Part shown: positions 1 through 64,000 of the stretch, in pieces
How the letters are laid out: each line of letters begins with the position of its first letter
Position numbering within the stretch: the stretch's first letter is position 1
Source: Spirochaetia bacterium
GTDB lineage: Bacteria; Spirochaetota; Spirochaetia; SZUA-6; Bin103
Assembly (NCBI GenBank): GCA_965203055.1
Contig: OZ241863.1
Coordinates: forward strand, 1,408,001 to 1,472,000
DNA length: 64,000 nt
Direction of reading: 5' to 3'
The notes under the pieces: generated by a model
Databases searched by the model: none
Seen by the model: the letters and a program-made list of their open reading frames with translations, nothing else
What the model was told of the DNA's origin: nothing
Translations under genes and position numbers: made by a program

Positions 1-837
1 CCACACCACGATCTCACCGTTCTCGCCGACGGACGCGTGATCTATCCGGGCCGCGAAATCCTGGTCTTCGATGACTCGGCGAACGGCGGCTCCGCGGAGA
101 CCACCTTCATGGTCGACAACGTGCGCATCTGGGACCCGGCGAGCGGACGCATCCGTCAGGTCTGGGACTCCAAGGAGGCATGGGACGTTCTGGACCCGGA
201 CCAGCGCGTGCCGGCCCCCCCGCGCGACGACGGCCGCTTCAGTTGGACGCATCTCAACTCGATAACCGTCGGCCCGCGGGGCAACTACGTGCTCTCGTTC
301 CGCGGGCGGCATCAGGTGGTTTCCCTCAGCTCCGACTTGCAGACGATCGAGTGGCAACTGCACGGGCCGGACAGCGATTACGAGTTCCCGAACCCGGCCG
401 ACCGGTTCTACGCGCAGCACTCGGCGTCGCAGCTCGGCAACGGCAACGTCGTGGTGTTCGACAACGGCCGGGGGCGGCCCGACTCCGAAGGCGGCCACTA
501 CTCGCGCGCGCTGGAGCTGCGCCTGGACGAGGCGGCCGGCACCGCGGTGAAGGTATGGGAATACCGGCTGGAGCCGGACAGGTACTCCGCGAGAGGCGGC
601 AGCGCGTACCGGCTGAGCAACGGCAATACGTTGGTCAACTTCTCCACCACCGCACTCGAAGGCGTTCCGCTGACCGTCGTGGAGGCGGCCGCCGACGGCA
701 GCGAAGTGTTCCGCATCGACACCCTGCATACGGATGGAGCGAGTCCGGCCGACCGCTCGCGCGGCCGCGCCTTCGGCCTCGAGGCGATCATGGGCGAAAC
801 CATGCTGCGCCCGCCCGCCGCTCCGCCCGCTAACTGA
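1..837 (+). CDS. Arylsulfotransferase (ASST)-like beta-propeller protein, 5'-partial
   Basis: Frame is open from base 1 (PHHDLTVLADG). Contains ASST-type motifs HHD, WTHLNSI, FYAQHSASQLGNGNVVVFDNG and LSNGNTLV. Confidence 0.75.
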   Translation, partial: PHHDLTVLADGRVIYPGREILVFDDSANGGSAETTFMVDNVRIWDPASGRIRQVWDSKEAWDVLDPDQRVPAPPRDDGRFSWTHLNSITVGPRGNYVLSFRGRHQVVSLSSDLQTIEWQLHGPDSDYEFPNPADRFYAQHSASQLGNGNVVVFDNGRGRPDSEGGHYSRALELRLDEAAGTAVKVWEYRLEPDRYSARGGSAYRLSNGNTLVNFSTTALEGVPLTVVEAAADGSEVFRIDTLHTDGASPADRSRGRAFGLEAIMGETMLRPPAAPPAN

Positions 838-2245
838 CGCCGAGACCGCCCCAGCGCTCCGGGCTGGCGAAGCTCTGGCCGACGTCGAGGAACCCGCGCG
901 GCCCGCGGCGGCCGTAGGAAAACGGGTCGCGGGTGGCGCTCATCCAGCGCTGCAGGCGCTCTTCCATCTCTTCCACGACCGGGCGCGCCTCCACCGATTG
1001 GGCCAGATTGGTCATCTCCCAGGGGTCCTCGCTGCGGTCGAACAGCCACGGGCCGCGTTCGTTGGCGAACCAGCGCGCGTAGCTGTAGCGGGCGGTGCGC
1101 ACGCCGCGCCAGCGGCCCACCCAGCCGTCGCGGTTGGGCCAGCCGTGAGCCATGTTCTGGAGATAGACCGACTGCGCGGCGCCGGGCGTGTCGGGGCGGT
1201 CGGCCGGGACCGCGCCGCCGCGCCATACCGCTGACAGATCGCGGCCTTGCAGGCCCTCCGGCAAGGCCGCGCCGCAGGCCCCCAGCAGGCTCGGCATCAG
1301 GTCGATGGCGCCGATGAAGGCGCCGCTACGGCTGCCCGGCGCCACCACGCCGGGCCAGCGGATCACGAACGGCACGTGGATCGACTCTTCGTAGGGAGTG
1401 GCCTTGGAGGCGCGCAGGGAGTGGTGCATCCAGGTGTCGAAGGGCTTGGTATAGCCGTGCGACGAGAGGTGGTCGCCGTGGTCCGAGGTGTAGCAGACGA
1501 TGGTGTCGCCGTCGGCGCCGAGCCGCTCCAGAGCGGCCAGCAGGCGCCCCATCTCGGCATCCAGGCCGCTGCAGCAGCCGTAGTAGTCGGCGATCTCGCG
1601 GCGCGCGAAGTCGGCCATCTGCGGCGGCACGTTGGCGGGCAGATCGACCGCGGCCGGGTCGTAGACGGCGTACTCGCGCGGATACTGGTCGTACGGCCAA
1701 TGCGGCGGACACCACGATACGAACAGGGCGAACGGATCGCCGGGGCGCGTCTCCCGATGGCGCTCCATGAAGCGGATGGCCAGATCGGTCTCGCCGGTGG
1801 GCGCCCAGGCGGGGTGGGTGTGCGGTCCGCTCTCGTTCTCGTAGTAGGTGGAGCCGTAGTAGTTGCCCGGTATGTTGTTGGCCGCCAGGTAGTCGAGCCC
1901 GTAGCGGCGCTCCGCGGGAAACGGGCCGTGGCCGAGGTGCCACTTGCCGACGTGGGCGGTGGCGTAGCCGTGCGCGCGCAGGGTGCCGGGCAGGGTCGGG
2001 AGGTCGGTGCGCAGCCGGTACTCGTTATCGATCACCCCGTTCTGCCATGCGTACCGTCCCGACGCCAGGATCGCCCGGTAGGGGGAGCACAGCGGGTGAT
2101 TGGAAAACACGCCGTCGCACACCATGCCGGCGCCGGCCATGGCGTCCAGATGGGGCGTCCGCACGATGTCGTTGCCGTTGGCGCCGAGGGCGCCGTAGCG
2201 CTGCTGATCGCTGAATACGAACAAGAGATTGGGAGAACGTGCCAT
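830..2245 (-). CDS. Sulfatase (formylglycine-dependent)
   Basis: N-terminal PNLLFVFSDQQR, CSPYR (CxPxR) motif, GKWHLG, SDHG and YEESIHVPF. Confidence 0.92.
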   Translation of the reverse strand: MARSPNLLFVFSDQQRYGALGANGNDIVRTPHLDAMAGAGMVCDGVFSNHPLCSPYRAILASGRYAWQNGVIDNEYRLRTDLPTLPGTLRAHGYATAHVGKWHLGHGPFPAERRYGLDYLAANNIPGNYYGSTYYENESGPHTHPAWAPTGETDLAIRFMERHRETRPGDPFALFVSWCPPHWPYDQYPREYAVYDPAAVDLPANVPPQMADFARREIADYYGCCSGLDAEMGRLLAALERLGADGDTIVCYTSDHGDHLSSHGYTKPFDTWMHHSLRASKATPYEESIHVPFVIRWPGVVAPGSRSGAFIGAIDLMPSLLGACGAALPEGLQGRDLSAVWRGGAVPADRPDTPGAAQSVYLQNMAHGWPNRDGWVGRWRGVRTARYSYARWFANERGPWLFDRSEDPWEMTNLAQSVEARPVVEEMEERLQRWMSATRDPFSYGRRGPRGFLDVGQSFASPERWGGLGVS

Positions 2246-2317
2246 ATGCTTGGATCCCAGCTTACCAGCGCAGCGCGCCCGCGGCCAGTGCGCGGGCGCG
2301 CTGCCGCTGCGCGGCAA

Positions 2318-4306
2318 TCAGGAACCGGCGGGCGGCTGCCGCTCTGCGGTCGGCCGCCGCTCTGCGGTCGGGGCCGCTGCGAGGCGGCGTTCGTTACCTG
2401 TCCGGAGGGTAACGCCGGCGCGGTCGAGCTGTTCCAGCAGCGGCACGATGACGCGCCGGTTGGTGCCGACCGCGGTGCGCAGGGCGCTGGTGGTGCCGCG
2501 CCGGTGGCGGCGCAAGTAGTCGACTACCGCGGCGCGCGCCTGCCGGTAGACGCCGGCCGCCAGCACGACGTCGCTGCTCAGCGCCACCACTTCGCCGTTG
2601 CTGAGGAGGTACTCCAGCACGGTGCGGCCCTCGCGTTCGGCAGTGAGCTGGCCGCGGCCGGGCGGCGCCAGCGGGTTGGCGGCCAGGGCCGCGCGGAGGG
2701 ACGCGGCGGCGCGCTCCAGGCCGGCCGGCAGCGCCGCGGCGTGTCCCGGTGGACGGATGGCGGAGCCGGTCCGCTGATAGCCGCGCCGCTGCAGCGCGGC
2801 GAGCACCGCGTTCAGCACCGCGCCCCCGGTGCCGGAGTCGCCGCCGGCCGGCGCCGCGCGGAGGCTGGCGATCGGCGCGCCGGCGCGTTGCGGATGGCGC
2901 TGCAGCTCGGCGGCGATCGCCTGCGCCGCGGCGTCCACCTGGCGCGCGAACCAGGCGGCATCGACCGCGACGGCGCCGAACACCTGCAGCGCTCCTTCCC
3001 GGGCGAGCGCGCCGGCGGCCTGCCGCAACTCCTGTTCGGTTGCCGGGTGGAGGCGTCCGACGGCGGTCAGATCGACCGCGCCGGCGGCCGCGGCGCGCGC
3101 CCGGAGGACGGTGTCGATACGGTGCGGCGCGCGCGCCACCGCGTTCAGGAGGCTGCGCTGGGCGGCGTGGCGCAAGGGTATCCGGGGCGCCGGATCGAGA
3201 ACCACCCCGCCGGCAAGGGTGAACCGCTGCGACCAGTCGCGCAGCACCACCCGGTCGCCGATCAGGAACGGGCGCTGCTCGTCCAGTTGGACGCGCGCCA
3301 GGGCGTCGGCGCCGGCCGCCAGGCCGGACTTCGCGCGCGCCGGCTCCAGGCGCACCGCGGCGGCCAGGTTGGCGGTGCCATGGTGCAGCCGCACGCGCGC
3401 GCCGTCCCGCAGCAGGGGAGTGGGACGGTTCCCGGCGCCGCGGGCGCTGCGGGTGAGCCGCAGGTCGCAGCGCGTGCCGCCGCCCGCCGCCTGCGGGATG
3501 GTCACCACGTCGCCGCGGCGGATCGCGCGCCCGCCGCGCGCGGAGCGGGCCGGCGCCAGATTCAGCGCTACCCGCGTCGCCGGGCCCACGCGGTCGGCGG
3601 AACGATTGAAGCTCTCCACGCCGCGGATGCGGGCGCGGTCGCCGCCCGGCCACAGCGCCACTTCCTGGCCGCGCCGCAGCGCTCCGCCGGACAGCGTGCC
3701 GGTGACCACGATCCCGGCGCCGGCAATGGTAAAGGCGCGGTCGACCGCCAGCCGCGGGGTGCCGGCTGCGGCCGGCGGGAGCGGCGCCAACTGCGCCGTC
3801 ATCTCCCGGCGCAACTCCTCCAGTCCGCGGTTGCCCGCCGCCGACACCGGAACGATGGGGCAGTCGGCAAACCCGCTGCCGGCGGCCATTCGCCGTATCT
3901 CCTCGATGCGCGGCCCGGGATCGGGGAGCAGGTCCGCCTTGGTGAGCGCCACGACCCGGGCGCGGGCGCCCAGATACTCCACGATCTGCAGGTGTTCCTC
4001 GGTCTGCGGCATCCAGCCCTCGTTGGCTGCCACTGCCAGAATGGCCAGATCCACGGCGCCCACGCCGGCCACCATGTTCTTGACGAAGTCCTCGTGGCCG
4101 GGCACGTCGACGATGCCCACCCGCAGACTGAGGTCCTGCCCCGGCACCGGCAGGTTCAGGTGGGCGAAGCCGAGCTCGATGGTGATCCCGCGGCGCTTCT
4201 CCTCCGCCAGGCGGTCCGGGTCGACGCCGGTCAGCGCCTGTACCAGCGCGCTCTTGCCGTGATCGACGTGGCCCGCGGTGGCGGCGATGTAGTGGCGGAC
4301 CTTCAT
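2318..4306 (-). CDS. selB: Selenocysteine-specific elongation factor SelB
   Basis: TAGHVDHGKS, RGITIELGF, DVPGHEDFVKNM and TKAD GTPase motifs; C-terminal winged helix (NRRVIVPLLEQLD). ATG overlaps the selA stop (ATGA). Confidence 0.95.
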   Translation of the reverse strand: MKVRHYIAATAGHVDHGKSALVQALTGVDPDRLAEEKRRGITIELGFAHLNLPVPGQDLSLRVGIVDVPGHEDFVKNMVAGVGAVDLAILAVAANEGWMPQTEEHLQIVEYLGARARVVALTKADLLPDPGPRIEEIRRMAAGSGFADCPIVPVSAAGNRGLEELRREMTAQLAPLPPAAAGTPRLAVDRAFTIAGAGIVVTGTLSGGALRRGQEVALWPGGDRARIRGVESFNRSADRVGPATRVALNLAPARSARGGRAIRRGDVVTIPQAAGGGTRCDLRLTRSARGAGNRPTPLLRDGARVRLHHGTANLAAAVRLEPARAKSGLAAGADALARVQLDEQRPFLIGDRVVLRDWSQRFTLAGGVVLDPAPRIPLRHAAQRSLLNAVARAPHRIDTVLRARAAAAGAVDLTAVGRLHPATEQELRQAAGALAREGALQVFGAVAVDAAWFARQVDAAAQAIAAELQRHPQRAGAPIASLRAAPAGGDSGTGGAVLNAVLAALQRRGYQRTGSAIRPPGHAAALPAGLERAAASLRAALAANPLAPPGRGQLTAEREGRTVLEYLLSNGEVVALSSDVVLAAGVYRQARAAVVDYLRRHRRGTTSALRTAVGTNRRVIVPLLEQLDRAGVTLRTGNERRLAAAPTAERRPTAERQPPAGS

Positions 4307-5715
4307 TCCGGTGTCGGCCTCGCGGCCGCCGGCAGCGCATCCGCGGCCTGGCCGAGGGCGCGCGCGAGAACCTCGTCCTGGGACGCCAGTACCGTGCGCA
4401 GATCGAGCCGCACCTGGTCGCGGCGAAGGTAGCCGGCCACCGGCGGAGTCGCGCGCCGCAGCGCCGCGGCCAGCGCCGCGGCGCCGCGCGGCGGTGCGGG
4501 GCGCAAGGCGATGCCGGCCGACGGCAGCGTGCCGGTAGGCAGGGTGCCGCCGCCGAGGCGGCTGGCGCAGGCGATCGGAACCGCCCGCAGCGCCGCCGGC
4601 AGCCGCGGGATCATGGCCGCCGCGCGGCGCTGCAAGTCGCTCACCGGGACCCGCATCAGCTCCTGCAGCGGCACCGGCGGCGCGTCTCCAAGATGCGCCT
4701 CCAACGTCTGCTGAAGCAGCGCCAGCGCGACCTTGTCGAGGCGCAGCGCGCGAAACAGCGGATGGCGCTTCAGGCGCGCGATCCATGCCGCGTCGCCCGC
4801 CACCACGCCGGCCTGCGGGCCGCCGAACAGCTTGTCGCCGCTGAAGCACACCAGGGTCGCGCCTCCCGCCAGCACCTCCTGCGGCAGCGGCTCGCGCGGC
4901 AGGCCGGTGCCGGCGTCGGTCGGCGTGACCGCTCCGCTGCCGAGGTCCACTACCAGCGGCACGCCGGCGCCTGCCGCGGTATCCCGCAGCTCGGCCAGCC
5001 GCGGCGCGGCGACGAACCCGCGCATCACGAAGTTGCTGCGATGGACCGACAACAGCGCCGCGGTGTGGGCGCCGCAGGCCGCGGCGTAGTCCGCCGCGGT
5101 GGTCTGGTTGGTGGTTCCGACCTCGCGCAGTTCGGCGCCGGCGGCGGTGAGAAGGTCGGGGATGCGGAACCCGCCGCCGATCTGGATCAGCTCACCGCGC
5201 GACACCACCACTTCGCTGCGCTGCGGAGCGGCGCGCACAGCCGCAACGACCAGCAGCAGCGCGGCGGCGCAGTTGTTCACCACGGTGGCCGCCGGCGCCC
5301 GGCACAGGGCCGCCAGCGCCTGCTCCACGTAGTGACCGCGGCTGCCGCGCGCGCCGGTCACGAGGTCCAGCTCCAGATTGGTGTAGGCGCCGGCCACCTG
5401 CGCCAGCGTAGCGAGCGCCGCGCCGAGCGGCGCGCGCCCGAGGTTGGTGTGCAGCAGTACCCCGGTGGCGTTGATCACCGGCCGCAGCCGCGCCGCCGCG
5501 AGCCGTTCGGCGGCCGCGCGCACGCGCGCGGCAATCGCCGTCCGCGCCGGGACCGGCGCGGACGCCCGCACCGCGTCCAGCTCGCGGCGTACGAGATCCG
5601 CGCCCAGCAGATGCGGCAGCCGCAGGTCGGCGAGCCCGTCGAGCAACTGGTTGACCGGCGGGATTGTCGCCTGCGGGTTGGCCGCGGCGCGCTGACTGCC
5701 CGGCCGCAGGCTCAT
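4303..5715 (-). CDS. selA: L-seryl-tRNA(Sec) selenium transferase SelA
   Basis: VINATGVLLHTNLGRAPL, SRGELIQIGGGFRIPD, EVGTTN and the PLP-lysine motif FSGDKLFGGPQAG. Confidence 0.96.
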   Translation of the reverse strand: MSLRPGSQRAAANPQATIPPVNQLLDGLADLRLPHLLGADLVRRELDAVRASAPVPARTAIAARVRAAAERLAAARLRPVINATGVLLHTNLGRAPLGAALATLAQVAGAYTNLELDLVTGARGSRGHYVEQALAALCRAPAATVVNNCAAALLLVVAAVRAAPQRSEVVVSRGELIQIGGGFRIPDLLTAAGAELREVGTTNQTTAADYAAACGAHTAALLSVHRSNFVMRGFVAAPRLAELRDTAAGAGVPLVVDLGSGAVTPTDAGTGLPREPLPQEVLAGGATLVCFSGDKLFGGPQAGVVAGDAAWIARLKRHPLFRALRLDKVALALLQQTLEAHLGDAPPVPLQELMRVPVSDLQRRAAAMIPRLPAALRAVPIACASRLGGGTLPTGTLPSAGIALRPAPPRGAAALAAALRRATPPVAGYLRRDQVRLDLRTVLASQDEVLARALGQAADALPAAARPTPE

Positions 5716-6764
5716 GGCCCGGCCCGCACTACGACCGGCGTGGTCCGGGCGCGGGTCACGCGTCCCACGACCGCGGCCAGCGCCCCGTGCGCGGCCAGCA
5801 CCCGGCGCACCGCATCCAGCAGGGGCGCGGCAGCGCAGAGCAGGAGCCCGCCGCTGGTCTGGGCATCGGCGAACAGCACGCGGCTGGCCTCCGGGCACGT
5901 CCCCCAGTCCACCACCGCGGCCGCGGCCGCCAGATTGTCGGCGCTGCCGCCGGGAACGCAGCCGTCCGCGATCAGGCCGGGCAGCGCGGCGTCGATGGTT
6001 GGCACGCGGTCGTACCACAACTCCGCGCCGCAGCGGCTGGACGCGCACAGGTCGGCGAGATGGCCGGTAAGGCCGAAGCCGGTGACGTCGGTGCCCGCGG
6101 TTACGCCCGCGGCCGCCAACTCGGGACCCGCGCTATTGAGACGAACCATGGAACGGACCGCCCGTTCCACCGCCGCCGCGCCGGCGCGGCCCTGCTTCAG
6201 GGCCGTGGTGACGATCCCGGTACCCAGCGGCTTGGTGAGCACGAGGTAGTCTCCCGCCCGCGCCGCCGCCTTGGTCAGCAGGCGCTCCGGCCGCACCAAC
6301 CCGGTGACGGCCAGGCCGTACACCGGTTCGGGGTTGCGCACCGTGTGCCCGCCGATGGTGACCGCGCCGGCCGCATGCACCGCATCGGCGCCGCCGCGCA
6401 GGATCTCCGCCGCCACCGCCGCCGGCACCTTCTGCGGCGGGTAGCCGAGGATGTTGAGGGCAGTCAACGGACGGCCCCCCATGGCGTACACGTCGGAGAG
6501 GGCATTGGCGGCGGCGATGCGGCCATAGGTATAGCCGTCGTCGACTATCGGCGTGAAGAAGTCCACGGTCTGCACCAGGGCGCGGTCGGCGTCCAGCCGG
6601 TAGACGCCGGCATCGTCGCCGGCCGCGGAGCTCACGATGACGTTGGGATGATCGAACGCCGGAAGCTGGCCCAGGACCTGCGCCAGTGCCTGCTGGCTGA
6701 GCTTGGACGCTCACCCGGCGCAGGAGGACAACGCCGTGAGTTGGAAGATATCCTCGCGAGTCAA
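5712..6764 (-). CDS. selD: Selenophosphate synthetase SelD, a selenoprotein (in-frame UGA = Sec18 at 6713-6711)
   Basis: SD AGGAGGTGA precedes TTG at 6764. Reads MTREDIFQLTALSSCAG-UGA-ASKLSQ and continues in frame into DDAGVY, TVDFFTPIVDD, ANALSDVYAMGG, TDVTGFGL and DAQTSGGLL. Confidence 0.93.
6670..6710 (-). promoter_or_regulatory. Candidate bacterial SECIS hairpin just 3' of the selD UGA
   Basis: After UGA the mRNA can fold GCCAG-CAGGCA-CTGGC starting 13 nt downstream, or alternatively CTGGC-G-CAG-GTC-CTG-G-GCCAG. Folded by eye only. Confidence 0.45.
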
Positions 6765-6794
6765 GCTCGATCACCTCCTGGGCCATGGGATATG

Positions 6795-6890
6795 CGGAGA
6801 GGGTAGGAATCGAACCCACCTCGCCCTGCACCGGCAGGGTCGACAACGGTTTTGAAGACCGCGGGGACCACCAGGCACCCATCACTCTCC
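6795..6890 (-). tRNA. selC: tRNA-Sec (anticodon UCA)
   Basis: Anticodon arm GCGGT-CTTCAAA-ACCGT, long variable arm (CCCTGC/GCAGGG), T-arm GTGGG-TTCGATT-CCTAC and G discriminator. CCA is not encoded. Lies directly upstream of selD. Confidence 0.95.
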
Positions 6891-7067
6891 CGCACGCGGA
6901 GCGCCGCTCCGCGCGGACAAGAGTATCTCAACCAGCCAAGCGCGCATACCGCCGCCGCGCCTGCGGACCGCCGCGCCTGCCGGCAGGTCGGGACGCCGCG
7001 GCGGCGACCGGATTTGCCGTTCATTCTTCGGTGGTCAACCGGTCGGCCACCGGATTACGGTTCGCGC

Positions 7068-8120
7068 ATGGATCAGGCAATGCCGCCGCGCGCCGAGATG
7101 CTCACGGCGTTCATCGGGCGGGACGCAAACTATGATGGCGCCTTCGTGGCCGCGGTGCGCACTACCGGCATCTTCTGCCGCTCCTCCTGCCCGGCCCGCA
7201 AACCCCACCCGCGGCACGTCGAGTTCTTCGCCTCCGCCGGCCGCGCCCTGGCGGCCGGCTACCGGCCCTGTCTGCGCTGCCGGCCGCTCGATCCCGGCGG
7301 CGCGGCGCCGGCCTGGCTGAGTCCCCTGCTGGCGGCGGTGGAGCGCGACCCGCAGCGCCGCTGGACCGACGCCGACCTGCGCGCCGCCGGCCTGCGTCCG
7401 GAGGCGGCGCGGCGCTGGTTTCAGCGGCGCTGCGGGATGACGTTTCACGGTTACGCGCGCGCCCGCCGGCTGGCCGCCGCGGTCGGCCACCTGCAACAGG
7501 GCGCGCCGGTTGCCGATACCGCGTTCGCTCACGGATACGAGTCATTGAGCGGCTTCAACGATGCGCTCCGCAACCTGCTTGGCGCCGCCCCCGGCGCCGC
7601 GGCCGATGCGCCGCTGCTGACGGTGGCGCCGCTGTCGACACCGTTGGGCACGATGCTGCTCGGCGCCGCAGATGGCAAGCTGTGTCTGGCCGAGTTCACC
7701 GATCAGGAACGGCTGCAAGCGCAAGTACGGCGCGTGCGTCAGCGCCTGAACGCCGCCCTCGTCCCGGGCCGCGCGCCTCCTGTCGAGCGCGCCGCGCAGC
7801 AGTTGGCGGAGTACTTCGCCGGCTCCCGGCAGCGCTTCGAGCTGCCCCTGTTGCCGGCTGGTACGACGCTGCAGCGCCAAGTGTGGGACACGCTGTTGCG
7901 GATTCCGTATGGGGCTACCTGGAGCTACGCGCAGGTCGCTGCCGCGATCGGCCGCCCGCGGGCGGCCCGGCCGGTAGGCCGCGCCGTTGGCGCCAACCCC
8001 ATCGCGGTCGTGGTTCCCTGCCACCGGGTAATCGGCAGCGGCGGCGGGCTGACCGGCTACGGCGGCGGGCTTTGGCGCAAACGCCGCCTGCTGGACCTCG
8101 AACGGCAAGCACCCGCATGA
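7068..8120 (+). CDS. ada: Bifunctional Ada regulator / methylated-DNA--protein-cysteine methyltransferase
   Basis: Ada Zn site (TTGIFCRSSCPAR...GYRPCLRCRP), AraC-type HTH (GYESLSGF) and methyltransferase motif NPIAVVVPCHRVIG. Confidence 0.93.
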   Translation: MDQAMPPRAEMLTAFIGRDANYDGAFVAAVRTTGIFCRSSCPARKPHPRHVEFFASAGRALAAGYRPCLRCRPLDPGGAAPAWLSPLLAAVERDPQRRWTDADLRAAGLRPEAARRWFQRRCGMTFHGYARARRLAAAVGHLQQGAPVADTAFAHGYESLSGFNDALRNLLGAAPGAAADAPLLTVAPLSTPLGTMLLGAADGKLCLAEFTDQERLQAQVRRVRQRLNAALVPGRAPPVERAAQQLAEYFAGSRQRFELPLLPAGTTLQRQVWDTLLRIPYGATWSYAQVAAAIGRPRAARPVGRAVGANPIAVVVPCHRVIGSGGGLTGYGGGLWRKRRLLDLERQAPA

Positions 8121-8152
8121 AGGTAGAGGCGTCACCCCGGGGAGAGTATCAC

Positions 8153-8593
8153 TCATTCTCGTCGGATGCGTCGTTCAATCCAGATACGGATCTCCTCCAC
8201 GCACATATCGTGGGACGCCACGGCTCGCGTCAGATCCTCCAACGCTTCATTGTCGGCCAACAGGAGGTAGCCGTTGATGCTCAGGAACAGTTCGGTAGCC
8301 GCGACCGCAACCCGTTTGTTGCCTTCGACGAACGGGTGGTTCGTCACCAGGGAGTGCATCAAGGCAGCGGCTTTTTCCGCAATTGAGACATAGAGGTCAT
8401 GGCCGCCAAAGGAGGCGGCCGGGCGACCGAGCGCGGACTGGAGGCCCCGCCGATTCAGCACCGTGTCCGTCTTGACTGGGTTTGCAAATAAATCGAGGAG
8501 TAGTCTTACGGCGTCAATTGTGTTGGCTGGCACGTCAGCGATGATCGCTCGGTGAAGAACCAAGACTTGCTTTTCACTCAGATACTCGACCAT
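8153..8593 (-). CDS. Doc/Fic-family toxin (death-on-curing)
   Basis: YLSEKQVLVLH N-terminus, LQSALGRP and Doc motif HPFVEGNKR; overlaps the upstream antitoxin gene. Confidence 0.88.
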   Translation of the reverse strand: MVEYLSEKQVLVLHRAIIADVPANTIDAVRLLLDLFANPVKTDTVLNRRGLQSALGRPAASFGGHDLYVSIAEKAAALMHSLVTNHPFVEGNKRVAVAATELFLSINGYLLLADNEALEDLTRAVASHDMCVEEIRIWIERRIRRE

Positions 8594-8855
8594 CAGCCTC
8601 GTTGCCGTCGTCGTCAGCGAGACGTTCGTAGAGCTCACGCCGCTCCCGGACGAGGCTGTCCACCATCTTCCTGAACCGTGCGGAAGCCTCACCCGCCTCG
8701 AAGAACCTGACTCCGGCACGGACGATGAAGCTCCCGTCGCGCGGGTCGACCGCGGCATCCACCTCCATGCCGGGCTGCAACGCCAATTCCTCTACCAGAT
8801 CGTGAGGCAGCGTTACGGCAAGGCTGTTGCCTACCTGCACCAACTTGCGCTTCAT
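8574..8855 (-). CDS. AbrB/MazE-family antitoxin
   Basis: MKRKLVQVGNSLAVTLP AbrB motif; C-terminal RRELYERLA helix typical of Doc partners. Confidence 0.85.
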   Translation of the reverse strand: MKRKLVQVGNSLAVTLPHDLVEELALQPGMEVDAAVDPRDGSFIVRAGVRFFEAGEASARFRKMVDSLVRERRELYERLADDDGNEADGRVSE

Positions 8856-9051
8856 ACCACGCACCGTATTACGACCAATCGCAATACGCAAGCTGACGCC
8901 GCTCCGTGCCGCCCGCGGCGGTTGCCGCTGACTGCGCAGGGGCGTATGCTCTGCGAACAGGTGGTCACCCGATGAGTACGATCGTGGAACGGACGACGGC
9001 GTTGGAGGGCAGGACCGATCGCCTGGAATGGCCTGCCGGGCGCGACGCGCA

Positions 9052-9834
9052 ATGACGCTCACCACTGAGGATCTGCGCTTCTTCAAGCGCAACGGGTACC
9101 TGATCAAGCGCAAGGTGATGGATCGCGCGCTGATGGCCGAGGCGCGCCGCCGCCTGTGGGACGATCCACCGCAATCGATGCAACCGGACGCCCCCGAATC
9201 CTGGGTAGGCCCGCTGCCCGCCGCCGACCACTCCTCCGATTCGGACAACCAGCGCGGCGAATACCGCTGGCAGTACCGGCGCATCGGCGCGGAACCGTGG
9301 ATCGTACGCATGCTGGCTACCGATCCGGCGATCTTCGCCATGGCGGAACAGATGCTCGGTCCCGGCGAGCTGCAGCCTCCCGACCGCATCCGCGGCATCT
9401 ATTGCACCTTGCCGTATGGCGACCGGCCGCGGCCTCCGGTCGGCTGTCACTGCGACGGCCACCCGTTCCATCTGGGAGTGGTCGGCTACATCGACGACGT
9501 AGCGCCGGACGGCGGCGGGTTCTGCGTGTGGCCGGGCAGCCACCGGCGGTTCTACCATACCTTCCGTACCGGCTACCTGCGCGACACCACGCCGGCCCAC
9601 GAGGAGATGGTGGCGCAGGTCAACCGCAACGGGCCGGTCGATTGCCACGGCGCGGCCGGCGACGTCGTCTTCTGGCACCATCGTCTGGGTCACATGGCAG
9701 GCCACAACTACTCGCGCCGCATCCGCCAGGCGGTGCTCTACGACTACCGCAAGCGGGATCTGCCGGAAGTGGAGGGCCGCCCGCCCTGCGCGGACATGTG
9801 GCAGCACTGGGCGCCGGAGCTGCGCGGCCTGTGA
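9052..9834 (+). CDS. Phytanoyl-CoA dioxygenase (PhyH)-family Fe(II)/2OG enzyme
   Basis: LTTEDLRFFKRNGYL start, HCD (HxD), GGFCVWPGSH and AGDVVFWHHRLGH. Confidence 0.85.
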   Translation: MTLTTEDLRFFKRNGYLIKRKVMDRALMAEARRRLWDDPPQSMQPDAPESWVGPLPAADHSSDSDNQRGEYRWQYRRIGAEPWIVRMLATDPAIFAMAEQMLGPGELQPPDRIRGIYCTLPYGDRPRPPVGCHCDGHPFHLGVVGYIDDVAPDGGGFCVWPGSHRRFYHTFRTGYLRDTTPAHEEMVAQVNRNGPVDCHGAAGDVVFWHHRLGHMAGHNYSRRIRQAVLYDYRKRDLPEVEGRPPCADMWQHWAPELRGL

Positions 9835-9879
9835 CCGCGCCTGGCCTGCGGCGCGCCGTCAACCGGTAAGCCGCTCGTC

Positions 9880-10590
9880 GTGAGCGCGGTCCGCTTGCGG
9901 CTCTCCGTCATCATTCCCGTCTACAACGAGCGGCGCTGGATTCCGGAGCTGTTGGCCCGGGTGCTGGCGGCGGACGTGGACAAGCAGGTGGTGGTGGTCG
10001 ACGACGGGTCGACCGACGGCACCGCGGAGTGGCTGGATGGGTGGCGGGTCGGCCAGCCGGATTGGATCACGGTGCTCCGGCATCCCTGCAATCGGGGCAA
10101 GGCTGCGGCGGTCCGCACCGGATTGGCGCAGGCCGACGGCGACTGCGTCGTCATTCAGGATGGAGACCTGGAGTATGATCCGGGCGACTACCCGCGGCTG
10201 TTGCGGCCGCTGGCGGAGGGCCGGTGCCGGGTGGTCTACGGCTCGCGGTTCCTCGGCCGCCGGCCGCGCATGTTCTTCACGCAGCGGCTTGGCAACCGCG
10301 TACTGACTTGGCTGACGAACCGCCTCTACGGGACTTCGCTGACCGACATGGAGACCTGTTACAAGCTCATTGCCAGGGAGGTCATCGCGCGCATTGCCAT
10401 CGAATCGAGCGGCTTCGACCTTGAACCGGAGCTGACGGCGCGAGTGTTGCGCCAGGGGCTGGAGATCGTCGAGGTGCCGATTTCGTATTCGGGCAGGACC
10501 TACGCCGAAGGCAAGAAGATCAAGTGGCGCGACTTCGTGTCGTCGGCGTGGACGCTGGTACGGCTGCGGTTTCGCGGAGCGTCCGAGTAG
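9880..10590 (+). CDS. GT2 glycosyltransferase, DPM1/polyprenol-phosphate type
   Basis: LSVIIPVYNE, VDDGSTDGT, NRGK, QDGDLEYDP, VYGSRF, TDMETCYK and EVPISY. Confidence 0.92.
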   Translation: MSAVRLRLSVIIPVYNERRWIPELLARVLAADVDKQVVVVDDGSTDGTAEWLDGWRVGQPDWITVLRHPCNRGKAAAVRTGLAQADGDCVVIQDGDLEYDPGDYPRLLRPLAEGRCRVVYGSRFLGRRPRMFFTQRLGNRVLTWLTNRLYGTSLTDMETCYKLIAREVIARIAIESSGFDLEPELTARVLRQGLEIVEVPISYSGRTYAEGKKIKWRDFVSSAWTLVRLRFRGASE

Positions 10591-10596
10591 CGTATC

Positions 10597-11559
<963 letters not shown>

Positions 11560-11570
11560 GCGGCACGGCC

Positions 11571-12674
11571 ATGGCCTGGGTTTCAGACGCCATCCGAGCC
11601 GCGCGAGCGCGCCGCGGGTCCGGGCCGCCGGCGTTGCGGGCGCGGCGCTGGTGGCAGGCGGCGTTCGGCTTGGCGGCGAGCGCCGGACTTGGGTGGCTGC
11701 TTACCCGCAATCTGGATTGGGAAGCTCTGGGCCGGGCGATCGCCGGCTTGTCCCTCCCCGCGGTCCTGCTGATCCTGGGCTTCCTGACCGCGGGCTGGGC
11801 GCTGCGGATCGTACGCTGGTGGTGGCTGCTGCGGGTGCCGGAACCGGCGTTGCCGCTCGGCGCCTGCGTCGGGCCGTTCATAGTCGGCATGGCGGTGAAC
11901 AACCTGCTGCCGTACCGGGCCGGTGACGGGGTGCGGGTCGTGGGGTTCCGCCGCCAACTTCGATCGCCGGTGGCGCTGGTGGCGGGCACGGTGCTGATCG
12001 AGCGGTTGTTGGACGTATCGGTCCTGGTCCCGCTGTTCTTTCTCGGTTTGCTGGGCGTGCCTGCCGGCGCCTTCCCGCGCGCCTTCACCGCCGCGGTGGC
12101 TTGGCTGGCGGGCGCCGGCGGGGCCGCGCTGCTCGTCATCCTGCTGTTCCCGTCGCTGCTCGACCGTCTGCTGAACCGCATCTCCGCCAGCGGGCGCTGG
12201 CGCCGCTCCGCGCCGGGCGCGCGGTTCCCGGCCGGGCGCCGCCTGCTTCAGGGCATCGCTCGACACGGTGGGCATCTGGTGGAAGCGCTGCGCCTGCTGC
12301 ACTCCCGAGCGCGCATGGTCGGGCTGTTCGGGCTGTCGGTCGCCGCCTGGGCCTGCGAGGGGGCGGTGTTCGCGGCCACGGCCGCGGCCGTCGGGGCCGG
12401 CGGCGCGGCGCCGGCCCCGTGGTTTGCGGCGGCCGCCGGTACGCTGGCCACGGTCATTCCCAGCACGCCCGGGCACATCGGTACGTTCGATTACTTCACC
12501 GCGCAGGCTCTGGCCGCCTACGGCGCCGCCCCGGCCGCGGCCGCCGCCTTCGCGCTGACCGTGCACGCGGTGTTGTGGACGGCGTCCACCGCCGCCGGGC
12601 TGCTGTGGCTGCTCGGGTTTGCGGGAGTCAGCCGGTACGCACGGAGCCGGGCCGGCCCGGTTTCCCGGCAGTGA
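11571..12674 (+). CDS. Lysylphosphatidylglycerol-synthase TM / flippase-like membrane protein
   Basis: Multi-pass hydrophobic protein with RW, NNLLPYRAGDGVR, ERLLD and PSTPGHIG motifs. Confidence 0.8.
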   Translation: MAWVSDAIRAARARRGSGPPALRARRWWQAAFGLAASAGLGWLLTRNLDWEALGRAIAGLSLPAVLLILGFLTAGWALRIVRWWWLLRVPEPALPLGACVGPFIVGMAVNNLLPYRAGDGVRVVGFRRQLRSPVALVAGTVLIERLLDVSVLVPLFFLGLLGVPAGAFPRAFTAAVAWLAGAGGAALLVILLFPSLLDRLLNRISASGRWRRSAPGARFPAGRRLLQGIARHGGHLVEALRLLHSRARMVGLFGLSVAAWACEGAVFAATAAAVGAGGAAPAPWFAAAAGTLATVIPSTPGHIGTFDYFTAQALAAYGAAPAAAAAFALTVHAVLWTASTAAGLLWLLGFAGVSRYARSRAGPVSRQ

Positions 12675-12755
12675 GGTCTGCGCCGAACCGCGCATCCCGG
12701 TAGCACCGCGTCAGTAGGTCGCAAGGCACCGGCGGCATGCGCTATGATGCGGCCC

Positions 12756-13919
12756 ATGGCGGATACCTTGACGCAGGCTGCCCTCCGCGTACCCGGCCGG
12801 AGCCCGCAGCAGGAGCGCAATGGCGCCGGTCGGCCGCGCGCCACCGGCTACATCGATTGCGACGCCCACAACTACCCGGAGTCGATCGACGCGCTGTTGC
12901 CCTTCATGGCGCCGCGCTGGCGCTCGTTCGTGGAGCAGATCGGCTATTCCGGTCCACTGGTAAACCTCTATCCCAAGGTGTATGCCGACGCCGCCCGGCG
13001 CGACGCATACCCTCCGGGCGGCGGCAAGCCGGGCAGCGATCCGCAGTTCGCGGCGCGCCAGCTCCTCGATACGTGGGGCTTCGCCTACGCGGTGCTCAAC
13101 CCGCTCTACGCCCACTCTCAGGTCCGCAACCTGCACCTGGGCAGCGAACTGGCGCGGGCGGTGAACCGCTGGACCGCGGCGCATTGGCTGGATGCCGACC
13201 CGCGTTGGCGCGGTTCCATCGTGGTCAACATCGAAGACCCCGAGGCCGCTGCGGAGGAGATCCGCAGCGTGGCGCGGGATGGCCGTTTCGTGCAGGTGCT
13301 GCTGCTGGTGCGCTCGCCGGAGCCGTACGGCCGGCAGCGCTATCGGCCGATCTTTTGCGCCGCTACCGAAGCCGGGCTGCCGGTGGGAATCCACTTCGGC
13401 GGCGGCGGCACGCCGATCACCGCGGTTGGCTGGCCTTCCTACTACATCGAAGACCACACCGGCATGGCGCAGGCGTTTCAGTCCCAGATCATCAGTCTGG
13501 TATGCGAGGGCGTTCTGGAAGAGCTGCCGGAGTGCCGCATCGCCCTCGTCGAGGGCGGCTTCGCCTGGTTGCCGCCGTTGATGTGGAGGCTGGACAAGAA
13601 CTACAAGGGGCTCCGCGACGAGGTGCCGTGGCTCACCCGGCTGCCTAGCGACTATATCCGCGAGCGGTTCCGCGCCACGACGCAGCCGATGGAGGAACCC
13701 GACGATCCCGACCATCTGCGGCAGATCATCGCCATGCTCGGACGGGACGACTTTCTGATGTTCGCCACCGACTACCCCCACTGGGACTTCGACGCGCCCG
13801 ACCGCGCGGTTCAGGCGCTGGGAGACACGCCGTTGCGCCGCGCCGTCATGGCCGCCAACGCGCGCGGGTTCTACGACTTCGAGCGCGGTGCGCCGGCCGG
13901 CGGCGGTGCCGGGCGGTAG
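12756..13919 (+). CDS. Amidohydrolase-2-fold metalloprotein, possibly a dinuclear oxygenase
   Basis: IDCDAH, GIHFGG, YYIEDH, VEGGFAW, TTQPMEEP and FATDYPHWDFD. Alternative start at 12744. Confidence 0.85.
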   Translation: MADTLTQAALRVPGRSPQQERNGAGRPRATGYIDCDAHNYPESIDALLPFMAPRWRSFVEQIGYSGPLVNLYPKVYADAARRDAYPPGGGKPGSDPQFAARQLLDTWGFAYAVLNPLYAHSQVRNLHLGSELARAVNRWTAAHWLDADPRWRGSIVVNIEDPEAAAEEIRSVARDGRFVQVLLLVRSPEPYGRQRYRPIFCAATEAGLPVGIHFGGGGTPITAVGWPSYYIEDHTGMAQAFQSQIISLVCEGVLEELPECRIALVEGGFAWLPPLMWRLDKNYKGLRDEVPWLTRLPSDYIRERFRATTQPMEEPDDPDHLRQIIAMLGRDDFLMFATDYPHWDFDAPDRAVQALGDTPLRRAVMAANARGFYDFERGAPAGGGAGR

Positions 13920-13970
13920 CCGCGTTCGTACCGCCCCGCACGGCTCGGGCGCGGTGCTGGCGGTGCTGCC

Positions 13971-14321
13971 GTGAGCATTGACGCAGGACCGGCCGCCGCC
14001 TTTCCGGAAGGGAGCGTGCGCCGCGTCCGGGCGGGCAATCGCGCGCTGGTGGTGGTGCACCGCGGCGGGCGGCTGCATGCCCTGCGCGACCAGTGCCCGC
14101 ATCAAGGCGCCGCCCTGTCGTCAGGGCGGGTATTGGAGCAGCCCTGCGCTCGGCTCGAAGCGGGCCGGGCGGTGTTTACCGGACACGAAACGGTGTTGCA
14201 GTGCCCGTGGCACGGATGGGCGTTTCGCCTCGCCGACGGCCGCGCGCCGGCAATCCCCAACGCGCGCGTGCGGCGCTACCCGGTGCGCGTCGCCGCCGGT
14301 CGCCTCATCATAGACCTGTAA
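13971..14321 (+). CDS. Rieske [2Fe-2S] ferredoxin
   Basis: CPHQGA and CPWHGW Rieske ligands. Confidence 0.9.
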   Translation: MSIDAGPAAAFPEGSVRRVRAGNRALVVVHRGGRLHALRDQCPHQGAALSSGRVLEQPCARLEAGRAVFTGHETVLQCPWHGWAFRLADGRAPAIPNARVRRYPVRVAAGRLIIDL

Positions 14322-14377
14322 CGAACTGACTCGAAATCGCGCCGCCTCGCTGACCGCGGGGGTGAACGAACGTCCTT

Positions 14378-14430
14378 AAAAGAAGAAAGCCCGCAGCGTG
14401 ATCTCCACAGGGGAGATCACGCTTGCGGGC
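14378..14430 (-). terminator. Intrinsic terminator of the large minus-strand lipoprotein gene
   Basis: Inverted repeat GCCCGCA-GCGTGATCTCC / GGAGATCACGC-T-TGCGGGC (14389-14430), followed on the minus strand by TTTCTTCTTTT. Confidence 0.8.
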
Positions 14431-14468
14431 CGCCTTGGCGTTCGCGCGGTCAGCGCGCGATTCGCGTT

Positions 14469-17400
14469 CTAGCGCGCGGTTACGTAGACCTGAGTAAACT
14501 CCACCGGGCCGCCGAGGGAGCGCAACGCAACGCGGTCTCCTGCGGTGATCGCCGCGCCGACGTTCAGCCTGAGCTGTTCCTCTCCGCCTACCAGGAGGGT
14601 AACCGTGCCGTCGCTCTGGTAGAGCGCTTCCAGCGTCAGCGGCGAGTTCAGCGACTGTTCGATACGCCTGCTGGCAAGCCAGGCCAACGTGTTGTTGTCA
14701 CTCGACTCGTAGAACTGCAGGTGGGTCGCGTCCGTGTCGTAGAACGGATCCCGCGTCGCCCAGATCAGGTAGGAACGACCATAGTTCCAGGTATTCGCGG
14801 TATCCGGCGTATCGGAGGCGAGCAGGTGCAGGCCGAAGCCAACCTTGTCGCTCCCGGAAGGAGCGCTGGCGGTAACCCCGAACAGCATCTCCGACCCCGA
14901 CTGCGCCGCGGGTATCGTGTACTTCGCGTGGCTGGCGCCGGAGTCGGTTTGAGTCACCGTCGCGCCGCTCTCACTCCACGCACCCTCGTTCGCCAGCGCC
15001 TGCCCGTCGGTAAATCCGTTCACCAGGTAGGTGCCGCCGGTAATCAACTTGTCCCGCTGCAGTTCGGCGACGGTCCTGACCGCCCATCCGTTGTTCCGCA
15101 CGGCTACGTCGTCGATGCCGCCCTCGGCGTCGAACGTCAAGGTCAGCGTGTGCGCAAGGCCCTGGATGCCGACGTTCGACAACACCAGAGCATCGCCAAC
15201 GACTTCGATTTCCGCAGCATCCATGGTTACGGAGTCGGTGAACATGTCGTCGGCGCTGTCGAACAGCGCTTCCACCTTGCCCATGCCGCCTTGTTCGTAG
15301 CTCACCCGCACCGATACGTCTCGTCCGGCGTACTGCACTCCGGAGATGTAGATCGAGTTGGGGCCGGCGATGTTGAGCCGAGCGGACTCCAGATCGAGGA
15401 GCCCCAGATTGAGGCCCACCAACGGGACGCCCTCATCGGCCTCCGCCATCGCAGCGTCGGCCGCGTCCATTGTCATCGCAGCCGCGGCCTCGGCTGCCAT
15501 CGCCCGTTCGAGGGCCGCGTCAGCTTCCGCCCGCGCGGCTGCCGCTTCGGCCTCGGCCGCTTGCGCCCGTTCCAGGGCCGCCGCAGCTTCCGCCCGTGCG
15601 GTTTGCGCGGCGGTCGGCGGCAGGGTGACGCGGCGGATGTTGGTGACCCGCAACTGGTCGCCGCCGGCGTACTCCAACGTGCCGGAGTAGCCGACGCCGC
15701 CAACTTCGACGTTGGAGACCGCCAGCGACGCCGGGGCCACGAATTCGACCGTGGTCTGCGCCAACCCCACGGAGTCGGGGATCAGCTTGCCCATCTGGCC
15801 GTAGACCGCTTCCACGGTAGCGGAGGTGCCGCCGGTGTACTTGAGCAGTGCCGAGTAGGGCATGCCGTCGTACATGATGTTGGAGAGATAGATGGCGTCG
15901 GGACCGGCCAGAGTTACCCGCACCTGATCGACGTTGGCGCGGTTCGCATCGAGCATTTCGGCGAAGACCATCACCTGGGAAGGTTGATGGGCAGCCGCCA
16001 TCATCGCGTCGACCTGGGCCTGAGCGGCCTTCGCCTCGGCTGCCGATGCCTGCGAGGACGCCTTGGCGACCTTCACGTCCGCCGCTGCCGCCTCGGCATC
16101 CGCCATCGCTGATTGGGCGTCTGCCATGGCCGCTTCGGCTTTCGCCTGGGCAGCGCTTACTGCCGCGGCCGCGTCGGCTTGCGCCTTGGCGATGGCTGCC
16201 GCAGCTTCCGCCTGCGCGGTTTCCGCGGCGGTCGGCGGCAAGGTGACCCGGCGGATGTCGGTGACCCGCAACTGGTCGCCGCCGGCATACTCCAACGTGC
16301 CGGAGTAGCCGACGCCGCCAACTTCTACGTTGGAGACCGCCAGTGCGGCCGGGGCCACGAATTCCACCGTAGTCTGCGCCAACCCCACGGAGTCGGGGAT
16401 CAGCTTGCCCATCTGGCCGTAGACCGCTTCCACGGTAGCGGAGGTGCCGCCGGTGTACTTGAGCAGTGCCGAATAGGGCATGCCGTCGTACATGATGTTG
16501 GAGAGATAGATGGCGTCGGGACCGGCCAGAGTTACCCGCACCTGATCGAGATTGGCGCGGTTCGCATCGAGCATTTCGGCGAAGACCATCACCTGGGAAG
16601 GCTGATGGCCAGCCGCCATCATCGCGTCGACCTTGGCCTGCGCGGCCGCGGCCTCGGCTGCCGATGCCGCGGCGGCTGCCTGAGCGGCCTGAGCATCGGC
16701 CATCGCAGCTTCAGCATCGGCCATTGCCGCCTCGGCTTCCGCCTGAGCCATGCTCACCGCCGCGGCGGCGTCGGCTTGCGCCTTGGCGACGGCCGCGTCA
16801 GCTTCCGCCCGCGCCGCTTCCGCGGCGGACGGCGGCAGGGCGACCCGGCGGATGTTGGTGACCCGCAACTGGTCGCCGCCGGCATATTCCAACGTGCCGG
16901 AGTAGCCGACGCCGCCAACTTCGACGTTGGAGACCGCCAGCGACGCCGGGGCCACGAATTCGACCGTGGTCTGCGCCAACCCCACGGAGTCGGGGATCAG
17001 CTTGCCCATCTGGCCGTAGACCGCTTCCACGGTAGCGGAAGTGCCGCCGGTGTACCTGAGCAGTGCCGAATAGGGCATGCCGTCGTACATGATGTTGGAG
17101 AGGTAGATGGCGTCGGGACCGGCCAGAGTTACCCGCACCTGATCGAGATTGGCGCGGCTCGCATCGAGCATCTCGGCGAAGACCATCACCTGGGAAGGCT
17201 GATGGCCGGCCGCCATCATCGCGTCGACCTTGGCCTGCGCCGCCGCAGCGTCGGCTGCGGCCGCATCTGCGGCCGCCATTGCCGCCTCGGCATCGGCCAT
17301 CGCCGACTGGGCGTCTGCCATGGCCGTCTCGGCTTCCGCCTGAGCCATGCTTACCGCCGCCGCGGCGTCGGCTTGCGCCTTGGCGACGGCCGCCGCGGCT

Positions 17401-20096
17401 TCGGCCTTCGCGCTTTCCGATTCGGTCGGCGGCAGGGTGACGCGGCGGATGTTGGTGACCCGCAACTGGTCGCCGCCGGCGTACTCCAACGTCCCGGAGT
17501 AGCCGACGCCGCCAACTTCGACGTTGGAGACCGCCAGCGACGCCGGGGCCACGAATTCGACCGTGGTCTGCGCCAACCCCACGGAGTCGGGGATCAGCTT
17601 GCCCATCTGGCCGTAGACCGCTTCCACGGTAGCGGAGGTGCCGCCGGTGTACTTGAGCCGCGCCGAGTAGGGCATGCCGTCGTACATGATATTGGAGAGG
17701 TAGATGGAGTCGGGACCGGCCAGCGAGACGCGCACCTGGTCGAGGTTGGCGCGGCTCGGATCAAGCATCTCGGCGAAGACCATCACCTGGGAAGGCTGAT
17801 GGTCAGCCGCCATCATCGCGTCGACCCTGGCCTGCGCGGCCGCAACCTCCGCGGAGGACGCCTCCGCCTTGGCGTGGGCTGCGGAGACCTCCGCCCGGGC
17901 GGCCGAAGCCTCGGCCCGGGCATCGGCCAGCTCCGCTTCAAGAGCGGCGATCCGTTCGAGATGTTCGGCGATCGTCGTCTTCAGCGACTCGTTTTCAGCC
18001 CGCGCCTCGTCCGCCGCGGTCGGCGGCAGGGTGACGCGGCGGATGTTGGTGACCCGCAACTGGTCGCCGCCGGCGTACTCCAACCTCCCGGAGTAACCGA
18101 CCCCGCCGACCTCGACGTTGGAGACCGCCAGCGTGGCCGGGGCCATGAAGTCCAATTCGGTCTGCGCCAACCCCACGGAGTCGGGAATCAGCTTGCCCAT
18201 CGGGCCGTAGACCGCTTCCACGGTGGCGGAGGTGCCGCCGGTGTACCTGAGCAACGCGGAGTAGGGCACGCCGCCGTACATGATGTTGGAGAGGTAGATG
18301 GCGTCGGGACCGGCCAGCGAGACCTGCACCTGGTCGAGGTTGGCGAGGCTCGGATCGAGCATTTCGGCGGAGACCATCACCTGGGAAGGCTGATGGTCAG
18401 CCGCCATCATCGCGTCCATCCTGGCCTGCGCGGCCGCAGTCTCGGCGGCCGATGCCCCGGCAGCCGCTTGGGCGGCCTGAACGTCGGCCATAGCCGCTTC
18501 GGCATCCGCCATGGCGGCCTGGGCGTCTGCCATAGCCGCCTCGGCTTCCGCCCGGGCGGCGCTTACCGCCGCGGCCGCGTCGGCTTCCGCCTTGGCGATG
18601 GCTGCCGCGGCTCGTTCCGCGGCGGTCGGCGGCAGGGTGACGCGGCGGATGTTGGTGACCTGCAACTGGTCGCCGCCGGCGTACTCCAGCGTGCCGGAGT
18701 AACCGACGCCGCCGACCTCGACGTTGGAGACCGCCAGCGCGGCCGGCGCCATGAAGTCCAACTCGGTCTGCGCCAACCCCACGGAGTCGGGAATCAGCTT
18801 GCCCATCGGGCCGTAGACCGCTTCCACGGTAGCGGTGGTGCCGCCGGAGTACCTGAGCAGCGCGGAGTAGGGCACGCCGCCGTACATGATGTTGGAGAGG
18901 TAGATGGCATCGGGACCGGCCAGAGAAACCTGCACCTGGTCGAGATTGGCGAGGCTCGGATCGAGCATTTCGGCGGAAACCATCACCTGGGAAGGCTGAT
19001 GGTCAGCCGCCATCATCGCGTCGACCTTGGCTTGCGCGGCCGCAGCCTCCGCTGCCGATGCCTGGGCGGCCGCCTGGGCGGTCTGAGCATCGGCCATGGC
19101 CGTTTCAGTCTCTGCCATGGCGGTTTCAGCCTGCGCCATGGCGGCATCGGCCGCAGCTTGGGCGGCGGCCAATTCGGCTTCGAGCGCGGCTATCCGCGTG
19201 GCCTGCGCAGGGGGCAGCGTGGCGCGGCGGATTCCGGCTACCTGCAGCCGGTTGCCGCCGACGTACTGAAGTTCACCCGAGTAGCCAGCGCCGCCAACGT
19301 CCACGTTGGAGACCACGAGCCGGTTCGGCGCGAGGAAGGTCAGTTCCGTCATGCCCAGGTTTACGGAATCGGGAATCAGCTTGCCGTCGTGCCCGAAGAT
19401 TCCCTCCACCGAAGCGGTGGTGCCGCCCTGGTACTTCAGCAGGGCCGAATAGGTCTCGCCGCCGTACCGGATGGATGAGATGTAGATCGAGTCCGGACCG
19501 GCAAGGGAGGCCTGCGCCTCATCGAAGTCGAGCAGGCCGACGTCGAGCATGTCGGCCGAGACCATCACCGCGGAAGGATGATGGGCCGCCATCATCATGG
19601 CGTCGACCTTGGCCATTGCTTCAGCCTCGGCCGCGCGCGCCTGGGCAGCGTCCTGTTGCGCGGCGGTAGCGTCCGCCTGCGCCTGAGCGGCGTCCTGCTG
19701 CGCCGCGGCGACGTCCGCGCGCGCCCGCGCCGCGTCCTGCTGGGCAGCCTCGGCGTCCGCGCGCGCCTGCGCCGCATCAGCCTGCGCCGCGGCGGTTGCC
19801 GCCTGCGCTTCGCTCAGGGCGCCCTCCGCGGCCTCGGCCGCGGCTTTCGCGGTGGCCGCTTCGGAGGCGGCCGCGTCCAGTTCGGCTCGCGTAGGGGGAG
19901 TCTCGTCGGAAGGGGCGCTCAGCGTCGCGCACGCTGTCGCCATGACCGCGCATGCCGATACTAGGAGCATGCGCAGGCCCCGGAGCGGCCGCCGAGGGCG
20001 AACCGGAGTGAGAGACGAGGGATCGGGGTAGAGCTGCCGAGCTGTCGCGAACGAGCTTGCAGTGAGCGTTTCCATGTCGAGACTTATACTGTGCAT
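14469..20096 (-). CDS. Large (1875 aa) repetitive putative lipoprotein: eight beta-rich domains separated by Ala-rich helical linkers, plus a C-terminal beta domain
   Basis: SD GGAGGAG precedes ATG 20096. Basic then hydrophobic N-terminus ends in a lipobox-like MATAC. Tandem ~200-aa units; terminator downstream. Confidence 0.8.
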   Translation of the reverse strand: MHSISLDMETLTASSFATARQLYPDPSSLTPVRPRRPLRGLRMLLVSACAVMATACATLSAPSDETPPTRAELDAAASEAATAKAAAEAAEGALSEAQAATAAAQADAAQARADAEAAQQDAARARADVAAAQQDAAQAQADATAAQQDAAQARAAEAEAMAKVDAMMMAAHHPSAVMVSADMLDVGLLDFDEAQASLAGPDSIYISSIRYGGETYSALLKYQGGTTASVEGIFGHDGKLIPDSVNLGMTELTFLAPNRLVVSNVDVGGAGYSGELQYVGGNRLQVAGIRRATLPPAQATRIAALEAELAAAQAAADAAMAQAETAMAETETAMADAQTAQAAAQASAAEAAAAQAKVDAMMAADHQPSQVMVSAEMLDPSLANLDQVQVSLAGPDAIYLSNIMYGGVPYSALLRYSGGTTATVEAVYGPMGKLIPDSVGLAQTELDFMAPAALAVSNVEVGGVGYSGTLEYAGGDQLQVTNIRRVTLPPTAAERAAAAIAKAEADAAAAVSAARAEAEAAMADAQAAMADAEAAMADVQAAQAAAGASAAETAAAQARMDAMMAADHQPSQVMVSAEMLDPSLANLDQVQVSLAGPDAIYLSNIMYGGVPYSALLRYTGGTSATVEAVYGPMGKLIPDSVGLAQTELDFMAPATLAVSNVEVGGVGYSGRLEYAGGDQLRVTNIRRVTLPPTAADEARAENESLKTTIAEHLERIAALEAELADARAEASAARAEVSAAHAKAEASSAEVAAAQARVDAMMAADHQPSQVMVFAEMLDPSRANLDQVRVSLAGPDSIYLSNIMYDGMPYSARLKYTGGTSATVEAVYGQMGKLIPDSVGLAQTTVEFVAPASLAVSNVEVGGVGYSGTLEYAGGDQLRVTNIRRVTLPPTESESAKAEAAAAVAKAQADAAAAVSMAQAEAETAMADAQSAMADAEAAMAAADAAAADAAAAQAKVDAMMAAGHQPSQVMVFAEMLDASRANLDQVRVTLAGPDAIYLSNIMYDGMPYSALLRYTGGTSATVEAVYGQMGKLIPDSVGLAQTTVEFVAPASLAVSNVEVGGVGYSGTLEYAGGDQLRVTNIRRVALPPSAAEAARAEADAAVAKAQADAAAAVSMAQAEAEAAMADAEAAMADAQAAQAAAAASAAEAAAAQAKVDAMMAAGHQPSQVMVFAEMLDANRANLDQVRVTLAGPDAIYLSNIMYDGMPYSALLKYTGGTSATVEAVYGQMGKLIPDSVGLAQTTVEFVAPAALAVSNVEVGGVGYSGTLEYAGGDQLRVTDIRRVTLPPTAAETAQAEAAAAIAKAQADAAAAVSAAQAKAEAAMADAQSAMADAEAAAADVKVAKASSQASAAEAKAAQAQVDAMMAAAHQPSQVMVFAEMLDANRANVDQVRVTLAGPDAIYLSNIMYDGMPYSALLKYTGGTSATVEAVYGQMGKLIPDSVGLAQTTVEFVAPASLAVSNVEVGGVGYSGTLEYAGGDQLRVTNIRRVTLPPTAAQTARAEAAAALERAQAAEAEAAAARAEADAALERAMAAEAAAAMTMDAADAAMAEADEGVPLVGLNLGLLDLESARLNIAGPNSIYISGVQYAGRDVSVRVSYEQGGMGKVEALFDSADDMFTDSVTMDAAEIEVVGDALVLSNVGIQGLAHTLTLTFDAEGGIDDVAVRNNGWAVRTVAELQRDKLITGGTYLVNGFTDGQALANEGAWSESGATVTQTDSGASHAKYTIPAAQSGSEMLFGVTASAPSGSDKVGFGLHLLASDTPDTANTWNYGRSYLIWATRDPFYDTDATHLQFYESSDNNTLAWLASRRIEQSLNSPLTLEALYQSDGTVTLLVGGEEQLRLNVGAAITAGDRVALRSLGGPVEFTQVYVTAR
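15600..19600 (-). repeat. Seven ~600-bp intragenic repeats (an eighth, degenerate copy lies at ~15100-15430)
   Basis: Near-identical blocks encoding HQPSQVMV...IRRVTLPPT recur near 19570, 18990, 18385, 17790, 17195, 16595 and 15980. Confidence 0.9.
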
Positions 20097-20112
20097 TACT
20101 CCTCCTCCGCAA

Positions 20113-20141
20113 AGTATGACGCGCGCCCATCGTCGGCGCAA
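20113..20141 (-). promoter_or_regulatory. Putative sigma70 promoter of the lipoprotein gene
   Basis: TTGCGC-17 nt-CATACT immediately upstream of the SD. Confidence 0.5.
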
Positions 20142-20270
20142 CAAGCCGCGCGCAATTTCGGAGAGTTGCCGGACCCACGCCAAGCTTGCCTGATCGCACC
20201 GGCAGGCTGCACCCGGTCAAACGGTGGCAGCACGCCCGGCGGCACGGTCGCCCGTCGAGATCCCGGCGCT

Positions 20271-20299
20271 ATAATCACAAACGATTCGACGTGTGTCAA
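20271..20299 (-). promoter_or_regulatory. Putative second, distal sigma70 promoter
   Basis: TTGACA-17 nt-GATTAT within an AT-rich patch. Confidence 0.5.
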
Positions 20300-20335
20300 A
20301 CCCTATTTGCGAACCCGATTGCGCGCCGCCTCGGG

Positions 20336-20662
20336 TCACCCGCAAGGCGCCTCGAGGCTTACCCTGACGAGGGCCGCGACCGCGTCCGGCTGGCGGGTTC
20401 CGCCGGCGACGCGGTTGGCGCGGACCGTTCCGCAGCGCTCGCACCGGTGGAGCAGTTGCCAGCCCTTGCGGCCGGCGTGGCGGACCGCGACCGGCGCCAT
20501 GAGCCCGCCGCAGGAGTTGGCCCGGTCACCGGGGCGCACGTCCACGTGCAGCGAGTACAGGCAGCGCGGACAGTGATTGCGGTAGCTGCCGGTGTCCAGC
20601 GGCGCCACCCGGCAGCCGCACTGCGCGCAACGAAAGCCGGTGTTCTCGCGCTTCTGCCCCAT
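20336..20662 (-). CDS. RNHCP-domain protein
   Basis: FRCAQCG...YRNHCPRCLYSLHVD..PGDRANSCGGLM...HRCERCG. Confidence 0.92.
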   Translation of the reverse strand: MGQKRENTGFRCAQCGCRVAPLDTGSYRNHCPRCLYSLHVDVRPGDRANSCGGLMAPVAVRHAGRKGWQLLHRCERCGTVRANRVAGGTRQPDAVAALVRVSLEAPCG

Positions 20663-20681
20663 GTCCCCAGGTCCGCGAGCG

Positions 20682-21740
20682 CTACTTCGAGATGAGCTCC
20701 AACTCGAACACGAGAAATGAATTCGGAGGAATTACCCCGGGCACGCCGCGGCTCCCGTAGGCCAGTTCCGGCGGAATGATCACGGTGCGTCGTTCCCCCT
20801 CGACCATGTCCAGCAACGCTTCATTCATGCCCGGGATGAGATCGCCGATGGTGAACTGCGCCGCGTCGCCGCGCGAGTGGGAACTGTCGAACACGCTGCC
20901 GTCGAGCAGCTTGCCGGTGTAGTGCACGGTGACGCTCTGACCCGACTGCGGCTTGTCGGCGCCGCTGCCGGCCGCGGTGACCACGTAGCGCAAGCCTGAG
21001 TCGGTGGCCGCCGCCTCCGGCCAAGTGGCGGCGATGATCTCTTCGGCCGCGGCGCGTTCCAAGGCCGCGGCGCGTTGCGACTGGCCCCCGGTCTGCTCCA
21101 GCAGCGCGTCGAAGCGCGCCTGATCGACGGCGTAGGCCTCGGCCGCGGCGCCGATGCGGAGGATGTTGATTTCCTCCATCACGTCGCCCTGGCCCACCGC
21201 GTCCACCACCTCCTGGCCGTGGACCACGCGCCCGAACACCGTATGGTTGCCATCCAGCCAGGGAGTGGCCTTGTGGGTAATGAAGAACTGGCTGCCGTTG
21301 GTATTGGGGCCGGAGTTGGCCATCGACAGCACGCCGGGACCGTCGTGCTTCAACTCCGCGACGATCTCGTCCGGGAACTGGTAGCCGGGGCCGCCGCTGC
21401 CGTTGCCGCGCGGATCTCCCCCCTGGATCATGAAGTCGTCGATGACGCGATGGAACTTGAGGCCGTCGTAGAACCGTTCCGCGTTGCGGTGGCGGTACTG
21501 AATGGTGCCTTCCGCCAGCCCGACGAAGTTGGCGACGGTCAACGGCACCCGCTCATACTCGAGGCGCAGATAGATGGCGCCGTGTCTGGTCTTCAGCTCC
21601 GCATAGAGGCCGTCGTCCAATTCAGGACGCGGCTGCTCTCCGGCGGCGTCGCCGGCGGCGCAAGCGGCGACTGCGAGCGCGGCGCCGAGCGGCAGCAGCG
21701 ACCACCCGCCCCGGGAGCGTGCGCGATGGGCCTGTCTCAT
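20682..21740 (-). CDS. Peptidyl-prolyl isomerase, cyclophilin-FKBP fusion, with lipoprotein-like signal
   Basis: Cyclophilin motifs [33 protein letters not shown] and HTVFG; FKBP motifs [16 protein letters not shown] and [14 protein letters not shown] lipobox-like. Confidence 0.93.
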
Positions 21741-21968
21741 GACCACGTGAATGTATTGCAGCGCTGCCGCGGGCTCAACCCCGCCGGCGGCGGGAGTTCC
21801 GGACCGCGCGGCGACGGCGCGCCGGTCTGCGATGGCTGCCTGCCGCATAAGTGTTTGCGGCAGCGGCGCGGATCTGCGATAGTGGCGTCAGGCTGGCTAC
21901 TTCTTCATGCCACTTCTTCATGGCAGGCACCGGAGATGAGGGGAGCGACGACCGGCAGATCCTTGTTG

Positions 21969-24900
21969 ATGGCACGCATTTTGCGGGGGGGGGGGGGGGG
22001 GGCTCGAGAAATTACCCGGCGGCAGTGCCGCCGCGGCGGCGCTGGTCGCGCTGCTGAGCCTGGCGCCCCCGGCCGCCGCGCAATCTCCCGCGCTCTCCTT
22101 CGGCTCGGCGGCGGTGGAGAGCAAGCTCTACGATACCGGCACCGCCATCACTCCCATCGTGCTGCCGGAAGCGACCGGCGGCGCCGGGACCCTGAGCTAC
22201 ACGCTTTCGCCGGCCACGCTGCCGCGCGGCCTGACCTGGACCGCCTCGACCCGCACCATCGCGGGGACGCCCACCGCGGTCACCGCCGCCACCACCTACA
22301 CCTGGCAGGCGACGGACGGCGATGGAGACCGCGCCACCCTGACCTTCTCGTTGCGGGTCTGGGCACCCGCCGGGCCGGCGGTCGACGGGACCAGCGTGCG
22401 CCTGGAGACCGTGAACGGGCGCACCAAGTACAACTACTGGCCCGGCGAGACGATCTGGTTCCTGGTCCAGTATCCTGAGAAGGTAGCGGTCACCGGGACG
22501 CCGCAGGTCACGCTGGTCGTCGGCGACCGGACGCGCAAGGCCGATTACAGCGCCGCCGACACGGCCTGGTTGCGGTTGGCGACGAACGACGACCCCTACG
22601 ATCTGCTGATCTTCACCTACACGGTGCGGGCGGACGACTTCGACGGCGACGGCGTCGCGGTCCCGGCGGACGCGCTGAGCCTGAACGGCGGGACCATCCG
22701 GGCGGTGGACGGCGGCGCCGACGCCAAGCTCAGCCTGGGAACGCACGCGGTCGCCAGCGGCGACGCGACCAGCGTCCAGATGCGGGTGCGCGATACGGCG
22801 CCTGCCTTCTCGCAGTCGGCGAGCGCCGCCAACCGGTCGTTCGCGCTCAACGCGGCGACCTCCACCACGCTGCCCCGGGCCACCGGCGACGGCGCGCTGA
22901 CCTACGCCGTCAGCCCGGCGCTGCCGCGCGGCCTCTCGCTGGCGAGCGCCAGCCCGAAGATCACCGGCACGCCCCGGGTTGCGGGCGCGACCACGCACAC
23001 GCTGACGGCGACCGACGCCGACGGCGACCGCACGGCGCTCGGGCCATTCACCATCACGGTGGCGGCGGCCAGCGCGCCGAAGCCGAGCGCGCTGACCCTC
23101 AGTCCTCCGCCGGGCTTCGACGGCGACTACGCCGCCGGCGAGGTGATCCGGGCCTTCGTCTCGTTCGACAAGGGCGTCACGGTCACCGGCGCGCCGCGGC
23201 TGGCGCTCACCATCGGCGCCAACACCCGCCAAGCGTCGTACCACGCCGCCGGCAGCGACTCGGACGACCTCTCGTTCCGCTACACCGTGACCTCCTCGGA
23301 CTTCGACGGCGACGGCATCAGCATCGGCGACGCCGCGCTGACCCTGAACGGCGGCGCCATCGTCGGCACCGCGGCCGGCGCCGCAGCCGCGGCGCTGGAC
23401 CTCAGCGGCTACGCCGTCGCCAACGCCGCCGGGCACACGGTGCGCGATACGCAGCCATCCTTCGGGAGCGCCTCGGTGTCCGCCCGGAACTACCCCAAGA
23501 ACGCCGCGGTGGACGAATCGCTGCCGGCGGCCACCGGCGGCGACGGCACCCTGCGCTACACCTTGCAGCCGGCGCTGCCGCGCGGCCTCTCCTTCGACCC
23601 GGCCGGCCGCCGCATCCACGGCACTCCTTCCGTCCGCGCCCCGCCCGCCACCTACACCTACCGGGCAACCGACGGCGACGGTGACGCGGCCGCGCTGACC
23701 TTCCTGCTGGCGGTGACCGACGTCCCGGCGGTGAGCGCGGTGCGCGTCAGCTCCAGCCCGGCGAGCGGCGACGCCTACGGCGCGCTGGAGACCATCAGCG
23801 TGGAGGTGCGGTTCGACCAGGCGGTGACGGTCACCGCGCCCAACCCCAGCCTGGCGCTCACCGTCGGCGCCCGCACCCGCAGCGCGGCCTTCGCCGGCAA
23901 GCCGAACGCGAGCACCTTGCGCTTCAGCTACCGGGTGCAGGCCTCCGACGATGACGACGACGGCATCGGCGTCGCCGCCGGCGCGCTCACGCTGAACGGC
24001 GCCGGCAAGCTGCGCGACGCGACCGGCACCCGCGACGCGGCGCTCGCGCTCGGCACCCACGCCATCGCCAACGCGGCGGGCCACCAGGTCGACACGCCGC
24101 CGAAGATCTCCGGCGTCGCCATCACCTCCCGGCCGACGAACGGCAACTACGCCGCCGGCGACGTGATCGCGGCGCGCCTCACCTTTACCGAGTCGGTGTT
24201 CGTGCGCCGCAATCCGCCGACGGTGGCGCTCACCATCGGCGCCAACCCCCGCACCGCGACGTGGCACGGCGGCCCCAGCATCGGCGGCCCGAACACCCAC
24301 ACCTTCGCCTATACCGTGCAGTCGTCGGACTTCGACGGCGACGGCATCAGCATCGCCGCCGGCGCGGTGACCGCCAACAGCGGCTTCCTGGCCCATAGCC
24401 GCGATGATCCGAACCGGCGCGCGCTGGTCGGCCTGGGCAGCCACGCCATCGCCAACGACGCGAACCACCGCGTGCGCGACACCGCGCCGACCTTCGCCTC
24501 CGCGGTCGCCGCGCAGCACTACGTGGCCGGCGCCGCGGCGTCGCTGACGCTGCCCGCGGCCACCGGCGACGGCGCCATATCGTACCAACTGACCGGCGCG
24601 CTGCCGGGCGGGCTGATCTACCACAGCGCCGACCGCCGGATCAGCGGCACGCCGCAAGCGGCCGCCGCCGCCAGCGCGCAGACCTGGGTCGCCACCGACG
24701 CCGACGGCGACGCGACGGCGCTCACCTTCACCATCACCGTGGCCGCGGCCGGCGCGCCGAAGGTATCGGCGCTGACCTTCCTGTCGACGCCGCGGCGCGG
24801 CGCCACCTATGCCGTCGGCGAGACGATCGTGGCGGGCATCAAGTTCGACAAGAGCGTCACCATGACCGGTTCGCCGCGGCTGGCGTTGTCGATCGGCGGC

Positions 24901-27900
24901 GTGACGCGCTACGCGACCCTTTTCAGCCGGCCGTCGCGAGTCACGCGGTGGCACCATCCGTTCACCTACACGGTGCGGAGCGTCGACCGCGACACCGACG
25001 GGATCAGCATCGGCGCCAGCGCGCTGTCGCTGAACGGCGGCAGCATCGTGCGGTCGAACGACGCGAGCGTCGCCGCCTCGCTGGCGCTCGGCAGCTTCGC
25101 GGTCGCCAACGCCGCCGGCCACAAGGTGGACGGCGGCACCAACCAACCGCCCGCGGTGCGCTCGGTCAGCGTCGACTCCTGGCCGGTGGCGAGCGCCGGC
25201 TACGCCGCCGGCGACGTGATCCGCCTCAACGTCGGATTCTCGGAGCCGCTGGTGGTGACCGGGTCCCCGCGCCTGGCGCTCGGCATCGGCACGAACACGC
25301 GCCAGGCGGCCTTCGACCGCGCCGCGCACAAGCAGCTCTACTTCCGCTACACGGTGCAGGTCTCCGACCACGACGCCGACGGCATCAGCGTCGCCGCGAA
25401 CGCCCTGACCCTGCCGGACGGCGCCGCGGTGCGGGACGCCGCCGGCGCCGACGCTGCGCTCGGGCTCGGCTCCCGCGCGCTCTCCAACCTGTCGGCGCAC
25501 AAGGTCAGCACCCCGCCCAAGGTCACCGGGCTGGCGATCGTCTCCAAGCCGCAGCAGGCCGGCACCTACACCCGCGGCGGCGTCATCACCGCCCGGGTGA
25601 CCTTCGATCAGAGCGTCACCGTGACCGGCAGCCCCGCGCTCGCCCTCACCATCGGCGCCGATACCCGCGCGGCGACCGCCGCGGCCGGCAGCGGCAACGC
25701 GTACCTCGACTTCAGCTACACCGTGGCCGCGGCGGACGCGGACGCCGACGGCCTCGGCATCACCGGGGCGGCGCTGACGCTGCCGAGCGGCGCGGCCATC
25801 CGGGATGCCGACGGCGCCGGCGCCGTCCTGGATCTCGGCAGCTACGCCGCAACCCGCTTCGCCAACGCCAAGGTGGACGGGAGCAAGACCGGCCTCTGGC
25901 CGGACTTCGGCGCCGCCGCCGGCCCCGACCTGTCGATCGGCAAGAACGTCACCGTGACCTACCTGCTCGACCCGGCCTGCGGCCCGGTGCCGGTCGGGTG
26001 CTCCCTGGCCGCCTCGCACACCGGCGACGCGCCGCTGGCCTACACCGTCTCGCCGCCGCTGCCGAGCGGCCTGAACCTGTACCGCGGCACCGCGGTCCTG
26101 GTCGGCGCCGCAACGGTGGCATCGCCTTCCACCAGGTACACGCTGACGGTGAGGGACGCCAACGGCGACACCGACACCCTGACCTTCACCCTGGCGGTGA
26201 CCGGCGACCGCCCGACGGTCCACGGCGTGAGCTTCCGGTCCAGCCCGGCCGCGGCGAGCACCTATGGCCGCGGCGAGGAGATCCGGGTGGCGGTCCGCTT
26301 CCGGCGGCAGGGCGGCGGCGCCCTGGCGGTCACTGGGTCGCCCCGCCTGGCGCTCCGGATCGGCAGCGTGACCCGGCAGGCCGCCTATTACGGCGTCAGC
26401 GGCGACGGCGTGCTGTTCCGCTACGCCGTGCAGGCGGCGGACCGCGACGCCGACGGCGTCTCCATCGCCGCCGGCGCCCTGACCCTGAACGGCGGCGCAA
26501 TCCGCGACCGCGCCGGCAACGCGGCGCTGCTCGGCCTTGGCCGCCACCGCGTCGCCAACCACGCGTCGCACAAGGTGGACGGCGGCATCAGGCGCGCGCC
26601 GAGCGTGACCGGCGTGACCATCTCCACCTCGCCCGCCGCGGGCGACACCTACAGCCGCGGCGAGGCGATCGAGGTCGCGGTTCGCTTCAGCCAGGGCGTG
26701 GGAGTGACCGGCACGCCGCGGCTCGCGCTCGGCATCGGCAGCGCCGCCCGCTACGCGAACTACGACCGCGCGGGCGCTACCTCGGCGACGCAGTACTTCC
26801 GCTACGTGGTGCAGCAGGCCGACGTGGACGCCGACGGCCTCAGCATCGGGACCGGCGCCCTGACCCTGAACGGCGGCGCCATCCGCAACAACCAGGGCAC
26901 CAACGCGGCGCTCGGCCTGGGCCGCCATGCCATCAGCAACGCCGCCAACGCCAAGGTGAACGGCGCCGTCAACTCGCCGGCGATCGTGACCGGCGTGGCG
27001 ATCACGTCGCGCCCGGCGAAGGGCGACACCTTCCGTCTGGGCGAGGAGATCCGGGTGCGGGTTACCTTCAGCAAGGCGGTGGTGGCGAGCCGGCGCACCT
27101 ACCGGCAGGGGAACCCGGGCTACCCGCGGCTGGCGCTCACCGTCGGCAGCCGGACGCACCGCGCCGCGCTGCAGACCAGCGTCCAATGGGGCTCGCAGCC
27201 AGCCAGCACCACCCTCGCCTTCCACTACACGGTGCAGGCCGGCGACTACGACGGCGACGGCCTCGGCATCGCGGCGGCCGCGCTCGACGCCAACCTCGGC
27301 AGCATCCGGCACGGCGGCGTGGACGCCAACCTGAGCCTTGGCCGCCACGCCGTCGCCGCCGCGGCGTTCAAGGTGGACGGCCGCCGGCCGAGCGTGTCCG
27401 GGGTGAGCATCACGTCGCGGCCCGGCGCCGGCGACACCTACGCGGCGGGCGAGGTGATCCACGTGGCGATCACGTTCGACATGCCGGTCCGGGTCCCGGT
27501 CGGGCCCTACCCCGGCGGCAGTCCCACGCTGGCCCTCGCCGTCGGCCGCAACACGCGGCAGATGACCTACACCGGCAGCGGCGCCAGCGCCATCGGGTTT
27601 CGCTACGCGGTGCAGGCCGGCGACCGCGACCCGGACGGGGTCAGCGTCGTCACCCGCGGCGGGCTGGACCTGAAGGGCCTGGCGATCACGGCCGCGGCCA
27701 GCGGCAACCCGGCGGTGACCGACCTCAGCGGCTTCACCGGCCACGGCGGAGCCGGCCAGAAGGTGGACGGCGCCGCACGGCCGCCGGTGGTGAGAACCCT
27801 GGTGATGAGCAGCCCGCAGCGCGGTTCCACCTTCGACCGTCACGAGGAGATCGGCATCAACGTCCGGTTCAGCCAGGACCTGACGGTGACCGGCACCCCG

Positions 27901-30900
27901 CAGTTGTCCCTGGTCATCGGCTCCCGGACGAAGACCCTGAACATGGCGCGATCGTTCGGGTCCTACCTCCGGTTCGTATATGAGGTGCAGGCCGGCGACG
28001 CGGACGCCGACGGGGTGGTGGTGCCGGCCAACTCGCTGGCGTTGAACGGCGGCACCATCCGCAACCGGCACGGGGTGGACGCGGCGCTGGGCCACCTGAT
28101 CTACCGGCCTCCGCTGAACGTCGACGGCGCGGCGAATCATCCGCCGGTGGCGATCCGGGCGGGGTTCGCGGGCCGCCCGATCGGGGGCGTGTACGGCAGG
28201 GGCGACATGATCGACGTGGTGGTCAACTGGGGTAAGCGCGTCACCGTGACCGGCACGCCGCAGCTCGCCCTCGACATCGGCGCCGGGACCCGGCAGGCAG
28301 CGCTGCAAAGCGGGAATCAGCTCTACAGCCGGTTCCGCTACGTGGTCCAATCGGGCGACCTCGACAACGACGGCATCGGCTTCGGCAGCGGCGCGCTGAC
28401 CCTGAACGGCGGTTCGATCAGCGGTCCGGGCGGCACCACCGCCAACCTGACGCTGCCGGCCGCGGCGACCGACGCCAATCGGCGCGTGGACGGGCGGATC
28501 CTGCCGCAGCCGGCCTTCACCGGATCGGTGACGGCGCGGACCTGGACCGTCGGCTCCAGCGTCAGCTACGCGCTGCCGGCCGCCACCGGCGCCCGGGGGA
28601 CCATCGGCTACGCGATGCGGCAGCGGCTGCCGGACGGCCTTGAGTTCTCCGCCGCGTCGCGGACCATCACCGGCACGCCCACTACCGTGACGCCGCGCGC
28701 CACCTACACGCTGCAGGCCACCGACAGCGCGACCAACGCCAAGGGCACGCTGGACTTCTCCATCGAGATCACGCCGAACGCCGCCCCGGTGTTCATCCCC
28801 GCCACCTTCGACGCGCAGGTCTACGTCAAGGACGCACCGATCGCCCCGGTCGCGCTGCCGGCCGCCACCGGCGGCAACGCGCCGCTGAGCTACGCGCTGA
28901 CCGGGCCGGGCGCCGCGGCCACCCTGACCCTGCCCGACGGCATCTCCTGGACCCGGCCCTCCGGCACGAACACCGGCGGCACCCTCTCCGGCACGCCGAC
29001 CGCGGTGGCCGCCCAGGCGACCTACACGCTGACCGCCACCGACGCGGACGACGACGCGGCCACGCTCACCTTCACCCTGGAGGTGCAGGACGACGCAACG
29101 CCTGACTTCGGCACCGCCACCATCGCCAACCAGTCGTGGAAGCGGTACCGGGCGATGACCGCGTTCACGCTGCCGGCCGCCACCGGCGGCAACGGCAGCC
29201 TGTCCTACGCGCTCTCCCCGGACCTGCCGACCGGCGTGACCTACGACACCGCCCACCGGGTCAACGGCACGCCGAGCGTGGCCCTGGCGGCGACCTCCTA
29301 CACCTGGACCGCCACCGACGCCGACGGCGACACCGCGGCGCTGACGTTCACCATCACGGTGGCGGACAACAGCCTGCCGGCATTCCAGGTCCTCGCCCCG
29401 AAGGACCGCGTGTATACGCGGTACAAGCAGGCGGGCGGCACGCTGCCGCCGGCGATCGGCGGCGACGCCCCGTTGACCTACACGTTGTCGCGCGCCCTGC
29501 CGGCCGGCATGGCGCGCAGCGCCAGTCCGGGCAGGACCCCCGGCGGACCACCGGTCGACACCGCCAACCGCAGCTACGCCGGCGCGCCCACCGCGGCCAT
29601 GTCCAAGACCTCGTACGCCTGGACGGTTACCGACGCGGACGGCGACCAGGCGGTGTGGGACTTCACCCTCACGGTGTTGGACAATGGCGCGCCCGACTTC
29701 GGCGCCGCGGCGGTGGCGGATCAGTCGTGGATCCGGCGCCGGACGATCACGGCGTTCACGTTGCCGGCGGCCACCGGCGGCGACGGGAGCGTGTCCTATG
29801 CCCTCTCTCCGGCCCTGCCGGCCGGGGTGGCGAAGGACGCCGGCCACCGGGTGAGCGGCGCGCCGGACGCGGCGCTGGCGCGAACCGAATATACCTGGAC
29901 GGCCACCGACGGAGACGGGGATCAGGACTCGCTGACCTTCTACGTGACCGTGGCGGATCGGCCGGCGGCGGCGCTGGTGCTGACGCCGGCGACCATCGAC
30001 GAGAGCGGGACCGGCAATGCGACGACGGTGACCGCGACGCTGGACAAGGCGGCGAGCGCGGCGACCACGGTGACGGTCTCGGCGGCGGCGGGAACCAACG
30101 CCGAGGCGGGCGACTTCACGTTGAGCACGGCGAAGACGCTGACCATCGCGGCGGGCGCGACCACCAGCACCGGGGCGGTGACGATCACTGCGGTGGACAA
30201 TGCGGACGCGGAGCCGGACAAGTCGGTCACCGTGTCGGGGAGCGTGGACAACGACGACGTGGCCGCCCCGGCCGCGGTGACGTTGACGATCGCCGACGAC
30301 GACCGCCCGTCCACGCCGACGCTGTACGTCGATTCGCCCAAGGTCGCCGAGGGCGGGCCGGGCGATCCCTCGCAGTCGAACTCGCTGACCTGGACGGTGA
30401 CGCTGGCGCCGGCGAGCGACCAGGAGGTGAGGGTCTCGATCGCGCTCGACCAGGAGGCCGGCACGGCGACGGCGGGGACCTACCAGCGAGCCGCGGAGGG
30501 AGCGGACCACGGATTTCCGTCCACGCCGCAACTGGTGTTCCCGCCCGGGGAGACCAGCCGGAAGATAAAGGTGTCGGTGCACGGCGACTCGACGGCGGAG
30601 CCGGACGAGACGGTGGTGCTGGCGCTGAGCGGCCCGGTCAACGCGGCGCTGGACGCCACCTCCGCGACCGGCACGATCCTCGACGACGATACGCCTGCGG
30701 TGACGCTGGCGGTGACCGACTCGTCGATCGCGGAGGACGGCGGCACGACGACGGTGACCGCCACGCTCAGCCACGCGTCGAGCGCGGCGACGACGATCAC
30801 GGTGACGGCGGTGACGGGCGCCTACACGGTGGGGACGGACGCGACGATCGAGATCGCGGCGGGAACGACGGCGAACGCGGCGGACACGGTGACGATCACG

Positions 30901-33900
30901 GCGGTGGACGACGACGTGGACAACGTGGGCGACCGGTCGGTGACGGTGACGGGGACGGCGCAGAACAGCCACGGCGTGGGGACGGTGACCGGCGCGGCGC
31001 TGACGCTGACCGACGACGAGGCGACGCCGACGGCGACGCTGGCGCTGAGCGCTGAGACGATCGACGAGCACGACGGGTCGGTCGCTGGGTCGGCGACGGT
31101 GACGGCGAGTCTGAACCGAGCGTCGAGCGAGGCGGTGACGCTGACGGTGGCCGCGGCGGCGGGGACGAACGCGGCGGCGGGCGACTTCAGCTTGTCGGAC
31201 GCCACGACGTTGACGGTCGCGGCCGGAGCGACCGGCAGCACCGGCACGGTGACGGTGACGGCGGTCGATGACACGACGGACGCACCGGACAAGGAAGTGA
31301 CGGTATCGGCGACGGTGGGCGGGGACAGCGGGATAGCGGCGCCTGCGAGCGTGACGCTGACGATCGAGGACGACGAGGCGGCGCCTGGGGTGACGCTGGC
31401 GGTGGCGGACTCGTCGATCGCGGAGGACGGCGGCACGACGACGGTGACCGCCACGCTCAGCCACGCGTCGAGCGCGGCGACGACGATCACGGTGACGGCG
31501 GTGGACGGGTCGTACACGGTCGGCGAGGACGCGACGATCGAGATCGCAGCGGGAGAGACGGCGAACGCGGCGGACAGCGTGACGATCACGGCGGTGAACG
31601 ACGACGTGGACAACGTGGGCGACCGGTCGGTGACGGTGACCGGAACGGCGCAGAACGGCCAGGGCGTGGGGACGGTGACCGGAGCAGCGCTGACGCTGAC
31701 CGACGACGAGGCGACGCCGACCGCGACGCTGGTGCTGAGCGCTGAGACGATCGACGAACACGACGGGTCGGTCGCTGGGTCGGCGACGGTGACGGCGAGT
31801 CTGAACCGGGCGTCGAGCGAGGCGGTGACGCTGACGGTGGCTGCGGCGGCGGGGACGAACGCGGCGGCAGGCGACTTCAGCTTGTCGGACGCCACGACGT
31901 TGACGGTCGCCGCTGGCGCGACCAGCAGCACCGGTACGGTGACGGTGACGGCGGTCGATGACACGACGGACGCGCCGGACAAGGAAGTGACGGTAACGGC
32001 GGCAGTGAGCGGGGACAGCGGAATAGCGGCCCCGGCGAGCGTGACGCTGACGATCGAGGACGACGAGGCGGCGCCTGGGGTGACGCTGGCGGTGGCGGAC
32101 GGCGCGATCGCGGAGGACGGCGGGACGACGACGGTGACGGCAACGCTGATCCACGCGTCGAGCGAGGCGACCACGGTAACGGTGACGGCGGTGGACGGGT
32201 CGTACACGGTCGGCGATGACGTGACGATCACGATCGCAGCGGGAGAGACGGCGAACGCGGCGGACACGGTGACGGTCACGGCGGTGAACGACGACGTGGA
32301 CAACGTCGGCGACCGTTCGGTGACGGTGAGCGGGACGGCGCAGAACAGCCAGGGCGCCGGGAGCGTGACGGGCGCGGCGCTGACGCTGACCGACGACGAG
32401 GCGACGCCGACGGCGACGCTGACGCTGAGTGCTGAGACGATCGACGAGCACGACGGGACGAATCCGGGGAAGGCGACGGTGACGGCGACGTTGAACCGAG
32501 CGTCGAGCGAGGCGGTGACGCTGACGGTGTCTGCGGCGGCCGGGACGAACGCAGCGGCGGTCGACTTCAGCCTGTCGAGTCAGAAGACGCTGAGCATCGC
32601 CGCCGGGGCGACCAGCAGCACCGGTACGGTGACGGTGACGGCGGTGGACGACACGACGGACGCGCCGGACAAGGAAGTGACGGTAACGGCGGCAGTGAGC
32701 GGGGACAGCGGTATAGCGGCCCCCGCGAGTGTGACGCTGACGATAGAGGACGACGAAGCGGCGCCGGGCGTGACGCTGGCGGTCGCCGACAGCGCCATCG
32801 CCGAGAACGGCGGCACCACCACGGTGACCGCCACGCTCAGCCACGCGTCGAGCGCCGCGACGACGATCACCGTACAGCCGGTGTCAGGCGCCTACACGGT
32901 CGGGTCGGACGCGACAATCGAGATCGCGGCGGGAGAGACGGCGAACACGGCGGACAGCGTGACGATCACGGCGGTGAACGACGCGATCGACAACGTGGGC
33001 GACCGGACGATGACGGTGAGCGGGACGGCGCAGAACAGCCAGGACGTAGGGACGGTGACCGGAGCAAGCCTCACCCTCACGGATGACGAGGGAGTGCCGA
33101 CGGCGACGCTGGCGCTGAGCCCTGAGACGATCGACGAGCACGACGGGACGAATCCGGGGAAGGCGACGGTGACGGCGAGTCTGAACCGAGCGTCGAGCGA
33201 GGCGGTGACGCTGACGGTGTCTGCGGCGGCCGGGACGAACGCAGCGGCGGGCGACTTCACGCTGTCGAGCACGAAGACGCTAAGCATCGCCGCCGGAGCG
33301 ACGACGAGCACCGGTACGGTGACGGTGACGGCGGTCGATGACACGACGGACGCACCGGACAAGGAAGTGACGGTAACGGCGGCGGTGAGCGGGGACAGCG
33401 GGATAGCGGCCCCGGCGAGCGTGACGCTGACGATCGAGGACGACGAAGCGGCGCCTGGGGTGACGCTGGCGGTGGCGGACAGCGCGATCGCCGAGAACGG
33501 CGGAACGACGACGGTGACGGCGACGCTGAGTCACGCGTCGAGCGCCGCGACCACGGTGACGGTGACGGCGGTGGACGGGTCGTACACGGTCGGCGAGGAC
33601 GCGACGATCGAGATCGCGGCGGGAGAGACGGCGAACGCGTCGGACACAGTGACGATCACGGCGGTGAACGACGACGTGGACAACGTCGGCGACCGGTCGG
33701 TGACGGTGAGCGGGACCGCGCAGAACAGCCAGGGCGTAGGAACGGTGACCGGAGCAAGCCTCACCCTCACGGACGACGAGGCGACGCCGACGGTGACGTT
33801 GGCCCTGAGCCCTGAGACGATCGACGAGCACGACGGAACGAATCCGGGGAAGGCGACGGTGACGGCGAGTCTGAACCGAGCGTCGAGCGAGGCGGTGACG

Positions 33901-36900
33901 CTGACGGTGACTGCGGCGGCCGGGACGAACGCAGTGGCGGGCGACTTCAGCCTGTCGAGCACGAAGACGTTGAGCATCGCCGCCGGGGCGACCAGCAGCA
34001 CCGGTACGGTGACGGTGACAGCGGTGGACAACGCGGTCGACGCGCCGGACAAGGAAGTGACGGTAACGGCGGCGGTGAGCGGGGACAGCGGAATAGCGGC
34101 CCCCGCGAGCGTGACGCTGACGATCGAGGACGATGAAGCAGCGCCGGGGGTGACGCTGGCGGTGGCGGACAGCGCGATCGCCGAGAACGGCGGGACGACA
34201 ACGGTGACCGCCACGCTGAGCCATGCGTCGAGCGCGGCGACGACGATCACGGTACAGCCGGTGACAGGCGCCTACACGGTGGAGACGGACGCGACGATCG
34301 AGATCGCAGCAGGAGAAACGGTGAACGCTGCGGACACGGTGACGATCACGGCCGTGAACGACGCGATCGACAACGTGGGCGACCGGTCGGTGACGGTGAG
34401 CGGAACGGCGCAGAACAGCCAGGGCGCCGGGACGGTGACGGGAGCGAGCCTCACCCTCACCGACGACGAGGCGACGCCGACGGCGACGCTGGCGCTGAGC
34501 GCTGAGACGATCGACGAGCACGACGGGACGAATCCGGGGAAGGCGACGGTGACGGCGAGTCTGGACCGAGCGTCGAGCGAGGCGGTGACGCTGACGGTGG
34601 CTGCGGCGGCGGGAACGAACGCGGCGGCGGGCGACTTCAGCCTGTCGAGCACGAAGACGTTGAGCATCGCCGCCGGAGCGACCAGCAGCACCGGCACGGT
34701 GACGGTGACGGCGGTCGATGACATGACGGACGCGCCGGACAAGGAAGTGACGGTAACGGCGGCGGTGAGCGGGGACAGCGGAATAGCGGCCCCGGCGGCG
34801 CAGACGCTGACGATCAAGGACGACGAAGCGGCGCCGGGGGTGACATTGGCGCTGGCCGACAGCGCGATCGCCGAGAACGGCGGAACGACGACGGTGACGG
34901 CGACGCTCTCGCATGCATCGAGCGCGGCGACGACGATCACGGTACAGCCGGTGACGGGCGCCTACACGGTCGGCGAGGACGCGACGATCACGATCGCGGC
35001 GGGAGAGACGGCGAACGCGTCGGACACGGTGACGATCACCGCCGTGAACGACGCGATCGACAACGTGGGCAACCGCACGGCGACGGTGAGCGGGACGGTG
35101 CAGAACAGCCAGGGCGTAGGAACGGTGACCGGAGCAAGCCTCAACCTCACGGACGACGAGGCGACGCCGACGGCGACGCTGGCGCTGAGCCCTGAGACGA
35201 TCGACGAGCACGACGGGACGAATCCGGGGAAGACGACGGTGACGGCGAGTCTGAACCGAGCGTCGAGCGAGGCGGTGACGCTGACGGTGGCTGCGGCGGC
35301 GGGGACGAACGCGGCGGCGGGCGACTTCAGCCTGTCGAGCACGAAGACGCTGAGCTTCGCCGCCGGAGCGACGACGAGCACCGGCACGGTGACGGTGACG
35401 GCGGTCGATGACACGACGGACGCGCCGGACAAGGAAGTGACGGTATCGGCGGCGATAAGCGGGGACAGCGGGATAGCGGCTCCGGCGAGCGTGACGCTGA
35501 CGATCGAGGACGACGAAGCGGCGCCTGGGGTGACGCTGGCGGTGGCCGACAGCGCGATCGCCGAGAACGGCGGAACGACGACGGTGACGGCGACGCTCTC
35601 GCATGCATCGAGCGCGGCGACGACGATCACGGTACAGCCGGTGACGGGCGCCTACACCGTGGGGTCAGACGCGACGATCGAGATCGCGGCGGGAGAGACG
35701 GCGAACGAGGCGGACAGCGTGACGATCACGACGGTGAACGACGCGATCAACAACCTCGGCGGCCCGACGGTGACGGTGGGCGGGACGGCGCAGAACAGCC
35801 ATGGCGTGCAGCCGGTGACGGGAGCGAGGCTCGCCCTCACGGGGAAGCTGTTGCTGGATCGTGAGACGGGCGGAGCGGCGCCTGGGGTGACGCTGGCGGT
35901 GGCGGACAGCGCGATCGCCGAGAACGGCGGGTCCACCACGGTGACCGCCACGCTCAGCCACGCATCGAGCGCGGCGACGACGATCACGGTGACGGCGGTG
36001 ACGGGTGCCTACACCGTGGGGTCAGACGCGACGATCGAGATCGCGGCGGGAGAGACGGCGAACGCGGCGGACACGGCGACGATCACGGCGGTGAACGACG
36101 CGATCGACAACGTGGGCAACCGGTCGGTAACGGTGAGCGGAACGGCGCAGAACAGTCAGGGCGTAGGAACCGTGACCGGAGCGAGCCTCACCCTCACGGA
36201 CGACGAGGGAGCGCCGACGGCGACGCTGGCGCTGAGCCCCGAGACGATCGACGAGCACGACGGGACGAATCCGGGGAAGGCGACGGTGACGGCGACGTTG
36301 AACCGGGCGTCGAGCGAGGCGGTGACGCTGACGGTGGCCGCAGCGGCCGGTACGAACGCAGTGGCGGACGACTTCACGCTGTCGAGCACGACGACGCTGA
36401 GCATCGCCGCCGGAGCGACGAGGAGCACCGGCACGGTGACGGTGACGGCGGTCGATGACACGACGGACGCGCCGGACAAGGAAGTGACGGTAACGGCAAC
36501 GGTGAGCGGGGACAGCGGGATAGCGGCCCCCGCGGCGCAGACGCTGACGATCGAAGACGACGAAGCGGCGCCCGGGGTGACGCTGGCGGTGGCCGACAGC
36601 GCGATCGACGAGAACGGCGGAACGACGACGGTGACCGCCACGCTGAGCCACGCATCGAGCGCGGCGACCACCATCACGGTGGCCGCGGTCGACGGCGCCT
36701 ACACGGTGGGGACGGACGCGACGATCGAGATCGCGGCAGGAGAGACGGCGAACGCGGCCGACACGGCGACGATCGCGGCGGTGGACGACGCGATCGACAA
36801 CACGGTCAACCGGTCGGCGACGGTGAGCGGGACGGCGCAGAACAGCCAGGGCGTGGGGACGGTGACCGGAGCGAGTCTCACCCTCACGGACGACGAGGGA

Positions 36901-39900
36901 GCGCCGATGGCGACGCTGGCGCTGAGCCCTGAGACGATCACCGAGCACGACGGGACCGATCCGGGGAAGGCGACCGTGACGGCGAGTCTGAACCGGGCGT
37001 CGAGCGAGGCGGTGACGCTGACGGTGGCCGCAGCGGCCGGTACGAACGCAGTGGCGGGCGACTTCACGCTGTCGAGCACGACGACGCTGAGCATCGCCGC
37101 CGGAGCGACCAGCAGCACCGGTGAGGTGACGGTGACGGCGGTGGACGACACGGTCGACGCGCCGGACAAGGAAGTGACGGTATCGGCGGCGGTGAGCGGG
37201 GACAGCGGGATAGCGGCCCCCGCAAGCGTGACGCTGACGATCGAGGACGACGAGGCGGCGCCTGGGGTGACGCTGGCGGTGGCCGACAGCGCGATCGACG
37301 AGAACGGCGGAACGACGACGGTGACCGCCACGCTGAGCCATGCATCGAGCGAGGCGACGACGATCACGGTGACGGCGGTCGACGGGGCCTACACGGTCGG
37401 GACCGACGCGACGATCGAGATCGCGGCAGGAGACACGGCGAACGCGGCGGACACGGCGGGGATCACGGCAGTGGCCGACGCGGAGAGCACCGGCGACCGC
37501 ACGGTGACGGTGACGGGAACGGCGCAGAACAGCCAGGGCGCGGGGGAGGTGACCGGAGCGGAGCTGACCCTCCGCGCTGGCGGCGGTGGCGGGGTGGCGG
37601 CGTTCGCGCTGAGCGGCTCGGTGGAGGATCAGGAGTGGACCGAGGGGCAGGCGATCACGCCGTTGACGCTGCCGGAAGCGACCGGCGGCGACGGAGCGGT
37701 GAGCTATGCGTTGACGCCGGAACTGCCGGGCGGCGTAAGCCGGGACGCAGCCAGCCGGGAGGTGAGCGGGACGCCGGAGGCGGCCCAGGCGGAGACCGAA
37801 TACACCTGGACCGCGACCGACGGCGGAGGCGCGACGGCCGACGTGACGTTCACCATCGAGGTGCTTGCCGGCGCGGTCCGGGACGAGCCGCCGGTGCCGC
37901 CGGTGGGGTCATCGCCGTCAGCGCCGGGACCGCCGGCCGTGGCGGTGAAGGTGTCGATCGGAGACGCGTCGATCATGGAAGGCGACGGGAGGCGGGTGGA
38001 TGCCGAGTTCACGGTGAAGCTGGACCAGGCCAGCGCGGTGCCGGTCACGGTGGGGTTTGCGACCCGGGACGACACGGCGACCGCCGGGGCCGACTACGCG
38101 CAGCGCGCGGGAACGGTGACGTTCGCGCCGGGAGAGACGGAACGGACGATAGCGGTGACGGTGCTGCCGGACACGACGGTGGAGGCGAACGAGGAGTTCA
38201 TGGTGATGCTCGCCGAACCGGAGGCTGCGGTGCTGGAACGGGGGATGGCGCGGGGGACGATCGGGGACAACGACGTGGCGTTGCTGGCGATCGACGACAC
38301 GCAGGTGAGGGAAGGGGACCGTGGCCGGACGGCAGCCTGGTTCGAGGTGCGGATGATCTCGAAGACGGAGCGGCCGGTGATGCTGCGCTACACGACGATG
38401 GACGGGACGGCGCGCGCCGGGGAGGACTACGAGGCGGCGAGCGAGGTGCTGGTGTTCGCGCCGGGAGAGGCGGCGAAGCGGGTATCGGTGACGGTGCTGG
38501 GAGACACGCAGCCGGAGGCGGACGAGACGTTCGGGGTGACGCTGCATGACGCCGAGCAGCGGGCGGCGAGTGGGGGACTGGCGGCCGAGGGAGTGATCGA
38601 AGACGACGACCAGGAGCGGATGCGGCGGGCGTTGCGGCGGGCGCACGCGGAGTTTGCGCGGGTGGTGGCGACCGACGCGGTGGCGGTGATCGGGGAGCGG
38701 TTTGCGGCCGGAGGCGCGGCGGAATCGCAGCTCACGCTGAACGGGCGGCGGCTGGAGCTGGCGGGGGCCGCGGCGGGCGGCGCGGAGCCGGCGGCAGGCG
38801 CGGCCGAGTGGACGCCGGCGTCCGAGGAGGCAGCGCTGAGTCAGGTGCCGCTGCGGGAGTTCCTGGTGGGGAGTTCCTTCGATCTGGTGGGGCGGGCGCC
38901 GTTGAGCGAGGCGGGAGCGGTCGCCGCCGTGGGCGGGGGCCCGGAATGGAGCGTGTGGAGCCGGGGAGCGCTGAGCCAGTACGGCGGGCAGAGCGCGGCG
39001 CCGGGCGCCAGTTGGAACGGGGGCGTATACGGCGGCTACCTGGGAGCGGACATCCGGGTGGCGGAGCCGCTGGTGCTGGGGTTGGCGGTGTCCCACAACG
39101 CCGGCGCGATGGAGTATCAGGAGAGCGTTGCCGACCGCGGCGACGAGTTCAAGGCGAAGGTGGAGACCTCGCTGACCAGCGTGCTGCCGTACGTCCACTG
39201 GAGGCCGCTGGAAGGCGTGAGCCTGTGGACGCTGGCGGGGGCCGGACTGGGCGGCAGCGGGGTCACCTGGGAAAGCACGCGGCTGGAAACGAGCAACACG
39301 CTGTGGCTGGGCGCGGCGGGGGCGCGGGTGTCGGTGGTGTCGTGGAACGGGTTGGACCTGGCGCTGGCGACCGACGGCTACTATGCGTCGCTGAGCGCGG
39401 AGTCGGAGGCCGCGAAGTGGCTGACGCAGGAGTTGGCGCCGGCTGGAGTGGGGCGGGTGCGGCTGCTGGCGGACGCGCGCTTCGACTGGCAGATGGCGGT
39501 CGATTCGCGGCTTGGGGTGAACCTGGAGGTGGGCGGTCGGTGGGACGCCGGGGCCGCGGCGCAGGGGTTCGGAGCGGAGCTGGGGGGAGGATTGGAGTAT
39601 GGGTACACCGCGCTGGGGTTGGGAGTGCGGGCGCACGGACGGTATTTGCTGGCGCATCAGGAGCGGGAGTTTCAGGACTGGGGAGCGAGCGCGGGGCTGA
39701 GTTTCGATCCGGGGGCGCCGGGCCGCGGGCTGGCGCTGGCGGTGGCGCCGGCGTGGGGAGCGCCGGGCAGCCGGACGGAAGGAGTGTGGAGCGCGGCGCC
39801 GCTGGCGGCGGAGAGCGGCGGCGGGGCGGCGCGAGACGGCGCGGGGCTGCGCCCGGACCGGCTGGACGCGGAGCTGAGCTACGGGATGGAGATGCCTGGG

Positions 39901-40083
39901 GCGGCGGGGCTGGTGACGCTCTACGGCGGGCTGACGCAGGGGCAGCCGGACAGCGCCGGCTACCGGGTGGGCAGCCGTCTGGAGTTGGGCGGGCTGAGTA
40001 TGGATCTGGCGCTGGACCGGCAGGAGAACCCCGGCGCCGACCCGGCCCACGGCCTCAGGCTGGAGGGCCAATTGCACTGGTGA
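21969..40083 (+). CDS. Giant (~6000 aa) autotransporter-like surface adhesin, frameshifted at a G18 tract in the signal-peptide region (continuous ORF 22114-40083)
   Basis: Signal peptide AAAAALVALLSLAPPAAA-Q lies in the ORF frame but has no start codon; ATGs at 21936 and 21969 are one base out of frame. Contains putative-Ig, Calx-beta and 230-aa repeats, and a C-terminal beta-barrel ending LEGQLHW. Confidence 0.85.
21985..22002 (+). repeat. Poly-G homopolymer (G18), candidate slipped-strand switch
   Basis: 18 consecutive G, beginning in the sixth codon from ATG 21969. Confidence 0.9.
30691..37575 (+). repeat. 690-bp (230-aa) tandem repeat array in the adhesin stalk
   Basis: Units start at 30691, 31381, 32071, 32761, 33451, 34141 and 34831; a half unit at 35521; then 35878, 36568 and a final half unit at 37258. 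Confidence 0.92.
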
Positions 40084-40135
40084 GCGTGAACGGAGGATGG
40101 CGCCAGCGCCGGACGCGGCCTGCTGCTGGCGGAGG

Positions 40136-40975
40136 CTAGCGCTGGCGGGCCGCCAGGATGATCCAGGTAAGCGTTTCGACGCCGCTTCCGGGCGCGGTGC
40201 CTACCCCGCCGGCCACCGGCACGGCCGGCCCCAGCAATTCGGCCGCGCCGGAAACCGGGTTCACGCTGAAGAATGCCAGCTCGCTGCCGCCGCCCGGCTC
40301 CGGCGCGGCGGCGCGCACCGCCAGCCGTTGGCCGGCATGCGCCCCGAACGGACGCAACGCCCACATCGCCAGCGGGCGATAGGGGGCTTCGTCGACCGCC
40401 AGCCGATAGTCGGGCCAGCCCGCCGGCGGGACGCGCGCGCCGCCGATGGCGCCGCCGTCTCGTTCCAGCAGGTTCAGGTCTACGGGGGTGGACGGAATCA
40501 GGCTGAGCCCGGCGAAGCGAACCGGCCGCGCGCCGTCCCATTCCGGCACCGACACCGCGTCCTGAAGCTGGATCGGCTCTGTCAGTTCCTGGTCGCCGGC
40601 CGTCAGCTCCACCGCAAACACCACCGAGGTCAGCGCGCGCTCCGCAACCGAGTCGCCGCGCACGTCGAGGGCGTAGCGTTCAACCGGCAATTGCTCGTAG
40701 GCGAAGCGGCCTCGGCCATCGGTCCGCGCCGGCCAGCAGGCGCTGGCGCACATCGCCACCGCCACGTTCGCCAGCGGCGCCCCGCCGGCATCGACCACCG
40801 TTCCGCCGAACCGCGCCTGTTCCCCGCCGGCCGGCAGGGCGAACGCGGTCGCCGGAGCCTGATCCGCGCCGGCGCCGCGCGGTCCGCCATTGCAGGCGGC
40901 CCCGGCCAGCGCCGCCAACATGACCAGACCCAGCCGCCGCGGAATGGCGCCGCGGCCGGGGGGCGGCGGGATCAC
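40136..40975 (-). CDS. Putative lipoprotein with carboxypeptidase-regulatory-like (prealbumin-fold) domain
   Basis: LAALAGAAC lipobox; GTVVDAGGAPLANVAV...TDGRGRF pattern. Confidence 0.65.
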   Translation of the reverse strand: MIPPPPGRGAIPRRLGLVMLAALAGAACNGGPRGAGADQAPATAFALPAGGEQARFGGTVVDAGGAPLANVAVAMCASACWPARTDGRGRFAYEQLPVERYALDVRGDSVAERALTSVVFAVELTAGDQELTEPIQLQDAVSVPEWDGARPVRFAGLSLIPSTPVDLNLLERDGGAIGGARVPPAGWPDYRLAVDEAPYRPLAMWALRPFGAHAGQRLAVRAAAPEPGGGSELAFFSVNPVSGAAELLGPAVPVAGGVGTAPGSGVETLTWIILAARQR

Positions 40976-41802
40976 CCCGGCGGCGCCTGCGCGGCGGCCA
41001 GGATGCGCAGGTCAGCGCGCTGCTGCACGTAACCGATGATCGAACTCGCGGCGCGTACGACTCCCTCCGGGAGGTCGATCCGCACCTGCCCGGAGTGGGC
41101 CGCGGCGTCTCCCAGAGCCACCGTCGCGAAGCCCCGCACCGCGTTGTGGTGGCGCAAGGTACGCCCGCGGTTCTCGCCCCGCGGCACGAAGTTCTCGAGG
41201 CCGGTCTCCACCGCGACCACGGTCAGGACGCAACCGGCCGGCGCGTCCGTGACCTGGTAGTCCACCCGTACCGAACGTTCGTCATGCGCCGGCCGGGCGA
41301 GTGCGAGGGCCGGGCGGCGCGCATCCGGCGGCGGCGGAGGGCCGACCGCGGCAAGGGCGGCGGCGCGCACCAAGGCGTAGTCCTGGGCCGGACGCACGAC
41401 CTCGCGTCCGTTGACGACCATCTGCGGCGTGTAGATGCGGCTGCCCAGAGCGCGGCCGTAGCTGCGCTGCCGGCGCTCGGCCTCCGGGAGGGCGTAGGGA
41501 TCGGGCCAGCCGAGATAGTCCCAGTAGTCTACGTGCCATTCGATCGGAAACACCGGCAGGCCGCCGGTCTGTTCTCCGAGCCGCGCCAGGCTCAGTTCGG
41601 CCTGCGGGCAGCTATTGCAGCCCTGGGAGGTGAACAACTCCACCACGGCGAAGGAGGTCTCCTCGGCGGCGGCGGCCGGCGCCGCCTGTTCCGGCCCCGG
41701 GCCGGCGCCGGCCGCGGCCGGCAGCCACCAGGAGGCCAGCACGGCCGCCAGCAGGCCGGCCGGCAGACGCCCGCGCCGCGGAGCTGGTGATCTTGCCGCC
41801 AT
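40972..41802 (-). CDS. DUF1223 secreted thioredoxin-like protein
   Basis: VVELFTSQGCNSCPQA, HVDYWDYLGWPDPY, YTPQMVVNG and RGENRGRTLRH. Confidence 0.88.
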   Translation of the reverse strand: MAARSPAPRRGRLPAGLLAAVLASWWLPAAAGAGPGPEQAAPAAAAEETSFAVVELFTSQGCNSCPQAELSLARLGEQTGGLPVFPIEWHVDYWDYLGWPDPYALPEAERRQRSYGRALGSRIYTPQMVVNGREVVRPAQDYALVRAAALAAVGPPPPPDARRPALALARPAHDERSVRVDYQVTDAPAGCVLTVVAVETGLENFVPRGENRGRTLRHHNAVRGFATVALGDAAAHSGQVRIDLPEGVVRAASSIIGYVQQRADLRILAAAQAPPG

Positions 41803-41840
41803 ATGCACAACTGTCAAGCTACGGTACCGGCGGCGCGCGG

Positions 41841-42911
41841 TCAATGATGATCGATCACGATCTCGCCGCGTTGCTGAAGGTTGCGCATGAGCGCGGCGAT
41901 CCGCCGCTGCGCCGCTTCCACTTCGCCGAGGCGGATTGCGCCCAGGCGCTCCATGGCATCCCGCAACAGCGCAGCCCCCCGCTTGGACATGTTGCGCAGC
42001 ACCCGGTCCAGGATCTCGGCATCTACCGCCTTCAGCGCGGCCGCCAGCTCCTGGCGGCTCACCTCGCGCAGCACCGCCCGCAAGGCCCGGTCGTCGAGCA
42101 GCAGCAAGTCCTCGAACGCGAACAGCCGCTGCTTGATCTCCTGCGCGAGTTCGGGATCTTCCTGCTCCAGCGCGTCGATGACGGTCTGTTCGCTGGCGCG
42201 ATCCATGAGATGGAAGATCTTCAGCGCAGTGTCGATGCCGCCGGCAGCCGCCGCCTCCGCCCTGGCCGAGGAGCCGGCCGCCCGCGCCAGTTTGTGCTGC
42301 AGCGCGCGTTCCACCTCGCGCACCACCTCCGGCGCCGCACGATCCAGGGTAGCAATGCGCCGCGCCACCTCGCCCTGCATGGCGTAGGGCAGGCGCGCCA
42401 GGAGCAGCGCGGCGACGCCGGGCTCCAGACAGGTCAGGACCAGGGCGACGGTCTGCGGGTGTTCTTCGCGCAGGAACGACACGACCTGCGCCGGGTCGGT
42501 GCGGCGCATGAAGCCGAAGGGGCGCGGGCGCAAGAGGCCGGCGACGCGGCTGACGACCGCTTCCGCCTGGTCGGCGCCGAGCGACCGTTCCAGAACCCCG
42601 CGCGCATAGTCGATGCCGCCGCCGGGCGCAGCGCCGCGCGCCAGCATCAGCTCCTGAAAATCCGCCAGCGTGCGAACCTGATCCTCCGGCGCCACCGCGC
42701 CCAACTGCGCGAGCTCCAGGGAAAGGTGCTCTATCTCTTCTTCATTGAGGTATTTGAAGATGTCCGAGGCAAGCTCGGAACCGAGCAGTACCAGAAGGAC
42801 CGCGGCCTTCCGGCTGCCGTCGAGGCGCCCGCCTTCGCCCGGCTCGTGATGCCCGGTGAGGTAGTCCCGGCGGGCCGTGTCGACCGGCTCGCCGCCGCCC
42901 GCCGTCGTCAT
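41841..42911 (-). CDS. fliG: Flagellar motor switch protein FliG (stand-alone copy)
   Basis: KAAVLLVLLG, GGIDYAR, EHPQTVALVL, GGIDTA, FAFEDL and NMSKRGA...VEAAQRRI. Confidence 0.92.
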   Translation of the reverse strand: MTTAGGGEPVDTARRDYLTGHHEPGEGGRLDGSRKAAVLLVLLGSELASDIFKYLNEEEIEHLSLELAQLGAVAPEDQVRTLADFQELMLARGAAPGGGIDYARGVLERSLGADQAEAVVSRVAGLLRPRPFGFMRRTDPAQVVSFLREEHPQTVALVLTCLEPGVAALLLARLPYAMQGEVARRIATLDRAAPEVVREVERALQHKLARAAGSSARAEAAAAGGIDTALKIFHLMDRASEQTVIDALEQEDPELAQEIKQRLFAFEDLLLLDDRALRAVLREVSRQELAAALKAVDAEILDRVLRNMSKRGAALLRDAMERLGAIRLGEVEAAQRRIAALMRNLQQRGEIVIDHH

Positions 42912-43063
42912 ACGAGGCTCTCCTCCGCCGCCGGCGCCCGCGGGTCAGGTGGCAGGCGGCGCGGCGATGGTATACTGAGAAATCCGCCCCGGCAACCGGT
43001 AGTGCGGCGCCGGGGACGCGGGGCGGCGAGCCGGGAATACCTGACTTGCGATCTACCGGCGGT

Positions 43064-43330
43064 CTACCAACGCGAACGGTCTTCCCGCGGCCGCGCTTCG
43101 GCTACGGTAATCCGGCGGCCATCGAGATCGGTCTCGTTCAACGCGTTGACGGCCGCCGCCGCTTCCGCCGGTGAGCTCATCTCCACGAATCCGAACCCGC
43201 GCGACTGGCCGGTGAACTTGTCGGTAACCACGCGCGCCGACTCGACGGTTCCGTGAGCGGCGAAGACTTCTTCCAGACGATCATCCGTGACCGCGTAGGG
43301 GAGGCCGCCGACGAACAGCTTCTTGTTCAT
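43064..43330 (-). CDS. RRM (RNP-1) RNA-binding protein
   Basis: KLFVGGLPY (RNP2) and RGFGFVEM (RNP1); AGGAG-type SD upstream. Confidence 0.95.
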   Translation of the reverse strand: MNKKLFVGGLPYAVTDDRLEEVFAAHGTVESARVVTDKFTGQSRGFGFVEMSSPAEAAAAVNALNETDLDGRRITVAEARPREDRSRW

Positions 43331-43684
43331 GTCCTTCTTCTCCTGAGTTCACTTCAGCCTTGCACCTTATATTCATTGCATACCGCGACAACGGGTGGCA
43401 GTCAGTCTTGAATGACGGCAGGGTATGTCGACCAAACAGGTACTGCGTCTCCGTGCCCCGCAGGGGGCGCGCGACCGTGCGGTGGGAGGGAGTGAACTAT
43501 CCTTGCCGCCTAAGCATAGGCCGTTTTGCGCCCGCGGTCAACTGCCGTTTACGCAGTAATTCCGCGCTATCGGCGGCCGCGCCCGCGCCGCGCGCCGGCC
43601 GGGAGCCGCCGGCAGCGGTGCGGCGGGTGCGGTGTTCCGGGTGTTGACGAGGCGGCGCAAGGCGGTGCACCGTACCGTCAGTCG

Positions 43685-43758
43685 GGGCGGTTAGCTCAGT
43701 TGGCTAGAGCACTAGCTCGACACGCTAGGGGTCACTGGTTCGAGTCCAGTACCGCCCA
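43685..43758 (+). tRNA. tRNA-Val (GAC)
   Basis: Acceptor GGGCGGT/ACCGCCC, D-arm GCTC/GAGC, anticodon arm CTAGC-TCGACAC-GCTAG and T-arm ACTGG-TTCGAGT-CCAGT. CCA is not encoded. Confidence 0.93.
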
Positions 43759-43793
43759 TGATCGATCCTGGAAGCAATACGCAAACGTCATCC

Positions 43794-44522
43794 ATGCAAG
43801 ATAGTTCGCTGCTGGCACCGCGCGGCGGGGAGGGTCACCGCGGGCGCGGCCAGAGACCGCGCTCCGCTCGGCCGCGCGGCTTGGCGCTGTCCAAGGAAGC
43901 CATCAACGCCCTCCCGCTCGGCGGATTCACCGGCCGCATCGAGGTAGTCGAATCCGCCGCCGCGGCGGGCGCCTGCGCGGCGCTGTATGCCGGCGCCGCG
44001 CTTGGCGGCGGGCGCGTGCTCGGCTTCGACACCGAATCCCGCCCGGCGTTTCGGCGCGGCGAGCGCCACCCGATCGCCCTGGTGCAACTGGCAACGGCGG
44101 AGCTGGCGTGCCTGTTCCGCATCGATCCGCAGGCGGGGCCGGCCGCGGCGCTGCGCGAGCTCCTGGAAGATGGGGCGGTGGTCAAGGTAGCGCAGGGCCC
44201 GGCCGACGAGCTGCGGGAGCTGCGCGAACGTTGGGGCATTGCGGCGCAGCCGGTGGCGGACCTGATTCCCGCGGCCCGCGCCGCCGGCTGCGCTCCCCTG
44301 AGCCTGCGCGGCCTGGCGGCGGCCTACCTGGGGATTCGCATCTCGAAGGGGGCGCAGACTTCCAATTGGGCGGCGCCGCGCCTGAGCGAGCGGCAGCAGC
44401 GCTACGCCGCGACCGATGCCTGGGCCTGCCGGGAGATCTACCGGGTCATGGGACGCTCCGCCGCCGCGGCGCCGCCGCTCCCGGGCGGCGCAACGGCGCC
44501 GCGCCGAGGAGCCGGACTATGA
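43794..44522 (+). CDS. 3'-5' exonuclease (DEDDy, WRN/RNase D-like)
   Basis: LGFDTESRP, LVQLAT, SLRGLAA and SNW...LSERQQRYAATDAW. Start codon uncertain. Confidence 0.88.
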   Translation: MQDSSLLAPRGGEGHRGRGQRPRSARPRGLALSKEAINALPLGGFTGRIEVVESAAAAGACAALYAGAALGGGRVLGFDTESRPAFRRGERHPIALVQLATAELACLFRIDPQAGPAAALRELLEDGAVVKVAQGPADELRELRERWGIAAQPVADLIPAARAAGCAPLSLRGLAAAYLGIRISKGAQTSNWAAPRLSERQQRYAATDAWACREIYRVMGRSAAAAPPLPGGATAPRRGAGL

Positions 44523-45199
44523 GGCCCACGCCACCGCGCCCGGTGCGCCGCCCGCGCCGCGCCGCCGCCGGCCGCGGGGGCGCGCTGCTCGCGGCGCTGG
44601 CGCTGGCCATGACGCTGGGCGCCTGCGTCAGCATCGAGTCGCGCTTCGTGTTCGACGCCGACGGGTCAGGCCGATTGCGGCTGCGCTATCATCTCGACCC
44701 GGTGCTGGCGGAACTCGGCAATGCGGCCGCGCCGGGAATGGCGGCGGCGCCGGCAACGCTGCCGTTGCCGATCTCCGAGCGCGACTTCCGCACTGCCGCG
44801 GCGGGGGTCGAGGGCCTGGATCTCATCGAGTACGATCGTACCGAGGACGAGGACACGGTGGTGGTAACGGCGACGTTGCGCTTCGACCGGGTGCGGCGGC
44901 TGGCCGAGCTGCCCAGCTTCGCCGACTTGCAGCCGCGCCTTGAGGGCAGCGATCCGGTCACCTTCGAGCTGGTGATCGGCGCCGCGGCCGCGGCGCCGGC
45001 GCTGGACGCCGAGACCTGGGAACTGCTGGCCATGTTGTTCGGCGACCACGTGGTGAGCTTCGTGGTGGAAGCGCCGCGCGAGATCCGCGAGGTCAGCAGC
45101 GGCGCGTTGAGCGCAGACCGGCGCCAGGCGACCGTCACGATACCGCTGGCGCGCTACGCGGCGCAGACCGAGCGTCAGGTCCTGACGGTGCGCTGGTGA
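44519..45199 (+). CDS. Hypothetical lipoprotein (LppM-like)
   Basis: LALAMTLGAC lipobox followed by FDADGSG; ATG overlaps the upstream stop. Confidence 0.6.
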   Translation: MRPTPPRPVRRPRRAAAGRGGALLAALALAMTLGACVSIESRFVFDADGSGRLRLRYHLDPVLAELGNAAAPGMAAAPATLPLPISERDFRTAAAGVEGLDLIEYDRTEDEDTVVVTATLRFDRVRRLAELPSFADLQPRLEGSDPVTFELVIGAAAAAPALDAETWELLAMLFGDHVVSFVVEAPREIREVSSGALSADRRQATVTIPLARYAAQTERQVLTVRW

Positions 45200-45285
45200 C
45201 GGCGGCGTCGCGGCCGGCCGCCGGGCAGCCGGCCGGAGGCGCGAATCGCGGTTGCGCGCGGCGCGGCAGGCGCGGCAGCGCCGTG

Positions 45286-45317
45286 TTGACAGACTCCGCG
45301 CCGGCCGCCACTATATT
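45286..45317 (+). promoter_or_regulatory. Putative sigma70 promoter of the V-ATPase operon
   Basis: TTGACA-17 nt-CACTAT, with an overlapping TATATT. Confidence 0.45.
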
Positions 45318-45470
45318 GACATTCCCACGAGATCCTCGCAGGCGCGCCGCAGGACAACTCTGTTGCGCGCGGCTCGTACGACGGCATGGCGGCGGAGCGC
45401 GCCCCCGGCCACACCCGGCGAGTGAGGGCGTCGCCGGGCCGCAAGTAACTGAAGGGGGAGCACACCGCTC

Positions 45471-45779
45471 ATGGATGTCCTCAAGGACGTGAAGAACGCC
45501 GAAGCGGAGGCGGAGCAGATCGAGGCGCAGTACCGCCGGCGCGCCGCCGACTTGGCAGCGCGCAGCCGCGCTGACCTGGAGCGCGGGCGCCGCGAACGCC
45601 AGGCTGCCGTCGACGCCGAGTTGCAAGGGTATCGTGACGAACTGCGCCGCAAACTGGCGGCGGAGAAGAACCGCGTGCACGAAGCGGGCACCCGCGAGTT
45701 GGGGCGGCTCGAACGCCGCGCCGCGGCCCACCGCGACGCCGCGGTGGCCATCCTGCTCGACAAGCTGAACCAGCGATAG
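45471..45779 (+). CDS. V/A-type ATPase peripheral stalk subunit G/H
   Basis: Charged coiled coil (MDVLKDVKNAEAEAEQI); first gene of the operon; SD GGGGAG. Confidence 0.75.
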   Translation: MDVLKDVKNAEAEAEQIEAQYRRRAADLAARSRADLERGRRERQAAVDAELQGYRDELRRKLAAEKNRVHEAGTRELGRLERRAAAHRDAAVAILLDKLNQR

Positions 45780-45856
45780 GGTCTTCGAAGAATCGGCATG
45801 CAGGCAGCGCGCACCGCCCCCGTCGATCTCCGCAACGCCATGAACAGGCGCCGGCC

Positions 45857-47878
45857 ATGGCGATAGCCCGGCTCGTCAGGGCGCAGTTGGTGGCGCCGCG
45901 CGACGCCGTGGCGGACCTGCTGCGCTCCCTGGAACGAACGGCGCTGCTGCACGTCGACGACGTGCATGACGGCCTCCCCGAGGAGTTGGCGCAGTGGGAG
46001 CGCCGCACCGCCCTCGACACCGCGGCGGTGGATGGCACGCTGGCCGCGGCGCGCTGGATCCTCGACCTGTTTCAACGCTTCGCACCGCACAAGACCGGCT
46101 TGCTGGAGGATTTCTTCGGCTCCCCGCCGGCGGTGGACGAGGCTGAGTTCTCCGCCTTGGTGAACTCCGTGGACGTGCACGCCTACCGCGCCGAGCTGGA
46201 AGCGCGCGTGGCCGACTACGACGCGCTGGTGGCGGAGCTGGACGTGCTGCGCGAGCGCATCGCCGCGCTCACCCCGTGGGCCGAGTTGGGCGTGGACCTG
46301 GCCGCCCTCGGCCGCGGCAGCTATGCCGCGCTTACCGCGGTGCGCCTGCCGCTGGCCGCCCGCGCGCAGCTCGAGACGCTGTTGGCCGCGCGCGGCGGTC
46401 ACCTGCGCCTGGCCCCGGTCGGCGCCGCGGCCAAGGTGGCCTATGCCGTGGTGGTATCGCTGCCGGAGGATCTCGACGCGGTCGGCGCCGCGTTGCGGCA
46501 GGTGCGGGCGGAAGAGGTGGAGCTGCCCCGGCTGGACACCTCCGCCGCGGCGGCGTTGGACGCCGCCCGCGCCCGCAGCGCGGAGTTGGAACGGCGCCGC
46601 GCCGAGTTGGCCGCGGCCCTGGCGGGCGAAGCGCAGCGCCGCCGCTGGGCGCTGCAGGCGGTGGCCGACGAGTACGAGGGCCGCCGCCGCAGTCTGGACA
46701 CCCACGGGAGCATCTTCTATTCGCGCCATGCGGCGGTGATCGTCGGCTGGGTCGAAGAGAGCCGCAGCGGCGCCCTGGAGGCGCTGCTGTCCGGCCATCC
46801 GCGGGTTCGCTTCCGGCTGTCGGCGCCCGCCGCCGGCGACCGCCCCCCGGTGAAGCTCGTCAACCGCAAGCTGGTGGAGCCGTTCCAGACCCTGATCACC
46901 ATGTACGGCCTGCCGAACTACTTCGGCATCGACCCGACCCCGTTCGTGGCGGTCGCCATGACCGTGTTCTATGCCATCGCCCTGGGCGACTTCGGCTACG
47001 GCGTGCTGCAGATCCTGCTGGCGGCCTGGCTGCGGCGCCGCTTCCGGTCGGCCGGCGAGACGCGCCTGTTCCTCACCATGTTCGTATACATGGGCGCGGC
47101 GACCCTGGTGGTCGGGGTCCTGACCTGGAGCTTCTTCGGGTTTTCGCCGGGCGTCGGCGAGGATGGCAGCAAGTTCCTGGGGCTGCTGCCGCTGATCAGT
47201 CCGACGCGCGACATCATCCCGCTGATCGGCTTTGCCGTGGGCGTGGGCATATTCTTTCAGCTCGCCTCCATTACCGCCGGATTCATCAACCTGCTCAAGC
47301 GCGGCGATTGGCAGGGCGCCGTCTACGACAACCTGGCGTGGCTGGTGTTGCTGGCCGGCGGCCTGCTGGCGGTCGGCGGGATGTTCCTGGATCAGGCCGC
47401 GCTACGCGCCGCGGGAGCGGTCCTGGCGGCCGCGGGCGCGGTCACCATCGTGCTGTTCGCCGGGCGCGGCAGCGGCAACCTGGTCGCCCGCATCCTGGCG
47501 GGAGTGGTGTCGCTGTACGGCATCGTCGGCTACTACGGTCTGGTGGGCTTCTTTTCCGACGCGCTCTCCTACATGCGGCTGGCGATCCTCAACATGACGT
47601 CGGCGTTCATTGCCTTCGTGGCGCAGGTGATCGGCGGGTTGTTCCTGGGCGGCGGCTCGGTGCTGCTGGCGGTAATCGGCGCGCTGATCGGCGCGGTCAT
47701 CTTCGTGTTCTTTCATCTGCTCAACCTGGTGCTGTCGATGTTGGGCGCCTTCGTACATTCATTGCGATTGAACTATCTGGAGTCGTTTCAGCGCTATTAC
47801 CCGGAAGGGGGGAGGGCGTTTACGCCGTTCCAGCGCACGGGCCGGTTCTTCAGGCGGGCCGATAGTGAGCAGCAGTAG
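45857..47878 (+). CDS. atpI: V/A-type ATPase subunit I (a; ntpI)
   Basis: MYGLPNY..IDPT, GDFGYG, SDALSYMRLA and HSLRLNYLESF. Confidence 0.93.
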   Translation: MAIARLVRAQLVAPRDAVADLLRSLERTALLHVDDVHDGLPEELAQWERRTALDTAAVDGTLAAARWILDLFQRFAPHKTGLLEDFFGSPPAVDEAEFSALVNSVDVHAYRAELEARVADYDALVAELDVLRERIAALTPWAELGVDLAALGRGSYAALTAVRLPLAARAQLETLLAARGGHLRLAPVGAAAKVAYAVVVSLPEDLDAVGAALRQVRAEEVELPRLDTSAAAALDAARARSAELERRRAELAAALAGEAQRRRWALQAVADEYEGRRRSLDTHGSIFYSRHAAVIVGWVEESRSGALEALLSGHPRVRFRLSAPAAGDRPPVKLVNRKLVEPFQTLITMYGLPNYFGIDPTPFVAVAMTVFYAIALGDFGYGVLQILLAAWLRRRFRSAGETRLFLTMFVYMGAATLVVGVLTWSFFGFSPGVGEDGSKFLGLLPLISPTRDIIPLIGFAVGVGIFFQLASITAGFINLLKRGDWQGAVYDNLAWLVLLAGGLLAVGGMFLDQAALRAAGAVLAAAGAVTIVLFAGRGSGNLVARILAGVVSLYGIVGYYGLVGFFSDALSYMRLAILNMTSAFIAFVAQVIGGLFLGGGSVLLAVIGALIGAVIFVFFHLLNLVLSMLGAFVHSLRLNYLESFQRYYPEGGRAFTPFQRTGRFFRRADSEQQ

Positions 47879-47911
47879 CTGCGGGCCCTCAACAGGGAGG
47901 AGTGAACAACC

Positions 47912-48406
47912 ATGATTTCGTTGGGATTCGCCATCGCGATCCTTGGCGGCGGGCTCGCGGCGGGCCTGGCCGCCTACGGGTCGTCGGTGGGCGTCGGTCT
48001 GGCCGGAGAGATGGCCGGCGGGGTGATTTCGGAGGATCCGGACAAGTTCGGCTCGATGCTGATCCTGCAGGCGCTGCCGGCCACGCAGTCGATCTACGGT
48101 CTGGTGGTGGCGATTCTGGTGCTGGTCAAGTTGGAAGGCTTCAGCCCCGCGCGCATGCTGGATCTGGATCTGGCCTCCGGGCTGGCGATCTTCGCCGCCT
48201 GCGTGCCGGCCATGTTCGGGGAGCTCATCTCCTCCATCTGGCAGGGCAAGGTGGCGGTGTCGTCGATGGGCGTGGTGGCGAAGAAGCCGGACGCCTTCGG
48301 ACGCGCGGTCATCATGCCGGTGCTGGTGGAGACGTTCGGGTTGTTCGCCCTGATCGCGACGATCATCATCCTGATGGTGGTCATCGAGCTTCCCGCCGCG
48401 GCCTAG
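47912..48406 (+). CDS. atpK: V/A-type ATPase subunit K (c; ntpK), four TM helices, Na+-type
   Basis: GSSVGVG..GE, LPATQSIYG, WQGKV and VETF. Confidence 0.92.
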   Translation: MISLGFAIAILGGGLAAGLAAYGSSVGVGLAGEMAGGVISEDPDKFGSMLILQALPATQSIYGLVVAILVLVKLEGFSPARMLDLDLASGLAIFAACVPAMFGELISSIWQGKVAVSSMGVVAKKPDAFGRAVIMPVLVETFGLFALIATIIILMVVIELPAAA

Positions 48407-48419
48407 CGCGGCCGGTACC

Positions 48420-48986
48420 ATGGCCGAGAATATCGTCGACCAGATCCTGGCCGCAGCCCGCAACGCCGGCGAGCAGCTCCTCAGCGAGGCGCAGGAACGC
48501 TACGAGGCGGAGCTGCGCGCGGGCGCCGCGGAGCTGGAGCGCGAGGCCGAGGAGCAGCGCCGCCGCGGCCGGCGGCAGGCGGAGGAGGCGGCTCAGCAGG
48601 AGCTGTCCACCGCGCGCCTGGAGCAGCGCCGCAAGCTGCACACCAGCAAGCGTCGGCTGCTGGACGAAGTATACGACGCCGCGTGGCAGCGGATCACCGA
48701 AGAGGCCGGCTACCGGTCGTGGGTGGAGCGCCAGTTGCGCGCCCACGCCCGCCGCGGCGACCGGATCGTCGTGGCGGCGCGCGAACGCGACCGATTCGCC
48801 GGTAGCTTCAAGGAGCTACTTGCGGCCCACGGGGTGCGGCTTGCCGATGAAGTGGGCCGCTTCCGCGCCGGGTTCATCATCGAGCGCGGCAGCACCAGGC
48901 TGAACTGTTCGCTGGACGAGGAGTTCCGCATGCTGAAGACGGACGCCGAGATCGAGATCAGCGCTGCCCTGTTCCCGGCTGACTGA
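48420..48986 (+). CDS. atpE: V/A-type ATPase subunit E (ntpE)
   Basis: N-terminal coiled coil, C-terminal AGFII...NCS; operon position. Confidence 0.82.
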   Translation: MAENIVDQILAAARNAGEQLLSEAQERYEAELRAGAAELEREAEEQRRRGRRQAEEAAQQELSTARLEQRRKLHTSKRRLLDEVYDAAWQRITEEAGYRSWVERQLRAHARRGDRIVVAARERDRFAGSFKELLAAHGVRLADEVGRFRAGFIIERGSTRLNCSLDEEFRMLKTDAEIEISAALFPAD

Positions 48987-49000
48987 AGGGGAGCGCGCCG

Positions 49001-50068
49001 GTGCCGGAAGCCGATTACAACTACCTGTACGGGTTGCTCCGCAGCCGCGAGGGGGAGCTGATCGACGGCGCGCGGCTGCGCGCCATGGTGGGCATGCAGT
49101 CGGTGGCAGAGTTGGGGCAGATCTATCCCGACTCGCCCTTCCTGAGCGCGTTCGCGCCCGATTTCGACGAGGCGAGCCTGGAGCGCGCCATCGCGGCCGA
49201 GCAGGAGGAGCTGCGGGCGCTGCTCGACCGTTATGCGCCGGAGCCGGCGCTGCGGGAGCTGCTGCTGGTGCCGCGCGACCTGTACAACCTGAAGGTGGCC
49301 CTGCGCCTGGATGCGCAGCCCCCGCAAGAGGCGGGTGACGAGGCCGCGGCAACGGTGGATGCGCTGTTCGGGCCGCCGGGTACGCGCCGCGCGGCCGCGA
49401 TTCGCGCCGCCGCGGCGGGTGAAGGGCCGGCGCTCATCACCGCCGGCGACACCGACCGCGCCAGCCGGGCGCTGGCCGGCATCCTGCAGCGGGCGCTGGC
49501 CGCGTTCTACGCCGCCGGCCGCAACGGGCAGGCGCTGGAGTTGGCCATCGACCGCCTGAGCCGCCTGTTCCAGACCGCCACCGCCGCCGCGGCGGCGCCG
49601 GAAGTGGGCGCGGTCTACGCCGACCACGCCGCGCTGGCGGCCGGCGAGCTGCTGGCGCGCGGGCGCGCCGCCGGGCTGTCCTGGGAGGTAGCGCGCTGGG
49701 GGCTGCTGGACCTGCCCGGCCAGGCCGACCTGGAGGAACTGTACGCCGCGCCGCCGGGCGAGTGGGGCGGCCGCCTGGCCGGCTTCAGCGGCGTGCTGCG
49801 CGCGCTGCTGGCCGCGGTCGCCGGCGGCGCCGAGACCGGCGCCGCGTTGCGCGCCCAACAGGAAGCGGTCGACCGGCGCGCCGCCGCCTGGCGGTTCAGT
49901 CCGCCGTCGTTCGCGTTCGCGGTGTACTACCTGCGCAAGAAGCGGGCCGATCTGGACGCGCTGCGCCTGATCTGCCTCGCCAAGTTGAAGGGCGTGTCGG
50001 AGGCGGCGATCGGCGCCCGCGTCGGCGGCCCGTTCATGGGCTTGGCGCAGGCCGCGCCGGCGGCGTAG
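49001..50068 (+). CDS. atpC: V/A-type ATPase subunit C/d (ntpC)
   Basis: YLYGLLRSREGEL, DLYNLKVAL and YYLRKK...LRLICLAK; operon position. Confidence 0.8.
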   Translation: MPEADYNYLYGLLRSREGELIDGARLRAMVGMQSVAELGQIYPDSPFLSAFAPDFDEASLERAIAAEQEELRALLDRYAPEPALRELLLVPRDLYNLKVALRLDAQPPQEAGDEAAATVDALFGPPGTRRAAAIRAAAAGEGPALITAGDTDRASRALAGILQRALAAFYAAGRNGQALELAIDRLSRLFQTATAAAAAPEVGAVYADHAALAAGELLARGRAAGLSWEVARWGLLDLPGQADLEELYAAPPGEWGGRLAGFSGVLRALLAAVAGGAETGAALRAQQEAVDRRAAAWRFSPPSFAFAVYYLRKKRADLDALRLICLAKLKGVSEAAIGARVGGPFMGLAQAAPAA

Positions 50069-50080
50069 GAGGCAGGATCG

Positions 50081-50455
50081 ATGTCCGACCGATCGCCGGC
50101 CTCCGCTACCTACCACATCGCCATGATCGGCGACAGCTCCACGGTGCGCGGCTTCGCCGCCGGCGGCGTGCACCCCTATCCGGCCGCGGCCAGCGAGCAG
50201 GCGCTGGCCACCCTGCGCGAGCTGGTGGCCGGCGGCAAGTACGCCATCATCTTCATCACCGAGGCGCTGGCGGAGCCGATCCTGGACACCATCAGCCGCC
50301 TGCGCACCGGCGCCATCCCGGCGGTGATCGTGGTTCCCGACCAGTCCGGCGCGCGCGGCCTCGGCTTCGAGAAGACCCGCCTCGCCGTGGAACGCGCCAT
50401 CGGCATCGACCTCCTCGGCCAGACCCGCCGGCGCCAGGCCGGCGAGCAGCAGTGA
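50081..50455 (+). CDS. atpF: V/A-type ATPase subunit F (ntpG)
   Basis: IAMIGD..TVRGF..GG, YAIIFITE and VERAIGIDL. Confidence 0.9.
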   Translation: MSDRSPASATYHIAMIGDSSTVRGFAAGGVHPYPAAASEQALATLRELVAGGKYAIIFITEALAEPILDTISRLRTGAIPAVIVVPDQSGARGLGFEKTRLAVERAIGIDLLGQTRRRQAGEQQ

Positions 50456-50521
50456 GCGCGAGCGTGAGTCAATCGCCCAACGAATATGAGTGAATTATGA
50501 GTAAGGAAGGTACGAACGAAC

Positions 50522-52302
<1,781 letters not shown>

Positions 52303-52303
<1 letters not shown>

Positions 52304-53685
52304 TGATCAAGGAGTACCGCAGCGCGCGCGGCCTGGACGGGCCGCTGATGATCGTGGAAGAGGTGGAGGACGTCACCTACGGCGAGTTGGCGGACGTGGA
52401 GCTGCCGGACGGCTCGGTGCGCCGCGGGCAGGTGCTGGAGGCGGCCGCCGGGCGCGCGCTGGTGCAGCTCTTCGAGGCGCCGCAGGGAATCGCGACCAGC
52501 CTGGCGACGGTGCGGTTCACCGGCCAGCGCATGACCGCGCGCGTGTCGCGCGACATGCTGGGGCGGATTCTGAACGGCATCGGCGAACCGCTGGACGACG
52601 CCGGCGCGGTGATCCCCGAGCAGTTGCGCGACATCAACGGCTCGCCGATCAACCCCTACGCGCGCGACTTTCCATCGGAGTTCATCCAGACCGGCATCTC
52701 GGCCATCGACGGCAACCTGACGCTGGTGCGCGGCCAGAAGCTGCCGATCTTTTCCGGTTCGGGGCTGCCGCACTCGGAGCTGGCGGCGCAGATCGCGCGC
52801 CAGGCGCGGACGCTGCGCGGCGAGGAGTCGTTCGCGGTGGTGTTCGCGGCGATGGGCATCACCTTCGAGGAAGCCAACTTCTTCATGGAGGACTTTCGCC
52901 GCACCGGCGCCATCGAGCGGGCGGTGCTGTTCATCAACCTGGCCGACGACCCGGTGATCGAGCGCATCTCGATCCCGCGCGTGGCGCTGACCACCGCGGA
53001 GTACCTGGCGTTCGACTGCGACATGCACGTGCTGGTGATCCTCACCGACATGACCAACTACTGCGACGCCCTGCGCGAGATTTCGTCGGCGCGCAAGGAG
53101 GTGCCGGGGCGGCGCGCCTATCCCGGCTACATGTACACCGACCTGTCGCTGATCTACGAGCGCGCCGGGAGGATCAAGGGCAAGCGCGGCTCCATCACCC
53201 AGATTCCGATCCTGAGCATGCCGGAGGATGACAAGACCCACCCGATTCCCGACCTGACCGGGTACATCACCGAAGGGCAGGTGCTGCTGAGCCGGTCGCT
53301 GCATCGCAAGGGCCTGGAACCTCCGATCGACGTGCTGCCGTCGCTGTCGCGTCTGATGCAGAAGGGCATCGGCGAGGGCAGCACGCGCGAAGACCACTCC
53401 GGGGTGGCGAACCAGCTCTTCGCAGCCTACGCCCGCGGCGGCGACGCGCGCGAGCTGGCGGTGGTGCTCGGCGAGGCGGCGCTGACGCCGATCGACCGCC
53501 AGTACGCCGCCTTCGCCGACCAGTTCGAGCAGCGCTTCGTGAACCAGGGCTTTCAGGAGAACCGCAGCATCGAGGACACCCTCACCATCGGCTGGCAATT
53601 GCTGGAACTGCTGCCCCGCTCCGAGCTGACCCGCATCGACACCGAGCTGATCGACAAGTACCTCGGCACCCCGGAAGCAACGTAG
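52303..53685 (+). CDS. atpB: V/A-type ATPase subunit B (ntpB)
   Basis: [30 protein letters not shown] and [15 protein letters not shown]. Confidence 0.97.
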
Positions 53686-53694
53686 GAATGAAGC

Positions 53695-54225
53695 ATGGGG
53701 CATGACTGTTCGGAGGTGAGTACGAGACATAGGATGATCGACAACTTCGCCGCATGGACTGCCAAGTTAGCAGCCGGTCCTAGCAGGCACCGGGTTTGTT
53801 CCGCTCTCGAGAAGATCGACTTCCAACAGGTTCTATGCAATGAAGGACCGATCGATAAGCAGGAATTCGATCAATGGCATGAAGCGCAAGTGCAGAGGTT
53901 CGGAAACGAAGCCAAGTGCTCGATCGGATGGGCCGCAAAGATCATCAACGTGTATCTCAAGACCCAGTGCTACGTGGGCGGGCGCGGACGTAAGGGGCTG
54001 GATGAGGTAATCCACCCACCGTTCGGCCCTGTTATGATTAGAACACTGAAGGAAAAGTATCCAGAGTTCAACGATCTAATGGGAGGACGCAATAGGGGAT
54101 TTTCGCTCAATGGAGTCGAGCGTTATTCCTGCTATCAGCAGATTATCGAATCACTCGCGTCGATCGCCAGGCAAGAGCGCTGCAAGCTGATTGAAATGGG
54201 GCAGCACTGGAATTGCTGTGAATAA
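53695..54225 (+). CDS. Hypothetical protein inserted between atpB and atpD
   Basis: 176-aa ORF with visibly lower GC and different codon usage; contains FDQWHE, GWAAKIINVYLK and IHPP. Start may be 53734. Confidence 0.7.
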   Translation: MGHDCSEVSTRHRMIDNFAAWTAKLAAGPSRHRVCSALEKIDFQQVLCNEGPIDKQEFDQWHEAQVQRFGNEAKCSIGWAAKIINVYLKTQCYVGGRGRKGLDEVIHPPFGPVMIRTLKEKYPEFNDLMGGRNRGFSLNGVERYSCYQQIIESLASIARQERCKLIEMGQHWNCCE

Positions 54226-54310
54226 TGCGTTTGCCGTCCCTATCTCTGACCACTGGAAGGTTCGATTGCAGACCGCTGAAGCTAAGGCCAAGTCGATGGG
54301 GGCGTAAAGA

Positions 54311-54931
54311 ATGGCTACCGTAGCGGTCAGTCCGAACCGTATGGAGCTGCTGCGGATGAAGAAGAAGCAGCAGTTCGCGCAGCGCGGCCACAAGCTGTTG
54401 AAGGACAAGCTGGAAGGGCTGCTCAAGGACTTCACCGGTATCGTGCAGGAGTACGCGGTGCTGCGCGGCCAGGTGGACAGCGAGCTCGGCGAGTTGTTCC
54501 AGCAGTTCATCGTGGCGTCGGCGTCGATGCCGGCGGAGGTGTACCGCAGCGCGCTGGCGTTCCCGGAGTGCGAGGCGGAGCTGACCATGACCGAGAAGCT
54601 GATCATGAACGTGCGCGTACCGGTGTTTTCGTTCGCCATCGAGGGCAACCTGCTCTCCTACGGCACCGACGGCACCGTGGTGGAGCTGGATCAGGCGATC
54701 GTCCGCCTCAAGGAGGTGTTGGAGCGTCTGGTCAAGCTGGCCGAAGCAGAGAAGACCATCGAGCTGGTGGCCGACGAGATCGAGAAGACCCGCCGCCGCG
54801 TCAACGCCCTGGAGTACGTCCTCATCCCGCAGCAGGCCGAGACCATCCGCGTGATCTCCTCCAAGCTGGAGGAGCTGGAGCGCGGCAACATCACCCGCCT
54901 GATGCGCATCAAGCAACTCCTCGCCATGTAG
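54311..54931 (+). CDS. atpD: V/A-type ATPase subunit D (ntpD)
   Basis: PNRMELL, RGHKLLKDK and EIEKTRRRVNALE...LEELER. Confidence 0.95.
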   Translation: MATVAVSPNRMELLRMKKKQQFAQRGHKLLKDKLEGLLKDFTGIVQEYAVLRGQVDSELGELFQQFIVASASMPAEVYRSALAFPECEAELTMTEKLIMNVRVPVFSFAIEGNLLSYGTDGTVVELDQAIVRLKEVLERLVKLAEAEKTIELVADEIEKTRRRVNALEYVLIPQQAETIRVISSKLEELERGNITRLMRIKQLLAM

Positions 54932-55007
54932 GAGCGGCGCGCCGCCCGCGATGCTCGCATCGGGATTGGTGGCTATCGCCGGCCGGCGTCACTATATTGA
55001 CGGCGGC

Positions 55008-56459
55008 ATGAAGATGAATCCGTCTGCGTGGGTCACGATCCACGATTACCGTACCGGTGGGCCGCAACGTTCGTCGCCTGGGGACCGGACCTCGCCGGGA
55101 CTGGCCGGTCGGGCGCTCGCGGCGGCCGCTCTGTTGCTGGCCGCCGCGCCGGCGGCACTGGCTCAGGACGCGGGCGCCGGCGAGTCGGGCGTCCCGGCGT
55201 GCGACGGCGGCAAGACCGCCATGCGCGTGGTCGACGACATGATGCAGGCCTGGAAGGTCGAGAATCCGACCGTCCGCTCGCTGCGGCAGCGCAACGTCAG
55301 CGTGATCGAGGGGCTGGCCGAAATCGGCGTGCACGTGGACCACGGCGACTGGGGAAAGGCGCGGGCGTTGGCCTACACCCGAGCCTACCTGGACGCGATG
55401 GGCGCGTTCGTGCGCCAGACCAACGAAGAGATCACCACCGAGACGGTCCGCGACCTGCTGCAGGACGAGACGTCCATCGCCTTCGAGGCGAACGAGGATG
55501 CGGCCTCCTATCTGGAACGGATCGCGGAGAAGGAAGCGCTGCTCGCGGAGATGAAGCTCGATCAGGAGCTCAAGGAGGCCGGCATGAGCGACGACGATCT
55601 CGCGCGGCTGTCGGTCCGGGAGAAGATCCCCCGGTACCGCGATGCGCTTGCCCGTGAGGTCACCTCCCGCGCGTTCGGGCGGGCGTCCGGCCTCGTTCCC
55701 ATCAAGACGTTCGAGGCGATCGACTGCGACGGCAACTCGTCGGTTGGGGTGATCGCCGTGTTCTCGACCCGCATGCGCGAGCTGGCGCAGCGGATTCAGG
55801 ACGGCGATGCGATTCGGCCCGACCCGGACCGGGGCGGCGTTTCGCTCGGCGACCGGATCGGCGCGCTGTCGGACGAAGACCTGGTAACGGAATTCGGGGT
55901 CCGCAGATGGTGGGACGAGGACGGCTACCCGGTCATCGTCTCGTTCGGCCAATGGGGCTGGTCGACTAAGGCGCTGAGCGCCGCCCAGCGGGACCGCCGC
56001 TACCGGTTCGCCAGGAACCAGGCGGCGCTCCAGGCCAAGAGCTCCCTGGCGGAGTTCGTCACGGTCAACGCGCAGTTCACTTCGTCGAGTTTCGTGGGCG
56101 CCGCCGTCGAGGAGGCGGTCGAAGTTGGCGCCGACGGGTTTCACGAGTACGTAGCGGGAACGAACATCGCGGACCGGATGGTCGAGGAAGCCAGGACCAG
56201 GTCGACGGTGCAGCTCACCGGGCTCGACATCCTGCGCACCTGGTCGGCGCGGCATCCGGTGGCGGAGCACCAGGAACTGACCGGGGCCGTCGCCTACTGG
56301 TCGCCGGCGCGGGAAGATGCGGTGCGCGCCAGCCTCGGACTGGAGGCCAGGCATCCGGCGCCGGAACCTGAGCCCGCGCCGGCTCCCGAAGCGGAGTCGA
56401 GACCGACCGCGAGCGGCACCGCGCAGAGCAAGGATCTGATGGATGCAAGCGACTTCTGA
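55008..56459 (+). CDS. Secreted hypothetical protein (LPP20-like; possibly DUF6844-like)
   Basis: Signal peptide ALAAAALLLAAAPAALA-Q; two 'A...A...A...F' helices resembling LPP20; coupled to the downstream CsgG-like gene. Family call is from recall only. Confidence 0.6.
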   Translation: MKMNPSAWVTIHDYRTGGPQRSSPGDRTSPGLAGRALAAAALLLAAAPAALAQDAGAGESGVPACDGGKTAMRVVDDMMQAWKVENPTVRSLRQRNVSVIEGLAEIGVHVDHGDWGKARALAYTRAYLDAMGAFVRQTNEEITTETVRDLLQDETSIAFEANEDAASYLERIAEKEALLAEMKLDQELKEAGMSDDDLARLSVREKIPRYRDALAREVTSRAFGRASGLVPIKTFEAIDCDGNSSVGVIAVFSTRMRELAQRIQDGDAIRPDPDRGGVSLGDRIGALSDEDLVTEFGVRRWWDEDGYPVIVSFGQWGWSTKALSAAQRDRRYRFARNQAALQAKSSLAEFVTVNAQFTSSSFVGAAVEEAVEVGADGFHEYVAGTNIADRMVEEARTRSTVQLTGLDILRTWSARHPVAEHQELTGAVAYWSPAREDAVRASLGLEARHPAPEPEPAPAPEAESRPTASGTAQSKDLMDASDF

Positions 56460-57903
56460 CCGTCATGGACGCCGGCGCCGCGCCGCGCTGGTGATTGCGG
56501 GAGCGGCGCTCGGCTGGGCGCTGCTTGCCGGGGCCGCCCAGGCGCAGGTTGCGGCGGAGCTGCACGAAGCGGTCGGCGTCGGATCGAATCGCCAGGAAGC
56601 GATCGGGAAGGCGCTGCAGCAGGCGGCGTTCCAGGTCTGCGGCGTCACCCTGGAGTCGGACAGCGCGTCGGCGGTCTCGCTTGCCGTCCGGGGTGACGGT
56701 ATGGAGATCGTCGAGAGCCTCAACGAGCACATCCGCATCTCCCTGGGCAGCGATGCCTGCCGCTTCACCGGCTACGAGGTGCTGAGCTCGACGCCCGACG
56801 ACGGCGGCGTGCTGGTGCGGGTGCGGGTCAGCCACGCGTCCTACCGCGTGCCGGGGCCGGACGTGGACCGGCGCCGGCTTGCGGTGCTCGACTTCGAGAT
56901 CGACGAGGTGCATCTGTACGGCGCCGGCGGTGAACGCGAGCAGCGCACCGGCGACGGCGCGGCTCGCCGCGGCGTGGAAGTCGACTACGATCTGATCCGC
57001 AACTTGCAAGACCGCTTTCGGGCGCGCATCGAGTCGTTGCTCACGCAGGGCCGGCGCTTCGCGGTGCTCGACCGCCGCGCACCCGACCTCTACGAGCAGG
57101 AGAAGCGGCTCCTGCAGTCAACCGACGTCGACGCGGCCGAAGGCGCGCGGCTGGGAAAGGTGCTCGGCGCCGATTACCTGTTGTATGGCACGGTCGACCG
57201 CATCGCGGTGGAAGAACGGCGCACGAACATCCGGCTCACCGGAGAGACCCGGACGCGGGTGCTGGCCGCGGCGCAGGTGCGCTTTTCGGTGCTGGCGGTC
57301 GCCACCCGGCAGGTCAAGTGGTCCTCCGCGGTCGAGCTGGAGCAGGTCGCGGAGGAAGACCTGTGGCCCGAGCAACTGGCCGAAGCGGTGCTGGACGAGG
57401 CCGCCGCCCGCATCGCCGACGAGTTGACTGAGAACATCTACCCGCCGGTGGTCATACAGGTGCTCGGCGGCGGCACGGTGGCGGTGAACCGGGGCGGCAA
57501 CACGGTCGCGGCCGGTGATCTCTTCGAGGTGTTCGCGCTCGGCCCGTCGCTGGTCGACCCGGACACCGGCGAAAGCCTGGGCCGCCTCGAGATGCCGGTC
57601 GGCTTCGTCAGGATCACGACGGTGAAACCGAAGTACAGCCTTGCCGAGATCGTCGAGGCTGACGCCGGCGTCGCCGCCGACATGGTGCTGCGCCGCTTTC
57701 GCGGCGACCTCGACCTGGGCGGCGTCGCCGGCGCGTCCGCCCAGCCGGCGCCGAGCGACGGCGACCGCAACTACCGCCGGGCGGACGGAGATGAAGATGG
57801 CGACGGCTTGCCCGACTACCTGAACCGCGACGCCGGCACCGAGGACCGCGACAAAGACGGCCTGCCCGACTACCTGAACCGCGACGCCCCGCAGCGGAGG
57901 TAA
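56443..57903 (+). CDS. CsgG/HfaB-family protein with FlgT-like C-terminal domain and two Asp-rich Ca-binding-like repeats
   Basis: RLAVLDF, RFAVLDR, LGKVLGADYLLYGTV and LVDPDTGESLG; DGLPDYLNRD occurs twice (57802-57834 and 57856-57888). Confidence 0.78.
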   Translation: MQATSDRHGRRRRAALVIAGAALGWALLAGAAQAQVAAELHEAVGVGSNRQEAIGKALQQAAFQVCGVTLESDSASAVSLAVRGDGMEIVESLNEHIRISLGSDACRFTGYEVLSSTPDDGGVLVRVRVSHASYRVPGPDVDRRRLAVLDFEIDEVHLYGAGGEREQRTGDGAARRGVEVDYDLIRNLQDRFRARIESLLTQGRRFAVLDRRAPDLYEQEKRLLQSTDVDAAEGARLGKVLGADYLLYGTVDRIAVEERRTNIRLTGETRTRVLAAAQVRFSVLAVATRQVKWSSAVELEQVAEEDLWPEQLAEAVLDEAAARIADELTENIYPPVVIQVLGGGTVAVNRGGNTVAAGDLFEVFALGPSLVDPDTGESLGRLEMPVGFVRITTVKPKYSLAEIVEADAGVAADMVLRRFRGDLDLGGVAGASAQPAPSDGDRNYRRADGDEDGDGLPDYLNRDAGTEDRDKDGLPDYLNRDAPQRR

Positions 57904-57920
57904 CCGCCCCGCCGCCGCCG

Positions 57921-57939
57921 TAGCTTAGCTTAGCTTAGC
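57921..57939. repeat. (TAGCT)3-TAGC pentamer repeat at a convergent gene junction
   Basis: tagcttagcttagcttagc, enclosed by the short inverted repeat CGTAGC/GCTACG. Confidence 0.8.
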
Positions 57940-57941
57940 GG

Positions 57942-58178
57942 CTACGACAGATACTCATCTGCACATGCGGGGCTGATGCCGAGATGGTTGACCATCTTGC
58001 GGACGTGGAAAACCTGCACCATAGGGCGACGGGCGCCACGTCTCCCCGTAGGAAGCGACCGGTAGGCTTTCCCCTTATAGCGTATCCAGTAGTGGTGCAG
58101 CTTCTCCTCGACCGTGTGACCGGGAGCGCATTCCGCGAGCATGGACCACACGACACGCAATGCTACTTCCCGGAGCAC
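57942..58178 (-). CDS. Small basic protein, HicA-like toxin candidate
   Basis: 78 aa, basic; alpha-beta-beta-beta-alpha-like pattern with HHYWIRY and HVRKMVNHLGI; starts 4 nt after the partner's stop. Confidence 0.55.
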   Translation of the reverse strand: MLREVALRVVWSMLAECAPGHTVEEKLHHYWIRYKGKAYRSLPTGRRGARRPMVQVFHVRKMVNHLGISPACADEYLS

Positions 58179-58182
58179 GTGG

Positions 58183-58719
58183 TCACGCGGCCGCGGCCAG
58201 GCCGATGCTGTCGTCGATGAGGTTGTCGGCCGGGGTCATCTCCGACCGGCGGGCCACCGTCACCGTCGGTGCCATACCGGCAGGCAGAACCGGCAATTCG
58301 CTCATCGGGGTAAGATCGACCCGGTTGCTACGACAGGCGGCCACGGCGGCGTTCCAGTCAGCCACCGCGGTCTCGTCACGCTCTTCGAAGAAGCGCTCGA
58401 CCTCGGCTCGAAAGGCTTCGTACGTGTCGGCCGTGGATGCGATGTCTGCCAGGATGCCAAGGAAGGTATTCCGCAGATCGGTGTACGCTGCCGGTAGATC
58501 CTTTCCTCCGGCGGCCATGCCTCCGGGTTGGACGCCGCTGAGCCAGATGCCGTCGTCCTCCTGGACTCCGAGTACACGGCTCACCGCATTGATCGTAGCG
58601 ATGAACCCCCGGCCGAAGACGTGTCCCTGGTAGGTGAAGATCAGCGGCCAAGCACGGAACGCGTTCTCCGTGGTCGCCTTGTCGATCGAGTGGTCATGCA
58701 CTTCACCACGGGTCTGCAT
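58183..58719 (-). CDS. Acidic protein, HicB-like antitoxin candidate
   Basis: SD GGAGG; segment EDDGIWLSGVQPGGMAAGGKDLPAAYTDLR resembles the HicB partial RNase H fold; ends GLAAAA. Confidence 0.6.
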   Translation of the reverse strand: MQTRGEVHDHSIDKATTENAFRAWPLIFTYQGHVFGRGFIATINAVSRVLGVQEDDGIWLSGVQPGGMAAGGKDLPAAYTDLRNTFLGILADIASTADTYEAFRAEVERFFEERDETAVADWNAAVAACRSNRVDLTPMSELPVLPAGMAPTVTVARRSEMTPADNLIDDSIGLAAAA

Positions 58720-58738
58720 AGCCTGATCTCCTCCCTGC

Positions 58739-58747
58739 AGTATAGCA
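58739..58747 (-). promoter_or_regulatory. Extended -10 promoter for the HicB/HicA-like pair
   Basis: TG-C-TATACT about 20 nt upstream of ATG 58719. Confidence 0.55.
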
Positions 58748-58975
58748 TAGTCCAATCGGGTCTCGGCGGCGAAACGTCCTTTCGGTAGTATATCGGCAGA
58801 GGCTGTCTCCGATGTCAACCTGCCATCCAGAAGGCCACGCGCCGGCGAATACGGGCGCCCGCGACTACAACGCGTGGCCGTTGATGTTCGCCGGTCCACT
58901 GATGGCCGCGGCACTCCCCGAACCGGTGTGGGCGGCATGGCGGCGGCGTCCGGCCAACGATTCCAGCCCGGAGAG

Positions 58976-59485
58976 ATGAACGTGAGCGTGCCTCGGTATT
59001 CGATCCATGAGTTGGCGCCGGGCCATCGTGATTGGCCGGAGTATGTTGACGTTGTCGAAGGAGAGGGGCAGTCGGGCTGGGCGTTCGACACCCGCCATGC
59101 GCGGTTTCGGCGCCGTTACCTGATGGCAAGACAGGATGGCCGTGTCGTCGGATTCCTGATGTACCTGATTTGGCAGATCGGTCCCAATGATCGCAATCAT
59201 CCACCTCTCGCCGTAGACGGAGCGCCGCTCACGGAGGCGAAGATCATGGCATTCGGGGTGAAGGAGGCGTATCGCCGACAGGGCATCGGAAGGGCGCTTC
59301 AGGAACACGCGCTGCGTCAAGCCAAGGATCTCGGCTGCTATCAGGTGCGCTCGGTGAGCACCGGCAACCATCCCCAGAACCAGCAGCTCAAGTTGGCCAT
59401 GGGGTTTGCCGTTGAGCCGATGGAGCGCGACACGCCTACGTTGGCGTTCATCATGCCCCTCAGACCCGCACCGTGGTCCGGTTGA
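58976..59485 (+). CDS. GNAT-family N-acetyltransferase
   Basis: GRVVGFL and acetyl-CoA motif FGVKEAYRRQGIGRAL; ends with MGF. Confidence 0.85.
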   Translation: MNVSVPRYSIHELAPGHRDWPEYVDVVEGEGQSGWAFDTRHARFRRRYLMARQDGRVVGFLMYLIWQIGPNDRNHPPLAVDGAPLTEAKIMAFGVKEAYRRQGIGRALQEHALRQAKDLGCYQVRSVSTGNHPQNQQLKLAMGFAVEPMERDTPTLAFIMPLRPAPWSG

Positions 59486-59498
59486 CCGCCATGACTCC

Positions 59499-60989
59499 AT
59501 GACCGCCAACCTAAAACCCTACCCGAACATGAAGGAATCCGGTGTGGAATGGCTGGGCGACGTACCCACTCATTGGGAGGTACGAAGACTGTCTCAGATC
59601 GGGACGATCTCGAAAGGTAGAGGCGGAAACAGGGATGACGAAGTTGCCGCTGGCATTCCATGTGTCCGATACGGCGACCTGTACACTACCTACGATGTTT
59701 TCATAGGAAAGAGCAGATCATACGTTTCAAGTGACAAGGCCAAAGAATATACGACTATCAAGTTCGGCGACGTACTGTTTGCGGGTTCTGGCGAGACCAT
59801 AGATGAGATCGGCAAGTCAGCGGTCAATCTCATGCGACAGGATGCTTGCTGTGGCGGTGACGTCATCCTGTTTCGTCCGGCGCAACAGGTTGAAGCCGGC
59901 TACTTGGGATACGCTCTGGATTGCCGTCCAGCCGCAATTCAGAAGGCGACTATGGGTCGAGGAATTACGATCATGCACATCTACGGAACTCAGTTGAAGT
60001 ACTTGACCATTCCCCTTCCACCACTGGCCGAGCAAGCGGCCATCGTTCGCTTCCTAGACTACGTCGATCGCCGGATCAGGCGCTACATCCGAGCCAAGTG
60101 TCGGTTGATTGTGTTGCTGGAGGAGATGAAGCAGGCCGTCATCGACCAAGCCGTTACCGGCCAGATCGACGTCCGAACCGGCCGGCCCTACTCAGCGTAC
60201 AAGCCCTCCGGCGTAGCGGCGTTGGGCGATGTGCCAGAGCCCTGGGAGATTCGGCGTTTCAAGTCTCTCGTAACGCGCATCGAGCAAGGCGTGAGTCCGC
60301 AGGCCGAGAACTATCTCGCGGAAGAAGACGCCTGGGGCGTATTGAAGGCGGGCTGCGTCAACGGAGGCGTGTTCCGGGAAAGGGAACACAAGCGACTTGC
60401 CGCAGGCTTCGCCTTCAATCCGAATCTCGCCGTTCGCGTCGGGGACGTTCTGGTGTCGCGAGCAAGCGGGTCAACTCATCTCGTCGGTTCGGCAGGGCGG
60501 GTATCATCGCTGACGTACCGGCTCATCCTGTCGGACAAGACGTTTCGCCCTGTTTTCGCGCATGAAGTGGATCCCGAATTCATGGTCTTCGCCATGAACA
60601 GCCGCTACTACCGGAGACTGGTCGAGCAGGCGATTAGCGGCGCGGAGGGTCTGGCCAGCAATCTTCCGCTCTCTGCCCTAAGAGGATTCCACTTCGCTGT
60701 GCCCACCTTGGACGAGCAGCGTGATATTGCTCGGCATCTGCTTGCGTCGGTCAGCAGAATAGATGGCGCTGTAGCGAGGGTCAAACGCGAAACCGAGTTG
60801 GTAACGGATCTCCGCGATCGCCTCATAGCTGACGTGGTGACCGGCAGGCTTGACGTCCGCGAGGCGTGGTCACGTCCGCCGTCGGCTGCGCTACGTTCTG
60901 CTAATTCTCTCCGGAATGCTGCAAATGACGACGCAAGACACGGTTCATTTCGGTCTGATATCCACGACCGTCACTGGCATGATTCTTGA
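59499..60989 (+). CDS. hsdS: Type I restriction-modification specificity subunit (orphan)
   Basis: KESGVEWLGDVPTHW, PPLAEQAAIVRFLD, AVTG, a second KPSGVAALGDVPEPW, PTLDEQRDI and LIADVVTG; two target recognition domains. Confidence 0.92.
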   Translation: MTANLKPYPNMKESGVEWLGDVPTHWEVRRLSQIGTISKGRGGNRDDEVAAGIPCVRYGDLYTTYDVFIGKSRSYVSSDKAKEYTTIKFGDVLFAGSGETIDEIGKSAVNLMRQDACCGGDVILFRPAQQVEAGYLGYALDCRPAAIQKATMGRGITIMHIYGTQLKYLTIPLPPLAEQAAIVRFLDYVDRRIRRYIRAKCRLIVLLEEMKQAVIDQAVTGQIDVRTGRPYSAYKPSGVAALGDVPEPWEIRRFKSLVTRIEQGVSPQAENYLAEEDAWGVLKAGCVNGGVFREREHKRLAAGFAFNPNLAVRVGDVLVSRASGSTHLVGSAGRVSSLTYRLILSDKTFRPVFAHEVDPEFMVFAMNSRYYRRLVEQAISGAEGLASNLPLSALRGFHFAVPTLDEQRDIARHLLASVSRIDGAVARVKRETELVTDLRDRLIADVVTGRLDVREAWSRPPSAALRSANSLRNAANDDARHGSFRSDIHDRHWHDS

Positions 60990-61185
60990 ACCAAGCGACG
61001 ATGTCGGCATCTAGCCGCAGCGTGATCTGCTGCTTTACTGGTCGGTAAAATACGCCTCTCCTCGCCATCGACCAATCGATCGTTTCGGATGGGTCGGTTG
61101 TATCTATCGAGTCGTCGGAAAGTTCCTTGAGAGCTGCGATCTCTTCCCGTTGTTCGTCAGTAAGTTTGCTAATAGTATTCTTCAT
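60901..61185 (-). CDS. BrnA-family antitoxin
   Basis: SIDTTD, YRPVKQQITLRLDADIVAWFK...GRGYQTEMNRVLR. Confidence 0.9.
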   Translation of the reverse strand: MKNTISKLTDEQREEIAALKELSDDSIDTTDPSETIDWSMARRGVFYRPVKQQITLRLDADIVAWFKNHASDGRGYQTEMNRVLRRHLQHSGEN

Positions 61186-61201
61186 TGGTCTTTCGTTCGC
61201 T
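61169..61201 (-). pseudogene. Possible 3' remnant of a brnT toxin gene
   Basis: A frame overlapping the brnA ATG reads SERKTNEEYY*, similar to the BrnT terminal ERKxYEE. Confidence 0.4.
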
Positions 61202-61580
61202 ACGGGAACAACCACGCCATCACCCGCTGAAGAGTGGGAATCAATACCGCAGCGCCGACCATGACCGTCAGAATCCAGCGAGTTTGTGTAGTGATTTCTT
61301 TGCGTACGTCGCCGATTTCCTTGCGTATATCGGTGGTTTCCTTGCTGAAGTCGGTGCGCAGGCCGCCCATTTGACGTTGGAGATCCAGAAAGCCGGCCTG
61401 CATTTCGCTGCGCAGGCGGCCTTCGCTCTCCGCGACGTGGCGCAGGAACCGATCCTCGACCGACTGCAACAGCAGCTCTCGCTGGCCGTTCCGGGCCTCG
61501 TGCAGCAGATCGAGCAGCGCTGCGCTGGCCTCGTCGCCGAGCTTGTCCCGCAACGGAGGTGGTACTATGAGTGCCGCCAC
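61200..61580 (-). CDS. Coiled-coil protein with C-terminal TM helix (DUF1640/CCDC90-like)
   Basis: VPPPLRDKLGDEA, heptads (DIRKEIGDVRKEI) and TQTRWIL followed by a TM segment; GTG start. Confidence 0.72.
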   Translation of the reverse strand: MAALIVPPPLRDKLGDEASAALLDLLHEARNGQRELLLQSVEDRFLRHVAESEGRLRSEMQAGFLDLQRQMGGLRTDFSKETTDIRKEIGDVRKEITTQTRWILTVMVGAAVLIPTLQRVMAWLFP

Positions 61581-61712
61581 TGTCCGCGAGCATACCGCGC
61601 GGTGCGGAAACCGTCTACCTTGGCGCGTCCGGTCCATTCCGGTCCGGCCGGGCGCCATGTGCACGTCAGGTGCTTGCAATTTGGAGTTTCCGGCGCCATA
61701 TTGGGTCACAAT

Positions 61713-62867
61713 TTGGATTTTGTAGGGAGATTCTTCGAGCCGCCGGCGCAGAGCTACTATCTGTTCGGCCCGCGCGGCACCGGCAAGTCGGCCTGGACGC
61801 AGCGCCACTATCCCGGCAACGTACGCATCGACCTGCTCCATCCGGCAACGCTGCAGCGCTACCGCGCGCGGCCGGAGCGTCTGTTCGAGGTGGTCCGCGC
61901 CGTGCCTGCCGGCGGCGTGATCGTCATCGACGAGGTGCAGCGGGTGCCGGCGCTGTTGAGCGCAGTCCACGCGCTGATCGAAGAAGGTCGCGGCTGGCGG
62001 TTCGTGCTGACCGGATCGAGCGCCCGCAAGCTCCGGCGGAGCGGCGTCGATCTGCTGGCGGGGCGCGCCGTGGTCCGCACCATGCATCCGTTCATGGCCG
62101 CGGAGCTGGGAGCTTCGTTCGAGCTGGCCGCGGCGCTGGAGCGCGGCATGCTGCCGTTGGTGCTTGGCGCCGCCGACCCCATCGACACGCTGCAGAGCTA
62201 TCTGGCCGTCTACGTGCGCGAAGAGGTCCAGATGGAGGGGCTGGTGCGCGACCTGGACCGCTTCTCCCGCTTCCTGGAAACCGCTTCCTTCTCGCATGCG
62301 CAGCTTCTGAACGTCAGCAACATCGCCCGCGACAGCGGCGTGGGGCGCAAGGCGGTGGAGGGCTACCTCGGGGTGCTGGAGGACCTGCTGCTCAGCTTCC
62401 GCGTGCCGGTGTTTCGCAAGCGCGCCGCGCGGGCGACGGTGGCCCATGACAAGTTCTACCTGTTCGACTGCGGGGTGTTCCGCTGGCTGCGCCCGGCGGG
62501 GCCGCTGGATCGTCCGGCGGAAATCGCGGGGGCGGCGTTGGAAGGGCTGGTCGCCCAGCACCTGCGGGCGTGGCTGGCGTACCGCAACCGCGGCGAACGC
62601 CTCTACTACTGGCGGACCCGCGCCGGTTCGGAGGTGGACTTCATCATCTACGGGCCAGAGCTATTCTGCGCCATCGAAGTCAAGCACAGCGCCGCGGTGC
62701 GCCGCTCCGATCTGCGCCCGCTGCGTTCCTTCCACGCCGACTACCCCGAGGCGCAGCGCCTGTTGCTCTACCTGGGGGATGAGGCGCTCTCCCTCGACGG
62801 CGTGCTCTGTCTGCCGTGCGAACGATTTCTCCGCGCCCTGGATCCGCGCCGCGACGTTCCCGCGTGA
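61713..62867 (+). CDS. AAA+ ATPase with DUF4143 / PD-(D/E)xK-like C-terminus
   Basis: GPRGTGKS, IDEVQRVP, LTGSSARKL, LAGRA, KFYLFDCG and YWRTRAGSEVDF...AIEVK. Start is approximate. Confidence 0.88.
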   Translation: MDFVGRFFEPPAQSYYLFGPRGTGKSAWTQRHYPGNVRIDLLHPATLQRYRARPERLFEVVRAVPAGGVIVIDEVQRVPALLSAVHALIEEGRGWRFVLTGSSARKLRRSGVDLLAGRAVVRTMHPFMAAELGASFELAAALERGMLPLVLGAADPIDTLQSYLAVYVREEVQMEGLVRDLDRFSRFLETASFSHAQLLNVSNIARDSGVGRKAVEGYLGVLEDLLLSFRVPVFRKRAARATVAHDKFYLFDCGVFRWLRPAGPLDRPAEIAGAALEGLVAQHLRAWLAYRNRGERLYYWRTRAGSEVDFIIYGPELFCAIEVKHSAAVRRSDLRPLRSFHADYPEAQRLLLYLGDEALSLDGVLCLPCERFLRALDPRRDVPA

Positions 62868-63099
62868 CCGATGCCGTGCAACTTGTCGCAGAACACGGTG
62901 ATACTGCCGGGTATGGAACCTCGACCGGCACGCTCAGCGCGGCAGTGACGGTTCCATACCCTCCGCCGAGAGGACTCGAGGCGTTGCCGGCGTTTGGCCG
63001 GTTTGCGCGCCCCCCGCGTTGGAGTTATTCTGCAGCCGTGAGAGCCCGCTTGGCTGCCGAACTGCCGTGTCTATCTGCCATCCGCGGCAAGGGACCGCC

Positions 63100-64000
63100 A
63101 TGCTGATCAATCGCTTGAAGGTACAGGGTCTTCTCTCGTTCGGACGCGACGGAATCGACCTGCCGCTGGAGCCGCTCAACGTGCTGATCGGCCCGAATGG
63201 TTCCGGGAAGTCCAACCTGCTGGAGGTTCTGGCACTGCTCAAGGCTGCGCCTCGTGAACTCGGCGAGCCGATCAATCGAGGCGGCGGAGTAAGGGAGTGG
63301 CTATGGAAGGGCGCAGCAGACGCCGGAAGCGCGTACGTCGAAGTCGAGGTAGCCTATTTCGAGGGCGCGTTGCGGCACGCACTCACCTTGGTCGACCGGG
63401 GCGGCCAGCCTGCATTGATCGACGAGCGGATCGAGCCGGCGCAGGCACAGCCTGATGGCGCTGCCGCCATGTTCTACTGCCGCCCGCCGCGTAATCACCA
63501 AGCCGTTGAGAAGATGCCGAACGCGGTGTCGCCTCCCGCGTTCCCGAAAGCGAGTCGACCGGCTGGCGGCGCCTTTCCCCGGAGCGTCGCCGTCGAGCAC
63601 GCGGGCGGGATTCAGTTCGCCGCTGATTTTCTCCCAGAGCAGTCGTTGCTGTCGTTCGCAACTCCGCTGCACCCGGCGCTCTGGTTCCTGAAAGATCAGT
63701 ACGGGAGGATACGCCTCTATCGAGACTGGTTCTTCGGGCCGACCGCACCGTTGCGGCGCCCCGCGAGCGCGCACGACCCGTCTGACTTCCTGGTTGAGGC
63801 AGGAGCCAACCTGCCGCTCGTCCTGGCGTCCTTTCATGGCGCTGCCAAGCGGCGGTTCATCGAGGCGTTGCCGGAGCTGTTCGACGGCATCGTCGACATC
63901 TCCTGCCGGGTGACCGGCGGGACGGTATCGCTCTTCCTCGAGGAGCGAGGCGGCCGCCAGATCCCGGCAAGCCGACTGTCCGACGGCACGTTGCGCTACC
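63100..64000 (+). CDS. ABC-type (AAA_21/RecF-like) ATPase, 3'-partial
   Basis: Absent from the ORF track because it runs off the end. Reads MLINRLKVQGLLSFG...NVLIGPNGSGKSNLLE...ANLPLVL...RLSDGTLRY. Confidence 0.88.
   Translation, partial: MLINRLKVQGLLSFGRDGIDLPLEPLNVLIGPNGSGKSNLLEVLALLKAAPRELGEPINRGGGVREWLWKGAADAGSAYVEVEVAYFEGALRHALTLVDRGGQPALIDERIEPAQAQPDGAAAMFYCRPPRNHQAVEKMPNAVSPPAFPKASRPAGGAFPRSVAVEHAGGIQFAADFLPEQSLLSFATPLHPALWFLKDQYGRIRLYRDWFFGPTAPLRRPASAHDPSDFLVEAGANLPLVLASFHGAAKRRFIEALPELFDGIVDISCRVTGGTVSLFLEERGGRQIPASRLSDGTLRY

Follow-up and report, generated by a model that had tools for sequence, protein, structure and literature searches.

Phase variation by homopolymer slippage is textbook material in a handful of pathogens and is hardly documented in uncultured bacteria; our literature search on homopolymer phase variation in sponge symbionts returned nothing relevant. 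In the meningococcal autotransporters NalP and MspA the switch is a homopolymeric tract within the coding sequence (PMC3723659). For Campylobacter, stochastic switching of surface genes by poly-G and autotransporter genes with homopolymeric tracts are reported (PMC7168839, PMC6321876), and in Listeria monocytogenes a homopolymer at the 5' end of inlA truncates the adhesin/invasin after a few codons, with high-frequency reversion (PMC2831843). Treponema pallidum carries poly-G at the 5' ends of the outer-membrane-protein genes tprE/G/J/L and tp0126, where the length varies within isolates and alters expression (PMC7864442). According to the same source, these runs of 7–11 G lie in sigma-70-type promoters 5' of the transcript and are permissive at ≤8 G, transcription of tprL starts 4 nt behind the poly-G, and the ORFs annotated through poly-G are mis-annotated promoters with the signal peptide behind the tract (PMC7864442).

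The locus described here lies in a 64-kb stretch of DNA (hereafter the window) from a spirochaete MAG with 70% GC; an identical V-ATPase protein is present on 27 contigs. It resembles the nalP and mspA loci of Neisseria meningitidis, as these are described in PMC3723659, in its autotransporter-type surface protein, its 5' coding G/C tract and an ON/OFF state that would be set by length modulo three. However, NalP and MspA are proteases of ~1,000 aa, whereas the window protein has ~6,000 aa with He_PIG/Calx-beta repeats, its barrel is sub-threshold and its switch is a candidate only. The meningococcal tracts are also much shorter than G18. Campylobacter has an AT-rich genome, in which tracts of ~8–13 G stand out, whereas the window genome has 70% GC and runs that are far longer. 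The inlA tract is short, consists of A's and belongs to a Gram-positive host, and the general 5' bias reported there is for A/T and not G/C (PMC2831843). With T. pallidum the window shares the spirochaete host and a run at the 5' end of a surface gene, but differs in the length of the run (G18, and 13–27 bases at the gene starts of relatives), in the lack of a canonical start behind it and in the sigma-54-like motif that adjoins it. Homopolymer-slippage switching is as a kind known already, and on our reading the giant spirochaete adhesin gene is a further member. We give a probability of about 0.5 to the interpretation that G18 is a hypermutable slipped-strand contingency switch of a giant Sec-exported, probably autotransporter-type surface adhesin. 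The features of the locus are collected in Table 1.

Table 1. Features around the 5' end of the giant gene, in window coordinates.
Feature	Position	Strand	Basis
Divergent neighbour, cyclophilin + FKBP peptidyl-prolyl isomerase	20682..21848	-	Pfam
Upstream ATG (MRGATTGRSLLMARILR...), offset 1 relative to the giant ORF; likely the family's ancestral start	21936..21938	+	Frames and aligned relatives
TGA, upstream closure of the giant frame	21967..21969	+	Read from sequence
Second ATG (MARILR), same register as ATG 21936; overlaps the sigma-54-like motif	21969..21971	+	Frames; homologous to the L005 start
TGGCACGCATTTTGC, perfect TGGCAC-N5-TTGC match directly adjoining the tract	21970..21984	+	Motif scan
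G18 homopolymer, candidate slip-prone switch	21985..22002	+	Run count in the window and alignment with relatives
Remainder of the signal peptide as encoded in the giant frame (LEKLPGGSAAAAALVALLSLAPPAAA); predicted cleavage before Q at 22081	22003..22080	+	Inspection
Mature giant surface protein, ~6,000 aa, with He_PIG and Calx-beta repeats and a probable C-terminal outer-membrane barrel	22081..40083	+	Pfam

Homopolymers in the window reach a length of 7 (one C7, with eight further runs of 6) and then jump to 18, so a lone G18 above this background is more than chance would give. The tract, to which the original prediction had drawn attention, is thus the only run longer than 7 in the 64 kb. 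All candidate starts lie on one side of it and the core of the signal peptide on the other, and nothing else stands between start codons and an 18-kb frame that is otherwise intact. The upstream TGA closes the giant frame (position mod 3 = 1), which then offers no ATG, GTG or TTG on an open path until GTG 22114; both points had been stated correctly. From GTG 22114 it codes for 5989 aa up to a stop at 40083, and it holds 6038 codons from stop to stop. Start codons (ATG/GTG/TTG) were listed from 130 nt 5' of the tract as far as the core of the signal peptide; not one of them has an open path in the giant frame, and none at all lies between the tract and the hydrophobic core in the window. ATG 21936 and ATG 21969 share a register with offset 1 to the giant frame, as do five more upstream GTG/TTG codons; removal of one G or addition of two (G17 or G20) joins both ATGs to it. 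Here too the frame listing agrees with the original prediction, which had placed both ATGs one base out of frame and named the same two restoring lengths. A third ATG, at 21920, is in the remaining frame. GGAG directly adjoins ATG 21936, and a well-spaced Shine-Dalgarno sequence is absent at ATG 21936 and at ATG 21969.

In the proposed mechanism translation would start at ATG 21936 or ATG 21969, 5' of the tract, which would put a short run of glycines into the n-region of the signal peptide, ahead of its hydrophobic core and AxA|Q site. As replication adds or removes G's, the 18-kb frame would come into register or fall out of it. With the 18 G's of the assembly, no canonical start would reach the signal peptide, and no protein would be made. 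The earlier view that the switch controls export would therefore need rewording: the OFF state would mean no protein at all and not just no export. The choice of start codon, the change of length within the population, the switching of expression and the assembled length as the majority state are what we infer. If the interpretation is true, a ~600-kDa protein (18-kb gene) would be made by part of the population only, which bears on attachment to a host or surface and on the avoidance of recognition.

The gene itself appears sound. Pfam finds He_PIG (E 1.6e-40) and Calx-beta (E 3.5e-34) in the giant protein, and the gene has a GC3 of 0.93 and 0 internal stops; a pseudogene was rejected on the intact 6038-codon frame and this GC3. 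The Autotransporter family PF03797 matches within the last 400 aa with E 7.4e-5 and 23.1 bits against a cut-off of 26, covering profile positions 1–90 of 255. PF03797 is also present in the precomputed domain lists of some homologues, and the C-terminus of the giant protein (...LEGQLHW) ends in a W found in most homologues as well. The C-terminal end looks like an autotransporter barrel, below the Pfam threshold. A PDB sequence search with the C-terminus gave chance-level matches only, the single-sequence AlphaFold model of it had a pLDDT of 30.7 and was unusable for the barrel fold, and NCBIfam gave sub-threshold fragments only for the giant protein. A tandem-repeat search within the giant gene returned a single 357-bp array at 35517–36199, which is irrelevant to the switch.

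By inspection the giant frame encodes an N-terminal Sec signal peptide with hydrophobic core and AxA|Q site. This signal, LEKLPGGSAAAAALVALLSLAPPAAA|QSP, was part of the original prediction and recurs in orthologues. The h-region and AxA|Q are kept in P0021, P0024, P0025, P0027, P0249, L001, L013 and L014 (L denotes related loci and P related protein records), and P0021, P0024, P0025 and P0027 (~74% identity) open with MRR, a hydrophobic core and AxA|QS. Since ordinary Sec signal peptides stand at the orthologue N-termini, the predicted signal peptide is native, and since the orthologues keep it the start must be at or 5' of the tract. GTG 22114 was rejected as native start, as it sits behind the retained signal peptide.

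Alignment with relatives places tracts of G15 (L001), G27 (L013) and G23 (L014) at the position homologous to the G18 of the window, so the tract is not invariant among related genomes. Such a difference in length at a homologous position is the signature of a putative contingency locus. Together with the enrichment of G/C runs at the 5' ends of the family (see below), it bears out the proposal of a candidate contingency locus. In the aligned 5' region the paralogues L005 and L012 have GGGG and L009 has GGG. These three align at the DNA level over the 5' region and read continuously from homologous ATGs into the mature protein, so the sequence 5' of the tract is translated in relatives without a long tract. 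The ATG aligned with 21936 is present in 6/7 aligned 5' regions (ACG in L005), and in L012 and L009 it opens the continuous ORF into the mature protein (MKRH.../MKRR...). ATG 21969 is homologous to the start of L005 (MARSLCKGWPAPLL...). Two protein records, P0015 and P0016 (97–98% identical to the window protein), are annotated through the tract in the two other frames, as inferred from the protein records: P0015 (97% identical) runs from the equivalent of ATG 21936, in frame, with six Gly through the tract, and P0016 follows the frame of ATG 21920, with five Gly. A search for shorter proteins, aimed at near-identical N-terminal fragments in other samples, found none of at least 95% identity among the 120 matches listed, the best being P0249 (86%) and P0245 (84%).

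The window and L001 differ between the upstream ATG and the tract mostly by non-synonymous changes (our reading of the alignment), which gives no sign of purifying selection on the peptide between ATG and tract. An argument from synonymous changes was dropped, as 1/2 differences between the window and P0016 in the ATG-21936 frame was synonymous and 1/2 was not.

Not all relatives need a start 5' of the tract. In L001 the final G of the tract creates an in-frame GTG (5962), L014 has TTG 5872 as a start at or after the tract, P0016 reads GGGGG-V-LENHP, and P0249 begins with MSRSGARREGIPGG..., with its ATG between the tract position and the core. As starts lie at or after the tract in L001 and P0249, the tract may act on transcription or initiation and not on the frame; judged from sequence, it may be translated or may be part of a promoter or leader. 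The corresponding alternative is that the tract belongs to a promoter or leader (next to a sigma-54 -12 element, or to a -10 element as in T. pallidum or porA), that translation starts at or after the tract and that the upstream ATGs are untranslated. We regard this as unlikely, yet as the most serious competitor of the frame switch. The precedent of T. pallidum, with poly-G in promoters and ORFs wrongly annotated through the tract (PMC7864442), speaks for it, as do the starts just listed. Against it, neither the window nor P0015 has a canonical start between tract and hydrophobic core, so that the window gene would be left startless, and slippage could do nothing to mend this. For L013 and L014, any initiation behind the tract would yield a signal peptide of 14–19 residues with no charged n-region.

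A promoter is also suggested by TGGCACGCATTTTGC. The sigma-54 -24/-12 consensus is TGGCAC-N5-TTGC, and the window matches it perfectly as TGGCACG-N4-TTGC; at 0–1 mismatches this is the sole match on either strand of the 64 kb. L013, L014 and L009 have the perfect motif as well, L001 and L005 deviate from it at one base (TTGT), and the N5 spacer varies among homologues. Moreover, two rare codons within it, GCA and TTG, do not vary despite the GC3 of 0.93, and a scan of 21650–22150 for sigma-70-like promoters found 0 sites. If the motif were a promoter, it would put both ATGs 5' of the transcript. ATG 21969 is not necessarily a start codon, because ATGGCACGCATTTTGC includes the perfect -24/-12 consensus and because of the mis-annotated T. 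pallidum ORFs. Unlike in sigma-54 promoters, however, the near-invariant -12 C is lost to T in 3/7 homologous copies, and the motif doubles as conserved codons. TGGCACG and TTG are kept in 6/7 aligned copies, L012 having TGGTAC, and the 15 bases also encode M-A-R-x-L, with M-A-R-S-L as the N-terminus in the paralogues with continuous ORFs. Promoter and coding readings of the motif are therefore ambiguous. We know of no homopolymer directly after the -12 element as a feature of sigma-54 promoters. The window ORFs scanned contain no Sigma54_activat domain or enhancer-binding-protein gene, which also argues against a sigma-54 promoter.

All tract lengths given here are assembly consensus calls. 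Long-read consensus calling is described as reliable only below ~11 bases, and runs of at least 10 'will probably still be problematic' (PMC9262707). Because runs as long as 18 are error-prone in such consensus (PMC9262707), 'OFF' is a statement about the assembled state only: the assembled G18 does leave the gene without a canonical start, and the earlier claim that the gene is OFF holds for the assembly consensus and no further. It is conceivable that the frameshift is an assembly artefact, that the true modal length is in frame and that expression is ordinary, with poly-Gly in the signal peptide and no OFF cells. The tract-bearing records all look like long-read MAG chromosomes and may share a technical bias. 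P0015 and L013 are in frame from the homologous starts, and the window is the only one of four type-A loci without a usable in-frame start, and both points would fit an artefact. The other homopolymers of the window served as error control: 8/9 runs of at least 6 lie inside uninterrupted high-GC3 reading frames (1/9 lies outside), so the assembly shows no general homopolymer frameshifting, although these runs reach length 7 only and are silent on accuracy for an 18-mer. Furthermore, 15–27 G's that differ among close relatives by non-multiples of three are a hallmark of instability even if miscalled. An artefact, which we think improbable, would remove 'OFF' but not the switch.

The G run could also make RNA polymerase slip or ribosomes shift frame, which would restore the frame in a fraction of the products; the tract would then throttle expression, with the DNA length irrelevant. 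The 18-mer is longer than the RNA–DNA hybrid, and the window, L001 and L014 (three type-A loci) share one offset relative to the homologous [A/T]TG GCA CG start. In bacteria, slippage of transcription on long mononucleotide runs is an established phenomenon (PMC1088944; PMC5009743), but the bacterial cases documented in PMC1088944 are A/T runs. The offset is not uniform either: L013 and P0015 need no shift, and P0016 uses the third frame. Nor does the 5' region show any special RNA structure, since the fold of 21930–22110 has z = +0.28 (121/200 shuffles fold as well) and Rfam gives 0 matches at E ≤ 1 in 21500–22500. These results led us to reject a structured RNA or riboswitch in the leader, and they leave slippage in expression as a quite improbable account.

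Long runs recur at the same place in the family. The window and 21 related giant-gene loci (341,233 nt) contain 13 runs of G/C of at least 10, and 11/13 lie within 400 nt upstream of the cleavage site of the giant gene. Such a 5' run is found in 11/22 giant genes (10/21 with the window excluded, with lengths of 13–27 bases). The pooled rate gives a Poisson P of ~1e-13 for the 5' enrichment, a value that overstates independence because the loci share descent. At least five unrelated 5' architectures carry such runs. In four of them (B–E) the run is clearly 5' of the start codon, often beside a -10-like A/T box, and the sequence directly 3' of it is TAAAAAT in L007, TAAAAT in L019, TCGTAAAT in L021 and GAAAAAAT in L015; this speaks for the promoter or leader interpretation. 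The giant gene is compositionally foreign in lower-GC genomes (GC3 0.86–0.93 against 0.41–0.65 in flanking ORFs), and it may therefore move horizontally along with the switch. Tentatively, and with less confidence than for the window itself, we suggest that long G/C homopolymers (13–27 nt at the gene starts, much longer than the 7–13 of the classic pathogens) are a recurrent, selected 5' feature of a giant autotransporter-like adhesin family in uncultured MAGs labelled as several phyla. Gene and switch would be horizontally mobile, with an in-frame mode (perhaps sigma-54-coupled) and a promoter mode, and contingency loci would represent a general tool of non-pathogenic bacteria, environmental or host-associated.

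The run might instead be a structural DNA element (G-quadruplex/i-motif), or have been left behind by recombination at the 5' boundary of a gene that moves horizontally, in either case without any switching. All G-strand runs have at least 15 bases, and at least 15 G's are enough for a three-tetrad quadruplex. The homology of the window with L001 (97.9% over 8,240 bp) begins only ~62 nt 5' of the tract and the flanks are unrelated. The upstream flanks of L001–L003 had no counterpart in the window among the matches listed, and the peptidyl-prolyl isomerase, 1904-aa protein, amidohydrolase, downstream protein and FliG of the window were unmatched in all 21 loci. The isomerase neighbour probably starts at ATG 21740, with a lipoprotein-type signal. 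The two remaining G/C runs of at least 10 in the 341 kb, both at the 3' ends of unrelated genes, also fit a structural role. On the other hand, the run in L002 is only C13, with C6 at the same place in its orthologue L003, a pure homopolymer is the most slip-prone build for a quadruplex or i-motif, and 11 of the 13 runs are positioned at the start of the giant gene. We consider an element without switching very improbable.

If slippage of these tracts is real, gene callers would systematically mis-start or split such genes, and the annotated relatives do begin in three frames; apparent frameshifts in long-read MAGs would have to be sorted into biology and error. If it holds family-wide, contingency loci in non-pathogens would have had to wait for long-read assembly of these tracts to come into view, and the pattern is a concrete target that can be tested cheaply. 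At the protein level, runs of G5+/P5+ occur in the first 150 residues of 8 among the 120 long homologues listed.

An 18-nt G run (Table) interrupts the 5' end of the ~18-kb gene in this window (70% GC), where the other homopolymers reach at most 7 nt (one C7 and eight runs of 6 in the histogram). The giant frame (GC3 0.93) is shut upstream by TGA 21967, and GTG 22114 is the first ATG, GTG or TTG with an open path to the end of the ORF at 40083 (5989 aa from this GTG; 6038 codons from stop to stop). ATG 21936 and ATG 21969 share a register one base off the giant frame, which they would join if the tract lost one G or gained two; the third frame is entered from another ATG, at 21920. The original prediction of an out-of-frame gene that G17 or G20 would restore, with no in-frame start between the TGA and GTG 22114, is thus borne out by the frame listing. 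Eight of the nine other runs of at least 6 nt sit within unbroken high-GC3 frames, so frameshifts are not a general fault of the assembly; this control is uninformative on accuracy at an 18-mer.

The giant protein contains many He_PIG (E 1.6e-40) and Calx-beta (E 3.5e-34) domains according to Pfam. Its last 400 residues match the Autotransporter beta-domain at E 7.4e-5 and 23.1 bits, below the cut-off of 26, and the match covers no more than the initial 90 of the 255 positions in the profile. The C-terminus is ...LEGQLHW, and homologues found via the C-terminal part mostly have W, F or Y as final residue. A single-sequence fold prediction was uninformative (pLDDT 30.7). The protein is probably a Sec-dependent, type-V surface adhesin with a putative barrel. 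Four orthologues of ~74% identity (P0021, P0024, P0025, and P0027) begin with MRR, a hydrophobic core and AxA/QS, and their signal peptides align with ...AAAAALVALLSLAPPAAA/QSP of the window. GTG 22114 lies downstream of this conserved signal peptide and was ruled out as start; judged from this conservation, the gene must therefore start at or before the tract. In a 7037-aa paralogue (P0068) the C-terminal 400 aa are 98.75% identical to the window's gene and the N-terminal region only 44%; at the N-terminus of P0068 (…VGALLARGGSG…) the conserved 15-mer region is translated in a further frame.

A scan of genome contigs found at least 21 related loci on at least 18 contigs, all MAG records. We aligned the DNA of seven 5' regions (the window, L001, L013, L014, L005, L012, and L009). 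The upstream ATG is kept in 6/7, the block [A/T]TGG[C/T]ACG-N4-TTG is conserved and the G run falls at one shared position. The paralogues L005, L012, and L009 have GGGG, GGGG, and GGG there, and in each of them the homologous ATG (MARSLCKGWPAPLL..., MKRHVVGQPMVRSLSRGWPAPLL..., and MKRRVTGTT...) opens an uninterrupted ORF. A usable in-frame start is missing only in the window among the four type A loci. Judged from their annotated starts, P0015 and P0016 pass through the tract in one each of the two frames left unused by the window.

Table. Positions, G/C runs and starts of the tract, its relatives and neighbouring features (loci in their own coordinates).
Feature	Position	Strand	Run	Identity to window	Start or other property
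Window tract	21985–22002	+	G18		
L001	5886–14124 (window 21923–30150)		G15	97.9% (DNA, 8,240 bp)	In-frame GTG formed by the tract's last G
L013			G27	71%	In-frame TTG 5875 and 5887, upstream of tract
L014			G23	71%	In-frame TTG 5872, upstream of tract
P0015			Six Gly (protein record only)	97%	Annotated start MRGATTGRSLLMARILRGGGGGGTRESPGGS...
P0016			Five Gly (protein record only)	98%	Annotated start MAGTGDEGSDERQVLVDGTHFAGGGGGVLENHP...
Type A (window, L001, L013, L014)			Poly-G		Short equivalent GGGG/GGG in L005, L012, L009
Type B (L015)			C26		Interrupted equivalent C6TC5 in L011
Type C (L016, L017)	~215 nt before GTG		C24, C20		No short or interrupted equivalent seen
Type D (L021, L002)			C21, C13		C6 in L003, same site
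Type E (L007, L019)			G18 each		No short or interrupted equivalent seen
L009 run	3806–3833		C28		
L020 run	1509–1540		G32		
Cyclophilin+FKBP double isomerase (Pfam)	20682–21848	−			In-frame ATG 21740 to lipoprotein-type signal
1904-aa ORF	14469–20183	−			GC3 0.83; downstream of isomerase, same strand
Selenocysteine cluster (SelB, SelA, SelD-like AIRS protein) adjoining sulfatase and arylsulfotransferase	2318–6710 (−) and 1–2317				

G/C runs of at least 10 nt occur 13 times in 341,233 nt (window and all loci listed), and 11 of them are followed within 400 nt by the predicted signal-peptide cleavage site of the giant gene. Such a 5' run is found in 11/22 genes including the window, or 10/21 in a separate count leaving out the window, which was picked for its tract. 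The 5' enrichment has a Poisson P of ~1e-13 at the pooled rate, for loci related by descent; the honest counting unit is therefore the 5' architecture, of which at least five (types A–E) bear runs. The runs of types B, D, and E precede the start, each with an A/T-rich -10-like box immediately behind it. G5+ or P5+ runs within the first 150 residues were seen in 8/120 long homologues among the matches listed. Homopolymers above 10 nt are reported to be rare in bacteria, exceeding 1 per 100 kb in only 18/1,598 genera (PMC9262707).

The two runs elsewhere (L009 and L020) fall at the 3' ends of genes on the minus strand, where their translation would add a C-terminal poly-Gly or poly-Pro tail. In G orientation, a T-rich patch lies within 2–8 nt before most of the tracts compared (those of the window, L001, L007, L013, L015, L016, L019, L020, L021, and L011), with sequences such as CATTTTGC, GATTTTGT, AATTTCGT, AATTTTC, and the reverse complement of GAAAAAAT. 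Directly after C21, L021 has a perfect 9-bp inverted repeat (3830–3856; GTAAATCGC-N9-GCGATTTAC), then GAGAGG and ATG.

Most simply, the tract would be a hypermutable expression switch, a well-supported candidate whether or not the tract is translated. Translation from ATG 21936 or 21969 would read it as poly-Gly in the n-region of the signal peptide, and slippage would shift the reading frame. This is modestly favoured: the ORFs of the three paralogues are continuous through the site, P0015 is in frame, the upstream ATG is conserved and neither the window nor P0015 has any start behind the tract. A competing explanation places the tract within a promoter or leader. Positions 21970–21984 are the sole match in the window to TGGCAC-N5-TTGC, a perfect copy of the sigma-54 -24/-12 consensus, and a scan of 21650–22150 for sigma-70-like sites found none. 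L001, P0016, and another homologue, P0249, have starts at or behind the tract, and the runs of types B–E are non-coding. However, the window's gene would then have no start at all, the -12 C is replaced by T in 3/7 copies and the motif coincides with conserved codons. A precedent for a promoter location is Treponema pallidum, for which poly-G runs of 7–11 in promoters, varying within isolates, are described, and where ORFs annotated across poly-G runs proved wrong (PMC7864442).

Whether the tract is translated or lies in a promoter or leader, the window as assembled gives no signal-peptide-bearing product. The proposed OFF state is that of the assembly only; all tract lengths here are consensus calls from assemblies, in which runs of at least 10 nt are reported to remain problematic (PMC9262707). 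Mixed lengths are expected within a population with such long tracts, and the assembled length is therefore at best the mode.

Among known systems, this locus comes closest to the meningococcal autotransporters NalP and MspA, which are switched by homopolymers (PMC3723659), to the T. pallidum poly-G promoters, to the Campylobacter poly-G loci, which include autotransporters (PMC7168839, PMC6321876), and to inlA with its 5' poly(A) tract (PMC2831843). It differs in tract length (18, and 13–27 at the relatives' gene starts), in protein size and domain make-up, in its uncultured high-GC spirochaete host and in that such tracts recur within a gene family whose MAGs bear the labels of several phyla. 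Our literature searches returned no description of such a locus for phase-variable homopolymers in spirochaete symbionts, and nothing related for phase variation in sponge symbionts.

The homology between the window and L001 begins ~62 nt before the tract, exactly at a tandem 13-nt direct repeat (21899–21924; ACTTCTTCATGCC / ACTTCTTCATGGC, 12/13 identical). Their upstream flanks are unrelated, and the window's neighbouring genes are absent from all 21 loci listed. Unrelated flanks around a shared gene suggest that the gene was transferred, that recombination occurred at its 5' edge or that the assembly is chimeric at a long gene common to both. In L002 and L016 the giant gene has a GC3 of 0.86–0.93 vs. 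0.41–0.65 in flanking ORFs, and in L002, L003, L007, L016, L019, and L021 the GC content is 0.47–0.59 upstream vs. 0.64–0.73 within the gene. This foreign composition in lower-GC genomes, together with MAGs labelled as different phyla, points to horizontal spread or mis-joined contigs.

The neighbours in the window are the divergent isomerase, the 1904-aa protein, FliG, a V-type ATPase operon, selA/selB, a SelD-like gene, and sulfatases. The best named relatives of the V-ATPase A subunit are MAG proteins of Spirochaetaceae (93% identity) and Spirochaetales (71%). Because the isomerase has an internal ATG with a lipoprotein-type signal, the gap between it and the giant gene may span ~195 nt, not 90–120 nt. 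The 1904-aa ORF has no Pfam family and NCBIfam matches at chance level only. Elsewhere the window encodes a Fic protein, an Ada-type methyltransferase, a type I restriction S subunit, and a BrnA antitoxin.
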